A stretch of 20,000 bases of DNA, taken from an uncultured virus (IMG/VR IMGVR_UViG_3300037755_000799) (Duplodnaviria; Heunggongvirae; Uroviricota; Caudoviricetes). Below the pieces are notes generated by a model. That model had not been told where the DNA came from. It saw nothing but the letters and a program-made list of their open reading frames with translations, and did no database searches. Positions 1 to 20,000 of the stretch are shown piece by piece. How positions within the stretch are numbered: position 1 is the first letter of the stretch; each line of letters opens with the position of its first letter. The stretch is taken from the IMG/VR virus record IMGVR_UViG_3300037755_000799; one strand, given 5' to 3'. The translations under genes and the position numbers were made by a program.

Positions 1-1
1 G

Positions 2-118
2 ACGCTGGCGAACGAGGTGCTCCTCACGGACTACGCGCTGACGCGTGCGCAGTCCGGCGAGTTCACGTGGTCGGTGCCGTTCCAGCTCGCGGACGGATCG
101 GTACCAACTTGGGCGTAA
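2..118 (+). CDS. Major tail (tube) protein, C-terminal fragment (5' truncated by window)
   Basis: Frame 2 reads TLANEVLLTDYALTRAQSGEFTWSVPFQLADGSVPTWA* (TAA 116-118). Its position directly upstream of the chaperone and tape measure genes is the canonical major tail slot. Confidence 0.7.
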   Translation, partial: TLANEVLLTDYALTRAQSGEFTWSVPFQLADGSVPTWA

Positions 119-154
119 CGGACATTCGTCTACCTACTGATTGGAGGTGCGGCC

Positions 155-553
155 GTGGGATTCCGCGAGCAGCCCAACACCATCACCCTCGCCTTCGCCG
201 AGGACGACGAACTCCACGGCCTCGAAGCCACCTTGCAAGGCATGAGCATCGGCGAGTTCATGTCCTCCATGGGCTGGGATGGCGGCGACGGCGACGACAC
301 AGGCAAGACCATGGAGCGGTTCCACAAGGCGCTCATCTCCTGGAACCTCGAAGACGCCGACGGCCAGCCCATCCCCGTGAGCGCATCCCGCGAACGCCCC
401 CACCGGCTGATCCTCCGCCTCAACAACGCGTACGTCGAAGCGTTGACGGGGGTCCACAAGTCCGACCCTTTGCCCGACAGCTCCACCTCTGGCGAGAACT
501 CCCCGGCGCCCGCAATTCCGATGGCTCCCTTGTCGGAGAGCCAGGCCAGCTAG
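155..553 (+). CDS. Tail assembly chaperone (gpG-like), 132 aa
   Basis: GGAGG RBS before GTG 155; acidic protein with LISWNLED motif; lies between major tail and tape measure genes; contains an in-frame slippery heptamer. Confidence 0.8.
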   Translation: MGFREQPNTITLAFAEDDELHGLEATLQGMSIGEFMSSMGWDGGDGDDTGKTMERFHKALISWNLEDADGQPIPVSASRERPHRLILRLNNAYVEALTGVHKSDPLPDSSTSGENSPAPAIPMAPLSESQAS

Positions 554-723
554 CCCACGCCCGCTGGGTCCTCGGCCTGCTGCGCCAGTTCCCGAACTAC
601 ACCTACACGACGCTCATGCAGGAAGACACCCGCTTCCTGCGCCTGCTCGCTGTTGAAGCCCTCGGCACACCCGACGAACCCGACACCCTGGAAGGAGGCG
701 ACACATGGCCGGAGACGATGTAG
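155..723 (+). CDS. Frameshifted tail assembly chaperone (gpGT-like, about 189 aa) via -1 shift at C CCT TTG (466-472)
   Basis: X XXY YYZ heptamer in the correct phase. The -1 frame is open to TAG 721-723 (…ARWVLGLLRQFPNYTYTTLMQEDTRFLRLLAVEALG…) and fills the gap to the tape measure gene with no obvious RBS/start of its own. Confidence 0.75.
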
Positions 724-3700
724 ACATTCGGGTCCGGGCTACCAGCGCGCAGGCGCAGCGGGCGTTCCGTGACCTGAAAGACCAGGTCGCCGGGCTGAAG
801 GGCGCGCTGATCCCGCTCGCGTCGGCGGCGGTCCCGGTCGCCGCATCCATGACGGCGGTGACGGCGAAGGCGGGCGGCGCAACCCTGGCGGTGGCTGCGT
901 TCGGTGCCGCGGTGGCCGGGCAGGTGTCGCATCTGTCGGCGGCAGCCGACGCGCAGACCAAGTACTCGGATGCGGTCGTCAAGTCGGGGCGCGGGTCGAA
1001 GGAAGCAGCCGAGGCGCAGCGGGCGATACAGGCCACGCTCGCGGCGATGCCCGTCTCGACGGCACGGGCCGCGGTCGGCCTGCAAACGTTGAAGAGCGGC
1101 TTCCAGGACTGGTCGGACTCCATAGCCGATTTCACGATGACGCCGGTGGAGAAGTCGTTCACGCTCCTCAACGAGCTGGTGCCGAAGCTGACGCCGATGG
1201 CGCGGGGCGCGTCCGAGCAACTGGACCGACTGGTGACAGTCGCCGGTGGCGCGGTGGGATCGCCAGGCTTCGACGCGTTCTCCGACCGGGTGTCCACCTT
1301 CGCGAACTCTGCGCTGAAGGACGCGGTCGACGGGATCATCGGCTTCTCGCGGGCCTTGTCCGAGGGGCGCGCGGACGGCCCGGTCAAGGCGTTCATGGAC
1401 TACGCCGCACAGAACGGGCCCGCCGTGCGGGAGACGATGTCCACGCTCGGGGACGCGGTGGCCACGCTCGCGGAGGCGGCCGCGGACGCCGGCCCGGGGA
1501 TGCTCACCCTCGTGAACGCGGCGGCCGGCCTGGTGGCTGCTCTGCCGCCCGGTCTGGTCACGGTGCTGATGCAGACCGCGGTGGCTTTGAAGGCCGTGTC
1601 GCTGGCGGGTGCGGGTGCGGCGGCGATTGCTAGTGGTGTGGCGGCGCTGGGGGCGCGGATCACAGCGTTGGGCGCGGCGTCGGCTGCTGCGGGCGGTGGC
1701 CTGGCGGGGTTCAATGCGGCGTTGAACACGCTGGGTACGGGCGGTAAGGCGATGCTCGCGGCCGGTGCTGTGGGGGCGCTGGTGCTGGTCATGCATCAGT
1801 TGTCGGACAACAAGGCGCCGGTGGCGGTGGATGAGTTGTCGACGTCGCTGAACACTTTGGCGACCACGGGCCAGGTGACGGGCGCGTTGAAGGGCAACTT
1901 CGACGAGATGTCCGCGAGCATCGCGATGGTGTCGAAGGGCGCCTCCGACAACAAGTTCTTGCAGCTCACCTCCGACATGGGTACGTGGCTCGGGATTGCG
2001 ACGGGCCCCAGCATTTCCGATGCGGTCAAGAACGTTGACGCGTGGGATAAGACGATGGCGAACAACGTCCGCTCGGGCAACGTTACGGAGGCGGCTGCTC
2101 AGTACGAGATCCTGCGTAAGGCGTGGCTTGCGGGCGACGGTGATCTGAAGGAGTTGGACGAGGCCACCAACGACTACAAGAACGCGCTCGCGGACCAGGC
2201 GTTCGAGCAGGAGCACGCGGTTCAGAGCATGGGTGTCTTCGGGCAGGCGGCGTTGGATACGTCGGCGAAGTTGGAGGCGCAGAAGGAGTCCGCGGACGGG
2301 CTGCGCGCGAGCATCCTCGCCCTGAACGACGTCAACCGCAGTGCGCATGACGCGCAGACCCAGTTCGGGGAAGCACTGGACGGGCTCACCGCCTCCTTCA
2401 AGGAGCACGGTGCGACGCTGAGTGCCGACACTGAGGCAGGCCGGGCGAACCGTGATGCGATGTCCGCGGCGTCTGCGGCGCAGGATGAGCTGCTCGCCTC
2501 CGGGATCGCGGCGGGCGATTCGCTGGGGTCGATGACGAAGAAGTCCGAGGAACTCCGCGCCGAGATGATGCGCCTCGCTGTGGACGCCTTCGACGGGAAC
2601 AAGAAGAAAGCCCGCGAGTACGTCGATGAACTGCTCGGCACTCCGAGCGACATCAAGACCCTGGTGAAGCTGGAGCGCGAGGAAGCCATCACCGGGCTGA
2701 AGGACGTCCAGGCCGAGATCGAGAAGACGCCGGGCGCGAAGAAGGTCACGGTGGACACCCTCAACGGTGCTGCGATCGCGGCGCTGGAGAAGGTCGGGCT
2801 GAAGACGAAGCAACTCCCCGACGGCAAGACGCAGGTGTTCACCGCGAACGGCCAGGCCCTCGGCCCCATCGGCTCGGTCCGGCAAGCCCTGGACAGCCTC
2901 AACGGCAAGACCGCCAACACGTACGTCAAGACCACCTACACCCGCCAGTACAACTACGCGGGCGTCGGCGCGGGCACCGCACGCTCCGGCCTCGCCGCAG
3001 GCGGCCGCGTCAAGGGCTACGCAGACGGCGGTGAACTCCAGCACTTCCCCAACGGCGGCTACATCCAAGGGCCGGGCGGCCCGCGCTCGGACAGCATCCT
3101 CGCCACGATGGGGTCCGGGGCGATGGCCCAGGTGTCGGACACCGAGTACGTAGTGCAGTCAGCGGCGGTGAAGAAATACGGGGTCCAGTTCCTCGACGCC
3201 CTCAACCAGGGCCGACTGAAGGTGGCAGCACTTGCCCGCGGCGGCGTCACCAAGAAGGAACGCGAGGCGCGCAAGCAAGCCCGCGGTGAGCTGACCATCT
3301 CCCACTTCGGGAAGATGGCCGGCTTCCAGGACCCCGAGTTCCGCAACCAACTGTCCAGCGACGCGAACGACACCGTGATGGACATGGTGAAACACCTCAA
3401 CAAATGGCGCTCCGTCATCAAGAAGACGACGCACGGATTCGAGGAATCCCGGCTCACACGCTGGCTTGACCTGACCGGCAGAGCGCTGATCCGCCAGCAG
3501 GGCATTCTCGTGAAGACCAACAAGTCTTTGGAGAAGGCCAAGGACAAGCTCGACGGACTGAAGGACGCCGCCGGACAGCTCAAGAGCGGCGTGAAGTCGG
3601 GGATCATCAGCGGCGCCAACCTGACCCGCGCGGCGACGGCTGAGGACTCGCAGGTCACCATCAACACTCTCCTCAGTCAGGCCCGCGGGGACGCAGCGCA

Positions 3701-4349
3701 GGCCGGCGAGTTCGAAAGAGCGTTGGCGACGCTGAAGAAGCGTGGCGCGTCCGGCCGGGTCATTGAGCAGATTGCGGGCGCGGGCGTCACCGGCGGCGGC
3801 CTGGAGACGGCGCGCGCACTGCTGGGCGCAGACAAGGGGCAGATCAAGGAGCTCAACGTTCTCAACCAGTCCATCCGTCAGTCGGCGGACGACGCGGGTG
3901 ACGTGGCCGCGGACGCCATGTACGGGGCTGGGATCAAGGCCGCGCAGGGTTTGGTGAAGGGCCTGGACAGCTACCGCAAGGTGATCGAAGCGGGCATGGA
4001 ACGCATCGCCAAGAGCATGGAGCGGGGCATCAAAAAGTCGTTGAAGATCAAGTCTCCGTCGCAGGTGATGGAGACGATCGGCGAGCAGACCGCGGAAGGC
4101 TTCGCGCAAGGTATCCAACGCAACCGCAATGTGCAGCCGGCGTGGGCGTCGATGCTCAACATGCCCCGCGCCGGGTCGCGTGCTTCCGCACCAGCCGGCG
4201 GCACGGCCTCGTCGGGTTGGGGTGACCGCCCCGTGGCCGTCACGTTGCAGATCGGCAATACCGAGCTCGGTGAGGTCATCATCGACCCGGTGCGGAAGGC
4301 GATTTCTACGCGGGGCGGACTCAAGCGCGTGTTCCCGAGGGACTTCTGA
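705..4349 (+). CDS. Tape measure protein, 1214 aa
   Basis: GGAGG RBS; long Ala/Gly-rich helical protein with hydrophobic stretches; N-terminal DVDIRVRA; C-terminal GGYIQGPGGPRSDSI…EYVV and IKSPSQVM motifs typical of actinophage tape measure proteins; follows the chaperone. Confidence 0.92.
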   Translation: MAGDDVDIRVRATSAQAQRAFRDLKDQVAGLKGALIPLASAAVPVAASMTAVTAKAGGATLAVAAFGAAVAGQVSHLSAAADAQTKYSDAVVKSGRGSKEAAEAQRAIQATLAAMPVSTARAAVGLQTLKSGFQDWSDSIADFTMTPVEKSFTLLNELVPKLTPMARGASEQLDRLVTVAGGAVGSPGFDAFSDRVSTFANSALKDAVDGIIGFSRALSEGRADGPVKAFMDYAAQNGPAVRETMSTLGDAVATLAEAAADAGPGMLTLVNAAAGLVAALPPGLVTVLMQTAVALKAVSLAGAGAAAIASGVAALGARITALGAASAAAGGGLAGFNAALNTLGTGGKAMLAAGAVGALVLVMHQLSDNKAPVAVDELSTSLNTLATTGQVTGALKGNFDEMSASIAMVSKGASDNKFLQLTSDMGTWLGIATGPSISDAVKNVDAWDKTMANNVRSGNVTEAAAQYEILRKAWLAGDGDLKELDEATNDYKNALADQAFEQEHAVQSMGVFGQAALDTSAKLEAQKESADGLRASILALNDVNRSAHDAQTQFGEALDGLTASFKEHGATLSADTEAGRANRDAMSAASAAQDELLASGIAAGDSLGSMTKKSEELRAEMMRLAVDAFDGNKKKAREYVDELLGTPSDIKTLVKLEREEAITGLKDVQAEIEKTPGAKKVTVDTLNGAAIAALEKVGLKTKQLPDGKTQVFTANGQALGPIGSVRQALDSLNGKTANTYVKTTYTRQYNYAGVGAGTARSGLAAGGRVKGYADGGELQHFPNGGYIQGPGGPRSDSILATMGSGAMAQVSDTEYVVQSAAVKKYGVQFLDALNQGRLKVAALARGGVTKKEREARKQARGELTISHFGKMAGFQDPEFRNQLSSDANDTVMDMVKHLNKWRSVIKKTTHGFEESRLTRWLDLTGRALIRQQGILVKTNKSLEKAKDKLDGLKDAAGQLKSGVKSGIISGANLTRAATAEDSQVTINTLLSQARGDAAQAGEFERALATLKKRGASGRVIEQIAGAGVTGGGLETARALLGADKGQIKELNVLNQSIRQSADDAGDVAADAMYGAGIKAAQGLVKGLDSYRKVIEAGMERIAKSMERGIKKSLKIKSPSQVMETIGEQTAEGFAQGIQRNRNVQPAWASMLNMPRAGSRASAPAGGTASSGWGDRPVAVTLQIGNTELGEVIIDPVRKAISTRGGLKRVFPRDF

Positions 4350-7300
4350 TGGCGTTCCCTGAGACGATCCTGCCCATCCAGGTCGACATCAGCCTCGACG
4401 GCTCGACGTGGACAGACATCACGTCCGACGTGCGCCGCGCCCAGCAGATCCGCATCACCCGCGGCCGCTCGGACTGGGGCCAGCAGGTCGACTTCGGCCG
4501 CTGCTCGTTCGCCCTGTCCAACACCGACGGCACCTACTCCCCGCGCAACCCGGAGGGCATCTACTACGGGCAGATCGGCCGCAACACCCCGGTCAGGGTG
4601 TCGGTGAACACGGGCAGCGTGGCGCTCGATCTGCCCGGATCCGCCGACGACTACATCTCGACCCCGGACGCCGCAGCCCTCGACATCGTCGGCGACATCG
4701 ACATCCGTATCGACGCGACCCTTGCGAACTGGGTACTGCACGAATACCCGTCCGCCGGAGAGACCGCCTTCCCCACAACCGAACTGATCGCGAAACGGGC
4801 TTCGGGGCAGGTGTCGTGGGGGCTGTACATCAGGCAGGGGCGACCCTATTTCGAGTGGACCACTGACGGATCCACGATCAACACGGCTCACTCCTCCTTC
4901 GATCTTCCACTGACCGCCTCGGGGCGTATCGCGCTGCGGTTCACCATGGACGTCGACAACGGCGCCAGCGGATTCGACATCGCGTTCTACACGTCGGACA
5001 CGATCGACGGGACGTGGACGGAACTTGATTCCGGCACGACCGCGGGGACGACGTCGATCCACAGCGGAACAGCAGATCTGAAGATCGGCGACTGCGACGA
5101 GTCGGCTCTGCGGAAGCCGGCGCTGGGGCTGGTGCATGCTGCGCAGGTGTATTCCGGGATCGACGGGACGCTCGTCGCCAACCCGGATTTCACCGCACAG
5201 TCGGACGGGGCCACGTCGTTCAACGACTCGACAGGGATCACCTGGACAGTCGCCGGAAACACGGAGATCACCAACAGGAAAACGCGGTTCGTCGGCGAGA
5301 TCGCCTCCTGGACTCCACGCTGGGAAACCGGCGGCCTCGATGTCGTGACCGAAGTAGAGGCCGCGGGTGTCATGCGACGTCTCGGCGTAGGCGTTGTCCC
5401 CACCAAGAGTGTGATGTACCGCGAGATGACGGCACCCGGTCGCATCGACGCGGGGATCGTCGCCTGCTGGCCGATGGAAGACGGTGGGAGCGCCACCGAG
5501 TTCGCGTCCGCGTTTGACGGGCATCCGGCGATACAGATCACCGGCACGGTGACGCCGGCGGCGTACGACGACTGGGTGGCATCCAGTGCGGTTGCGACGG
5601 TTGGTACGGGCTCGCTCAGGGTGTCGGTTCCGTCGTACACGGTCGACGCGTCAGGCCGCGGCCGCGTTGGCGTCTTTGTGAAAGTCCCTGCGGCAGGTGT
5701 GGTGTCGACGCAGCGGCTGCTCTCGATCTCGCAGAGCGGCACGGCACGGACATGGTCGGTGTTCGTCAACACTTCGGGGAATCTCGATGTGCGGGCGTAC
5801 GACGGTGACGGGACGCAGATCCATGCCTCCGGTTTCGGGGCGGACAGCGTCAACGGGCTGGAGAAATTCGTCCTGCTCATCCTGATCCAGGATGGCTCGG
5901 ACGTCGACTACGAGCTTCTCGTCGTGGACATTGCCGACTCGCTGCTGACCGCTGTCCCGGACAATGCGTTCACCTCCTTCAGCATCACGGGAACAGTGGC
6001 CTCGTACACCACTGGTCGGTTCACGCAGATCCGGTTCGGTGAAGACGGTGCGATGAACAGCACCGCGATCGGACACCTGTCAGTGGGGAACGCGGCAACC
6101 TCACACACTGGCACCGCCGGCGCGCTGGTCGGCTGGACTGCCGAGGAGGCGCCGTCCCGGGTTGCCCGCATCGGCTCCGAGGAGGACATCCACGCCTATG
6201 CGACCGGGGCCGGCGATGAGCAGTGCGGGGCGCAGCCGGGGGGTACGGCGCTGGAGCTGATGCGGGCTGCGGACGACGTCGACAAGGGCATCCTGGCCGA
6301 GCTGCGCAGTGTGCTGGGCGTCCGGCACGTCACCCGTGCATCGCTGTACGACCAGGCATCCGCGCTGACGCTGGATTACACGGGTGATGACGGGCTCGTG
6401 GCGCCGCTGGACCCGGTGGATGACGACCAGAACGTCACCAACGATGTCACCGAGGCCCGTGATGGCGGCTCGTCGGCGCGTGTCACTCTCGACACGGGGG
6501 CGTTGTCGACACTGGCCCCGCCGGACGGCATCGGCCTGTATGACACGTCGCATACGACGAACCTTTTGGACGACACGCAGCCGCTGCATCACGCCGGGTG
6601 GCGCCTCCATGTCGGTACGTGGGATGAGACCCGTCTGCCGCAGGTGACGGTGAACCTGGCGACCGCGCCGTCCAGTATCGAATCTGCCACGGCTGTCGAC
6701 GTCGGCTCCCGGATCCAGATCACGAATCCGCCGGTGTGGCTGCCGCCGGACACGCTGGATCTGATGGTGCAGGGCTACAGCGAGGTCATGGCCAATTTCG
6801 AGTGGACGGTCACCTATAACTGCACGCCGTACGGGCCGTGGCTGGTGGCGTGGGTCGGTGATGACGACACGGTGGAGCAGGAGCTGGAGTTCGCGTGGGC
6901 CGACACGGAGGGGGCGGAGCTGGCGGAGGCGCTGTCGACGACGGAGACGGACGTCGATCTGCTCACCACGTCGGGGCCGACGTGGACCGACGATGTGGGC
7001 GATACCCCGTTCGACTGGCGGGTGGGCGGCGAAGTCATGACCGTCACCGCACCGGGCGGCCTGCTGAACGAGAATCCGTTCTTCGACGCGGACACGACCG
7101 ACTGGAGCGGGAACAACACGACGATCGCACGCTCCACCGCGCAGGTGCTTCCGCATCCACGCGCTGTCGCGTCGTTGCTCATCACGCCGAACGGGTCATC
7201 CGCCACTGGTGATGCCCGCTGTACACAGACAGCGGTCGGCAGCATCCAGCCCGGGGCTTCCTACACGGCGTCTTTGTGGGCGTACAGTCCCGGCGGGTGG

Positions 7301-8245
7301 GATGAGCTGCAACCGGCCGTGAACTGGCATGAGTCCGATGGGACGTACATATCGACCAGCTCAACAGGTGGGGGGTTCGCGGTCGCGGCTGGTGTCTGGA
7401 CGTATCTGGAGGCGACGTTCACGGCTCCGGCAACCTCGTCCAGGGCTGTGATGCTGGCGCTCCACAGTGACACGCCGGACGCGGCGGACACCTGGCATGT
7501 GTGGGGGGCCCGGATCACCCACGCCACGTCCTCGGCGGTGCATGACTCGTTCACCCGCAGCGAGACGAACAGTTGGGGCACGGCTGATTCCGGACAGACG
7601 TGGACGAACACCGGTGCGGCGGCGGGGAACTTCGATGTCGATGGCGCTGAGGGAACCCACACCCTGACGGCGGTCAACTCGGCGCACCGGTCATCCGTCA
7701 CGGCGCCCAGTGCTGACTTCGACATCTACGTGGATATCGCAACCGACGCTCTGGCTGCGGGTGGTGCGCTGTATGCGGGGCCGATGGCCCGCTATACGGA
7801 TGTCAACAACCTGTATGTGGCGAGGGTGGCGTTCTCCACCACGCAGACGATAACGCTGGTCATTTTCAAGCGGGTTGCTGCCGCTCAGACGAATCTCGTG
7901 TCGTTTACGACGCGGTTGACGCATGTCGCGGGGACGTTTGTCCGGGTGCGGTTCCAGGGGTTCGGCACTGCGTTGAAGGCGAAGGTGTGGGAGGCCAGTG
8001 AGCTGGAGCCGGGGCCGTGGCAGGCGGAGGTCACTGATTCTTCCCTGACTGGTGCGGCGAGTCTGGGTTGCTGGTCGCTCGCTGATGCTGCGAACACCAA
8101 CACCAACCCGGTCATCAGCTTCGACAACTTCGATCTTGCCAATCCGCAGACGTACACGGTGAGCCGCTCTCAGAACGGTGTCGTCAAAACCCACAGTGCG
8201 GACACGGATGTTGTTCTCGCCTATCCCGCTTATGTGGGTCTCTAG
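4349..8245 (+). CDS. Large minor tail / tail-tip protein with probable lectin-like (LamG-type) and carbohydrate-binding beta-sandwich domains, 1298 aa
   Basis: TGATG overlap with the tape measure stop; N-terminal WTDITSDVR…ITRGRS…LSNTDGTYSPRNP hub-like motif; Thr/Gly/Trp-rich beta regions; LNENPFFDADTTDW resembles a CBM4/9-like start. Confidence 0.8.
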   Translation: MAFPETILPIQVDISLDGSTWTDITSDVRRAQQIRITRGRSDWGQQVDFGRCSFALSNTDGTYSPRNPEGIYYGQIGRNTPVRVSVNTGSVALDLPGSADDYISTPDAAALDIVGDIDIRIDATLANWVLHEYPSAGETAFPTTELIAKRASGQVSWGLYIRQGRPYFEWTTDGSTINTAHSSFDLPLTASGRIALRFTMDVDNGASGFDIAFYTSDTIDGTWTELDSGTTAGTTSIHSGTADLKIGDCDESALRKPALGLVHAAQVYSGIDGTLVANPDFTAQSDGATSFNDSTGITWTVAGNTEITNRKTRFVGEIASWTPRWETGGLDVVTEVEAAGVMRRLGVGVVPTKSVMYREMTAPGRIDAGIVACWPMEDGGSATEFASAFDGHPAIQITGTVTPAAYDDWVASSAVATVGTGSLRVSVPSYTVDASGRGRVGVFVKVPAAGVVSTQRLLSISQSGTARTWSVFVNTSGNLDVRAYDGDGTQIHASGFGADSVNGLEKFVLLILIQDGSDVDYELLVVDIADSLLTAVPDNAFTSFSITGTVASYTTGRFTQIRFGEDGAMNSTAIGHLSVGNAATSHTGTAGALVGWTAEEAPSRVARIGSEEDIHAYATGAGDEQCGAQPGGTALELMRAADDVDKGILAELRSVLGVRHVTRASLYDQASALTLDYTGDDGLVAPLDPVDDDQNVTNDVTEARDGGSSARVTLDTGALSTLAPPDGIGLYDTSHTTNLLDDTQPLHHAGWRLHVGTWDETRLPQVTVNLATAPSSIESATAVDVGSRIQITNPPVWLPPDTLDLMVQGYSEVMANFEWTVTYNCTPYGPWLVAWVGDDDTVEQELEFAWADTEGAELAEALSTTETDVDLLTTSGPTWTDDVGDTPFDWRVGGEVMTVTAPGGLLNENPFFDADTTDWSGNNTTIARSTAQVLPHPRAVASLLITPNGSSATGDARCTQTAVGSIQPGASYTASLWAYSPGGWDELQPAVNWHESDGTYISTSSTGGGFAVAAGVWTYLEATFTAPATSSRAVMLALHSDTPDAADTWHVWGARITHATSSAVHDSFTRSETNSWGTADSGQTWTNTGAAAGNFDVDGAEGTHTLTAVNSAHRSSVTAPSADFDIYVDIATDALAAGGALYAGPMARYTDVNNLYVARVAFSTTQTITLVIFKRVAAAQTNLVSFTTRLTHVAGTFVRVRFQGFGTALKAKVWEASELEPGPWQAEVTDSSLTGAASLGCWSLADAANTNTNPVISFDNFDLANPQTYTVSRSQNGVVKTHSADTDVVLAYPAYVGL

Positions 8246-8254
8246 GAGGTTGTC

Positions 8255-8752
8255 GTGGCTGTAACAGCATGGCGGGCAGGTGCCCGTATTACCGCGACCA
8301 GGCTTGGGGAGATGCTGCCCGTCTGGGCGGCGTGGACGCCCACCTGGACGGCCACCAACGGTACGGCTCCTGCTTATGGGAATGCGACCGTGGACTGCAA
8401 GTACGCGCAGAGTGGTGACGTCGTGTTCTTCGAGATGGAGATCACGTTCGGGAGCACCACGACGTTCGGTACTGCTGCCAACGACTCCAACTGGAGGTTC
8501 ACGCTGCCGGTGACGGCCGGGGAAACCCAGTTGATCGCAGGGTATGGCGAGGTCCAGGACGGCGCCGATTCGGCAGAGCGCTGGCCGATTCGCGCCCGCG
8601 TTGTCGCCACCACCGATCTCTCTCTCGAAACGTCCGGGCGGAATTACAACGACACTGCCAACACCAACAACGGTCTCATTGACCCGGTGACTCCGCTCAC
8701 CTGGGCCGACGGAGACCGGTTCCTGCTGCACGGCCACTACCAAGCAGCGTAA
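8255..8752 (+). CDS. Minor tail protein, 165 aa
   Basis: AGGAGG RBS; WRAGARITATRL N-terminus and WTPTWT…YGNATVDCKY…WRFTLPV motifs typical of actinophage small tail proteins. Confidence 0.7.
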   Translation: MAVTAWRAGARITATRLGEMLPVWAAWTPTWTATNGTAPAYGNATVDCKYAQSGDVVFFEMEITFGSTTTFGTAANDSNWRFTLPVTAGETQLIAGYGEVQDGADSAERWPIRARVVATTDLSLETSGRNYNDTANTNNGLIDPVTPLTWADGDRFLLHGHYQAA

Positions 8753-8770
8753 ATAGTAAAGGAGTACCAA

Positions 8771-8998
8771 ATGGCAATACAGACGCGCCACGTCGGAGTC
8801 ACCTACACGATGACCGTTGTGGACACGACGAACTACGAGACTGTAAGGCAGGCATGGTTCAGCTCCGGCGTGACAGAGGCTGAGGTCTGGGCCGCAGGTG
8901 ATGATATGGCGGCCAACCTGGAGAGCCAGGTTCCGTCGCTCGACTTCGAGGTCCGTGTCTATGAAGTGCAGGACGACGTCCAACTGACGCACCCCTAA
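8771..8998 (+). CDS. Hypothetical protein, 75 aa
   Basis: AAGGAG RBS and ATG; packs tightly between neighbours in the late operon. Confidence 0.65.
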   Translation: MAIQTRHVGVTYTMTVVDTTNYETVRQAWFSSGVTEAEVWAAGDDMAANLESQVPSLDFEVRVYEVQDDVQLTHP

Positions 8999-9016
8999 AC
9001 AGGAAGGTGCGCTTTC

Positions 9017-9469
9017 ATGGCCACCCAGTGCAAGCTCTACACCAACCAGCCGCAGACCATCGAGCCGGGCACCTGGACTGCCGTCCGCTTCGACCAAGTC
9101 CTGCGCAATGACGGCGGCATGTATCAGGGCACCGGAGACGTCACCGACCCGGAGTCCGCGCTGATCATGCCGCCGGATGACGGGGACTTCCTGTGGCTGC
9201 GCTTCGTGCACTGGGCCGCCATCACCATCCCGGACGGCGATTGCCGGGAGCGGCAGTTCCTCGCCCAGTTCGCCCGCGACCCGTACACGGTGCCGGACAC
9301 GACGGGCACGACCGACGCCGACCACACCGCGGGCAAGCAGTTCCACCTCGCCTCATGGGCGTTCTACGGCCGCGACGGCCAGCCGGTGGCGGTGCGGGTG
9401 TGGCACGACCATCACGAGCCGGTGGACATCGTGCACGCCCAGTTCGTCGCAATGACGTGGGACTACTGA
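9017..9469 (+). CDS. Hypothetical beta-rich protein (possible tail-associated), 150 aa
   Basis: Purine-rich AGGAAGG upstream, strong GC3 codon bias, located between tail and lysis genes. Confidence 0.7.
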   Translation: MATQCKLYTNQPQTIEPGTWTAVRFDQVLRNDGGMYQGTGDVTDPESALIMPPDDGDFLWLRFVHWAAITIPDGDCRERQFLAQFARDPYTVPDTTGTTDADHTAGKQFHLASWAFYGRDGQPVAVRVWHDHHEPVDIVHAQFVAMTWDY

Positions 9470-9479
9470 GGGGGTTGCT

Positions 9480-10415
9480 GTGGCCACACCACCAGGCGCG
9501 GCGAGGTTCGCGCAGTTGTTCCGCGATGAGGGTCTGACCGTTGTCGAGGTCGGCGACTGGCGCCACCACAACCGTAACCATGTCGGTGCGTGGGGTCCGG
9601 TGCACGGCGTGATGATCCACCACACCGTCACCTCCGGCTCGGCTCGCACCGTGCAGATCTGCCGCGATGGATACGTGAAGCTCCCCGGACCTTTGTGCCA
9701 CGGCGTGATCACCAAGGACGGCCGCGTGCATCTGGTCGGCTACGGGCGCACCAACCACGCCGGCTCCGGTGACCCTGACGTCCTGGCCGCGGTCATCGCC
9801 GAGCGCGCACTGCCCGCGGACAACGAGGCGAACACCGACGGCAACGCCCGCTTCTACGGCTTCGAGTGCGAGAACCTCGGCGACGGCCGCGACCCGTGGC
9901 CGGAAGCCCAGTTGGAGGCCATCGAGAAGGTGTCCGCGGCGATCTGCCGGCATCACGACTGGGGCGCGGGCTCGGTGATCGGGCACTTGGAGTGGCAGCC
10001 GGGGAAGGTCGATCCGCGCGGTTTCTCCATGCAGACGATGCGCGGCCGTATCGCGGCACGTCTCGACGGCAACCAGCAGCAAGAGGAGGACGACATGCAG
10101 CTCGACGACGAGGTGAAGCTGAACCAGTGGATACTGGACCGCTGGCCGGATGATCTGGGGATTCAGGACGGCAGCATCCTGGTGCGCACCGCGCTCGGCT
10201 CCGGGTACGCGCACGCCCGTACAGCATCGACGCTCGCCCGGGTGGCCGCCTCCAACAGCGAGAAGATCCTCACCCAGTTGGCCGCGCAGGGTTCGGTTGC
10301 GCTGACGGACGCACAGCTGGCCGTACTCGCCGACAAGGTGGCCGCGCACCCGGTGCTGGCGGAGCAGATCGCGGAGCGGGTGGCTGCGAAGCTCGCGGAG
10401 AGGCTCGCCGAGTGA
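9480..10415 (+). CDS. Endolysin, N-acetylmuramoyl-L-alanine amidase (Amidase_2 type), 311 aa
   Basis: GVMIHHT, LPGPLCH, GRTNHAG, FYGFECEN and VIGHLEWQPGKVDP Zn-amidase motifs; first gene of the lysis cassette. Confidence 0.92.
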   Translation: MATPPGAARFAQLFRDEGLTVVEVGDWRHHNRNHVGAWGPVHGVMIHHTVTSGSARTVQICRDGYVKLPGPLCHGVITKDGRVHLVGYGRTNHAGSGDPDVLAAVIAERALPADNEANTDGNARFYGFECENLGDGRDPWPEAQLEAIEKVSAAICRHHDWGAGSVIGHLEWQPGKVDPRGFSMQTMRGRIAARLDGNQQQEEDDMQLDDEVKLNQWILDRWPDDLGIQDGSILVRTALGSGYAHARTASTLARVAASNSEKILTQLAAQGSVALTDAQLAVLADKVAAHPVLAEQIAERVAAKLAERLAE

Positions 10416-10981
10416 CCGCGATTGATTACGACTGCGAGTTCTCCACTACCGCCCCCGTGATCGACCTCGTGTCGATTGCTCTCGCGGCGGATGACGGCCG
10501 TGAGTACTACGCGATCGTCAAGGACTGCAACTTCGATGCGCTGCTCGACAGCGACTGGCTGATGGCCAACGTGGTACCCACGCTTCCCCTCGGGCTTGGC
10601 CATGACGGTGTGGGCCGCATCCTCGCCTGGGACCCCGATCTGCCGGACTTCGACAAGGTGAAGCCCCGCGAGCAGATCGCCCGGGAAGTGCAGAGCTTCG
10701 TTCTCGGCACCGACGCCGAGCAGATCCCGTACGTCGAACTCTGGGCCAACTACGGCGCATACGACCATGTCGCCCTGTGTCAGCTCTTCGGCTCGATGAT
10801 CGATCTGCCGGAGGGGTTCCCGATGTGGACCAACGACATTCAGCAGGAACGGGCCCGGCTCGGTCTCGCCTGGGACGAACTCCCGAAGCAGGAGAGCGGC
10901 GAGCACAACGCGCTGGCGGACGCCCGCCACAACCGAACCGTCCGGCGCTGGCTCGCCGAACAGGAAGCGAGAACGTCATGA
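10412..10981 (+). CDS. DEDDh 3'-5' exoribonuclease (Rv2179c / RNase AS-like), 189 aa
   Basis: YDCEF (ExoI), WANYGAYDHVALCQLFGSMIDLP (ExoII) and HNALADA (ExoIII with His) motifs; 4-bp overlaps with both neighbours. Confidence 0.85.
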   Translation: MTAIDYDCEFSTTAPVIDLVSIALAADDGREYYAIVKDCNFDALLDSDWLMANVVPTLPLGLGHDGVGRILAWDPDLPDFDKVKPREQIAREVQSFVLGTDAEQIPYVELWANYGAYDHVALCQLFGSMIDLPEGFPMWTNDIQQERARLGLAWDELPKQESGEHNALADARHNRTVRRWLAEQEARTS

Positions 10982-11319
10982 AGATCTTCGGCCGTGAGCC
11001 CGCGCTCATCATCGCCGCCATATCGGCCGGCCTGTCGCTGCTGGTCACCTTCAACTTCGGTCTGTCCGCTGAGCAGGCGGGCACGATCGTCGCCGTCATC
11101 TCCGGCGTGTTCGCCGCAGCCACAGCGACGATCACCCGACCGATCGCACCGTCCGCGTTCACCGGGCTCGTCGCCGCGGTCGTCGCACTCTTCGCCGCCT
11201 ACGGCTTCAGCGTCTCAGCGGAGACCGTCGGCGCCCTCAACGCCATCGTGCTCGCGGTCCTCGGACTGCTCACCCGCGGCCAGGTATCCCCGGCGGCCAC
11301 GCCCGTCAAAGGCGCCTGA
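10978..11319 (+). CDS. Holin, 113 aa
   Basis: ATG at 10978 overlaps the upstream TGA; MKIFGREPAL… with about four hydrophobic segments and C-terminal TRGQVSP, typical of actinophage holins. Confidence 0.8.
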   Translation: MKIFGREPALIIAAISAGLSLLVTFNFGLSAEQAGTIVAVISGVFAAATATITRPIAPSAFTGLVAAVVALFAAYGFSVSAETVGALNAIVLAVLGLLTRGQVSPAATPVKGA

Positions 11320-11356
11320 CCCTGCCCGATGAGCGCGGCGGGGAGGCGGTGGTGGC

Positions 11357-11623
11357 GTGGACGCGGCCATGGTCACCGCCCTAGCCGCTCTGGTGGCGGG
11401 GCCGGTGGCTGCGGCGGCAGCTATGTACGGCCAGCGCGGCGCGAACAGGGCGGCCCGGGAGGCTAGCGCAGTGACGGGATACGACAGCCTGACGCAGCGG
11501 CTGGTCGCGGAGCGGGACAAGGCGGAGTCCGATCAGGCGAAGGCGGAGGCGCGCGTCGAGGTCCTCGAACTGGAGGTCGCGCGTCTGCGACTGCTGGTGA
11601 CGCAGCTCGGGGGGCAGCCGTGA
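11357..11623 (+). CDS. Membrane-anchored coiled-coil protein of lysis cassette, 88 aa
   Basis: GGGAGG upstream; N-terminal hydrophobic helix followed by a heptad-like charged helix. Confidence 0.7.
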
Positions 11624-12288
11624 CGCGGGCGGAGCGTGCCTTGTATCGCAGTCGGCACATGCTGTGGATCACGGCTGCGCTGCTGTTCCTCGGCGGGCTG
11701 GTGCTGCTGTCGCTGCTGTTGATCGGCCGGGAGGTGGATGCGCGTCAGCAGCTCGCGCATGAGGCCGGCTTGCGGGGGGAGGCGGTGTCGGTGTTGGCGG
11801 GTGATGTGCGGGCACTGCGGCAGCAGTTGGAAGCGGAGGGTGAGACGCCGGTGGCGCCGGACCCTAGCCGGGCGGTGGAGGGTTTACCGGATCGGGTGGA
11901 GGTTCCGGTGCCGATCCCGGGACCGCGGGGTGTACGGGGTCCGAGGGGGGAGCCTGGGAAGCCCGCGCCTACGATCACGCCGAGCCCGGGACCGTCCGGT
12001 CCGGCGGGGAAGGACGGCGCGGACTCCGCCGTCCCCGGCCCTGCCGGGCCTGCAGGTCCTCCTGGTGTGGACTCCACCGTCCCGGGTCCTCAGGGGGAGC
12101 GTGGGGAGAAGGGCGATACCGGGGAGCGTGGAGCGGCCGGGCCTTCGTGTCCGGAGGGGTATTCGCTGCAGGCGCCGTCGTACGACCCGGATGCGTTGGT
12201 GTGCCGTCGTGATGGTGCGCCGGATCCGGGTGAGCCGGGGGGTTCGCAGGCTGCGGCGTTGGATCCGCAGCGGCGTCAGTACGTGTAG
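11620..12288 (+). CDS. Membrane-anchored collagen-like (Gly-X-Y) protein, 222 aa
   Basis: GTGA overlap; N-terminal TM segment, coiled coil, [15 protein letters not shown] / [10 protein letters not shown] / [20 protein letters not shown] triplets, then a C-x17-C pair. Confidence 0.8.
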
Positions 12289-12305
12289 GGGAGGAGGTGA
12301 GTCTT

Positions 12306-12356
12306 GTGTTGGATCTTCTTGTGCAGATCTGTGTGTCCCTGTCGCTGTGCCTCTGA
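12306..12356 (+). CDS. Small hydrophobic peptide MLDLLVQICVSLSLCL (16 aa)
   Basis: Very strong Shine-Dalgarno AGGAGGTGA (12292-12300) with GGAGG 8 nt before GTG 12306; TGA 12354-12356; lies just before the terminator. Confidence 0.5.
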   Translation: MLDLLVQICVSLSLCL

Positions 12357-12372
12357 CCGGCGCCACACGCGT

Positions 12373-12418
12373 GCCCTCGTCGTCGCTCTCGGAGCAGGCG
12401 GCGGGGGCCGTTCTTGTT
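12373..12418 (+). terminator. Probable intrinsic terminator of late/lysis operon
   Basis: GCCCTCGTCGTCGCTC-TCG-GAGCAGGCGGCGGGGGC stem-loop (G-U pairs, one bulge) followed by CGTTCTTGTT. Confidence 0.65.
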
Positions 12419-12435
12419 GCGCCTGAACCCGGAGC

Positions 12436-12494
12436 GTGTAGCGCGCTTGACATTCCGCCATCGATGCGGGAGTCTATGTGTAGCGCGCTACACA
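12436..12494 (+). promoter_or_regulatory. Promoter (TTGACA-17-GAGTCT) flanked by two palindromic operators
   Basis: TTGACA 12447-12452, GAGTCT 12470-12475; perfect 18-bp palindrome TGTGTAGCGCGCTACACA 12477-12494; imperfect copy GTGTAGCGCGCTTGACA 12436-12452 overlapping the -35. Confidence 0.75.
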
Positions 12495-12520
12495 AGGTGG
12501 CGTCAGGGAGGAGACCCACC

Positions 12521-13045
12521 ATGCAGGCCACCATCGCCGACATCCGCCGGGGCGACCGCTTCACCCGACTGACCGGACGCGGCGGCACCTACATCGCCCT
12601 TCGCGCAGCCAAGGGCGCGCATGGGGCCCGTGGCCCGAAGAGCCGCGTCATCGTCGTTGACGACCAGAATGATCAGCGTGGCCCCGACGGAGTGATCGAC
12701 CTTGGCAACCAGGCCGACCGCAAGGCCCACATCATCGACCCCCCGTCGGACACGCCGGTCGAGATCCACGAGCGAGGCCTGAACCTCCACCACGAGTCCG
12801 ACGACCCGCTGCCCTTCACCGACACCCCCAACCCGCACCTCGCCAACAAGACCGACAGGGAGTCGGAGGCGGACAGGCTGCGGGAGCACATCCCCAACGT
12901 CGTTGGGCAGATCGCAAATCTGGGCAGTGAGCGCGACGTCCTCATCAAGCAGGCTCTCGCCGCAGGCGTCTCCGTCATCGAGCTTGCGGGGCTGACCGAC
13001 CTGAGCCGAGCCCGTATCTACCAGATCCGCGACGGCCGCCGCTGA
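12521..13045 (+). CDS. Two-domain protein: unknown N-terminal domain plus C-terminal HTH (Aca-like autoregulator candidate), 174 aa
   Basis: GGGAGGAG RBS before ATG 12521; C-terminus RDVLIKQALAAGVSVIELAGLTDLSRARIYQIRDGRR is a helix-turn-helix; own promoter and operators upstream. Confidence 0.8.
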   Translation: MQATIADIRRGDRFTRLTGRGGTYIALRAAKGAHGARGPKSRVIVVDDQNDQRGPDGVIDLGNQADRKAHIIDPPSDTPVEIHERGLNLHHESDDPLPFTDTPNPHLANKTDRESEADRLREHIPNVVGQIANLGSERDVLIKQALAAGVSVIELAGLTDLSRARIYQIRDGRR

Positions 13046-13094
13046 ACCGCTAACAGCGGCAACGCGCGGACGCTACGCTCCTCCGAGTCGGGTC

Positions 13095-13184
13095 GCGTTG
13101 TCCGCGCGAGCGGATGTGAACCATGGGCTGCCCCGTGGGGCTCGACGAGTTGAGGTAGCTCTCCGCGCGAGCGGAGGTAGACGG
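13095..13184 (+). CRISPR. Type I-E-like CRISPR mini-array: two 29-nt repeats and one 32-nt spacer, no cas genes in window
   Basis: R1 13095-13123 GCGTTGTCCGCGCGAGCGGATGTGAACCA; spacer 13124-13155 TGGGCTGCCCCGTGGGGCTCGACGAGTTGAGG; R2 13156-13184 TAGCTCTCCGCGCGAGCGGAGGTAGACGG. Identical 14-nt hairpin core TCCGC-GCGA-GCGGA at a 61-nt period, the type I-E geometry. Confidence 0.85.
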
Positions 13185-13215
13185 GCCCCTGGAGACGGGG
13201 GCCTTCGTCGTCTGC
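13184..13215 (+). terminator. Terminator-like hairpin closing the mini-array transcript
   Basis: GGCCCC-TGGAGACG-GGGGCC stem immediately after repeat 2, followed by TTCGTCGTCT. Confidence 0.55.
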
Positions 13216-13386
13216 TTCGGCAGGTGGCGGGGGCGTAGTCTCCTGGTAGGGGCGTCCCGTGCGTGACTGCGCAGCACGCGCCCTCAAGAGCAGGGGACTG
13301 GGGTCCTGGCGGTGGCCAGGCTTGAACGATCAGAGCTGTACTGCGCCCACCCCTTGTGGCTGTCCGACGGCGGGACCCGGACGGCG

Positions 13387-13566
13387 CTACGCCGCCTCCA
13401 CCACCTCGGCCCGTACCGCGGCCGCCCACTCCGCGATCAGCCGCTCATACACCGCCCGCTGACCGTCGTCGAGCCGTACCGACGGGTGCGGCCACAGCGC
13501 ACGGATCTCCTCGTTCACGACGGCAGCAGACCGCACGGAACCAGGGCGCTCGAACGTCGGGGGCAT
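13387..13566 (-). CDS. Small hypothetical protein, 59 aa (below ORF-track cutoff)
   Basis: MPPTFERPGSVRSAAVVNEEIRALWPHPSVRLDDGQRAVYERLIAEWAAAVRAEVVEAA*; good GC3 bias, helical; TAGACT -10-like hexamer 6 nt upstream of ATG. Confidence 0.7.
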   Translation of the reverse strand: MPPTFERPGSVRSAAVVNEEIRALWPHPSVRLDDGQRAVYERLIAEWAAAVRAEVVEAA

Positions 13567-13740
13567 GGTCTGAGTCTAACGATCGAGACAGCCCGTCACT
13601 CATCGGCCTCCTGCCGGAAACGCACCCCGCCCCACACGAGAAAGACCCCCACGGACCGCAATCCGTAAGGGCCTTACCCAAGTACCGCCGTCGGCCGAGG
13701 CGTACCGTTCCAAGTGTCGAAGCAAGGAACGGAGACCAGT

Positions 13741-14991
13741 ATGCCCCACCCCACCGACACAACAGGAGACCTCCCCGGCGGTCGCATCAAGGACTACCGG
13801 CTCGCACGAGGCCTCACCCAAGAACAACTCGCCGACCGCGCCGGCCTCAGCCTCGGCGTCGTGAAGAAACTGGAACGCGGCGGCAAGGGCCATCTGGACA
13901 CCTACCACGCGCTCGCCCGCGCCCTCCACGTCCGCACCTCCGCCCTGTTCGAGCCCGGCGCACCCCACGCCACCACCCGAGGCGACGCCGACAAAGTCGA
14001 CCTCATGCCGCTCCGGCAGGCCATCACCCCACCCATGACCGCGACCGGCCGCATCCTTCCAGTGGACACCATCGAACCCGAACCCGACCTCCGCAACCTC
14101 CGCACCACAGCCGACGCCCTCGCCGCCTCCTACTACAGCGACGACTACGGCCGCACCGCGCAATTCCTCCCCGCCCTCATCAACAGCGCCCGCCACGCCG
14201 TCACCTACTACGACCAAGGCCCCCAGCATGTTGAGGCCGTCACCCTGCGATCCGACGTCCTCCAACTCGTCGGCCGCTACCTCACCCAGGTCCGCGCCTA
14301 CGACCTCGCGCACACCGCCCTCCGAGACGCGCTCACAGACGCGACGACGGCCAGAGACGAAGCACGGGCGGCTGCCGCCGTGTACCTCCAAGGCTGGCTG
14401 CTGACCAGGCAGGGGCGCCTCGACGAAGCAGAGCGGCTCACCTTGACCACGGCGGACGAGGTGGAGCCCCGGATCTCTCGCGCCACCAAGACAGAACTGG
14501 GGGTGTGGGGGCGCCTGCTGATGCGGTCGTCGGCCGCCGCAGCCCGCAACAACCGTCCGCAGGAGGCACGCGAGATGCTCCGGCTCGCCAGCACGGCCGG
14601 CTCCGCTCTTGGCGGCGCGGTCGCTTCTTACTCGTACGGCTGGGGGAAGTTCGGCGGGTCTGCTGTCGCGCTGCAGGCAGTGGAGAACCTTCTTGTGGCT
14701 GAGCAGCCTCGCCGTGCGTTGGGGCTCTCGGTGCGGCTGCCGGTGACGGGTTCGGCCGCGACGGCGAACACGTGGAACCGGCACCTGTTGGACGTGGCGC
14801 AGGCGCATGTGATGCTGCGGCAGGCCGATGAGTCGACGGCTGTACTGGCCGGGCTGCATCGCCAGGCGCCGGAGTGGCTACGGCATCAGCGGATGGCGAA
14901 GGGCACGTTCGAGCGGTCGCTGCGTGCTTCGGGCCGACGCCGGCTGACGGGGCAGCAGCGCGAGTTGGCCGGGTTCTTCGGGGTGGCGTAA
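13741..14991 (+). CDS. XRE-family HTH regulator with long helical (TPR-like) C-terminal domain, 416 aa
   Basis: GGAGA RBS before ATG 13741; RIKDYRLARGLTQEQLADRAGLSLGVVKKLERG HTH; HLLDVAQAH and APEWLRHQR motifs of Streptomyces XRE-helical regulators. Confidence 0.88.
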   Translation: MPHPTDTTGDLPGGRIKDYRLARGLTQEQLADRAGLSLGVVKKLERGGKGHLDTYHALARALHVRTSALFEPGAPHATTRGDADKVDLMPLRQAITPPMTATGRILPVDTIEPEPDLRNLRTTADALAASYYSDDYGRTAQFLPALINSARHAVTYYDQGPQHVEAVTLRSDVLQLVGRYLTQVRAYDLAHTALRDALTDATTARDEARAAAAVYLQGWLLTRQGRLDEAERLTLTTADEVEPRISRATKTELGVWGRLLMRSSAAAARNNRPQEAREMLRLASTAGSALGGAVASYSYGWGKFGGSAVALQAVENLLVAEQPRRALGLSVRLPVTGSAATANTWNRHLLDVAQAHVMLRQADESTAVLAGLHRQAPEWLRHQRMAKGTFERSLRASGRRRLTGQQRELAGFFGVA

Positions 14992-14996
14992 GGGCT

Positions 14997-15047
14997 ATGT
15001 TCCGTAGCCGTTCGGTGGCGGCAGGTTAGCGAACGGCTACGGAACAT
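14997..15047. repeat. Perfect 18-bp inverted repeat (operator pair or terminator)
   Basis: ATGTTCCGTAGCCGTTCG (14997-15014), 15-nt spacer, CGAACGGCTACGGAACAT (15030-15047). Confidence 0.85.
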
Positions 15048-15127
15048 GACTGTTGAAGGGCGTCGTCGCTCCGTAGCTTCACGGGTGTGAGACAGGTCAC
15101 CGCACACCACGGCCCGGGGAGCGCAGC

Positions 15128-15343
15128 GTGAGCGCCACAGCCAGAAGCGTCCAGACCACGATGGACCCGCCGCCCCTCGTGGGCTTACCGCCGAGGTGGC
15201 CGGCCATCGCCGCCGACTGTGGGGTGTGTGCGGCCCTGGCCCGGCAGCGCGACGAGGCCGCGAAGGCTGGGGACATGTCGCGGGTCTCGGACTGCAACGT
15301 CGAGATACGCAACCACCAGCACGACACCCCGGAACCGTCGTGA
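15128..15343 (+). CDS. Small Cys/His protein (CxxC…C…H), 71 aa
   Basis: GGGGAG RBS; DCGVCAALARQR…SDCNVEIRNH putative metal ligands. Confidence 0.7.
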   Translation: MSATARSVQTTMDPPPLVGLPPRWPAIAADCGVCAALARQRDEAAKAGDMSRVSDCNVEIRNHQHDTPEPS

Positions 15344-15549
15344 GTAGCAGCGGGTGGCAGTGGCGTGACAGTGGCAGCAGTTCCGGCCGCATGCAACGCG
15401 TCGCGAGCAACGGCGCGTACAACCGGATGATGGCCGCGTACCGCGCCTACCTCGGCCATGCCACCGCATGCGTGGACTGCGGGCATGGTGAGACGCGGTG
15501 CGAGACGGCTACGGAGTTGTGGCGCGCCTATCAGGCTGCGCGGTCGTAG
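15340..15549 (+). CDS. Small His/Cys protein (HxxxCxxC…C), 69 aa
   Basis: GTGA overlap with upstream stop; YLGHATACVDCGHGETRCETATELWRAY. Confidence 0.7.
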   Translation: MSSSGWQWRDSGSSSGRMQRVASNGAYNRMMAAYRAYLGHATACVDCGHGETRCETATELWRAYQAARS

Positions 15550-15596
15550 ACCCCCGGGGCCCGGCCTCTGCTGATACGCCACCGGGCTGCGGGAAG

Positions 15597-15635
15597 GGGC
15601 GGCCGCCCTACGCCCCCGTAGTGGGGCGGCCGCCC
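15597..15635. terminator. GC-rich hairpin between convergent genes (bidirectional terminator candidate)
   Basis: GGGCGGCCGCCC (15597-15608) and GGGCGGCCGCCC (15624-15635), each self-complementary, with inner CTACG/CGTAG pairing. Confidence 0.55.
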
Positions 15636-15636
15636 G

Positions 15637-15870
15637 TCAACGCACGAGATCAGCGAGGGGGGCGTTGAGCGCGTCAGCGATGAGAAGCAGGTGGTCGATG
15701 CTCGTCGCATGGGTGGCCTGCTCAACTCGGTTGATGGTCTTGCGGTCGAGGCCGGCCGCTTCGCCGAGTCGCTCTTGTGTGAGCTTTTGGCGCTTGCGTT
15801 CGGCCCGGACGCTGTCCCCGATGGCTCGACGGCGTTGAAGTACCCAGTCGGGCAGGGGATCGGTCGGCAC
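15637..15870 (-). CDS. Small XRE-family HTH regulator, 77 aa
   Basis: IGDSVRAERKRQKLTQERLGEAAGLDRKTINRVEQA…LLLIADALNAPLADLV, a classic HTH_3 pattern. Confidence 0.88.
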   Translation of the reverse strand: MPTDPLPDWVLQRRRAIGDSVRAERKRQKLTQERLGEAAGLDRKTINRVEQATHATSIDHLLLIADALNAPLADLVR

Positions 15871-15876
15871 CCGTCA

Positions 15877-15921
15877 ACGCTGGTGGGACCACTGATCATT
15901 GTCTGTACCAGCGTTGGTACA
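15877..15921 (-). promoter_or_regulatory. Putative leaderless promoter of small XRE gene with adjacent palindromic operator
   Basis: Minus strand CAGACA-17-CAGCGT ending 6 nt before GTG 15870; palindrome TGTACCA-GCGT-TGGTACA at 15904-15921. Confidence 0.5.
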
Positions 15922-15964
15922 TTCCTGAGTACGGGTCGACGCGGGTCAGCAACCTCCCTGCGGA

Positions 15965-15980
15965 TAAAACGCCCGTTCGA
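15965..15980. promoter_or_regulatory. Possible actinobacterial LexA (SOS) box
   Basis: TAAAAC-GCCC-GTTCGA versus consensus TCGAAC-N4-GTTCGA (2 mismatches), intergenic. Confidence 0.35.
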
Positions 15981-16103
15981 GTGACATCCGTTGCTGATCG
16001 TTGCATAACGCAAGCTTCACCCCAACGATTGCTTGCACCCCCCACGTACCGGGCACGCAACCCCGCGCACCCGAGACGGACCCAGCCCTAGGCGGACCAC
16101 CGG

Positions 16104-16328
16104 ATGACCGAGCAGCCCGACCCCACACAGGGCCGCACCCTCACCAACGAACAAGCCGCACGCCTCGACTTCGCCCGGCGCGACCTCGAAACCGCCCGCG
16201 CCGCAGACCTCGCGCAACTGCCACACGGCGGGCTCATCCTCCAAGTCGAAAGACTCCGCGGCCGCCTGGACGACATGCTGCTCCTCGTCGACGAGATCAG
16301 CCAGGCCAGCCCCAAAACGCAGCAGTAG
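16104..16328 (+). CDS. Hypothetical helical protein, 74 aa
   Basis: ATG ORF with good codon bias immediately upstream of the integrase. Confidence 0.7.
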   Translation: MTEQPDPTQGRTLTNEQAARLDFARRDLETARAADLAQLPHGGLILQVERLRGRLDDMLLLVDEISQASPKTQQ

Positions 16329-16439
16329 CCTGCCGCCACGCTGATCAGCGAAGATCCCCGAGCGTAACCCACCCCTCTGGCATACCTTGGCGCCTGACAA
16401 CCTCCACGAGAGAGATGTGTCCCGCGCTACCCTCAACCC

Positions 16440-17984
16440 ATGCCGATCGCGCCCGAGTACCTGCACATGGTCCACCCCGGCGTCACCTTCAACGCCCTCC
16501 TCTACGGCCGCGCCTCCCGCGACCCCAAGAAGAAGGGCCGCTCCGTCGCCGACCAGATCAACTCAGGCCGCGACCTCTGCAACAGCTACAACTGGCCCAT
16601 CGCCGAAGTCTTCGACCAAGACGTCGACCGCTCCGCCTCCCGCCACGCACGCCGCCAGCGCAAAGACTTCGAGGCACTCCTCACCGCCATCGAGGCAGGC
16701 AAGGGCCGCATCGTCGTCGCATGGGAAGCGTCCCGCTACTACCGGGACATCGAGGCGTACATCCGGCTGCGCAACGCGTGCATGGCCGCGAACGTGCTGC
16801 TCTGCTACAACGGGCAGGTCTACGACCTGTCCAAGCGTGAGGACCGCAAGGCCACCGCGCAGGACGCCATCGCCGCCGAGGACGAAGCCGAAGGCATCCG
16901 CGACCGCGTCCTGCGCACCACCCGCGCACAGGCTAAGAAGGGCCTCCCCCACGGGCGCCTGCTGTACGGGTACGGCCGCCGCTACGACCCGGAGACCGGC
17001 GATCTCATCGAGCAGTACCCCCACCCCGAGCAAGGGCCCACCGTGCTGGAGGTGTTCGAGCGGGTCGCAGCAGGCGAGACCGAGTACTCGATCCTCCAGG
17101 ACCTCAAGACGCGCGGCGAACGCACGCCCGGCGTCGAGTGGGACTACTACCACCTGCCGAACATGCTGCGGAACGTGGGCTACAAGGGGCGACGCCTGCA
17201 CCGCGGGGAAGACTTCGGCGAGGCAACGTGGCCAGCGATTGTGCCGGAAGAACTCTTCGACCAGGTGCAGGAGATCATCGGGGCTGAGTCTCGGAGCACG
17301 GTGCGGGACTACGCGGTGAAGCATCTCCTGTCGGGGATCGCACGCTGCGGACAGTGCCCGGACCACCCGCATCTTCGTGTGGGAAAGTCGCGCGGTTACC
17401 TGGTGTACGGCTGCTCGGCCCGGTTCGACGCGCAGATGAGCAAGGACAAGCTCGACGCCTACGTCGAGGAGGCCGTCATCGTATGGCTGGGCTCGCGGGC
17501 CGCGGTGGCGGCGTTCCAGTCGGATGAGCAGGAGAAGCGGGCCGACCGGGCGCGCGCGCGGCAGAAGGCGCTGGAGCGGCAGTTGGGCGAGGCGCGGGAA
17601 ATGTCGGCGACGTTCAAGGCGGACGGGGTGACGCCGCGCCTGTCCCTGGCGTCGCTGGCGGTGCAGGAGGATCGGCTTGTGCCGCAGATCGAGGCCGCTA
17701 AGGCGGAGGCTCAGGCGATGGACGCGCCGCCGCTGGTGCGCCGGCTGGTCGGCCGGCCGGATGTTCAGGAGATCTGGAACGACGAGTTCACGATCGAGCA
17801 GCAGCGGACGGTGTTGCGTGCGGTCGTCAACATCCGCCTGAACAAAGCCCGGAGCCGGGGTGTGCGCACGATTGAGCCGGGCCGCATCACGCTGCGGTTC
17901 TATGGGGATCCGGAGTTCAGGGACCAACCACGTTATGCCCGCGGGAGCGTTCCCGCTCCGGCTGCTGAATCGGGAACGGAATGA
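16440..17984 (+). CDS. int: Large serine recombinase (phage integrase), 514 aa
   Basis: LYGRASRD catalytic Ser motif, SVADQ, AWEASRYYRD, GRLLYGY, recombinase domain (WPAIVPEELFDQVQ), LLSGIARCGQC zinc ribbon and coiled coil. Confidence 0.95.
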   Translation: MPIAPEYLHMVHPGVTFNALLYGRASRDPKKKGRSVADQINSGRDLCNSYNWPIAEVFDQDVDRSASRHARRQRKDFEALLTAIEAGKGRIVVAWEASRYYRDIEAYIRLRNACMAANVLLCYNGQVYDLSKREDRKATAQDAIAAEDEAEGIRDRVLRTTRAQAKKGLPHGRLLYGYGRRYDPETGDLIEQYPHPEQGPTVLEVFERVAAGETEYSILQDLKTRGERTPGVEWDYYHLPNMLRNVGYKGRRLHRGEDFGEATWPAIVPEELFDQVQEIIGAESRSTVRDYAVKHLLSGIARCGQCPDHPHLRVGKSRGYLVYGCSARFDAQMSKDKLDAYVEEAVIVWLGSRAAVAAFQSDEQEKRADRARARQKALERQLGEAREMSATFKADGVTPRLSLASLAVQEDRLVPQIEAAKAEAQAMDAPPLVRRLVGRPDVQEIWNDEFTIEQQRTVLRAVVNIRLNKARSRGVRTIEPGRITLRFYGDPEFRDQPRYARGSVPAPAAESGTE

Positions 17985-18450
17985 CGGAGCTGCGCTCAGG
18001 CGGCTTCTGTTTCTGGCTGCGCATCAGGTCGTCATAGGCGGCCAGCGTTTCACAGACCAAGGCGGCACGTTTCTCCTCGAACTCTGCCGCCATCTTCCCG
18101 CGTTCGACGATCAGGGTGGCCGCTGCGTGGGCGCGGTCGGCGGCCGCGGCGCGCATGAGCCGCTGCTGGTCGTTTTCCAGCACGGCCTTAGCGGCGAAGT
18201 ATCCGTCGCGTTCGTCCCGCGCTGCTTGGGTGGCGTCAGCCAGTTGGCGGCGCTCGTCGGTGGTGTTGGTGACCCATCGTCTGATCGAGGTGAGGGCGAC
18301 CAGTGTGAGTGCGGTCGCGGTGAGACCGACCCCGGCGGTGGAGTGTGCGGGGTCGCCTCGCATGACGCCATAGAGAATTGCTGCGAGACCTGTGACCAGG
18401 ACCACCGCCGCTGCGGTGACGGTGGTCCGATTGCCGGCCGTGAGATCCAT
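17917..18450 (-). CDS. Membrane protein with two N-terminal TM segments and a coiled coil, about 177 aa
   Basis: Two hydrophobic helices then a charged helical domain; downstream of and co-oriented with the repressor; overlaps the integrase 3' end by 68 bp. Confidence 0.7.
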   Translation of the reverse strand: MDLTAGNRTTVTAAAVVLVTGLAAILYGVMRGDPAHSTAGVGLTATALTLVALTSIRRWVTNTTDERRQLADATQAARDERDGYFAAKAVLENDQQRLMRAAAADRAHAAATLIVERGKMAAEFEEKRAALVCETLAAYDDLMRSQKQKPPERSSVIPFPIQQPERERSRGHNVVGP

Positions 18451-18463
18451 GCACACCCCCGGG

Positions 18464-18913
18464 TTACATGCGTGCTGCTGTTCCTCCGCGGGTGTCGTCG
18501 TCGGCGGCTTCTTGTGGGCGGGCGAGTTTGTCGACGACTGCGCGGAACATCATTTTGCCCACGTCGTCGGTGATGCCGAGCCGCTCTGCCGTGTCCTCTA
18601 CGGAGTTGGACTCGGAGCCTACCTGTGACGAATCAGTTTCGGACAGTGTCCGAAGTGATTCGGGAGAAATCAGCTCGGTTCTAATGAGCAGGTCGATGGG
18701 GCTCATCTTGATCGCTTCGGCGAGAGGGCCGAGGAATCGCAGCTCAGGGATGGCTTGGCCGTTGAGCATGCGGGAGATGCTGCTCTCGGACATGCCGGTA
18801 TCCCGGGCGAGTCGGGCTTGGGACCCGTGGCCGGTGTAGCCAGCACGCTGGGCCGCTGGGACGACGACTACAGCGAAGCGCTGCGCGTGCGTGGGGGGCG
18901 TGGCATCGGTCAT
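18464..18913 (-). CDS. Immunity repressor (CI-like XRE HTH), about 149 aa
   Basis: GSQARLARDTGMSESSISRMLNGQAIPELRFLGPLAEAI HTH; divergent from a Cro-like gene, next to the integrase; ATG 18913 is the likely start. Confidence 0.85.
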   Translation of the reverse strand: MTDATPPTHAQRFAVVVVPAAQRAGYTGHGSQARLARDTGMSESSISRMLNGQAIPELRFLGPLAEAIKMSPIDLLIRTELISPESLRTLSETDSSQVGSESNSVEDTAERLGITDDVGKMMFRAVVDKLARPQEAADDDTRGGTAARM

Positions 18914-18928
18914 GTCTCGAAACTGTAC

Positions 18929-19112
18929 CTCCCTAGTTAGGGAGTATCCAGAAAATCCCTGAAGCGCAAGAGTCGCGATCACGCCAGCCACCTGCATTAA
19001 CGCAGGTCAGTCCGGCATCTAGGTGAAAGTTCACATAAAACCACCCCCTACTGCCCTGCAACTTTGCTTGCGAGGGAGGGAGGAATATGGAAGAGTCTCC
19101 CTCGTGAGCAAG
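18929..19112. promoter_or_regulatory. Genetic switch region with four related 16-bp operators
   Basis: CTCCCTAGTTAGGGAG 18929-18944; ATCCCTGAAGCGCAAG 18955-18970; TTTGCTTGCGAGGGAG 19063-19078 (reverse complement CTCCCTCGCAAGCAAA); CTCCCTCGTGAGCAAG 19097-19112. Confidence 0.75.
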
Positions 19113-19169
19113 GAAACACCCCCTGTCAGAGAAGACCCCCACCAACCACCCCCCGAGGGAGGTGACTAC

Positions 19170-19394
19170 GTGTTCCGCCTCGACGTACCCAAACTCCTCG
19201 AAGCCGCAAAGAACCGCGGCGACGACACCCAGGCCAAGATCAGCCGCCGGACCGGAATCGCCGAATCGTCCGTGTCCCGCTACCTGCGCGGCGAAGCCCA
19301 GCCCGACCTGAACTCGGCCATGCGCCTCGCCGAGCAGTACGACCTCGACCTGCGAGGCGTGATCAAGCGCGTGCCCATCGAGGCCGCCGCATGA
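19170..19394 (+). CDS. Cro-like HTH regulator, 74 aa
   Basis: GGAGG RBS before GTG 19170; TQAKISRRTGIAESSVSRYLRGEAQPDLNSAMRLA HTH; divergent from repressor. Confidence 0.85.
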   Translation: MFRLDVPKLLEAAKNRGDDTQAKISRRTGIAESSVSRYLRGEAQPDLNSAMRLAEQYDLDLRGVIKRVPIEAAA

Positions 19395-19579
19395 CCCGCG
19401 AACAGCGCCGCGCGCTCCTCGGCGACGCCGTCATCGAGCACATCCACGAACTCGTCGAAGCCTCCCCCGAGCCGGGGCCCGAGCTGATCAGTCGGCTCCG
19501 TCTGATCCTCGCGCCGGCTGCGGCTCGCTTGCAGGCACGTAAGGCGTCCGAGGCGGCTGCGGCGGCCGACGCCGCCTGA
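19391..19579 (+). CDS. Early hypothetical protein, 62 aa
   Basis: ATGA overlap with the Cro-like gene; good codon bias. Confidence 0.7.
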   Translation: MTREQRRALLGDAVIEHIHELVEASPEPGPELISRLRLILAPAAARLQARKASEAAAAADAA

Positions 19580-19672
19580 CCCATTACGCGCCGAAGGGCC
19601 GCTCCGACTGCCAGGCCCGAGCGACCCCACGACTGGCGACCACACCTTCAACCACAGAAAGCAGAGGTCACC

Positions 19673-19975
19673 GTGACCATCAATCCTACTGATCTCCCCG
19701 GCGCGTCGATCGCCGTGATGACGCTGGCGCAGAAGCCGCAGGCGCGGCCGAAGGTCGTCCCGCCGGTGGAGGCGCTGTATCAGCCGGTGCCGTCCGATGC
19801 GTATGCGCCGCCGCTGGACCTCGCGTTGCGTCTTGCGCGGGAGGACTTGGCCGTGCAGCAGTGCGCGAACATTCACGACCGCGAGGCCATGATCAGGGCG
19901 GCTGTGACGCTGGAGATCCGGCTGCGGATGTTGCTGGCGGCGCTGGACGCGGACGCGGCGGGGGTGCCGGCATGA
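19673..19975 (+). CDS. Early hypothetical protein, 100 aa
   Basis: GAGG RBS before GTG; ATGA overlap with the next ORF. Confidence 0.7.
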   Translation: MTINPTDLPGASIAVMTLAQKPQARPKVVPPVEALYQPVPSDAYAPPLDLALRLAREDLAVQQCANIHDREAMIRAAVTLEIRLRMLLAALDADAAGVPA

Positions 19976-20000
19976 GCGCCGAGCACCTGAAGCGGACGGT
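19972..20000 (+). CDS. Start of next early gene (truncated)
   Basis: ATG 19972 overlapping the upstream TGA; MSAEHLKRT…. Confidence 0.5.

Follow-up and report, generated by a model that had tools for sequence, protein, structure and literature searches.

A two-repeat CRISPR-like unit carried by the virus studied here is most probably a Cracr-type RNA, that is, a prophage copy of a host's autoregulatory CreR guide through which Cascade would be made to repress casA. What speaks for this is the sequence of the unit, its conservation, the match of its guide to a target and the presence of a counterpart in the host.

The window, by which we mean the whole stretch of 20,000 nucleotides that was analysed, has the look of a prophage from a host of Streptomyces type: it carries genes for tail proteins, for an amidase, for HTH repressors and for a serine recombinase, and also a collagen-repeat gene that ends at 12288; those close relatives that bear names all come from Streptomyces. 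The cassette that holds the unit has lysis genes on one side and regulatory genes on the other. No cas gene was found among the ORFs scanned in the window, and the unit lies on a mobile element outside a CRISPR-cas locus, as Cracrs do. An Rfam search of the window returned no family. Elsewhere, at 10412-10981, there is a 3'-5' exoribonuclease-like gene (PF16473) with the amidase and a holin-like gene on either side. The initial annotation had described a cassette with a promoter, operators, an HTH-fusion gene, a mini-array and hairpins; this cassette is real, and all its parts could be located:

12373..12412, plus strand: GC-rich hairpin, a possible terminator after the lysis module (-32.1 kcal/mol, z -2.79)
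12436..12451, no strand: operator 1, an imperfect 16-bp palindrome over the -35, present also before HTH relatives with other N-terminal domains
12447..12475, plus strand: promoter, with -35 TTGACA at 12447-12452, a 17-nt spacer and -10 GAGTCT at 12470-12475 (weak, of the form NANNNT)
12478..12493, no strand: operator 2, a perfect 16-bp palindrome directly past the -10, seen in the sequence
12521..13045, plus strand: ORF of a 174-aa protein, predicted to form an SH3/KOW-like beta barrel (about residues 1-96), a long helix and a C-terminal HTH
13074..13079, plus strand: -10-like box TANNNT, 13 nt 5' of the leader helix, probably the RNA's promoter
13087..13094, plus strand: leader able to pair with spacer positions 16-23 (13139-13146), with 97.9% of cells paired over 6 sequences
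13095..13123, plus strand: degenerate type I-E repeat 1, 23/29 identical to the host array repeat, its last 8 nt being the 5' handle
13124..13155, plus strand: spacer-like guide of 32 nt that matches, over its first 19 nt, a site with an AAG PAM some 190 nt 5' of casA
13156..13184, plus strand: degenerate type I-E repeat 2, 24/29 identical, with an intact stem-loop whose stem is invariant in 6/6 units
13180..13209, plus strand: conserved hairpin closing the unit, likely a terminator (-22.9 kcal/mol, z -2.31), kept in 6/6 units

Both flanking hairpins have weak U tails, and a consensus scanner run on the window called neither the TTGACA promoter nor either terminator. For the insulating terminator proposed upstream of the gene, the hairpin itself is found, but besides its weak U tail it is not clearly kept in all homolog loci: by eye, a comparable one stands in L001 and L016 and is not clear in L002, L017 and L040.

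The repeats lie 61 nt apart, the first beginning 49 nt past the stop codon of the 174-aa gene. Set beside the most frequent repeat in a type I-E array of Streptomyces (L192), the first has 6 and the second 5 differences over 29 positions, meaning that the spacer is surrounded by repeat-like units of the host's subtype, as in a Cracr. Five further phage loci (L001, L016, L017, L040 and L031) have kept the unit, and in the first three of these it comprises two repeats, a related spacer and a terminator. All six units retain the stems, the handle, the -10-like box and the terminator, while the linkers drift. In L031 and L038 the unit stands behind an unrelated gene pair, in the same position past the collagen-repeat gene, and from these arrangements it appears to have moved between operons. 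The middle bases of the TANNNT box vary among the six phage units and no -35 is evident; since the box keeps the same 13-nt offset in all of them, the RNA probably has its own promoter, and this conserved box suggests that the array could be transcribed independently of the operator-controlled one. The annotation that placed the array on the gene's strand, a short distance past it, was right; one correction is that the array probably has its own promoter at 13074-13079. A BLAST search with the unit found nothing in GenBank phages, and in plasmids it returned array repeats only.

Several comparable units were seen along the way. In one locus (L129:2357-2958), an acidic 126-aa gene and a small DNA-binding gene lie 5' of the same mini-array, with another promoter. 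A viral contig carries a two-repeat unit of the same repeat family with an unrelated spacer (L047, around 1500, minus strand), and two phage-borne degenerate I-E arrays (L030, L037) have several units, a mixture of two repeat families and a closing terminator, and are probably multiplexed Cracr arrays; no target for the units of L030, L037 or L047 was found among 69 casA regions (best 12/15). Isolated two-repeat units of the same family, with no cas gene evident nearby, occur in G062 (L087:15355-15445) and G312 (L089:16387-16477). Finally, L019:3150-3190 contains a Racr candidate, an I-E-like repeat of another family that stands alone immediately after an HTH relative whose N-terminal domain is acidic.

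A target could be found for the guide. Every sixth base of a type I-E guide is flipped out, and we scored matches over the 15 non-flipped positions, counting a wobble as half. Behind an AAG PAM, 18 of the first 19 nt match a site near position 217884 of NZ_CP107864.1 (a S. europaeiscabiei plasmid), in a complete I-E operon, between the genes annotated as cas3 and casA; the only mismatch falls at position 12, which is flipped out, and all 15 non-flipped positions match. The flipping rule is stated for type I-F in the main text of an earlier study (bioRxiv 10.1101/2023.03.03.530964). The locus was reached through the intergenic region of a second host, G328 (for which BLAST gave one homologous region), and through CasA, not through the window's spacer. 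Among 1,422 AAG/AAC sites from the upstream regions of 69 casA genes, this target scores best, with 11/15 for the runner-up, and shifting the register of the guide by one base either way gives 11/15 at best. None of 5,000 shuffled guides reached 15 over 728 PAM sites, none of 13,322 mock guides taken from the window did so over 1,422 sites, and the analytic chance of such a match is about 6e-4 per genome. As with Cracrs, then, the PAM-flanked partial target is found at a cas (or creT) promoter: it adjoins a TANNNT box where the casA promoter is predicted. The full match stands in only one of the 69 casA upstream regions, and a looser target pattern was found in 2 of 401 Streptomyces genomes, one of them outside any cas locus, against 2 control matches. 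Uninterrupted seed matches in three cognate loci were non-PAM noise only. The guide of L040 fits a variant target in G328 (14/15); for that of L001 no target was found among the 69 casA regions (best 10/15), and the L001 genome gave no CasA match. The idea of host CRISPR turned into a phage-programmed repressor is supported by this PAM-flanked target at the predicted casA promoter.

The host side of the circuit could be recognised as well. Arrays of the window's repeat family were found in a few of 401 Streptomyces genomes. In the cas3-casA gap of G328, where the identity of the two flanking genes was confirmed, a degenerate repeat antisense to the operon is followed by a phage-like spacer and, farther on, by an AAG-flanked match. 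Similar degenerate repeat-spacer units, antisense and just upstream of casA, are present in 11 of 30 genomic casA loci (drawn from 56 genomes with a match), and 3 of 12 plasmid casA loci (from 38 records) have a matching unit. Ten of the eleven genomic units match their own region at 12.5-14.5 of 15 positions, behind AAG (nine) or AAC (one), and the spacer of the host units is different at every locus, in step with the target there. Of 13 targets, 8 have a TANNNT box on the casA strand no more than 14 nt from the PAM, versus 17 of 354 other sites. CreR-like units with AAG-, AAC- or TAG-flanked targets are thus counted in 13 of 42 streptomycete casA regions (within L099-L128, L133, L142 and L143), and the predicted host layout is the CreR layout. 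Several of the streptomycete units have a CACAAT box just before repeat 1. The host unit at the NZ_CP107864.1 locus (L133) scores 13/15 on its own site and has 19 nt identical with the window (the 8-nt handle and 11 spacer nt), and 31 identical with the phage unit of L017. According to the main text that defines them, Cracrs have at least 9 PAM-proximal nt in common with a host CreR or CreA spacer (bioRxiv 10.1101/2024.10.29.618823), and here 11 spacer nt are common with L133. An extra base near position 12 of the window's guide extends its run to 19 nt, against 12 in the host unit and in L016, L017 and L031.

From these sequences we infer transcription, processing, loading and repression, and likewise the binding of the operators. 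Transcription would take place in the lysogen or upon infection, starting at the RNA's own -10-like box, perhaps with a contribution from read-through, and the host's Cas6e would cut the transcript; the host's type I-E Cascade would take up the product and be guided by it to the AAG-flanked site adjoining the -10 box of the casA promoter. Pairing would end after about 19 nt, which is not enough to license Cas3, and Cascade would stay bound and repress its own operon, with the RNA also competing with immune crRNAs and displacing them. The HTH of the upstream gene, for its part, would repress its own promoter via the two palindromes. Host CreR, as its main text presents it, resembles the window's unit in having two degenerate repeats and an AAG-flanked target upstream of casA; its partial match represses without any Cas3 block, and in the I-E test a 15-nt match sufficed, with 8.6-fold repression (bioRxiv 10.1101/2023.03.10.532045). 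It differs in lying within the cas locus as described there, whereas the window's unit is in a prophage with no cas gene. Because a 19-nt partial match should, on this precedent, repress without cleavage, the Cas3 block that had been suggested for the N-terminal domain of the protein would be unnecessary.

A host spacer may even be aimed back at the unit. A scan of 386 family genomes with the handle and seed gave matches in G328 and G653, and the match in G653 (L194:1492-1523) is a 32-nt spacer in a 47-repeat array of another repeat family that copies the junction of the mini-array. It is identical to L031 and L017 at 31 of 32 positions, to L016 and L040 at 30 and to the L133 host unit at 29. 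The PAM beside the match is AAG in L001, L016, L031 and L040 and CAG in L017; the window has GAG there and departs from the spacer at spacer position 5 as well. As the spacer is closer to the phage units (31/32, with AAG in L031) than to that of L133, a phage unit is its likelier source, and our guess would be that the window and L017 escape from it. When 192 host spacers were compared with the window, none came within 6 mismatches; three 27/33 host-spacer matches to L001, L002 and L019 were too weak to count.

The 174-aa gene upstream of the unit tells a different part of the story. Its structure model is confident (pLDDT 93), and the C-terminal HTH matches phrog_686 over residues 115-172 (E 4.5e-8), with a fold resembling KorB/Spo0J (Z 5.9-6.3). 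The nearest fold to the barrel is EF-P domain I (Z 7.2, rmsd 2.9, 65 aligned residues), at a level that is common according to the tool. Searches of Pfam, NCBIfam, PADLOC and PDB sequences gave nothing significant, PHROGs gave the HTH alone, Foldseek found no match at E <= 0.001 in PDB or BFVD, and an Atlas search yielded no usable feature match, its structure rows falling below threshold. The N-terminal part, first taken to span some 110 residues, is indeed a separate domain fused to the HTH, with its extent corrected to about residues 1-96. The family is small, with 42 matches in one search and, in another, 16 clusters at E up to 1e-30 and then many HTH-only matches. Full-length homologs occur in just 2 of 401 Streptomyces genomes, so that any count of the linkage between gene and array stays small.

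The promoter-operator layout is common to all 14 related loci compared, these having been selected since the operator had already been seen there, and the sequence of the 17-nt spacer varies freely. An operator-like motif precedes 11 of 18 HTH-only relatives, which have other, often acidic, N-terminal domains, and the full layout is present in 10; L129, with a different HTH, has a different promoter. As the operator pair precedes HTH relatives with other N-terminal domains, the operators belong to the HTH, and on this comparison they track it and not the array. Promoter and HTH would thus form a self-repressing module with swappable N-terminal cargo, acting through presumed operator binding. 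As in Aca systems, an HTH gene has inverted repeats over its own promoter that travel with the HTH, which is what Aca-like autorepression through these palindromes, proposed at the outset, led one to expect; a survey of neighbourhoods for swapped N-terminal domains likewise found the same operator pair and HTH before other N-terminal domains. Like Aca repressors and Acr-HTH fusions, the window has a CRISPR-like RNA adjacent to such a gene; its protein differs from them in its SH3/KOW-like barrel, and general family, PDB and fold searches gave no sequence or fold match to any named Acr or Aca, nor is a known acr gene found in its vicinity. As separate observations, the genes in L003, L004, L006, L011, L019-L023 and L147, which have the operator pair and HTH with swapped and often acidic N-terminal domains, are candidate anti-defence genes, and an operator-like 16-mer with 3 mismatches, likely a chance occurrence, stands at 16417-16432 of the window, just 5' of the serine recombinase gene.

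Could protein and RNA work together? AcrIF24 is an Acr-HTH fusion. By analogy with it, the barrel could be an SH3-like anti-CRISPR acting against I-E Cascade or Cas3, with the RNA cancelling the rebound in host cas expression; such cooperation, a possibility that we regard as somewhat improbable, adds to the Cracr explanation and does not displace it. The survey of homolog neighbourhoods that had been suggested bore out an association: a protein search gave four loci with a full-length homolog, and in three of them (L001, L016, L017) the array lies directly 3' of the gene; it also follows the full-length homolog of L040, found by the array pattern, with linkage persisting down to 34% protein identity. 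Set against this, no array unit was found within 300 nt of the stop codon in 29 HTH-only loci (best 11/29 mismatches; some of these loci are near-duplicates, and L024 was excluded since its contig ends at the stop). A module that exchanges N-terminal cargo recalls anti-defence operons, and in the main text of the Cracr study 21 of 58 I-F cracr genes adjoin acrIF24, the RNA there cancelling the host's rebound in cas expression (bioRxiv 10.1101/2024.10.29.618823). On the other side, the earlier view of the domain as a Cascade/Cas3 modulator found no support in structure prediction, which gave a generic SH3/KOW-like barrel (fold matches Z <= 7.2), or in the family and fold searches named above, which matched no anti-CRISPR family or solved anti-CRISPR structure; linkage alone ties the barrel to Cas proteins, and it may be plain co-inheritance among few related phages. 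Nor is there support for protein and RNA as an obligate pair, since L002 has a full-length homolog without the array, and L031 has the array behind an unrelated two-gene operon without the gene. On the preferred reading the gene is accessory, a usual yet not necessary neighbour of the array; it can reasonably be put forward as a candidate for a new anti-CRISPR protein against type I-E. We also consider, as a rather unlikely elaboration, a two-layer cassette of Streptomyces phages against type I-E in which an undescribed SH3-fold anti-CRISPR fused to its own repressor would be joined by a guide that out-pairs host CreR (19 versus 12 nt), its repeat loop and seed changing to escape host spacers directed at the RNA gene, as the PAM and position-5 differences of the window and the PAM of L017 would suggest.

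A quite unlikely alternative is that the RNA is a Racr-type sponge for Cas6e or Cas7 that never binds DNA, the promoter match being a trace of its CreR origin. Its folding is in keeping with this: the guide is folded with the leader and with itself, leader helix and guide hairpin being compatible with all six sequences, and both repeat hairpins are intact; the handle and seed of the predicted mature RNA form a hairpin, as in several host units. The guide of L001, moreover, has no known target. The covariation of the leader helix, however, was not above that of shuffles (77/500, with 6 sequences), the phage guides vary at positions 6 and 11-12, leaving the seed intact, and the window's guide has lengthened its pairing with the target where the host unit and three phage units stop at 12 nt. 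Racrs, in the main text describing them, are repeat-derived phage RNAs and, as here, can lie directly behind an anti-defence-like gene, but they are solitary repeats that act by sequestration and have no DNA target or target-matching spacer, whereas the window's unit has two repeats and a target (PMC10651486). That the unit is a captured and silent relic of host CreR is very improbable. The target is rare, and in the window alone the base of the stem of repeat 1 has changed from C-G to G-U, adjoining the expected Cas6e cut, which could lower processing; yet a silent copy would hardly agree with parts kept in all six units amid drifting linkers, or with movement between operons. The rare target, this stem change, the hairpin of handle and seed, and the L001 guide with no target found also weigh against the Cracr reading. 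Hardly credible, and largely refuted, is the idea of a mini-array directed at some other mobile element, in conflict between phages or for superinfection exclusion: the spacers of viral mini-arrays do mostly target other viruses, according to the main text of bioRxiv 10.1101/2023.03.03.530964, but this one is conserved across phages and not variable, searches of IMG/VR, of GenBank phages (best E 3) and of the window gave it no PAM-flanked match, and its best match is in a cas promoter.

The preferred reading, that of a Cracr copied from host CreR, places the unit in a recently described kind. Cracrs have been defined, with one I-E array validated in Salmonella and Actinomycetota among the hosts, in a study whose main text presents CracrIE1 of a Salmonella prophage with degenerate I-E repeats, a CreR-like spacer and a partial PAM-proximal match to the casA promoter, as in the window (bioRxiv 10.1101/2024.10.29.618823). 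CracrIE1 as described there is an array of 2-3 spacers, which are shortened, in contrast to the one full 32-nt spacer of the window; the window's unit differs also in its Streptomyces host, in its other I-E repeat family, in being known from sequence and in having a host spacer against it. Viral regulatory mini-arrays, again going by the main text, also copy the seeds of host mini-arrays, aim at cas8 promoters, and are found in anti-defence loci and in unrelated prophages, as here; the named cases are I-B and I-F1, unlike the window, and two actinobacterial ones are given without a confident target (bioRxiv 10.1101/2023.03.03.530964). We found no Streptomyces Cracr in the main texts or in our searches, and supplementary tables may list one. 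The window's unit would be a further Cracr, of which the predicted parts are unusually complete: guide, target, host model and counter-spacer.

What emerges is a complete and testable Streptomyces circuit, made of a phage guide, its exact promoter target, the host guide on which it is modelled and a host spacer directed against it. The CreR-type autoregulation predicted in nearly a third of the streptomycete casA regions bears on genome editing with native I-E systems, and also on the persistence of prophages in such hosts.

Follow-up and report, generated by a model that had tools for sequence, protein, structure and literature searches.

A cas-less type I-E CRISPR repeat mimic in a Streptomyces-type phage may guide host Cascade to an operator upstream of casA

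Why would a temperate phage carry two CRISPR repeats around a single spacer-like segment when no cas genes accompany them? This question is raised by a 20,000-nt stretch of DNA from an uncultured tailed phage (IMG/VR record IMGVR_UViG_3300037755_000799), the whole of which is called the window here. A first-pass annotation of the window had read the locus as a type I-E mini-array shaped to yield one crRNA and had offered several uses for it, namely, attack on competing phages or plasmids, repression of a host gene such as a cas promoter by partial pairing, or service as an RNA decoy. Our analysis indicates that the element is a genuine, selected, cas-less mimic of the type I-E repeat that should yield one crRNA-like RNA. 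As to its use, we lean, with somewhat better than even confidence, toward a role like that of the viral Cracr elements, in which host Cascade would be hijacked onto an operator upstream of casA and competition for Cas proteins would follow as a by-effect.

The mini-array and the hairpin that closes it are laid out as follows.

13095..13123, plus strand: repeat-like unit 1 (psiR1), with a hairpin at 13100-13115 and then an 8-nt handle at 13116-13123
13124..13155, plus strand: spacer-like segment psiS (32 nt), with a conserved PAM-proximal part at 13124-13148 and a variable tail at 13149-13155
13156..13184, plus strand: repeat-like unit 2 (psiR2), with a hairpin at 13161-13176 and a diverged tail that forms the 5' arm of the terminator hairpin
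about 13177..13215, plus strand: terminator-like G+C-rich hairpin closing the module, seen in the fold

The features of a type I-E array are present, given that the repeat is of the 29-nt stem-loop kind, ends in an 8-nt 3' handle, and recurs at a period of about 61 nt. A repeat search recovered the two copies as one family (D1; 13101-13117 and 13162-13178, 94% alike, 61 nt from start to start), and the two share an exact 14-nt hairpin core (13101-13114 and 13162-13175), again 61 nt apart. When the window was searched for this core with up to 2 mismatches, 4 matches were observed compared to a mean of 1.04 in dinucleotide shuffles of the window; the 4 are the two exact copies and their own near-palindromic reverse readings. 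Both repeat hairpins and a third strong hairpin formed as predicted upon folding (-74.8 kcal/mol, z = -3.0). The original description of two 29-nt repeats that share an identical hairpin and sit 61 nt apart around a 32-nt spacer was thus confirmed by the repeat search and by folding. The terminator-like hairpin noticed after the repeats is the third one in the fold, and it is kept in 5/5 members of the family described below; a simple terminator scan did not flag it because its T-run is weak.

The repeats mimic those of Streptomyces type I-E arrays. The hairpin core occurs at a 60-62-nt period in at least 135 bacterial genome stretches, and almost all of the 80 that were listed are Streptomyces type I-E arrays. 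Extraction of the 29-mers around the core gave 308 variants among the fetched arrays. The actinobacterial I-E repeat that the first-pass annotation had named is found among these arrays as an exact 29-mer in 108 copies, and psiR1 and psiR2 are each identical to this Streptomyces repeat at 24/29 positions, with an identical core. It had also been proposed that the two units decay asymmetrically, so that the parts ending up in a mature crRNA are the best preserved. This was borne out only in part: read as strings against the host repeat, the crRNA-retained parts match at 26/29 positions (psiR1 handle, 7/8; psiR2 5' part, 19/21) and the discarded parts at 22/29, with the handle invariant in 5/5 members. 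An apparent likeness of the psiR2 tail to a natural repeat variant was set aside after it traced back to one Gemmatimonas metagenome bin (L070).

The DNA of the window belongs to a temperate tailed phage of Streptomyces type and has a G+C content of about 65-70%; it seems to derive from a sediment metagenome. Pfam and PHROGs annotation assigned the following genes, together with an RNase-H-like gene and a holin-like gene.

705-4349: tape measure gene
4349-8245: large minor-tail protein gene
9480-10415: amidase endolysin gene
16440-17984: serine integrase gene
18464-18997, minus strand: repressor-like helix-turn-helix (HTH) gene

No Cas protein was found among the 22 window ORFs scanned with Pfam and PHROGs (132 ORFs were called mechanically in the window), in agreement with the earlier statement that cas genes are lacking, and matches to the Cas6e and Cas7 families were found in 0/4 related virus records, 3 of which carry the mini-array. 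The window contains no tRNA or tmRNA. A Rfam search of 12000-14500 returned neither CRISPR-DR nor any other credible family (best E = 3.4, with all hits far under the gathering scores), and the phage collection held no near or distant DNA match to 12000-14500 or to 13040-13260. The nearest virus record is G001, which is 71.4 kb long and has terminal repeats; it aligns with the window over 1-10090 and 13386-20000 and not over 10090-13386. The mini-array therefore sits in variable accessory DNA, with the lysis genes on one side and the leftward lysogeny-side genes on the other. The module that comprises an HTH gene and the mini-array is absent from this nearest related phage. Contigs of another metagenome (run X4) fuse 13209 or 13211 directly to 13386, and this junction marks the right edge of the module.

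The mini-array follows the stop codon of the HTH gene, and the module as a whole runs from a putative promoter between two palindromic operators, through the HTH gene and the mini-array, to the hairpin terminator. Its remaining parts are the following.

12436..12494, plus strand: promoter-like region of the module, read from the sequence
12521..13045, plus strand: gene for a 174-aa HTH protein, with its ATG at 12521 and a Shine-Dalgarno-like run 9-14 nt upstream
13074..13094, plus strand: conserved leader, with a -10-like hexamer at 13074-13079 that is invariant in 5/5 members

Within the promoter-like region, an 11-nt copy of the putative operator (12436-12446) abuts a -35-like hexamer (12447-12452), a 17-nt gap separates this hexamer from a -10-like one (12470-12475), and an 18-nt perfect palindrome (12477-12494) then lies over the predicted start site. 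A generic sigma-70 scan did not call the region at 12436-12494. The same layout is found in three relatives (L157, L161, and L200), where the hexamers and operators are conserved and the 17-nt spacer between the hexamers is variable, and we infer from this pattern the signature of an autoregulated promoter. The start of the gene was taken at 12521; a 435-aa ORF at 11738-13045 was rejected as an over-extension, with tblastn conservation in relatives beginning near residue 223-240. The 174-aa protein was modeled (pLDDT 90.9) as a small N-terminal beta-barrel, a long helix, and a C-terminal helix-turn-helix, and its C-terminus matches a PHROG HTH family. Its 42 homologs are all unnamed and come from Streptomyces or metagenomes. 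Comparison with solved structures gave no significant sequence-profile match and no PDB fold match at E <= 0.001; the N-terminal barrel bears a slight resemblance to the barrels of translation factors, to which no weight was given. The protein is likely the autoregulator of the module, in what would be an Aca-like role. The leader between this gene and psiR1 has no conserved -35. Some leader bases could form a helix with the distal half of the conserved spacer, as a consensus fold predicted, but we do not claim this helix given that the members offer only one-sided changes and one break.

Scans of IMG/VR and of metagenome contigs found the mini-array in 4 IMG/VR records, two of which are identical here, and in 1 metagenome contig. 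Five distinct lineages carry the leader, psiR1, psiS, psiR2, and the terminator, namely, the window and four other phage, prophage, or metagenome lineages (L150/L162, L157, L161, and L200). Their flanks, including the DNA past the terminator, cannot be aligned with one another. The HTH gene lies upstream in 4/5 lineages, and the fifth has a different DNA-binding-like gene. The version in the window was also found in contigs of four other metagenome runs, which cover 13054-13235 with 0 to 3 differences; one of these, at 13169 in a relative population, alters the psiR2 loop and leaves it four bases long. No member of the family was seen among 401 sampled Streptomyces species genomes. Two other viral contigs (L139 and L146) have clusters of different I-E repeat variants with short or no spacers, and in L275 a single I-E-like repeat comes after a gene related to the HTH gene.

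Conservation within the family follows the parts that a crRNA-like RNA would use. The homologous loci of all five lineages preserve the 61-nt period and the hairpins. The 8-nt psiR1 handle is invariant in 5/5 members and the stems are preserved, whereas several different four-base loops occur in psiR1; at the psiR1 closing pair, both sides have changed in the window and still pair. The variable columns of psiS number 3/24 in the proximal part versus 7/8 in the distal part (Fisher p = 2.6e-4 with columns treated as independent, a value that is only indicative given that there are five lineages and that relatedness inflates conservation statistics). The three variable proximal columns are a substitution at position 6, a one-base insertion at position 12 that gives the window spacer one extra base compared to the other four members, and a substitution at position 21. 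Type I-E Cascade flips out guide bases at positions 6 and 12, and two of the three proximal changes fall at these positions.

The spacer variation between related phages that the first-pass annotation had suggested looking for is confined mainly to the last 8 positions. The same first 24 nt of the spacer are found in 5/5 lineages, with no turnover between relatives of the kind that spacer acquisition would leave. The L200 relative has three repeats and two spacers, the second of which reads as a diverged tandem duplicate of the first (22/31 identical), and the seeds of the two differ. Because the first 24 nt are conserved across lineages and the last 8 are not, and given the duplicate in L200, psiS is inherited and duplicated rather than an acquired memory of an invader, and the unit evolves as an RNA gene whose PAM-proximal guide region matters. 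The earlier proposal that the locus yields one RNA processed by Cas6e and loadable into Cascade is supported by these comparisons, that is, by the repeat mimicry, the conservation of the retained parts, and the recurrence in several phage lineages; this support is comparative and not experimental.

We considered that a conserved guide region might have a counterpart in the host. CreR/CreA elements are degenerate mini-CRISPRs of the host, with which Cascade represses cas or toxin promoters, and in the type I-E CreR, psiR1 keeps the 5' handle, psiR2 keeps the 3' handle, and pairing is partial and PAM proximal, according to the available part of the preprint (bioRxiv 10.1101/2023.03.10.532045). 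DNA upstream of casA was fetched for 41 loci from genomes carrying this repeat type. Of these, 10 Streptomyces loci contain a degenerate mini-array antisense to casA, 70-130 nt upstream of this gene; the handle of each is good, and its second hairpin differs slightly in sequence. The I-E system of Streptomyces avermitilis has an AAG PAM, and for 9/10 of the host mini-arrays an AAG flanks the best or near-best partner of the spacer within a few hundred bases. Of the 17 paired positions, 12-15 are identical between these host spacers and operators, and positions 6 and 12 account for most of the mismatches. The AAG-flanked partner sites indicate that Streptomyces I-E loci carry CreR-operator pairs.

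The phage spacer resembles these host elements. Three host psiS of the same repeat type are identical to the phage psiS at 15, 14, and 14 of 24 positions, and the other 66 handle-like candidates reach at most 11/24. An operator upstream of casA in one host genome (G328) is the top site in its 1,200-nt region for the family, window, and L200 second spacers. The pairing at this operator is as follows, with the number of shuffles that reach the same score where it was determined.

L161 (family) spacer: 13/15 paired positions; shuffles, 0/20,000
L157 spacer and L200 first spacer: 13/15 paired positions each
the G328 host's own CreR: 13/15 paired positions
L200 second spacer: 12/15 paired positions; shuffles, 1/20,000
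window spacer: 11/15 paired positions; shuffles, 27/20,000

Across the 360,732 positions of the 41 cas loci, only 4 reach 13/15, and among their 2,939 AAG-flanked sites the G328 operator alone does so. The family spacer mismatches this operator at guide positions 2 and 11, and because position 2 lies within the seed, the true host is probably a genome other than G328. In L200, the second spacer fits the operator seed exactly where the first spacer does not. The extra base at position 12 of the window spacer could mean either that the operator of its host differs or that this copy is slightly off. The conserved part of psiS is G+C rich and is not promoter-like itself. Repression of a host cas promoter by partial pairing, one of the uses first put forward, is the use that fits best, with an AAG-flanked CreR operator as the candidate site; no search provided an exact target.

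A guide of this kind could be aimed elsewhere. The RNA might direct host Cascade and Cas3 against competing phages or plasmids (superinfection exclusion), like the mini-arrays of archaeal viruses. The spacer has the full 32-nt geometry for this, and most viral mini-array spacers target related viruses, at least in the portion of the review available (PMC11656645). Searches for protospacers of the window, family, and L200 second spacers in 50,697 phage and 72,556 plasmid records gave E >= 0.7 throughout, and the family pattern returned only the four carriers themselves from IMG/VR. The window spacer gave one match in the IMG/VR pattern search, at 22/23 of the first positions with a mismatch at position 6, within a 3'-5' exonuclease gene of the DNA polymerase A type (contig L138). 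This site has no AAG flank, the last 8 spacer positions are unmatched, and a 20-base pattern of this kind was estimated to turn up about 0.3 times by chance in the collection. No relative of the L138 protein was found in the 50,697 phage records, and the spacer is inherited and duplicated rather than acquired. The suggestion of an attack on competitors thus found no credible protospacer in the phage, plasmid, or IMG/VR searches, and we regard it as improbable.

Cascade might instead be guided to repress another host or phage gene, such as another defense system or a lysogeny function, rather than the cas operon. The pattern of constraint would be the same as for a casA operator, host crRNA-like RNAs that repress the promoters of other immune systems are described in the accessible part of a preprint, and no exact target was found in our searches. 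The carrier phages (G005, G006, and G512) have no partial self-target, nor does the window, in which the best seed run is 9. Spacer matches were no better than the reversed control in 626 kb of array flanks or in the casA-upstream regions of 37 loci. A search of the 401 Streptomyces genomes with the 24-mer at <=3 mismatches matched 38 genomes, and the inspected sites were all in coding sequence; the reversed-pattern control columns were, by an inexact count, at least as busy. Matches in 47 host genomes were no more frequent than in the control, with the two best in coding sequence and lacking an AAG flank, and the PAM plus 17 nt matched 2 times versus 4 for the control in 50 host genomes. A set of 151 "relatives" genomes gave chance level with a pattern that was too loose (five of them, G472, G489, G497, G506, and G511, are flagged as unpublished and support none of our claims), and 41 further host genomes gave 29 places with a similar control, both sites that were read lying in coding-like sequence. 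The degenerate operator pattern found only G328 and one unrelated terminator hairpin in the 401 genomes, and no perfect seed match occurred in the genomes searched with the PAM-plus-17-nt and operator patterns. Comparison of 1,977 distinct host spacers with the window and L001 gave only partial matches of <=22 nt, which give no host assignment. The only match beyond chance remains the CreR operator upstream of casA, and repression of some other gene seems very unlikely to us. We give just as small a probability to a variant in which Cascade would be a borrowed, programmable repressor of another host or rival-phage gene, with the longer spacer of the window retargeted and an L138-type site as a candidate. 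The beta-barrel plus HTH protein would in that case be a dedicated partner, for example, an anti-CRISPR/regulator fusion that times the RNA, and the outcome, if true, would be lysogenic conversion by a borrowed CRISPR effector and not anti-CRISPR.

The element could also act with no target at all, as a pure decoy of the Racr kind whose hairpins sequester Cas6e and Cascade subunits in useless complexes. Repeat mimicry in a cas-less phage context is what Racrs offer, the lack of an exact target from any search agrees with a decoy, and so do the repeat clusters of L139 and L146 and the solitary repeat of L275. Any spacer would serve a decoy, yet in this family the first 24 positions are conserved like the hairpins while the last 8 drift, and the spacer family resembles host CreR spacers and one host operator. 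The Racrs described in the available text are, moreover, solitary units and not two repeats at exact I-E spacing. The RNA decoy proposed at the outset leaves the conserved spacer unexplained and is, in our view, unlikely but not negligible. It is barely plausible that the locus has no CRISPR function and is instead a decaying remnant, the beginning of a small ORF, or a structured 3' UTR and terminator belonging to the HTH gene. The whole stretch does fold strongly, and an ATG across the psiR1/psiS junction, with a Shine-Dalgarno-like purine run upstream, is conserved in all members. In five lineages with unalignable flanks, the exact 61-nt period, both hairpins, and the handle would not have persisted in a remnant, and the small ORF at 13122 was rejected given that neither its frame nor its length is conserved among members: the extra base of the window shifts the frame after 4 codons, and the ORFs of the members would read as 11, 18, or at least 50 codons.

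The principle of such an element is not new. Viral mini-arrays, Racrs, and Cracrs, including type I-E ones, have already been described; our literature search found no paper on this particular element, and the supplementary tables of two bioRxiv preprints may list its family. The comparisons that follow draw on the available parts of these sources. Viral mini-arrays for inter-virus conflict are likewise cas-less, carry one or two spacers, and rely on host Cas proteins, but their repeats are identical to those of the host and their spacers match related viruses (PMC11656645), whereas in the phage element the discarded ends of the repeats have degenerated, and the phage and plasmid collections yielded no viral protospacer for it. 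Racrs are solitary viral repeat units that act as RNA anti-CRISPRs and often lie in anti-CRISPR loci (Camara-Wilpert et al. 2023, PMC10651486); a Cas6-type enzyme processes them in the I-F case, and I-E candidates are active in Pseudomonas (PMC10651486). They share with the present element a phage-borne mimic of the CRISPR repeat but are single repeats that lack a functional spacer, in contrast to the two repeats at array spacing and the conserved spacer seen here. With CreR/CreA, the likeness extends to the psiR-psiS-psiR architecture, the asymmetric decay of the repeats, and partial PAM-proximal pairing to an AAG-flanked site. CreR, however, lies in the host cas locus beside its target, while the phage element sits in an accessory module with neither cas genes nor a target nearby.

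The closest counterparts are the Cracrs, which are viral homologs of CreR/CreA and include type I-E arrays with two or three spacers; their RNAs repress casA and compete with crRNAs, arrays with related spacers are described as aimed at variant loci, an association with acrIF24 is reported, and Actinomycetota are among the target phyla (bioRxiv 10.1101/2024.10.29.618823). The type I-E Cracr that was tested is a Salmonella prophage case with a 24-nt psiS (Liu et al., bioRxiv 10.1101/2024.10.29.618823). Like these, the phage element is a degenerate mini-array outside CRISPR-Cas loci, with the 5' handle in repeat 1 and the 3' hairpin in repeat 2; only the PAM-proximal part of its spacer is constrained, and this spacer is related to host CreR spacers and to casA-upstream operators. 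The two related spacers of L200, which differ at the seed, are as in the published Cracr arrays, and the association with an HTH-containing gene parallels that of Cracrs with acrIF24. The differences are that the host here would be Streptomyces rather than Salmonella, though the family may already be listed in that preprint, and that the partner is an uncharacterized beta-barrel plus HTH protein with its own palindromic operators. As its working criterion, the preprint requires 9 or more PAM-proximal pairs in common with a host CreR spacer, a number that no sampled host CreR of the 41 cas loci reaches; the best (L299) matches the family and L200 second spacers at 7/9 of the first positions.

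We therefore return to the Cracr-like reading, which would work as follows. The RNA gene would be transcribed with, or just after, the autoregulated HTH gene, and host Cas6e would cleave at the 3' base of both hairpins. This would release one RNA, at about 13116-13176, with an 8-nt 5' handle, a 32-nt guide-like body, and a 3' hairpin, which could then load into host Cascade in place of immune crRNAs. The Cascade-RNA complex may bind the AAG-flanked operator upstream of host casA, and given that only the first roughly 18-24 guide positions are constrained, binding would be expected to occur without Cas3 cleavage. The bound operator would be the one through which CreR, the degenerate mini-array of the host itself, exerts autorepression, and its occupancy would shut cas expression down while the RNA also competes for Cas proteins.

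In summary, if this reading holds, the element would be a Streptomyces-phage case of RNA-based counter-defense against type I-E CRISPR-Cas. The defined module of operators, HTH gene, RNA, and terminator would make it directly testable, and the phage spacer could serve as a probe for host identity from operator sequence alone. The reading would also imply that CreR-type mini-arrays, acting through AAG-flanked operators, keep Streptomyces I-E systems under autoregulation, and such autoregulation would bear on the weak endogenous I-E activity of many strains and on the use of these systems in genome engineering.

Degenerate mini-arrays resembling CreR, the host mini-array that steers Cascade to an AAG-flanked operator upstream of casA, were found in antisense orientation just upstream of casA at nine Streptomyces loci (L216, L220, L237, L238, L239, L241, L247, L252 and L299). 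Each of these loci carries an AAG-flanked partial target 100-200 nt from the mini-array, and most of the mismatches between mini-array and partial target fall at guide positions 6 and 12. For a tenth host mini-array candidate (L242), we did not find a partner site in the casA-upstream region.

All five members of the viral mini-array family have A at the last handle position, compared to G in 2,360 of 2,569 host repeat copies, and A also ends the handle of the CreR of G328, the Streptomyces genome with the best-matching CreR operator. At 13122-13157 of the window, an ATG straddles the junction between repeat 1 and the spacer and is preceded, at a distance of 7 nt, by a Shine-Dalgarno-like run; this ATG is kept in 5/5 family members, while the frame and length downstream vary. 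The leader at 13087-13094 can pair with 13139-13146, within the conserved spacer's distal half, enclosing repeat 1, and this pairing is kept by two one-sided changes and broken by one.

Two frames overlap upstream of the mini-array:

11620-12288, long frame, a collagen-repeat protein whose N-terminus is hydrophobic, overlapping 11738-13045
11738-13045, 435-aa frame, real only from 12521 on, overlapping 11620-12288

The frame at 11620-12288 matches a PHROG minor tail family (E = 2.5e-36). To the right of the module formed by the HTH gene, mini-array and terminator, the stretch 13210-13385 is missing in G001, the nearest related virus record, and 6-8 other letters stand in its place in contigs from X4, another metagenome run. 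Relatives without the module have a different A+T-rich hairpin ahead of 13386. We looked for a gene, a tRNA and an Rfam family in 13210-13385 and found none.

The first 23 positions of the window spacer match positions 501-523 of L138, a 7.4-kb IMG/VR contig, at 22/23 positions, inside a gene with a 3'-5' exonuclease domain of the DNA polymerase A type. The site lacks an AAG flank, and no homolog of the encoded protein was found among isolated phages. In the other direction, array spacers of two Streptomyces genomes partially match the window at 13826-13847 (22 nt with 1 mismatch) and 16839-16859 (21 nt, exact), but matches of 21-22 nt are too short for the host to be assigned from them.

Other loci also carry I-E-like repeats. 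In the IMG/VR contigs L139 and L146, several differing type I-E repeat variants are clustered at ~1400-1650 of each locus, with short or absent spacers and a terminator following, and these clusters look like multi-specific repeat mimics. At L275, one I-E-like repeat of another hairpin type lies just after position 1314, no more than ~60 nt beyond a domain related to the C-terminal HTH, and is possibly a solitary repeat unit; L281 may be a similar case.

On the host side, Cse1 (casA) matches in G422, G441, G427, G449, G440, G439, G004, G414 and G444 sit in open frames of ~1,550-1,650 aa, suggesting that many Streptomyces genomes have a second system of I-E-like type with Cas3-Cse1 fusions.
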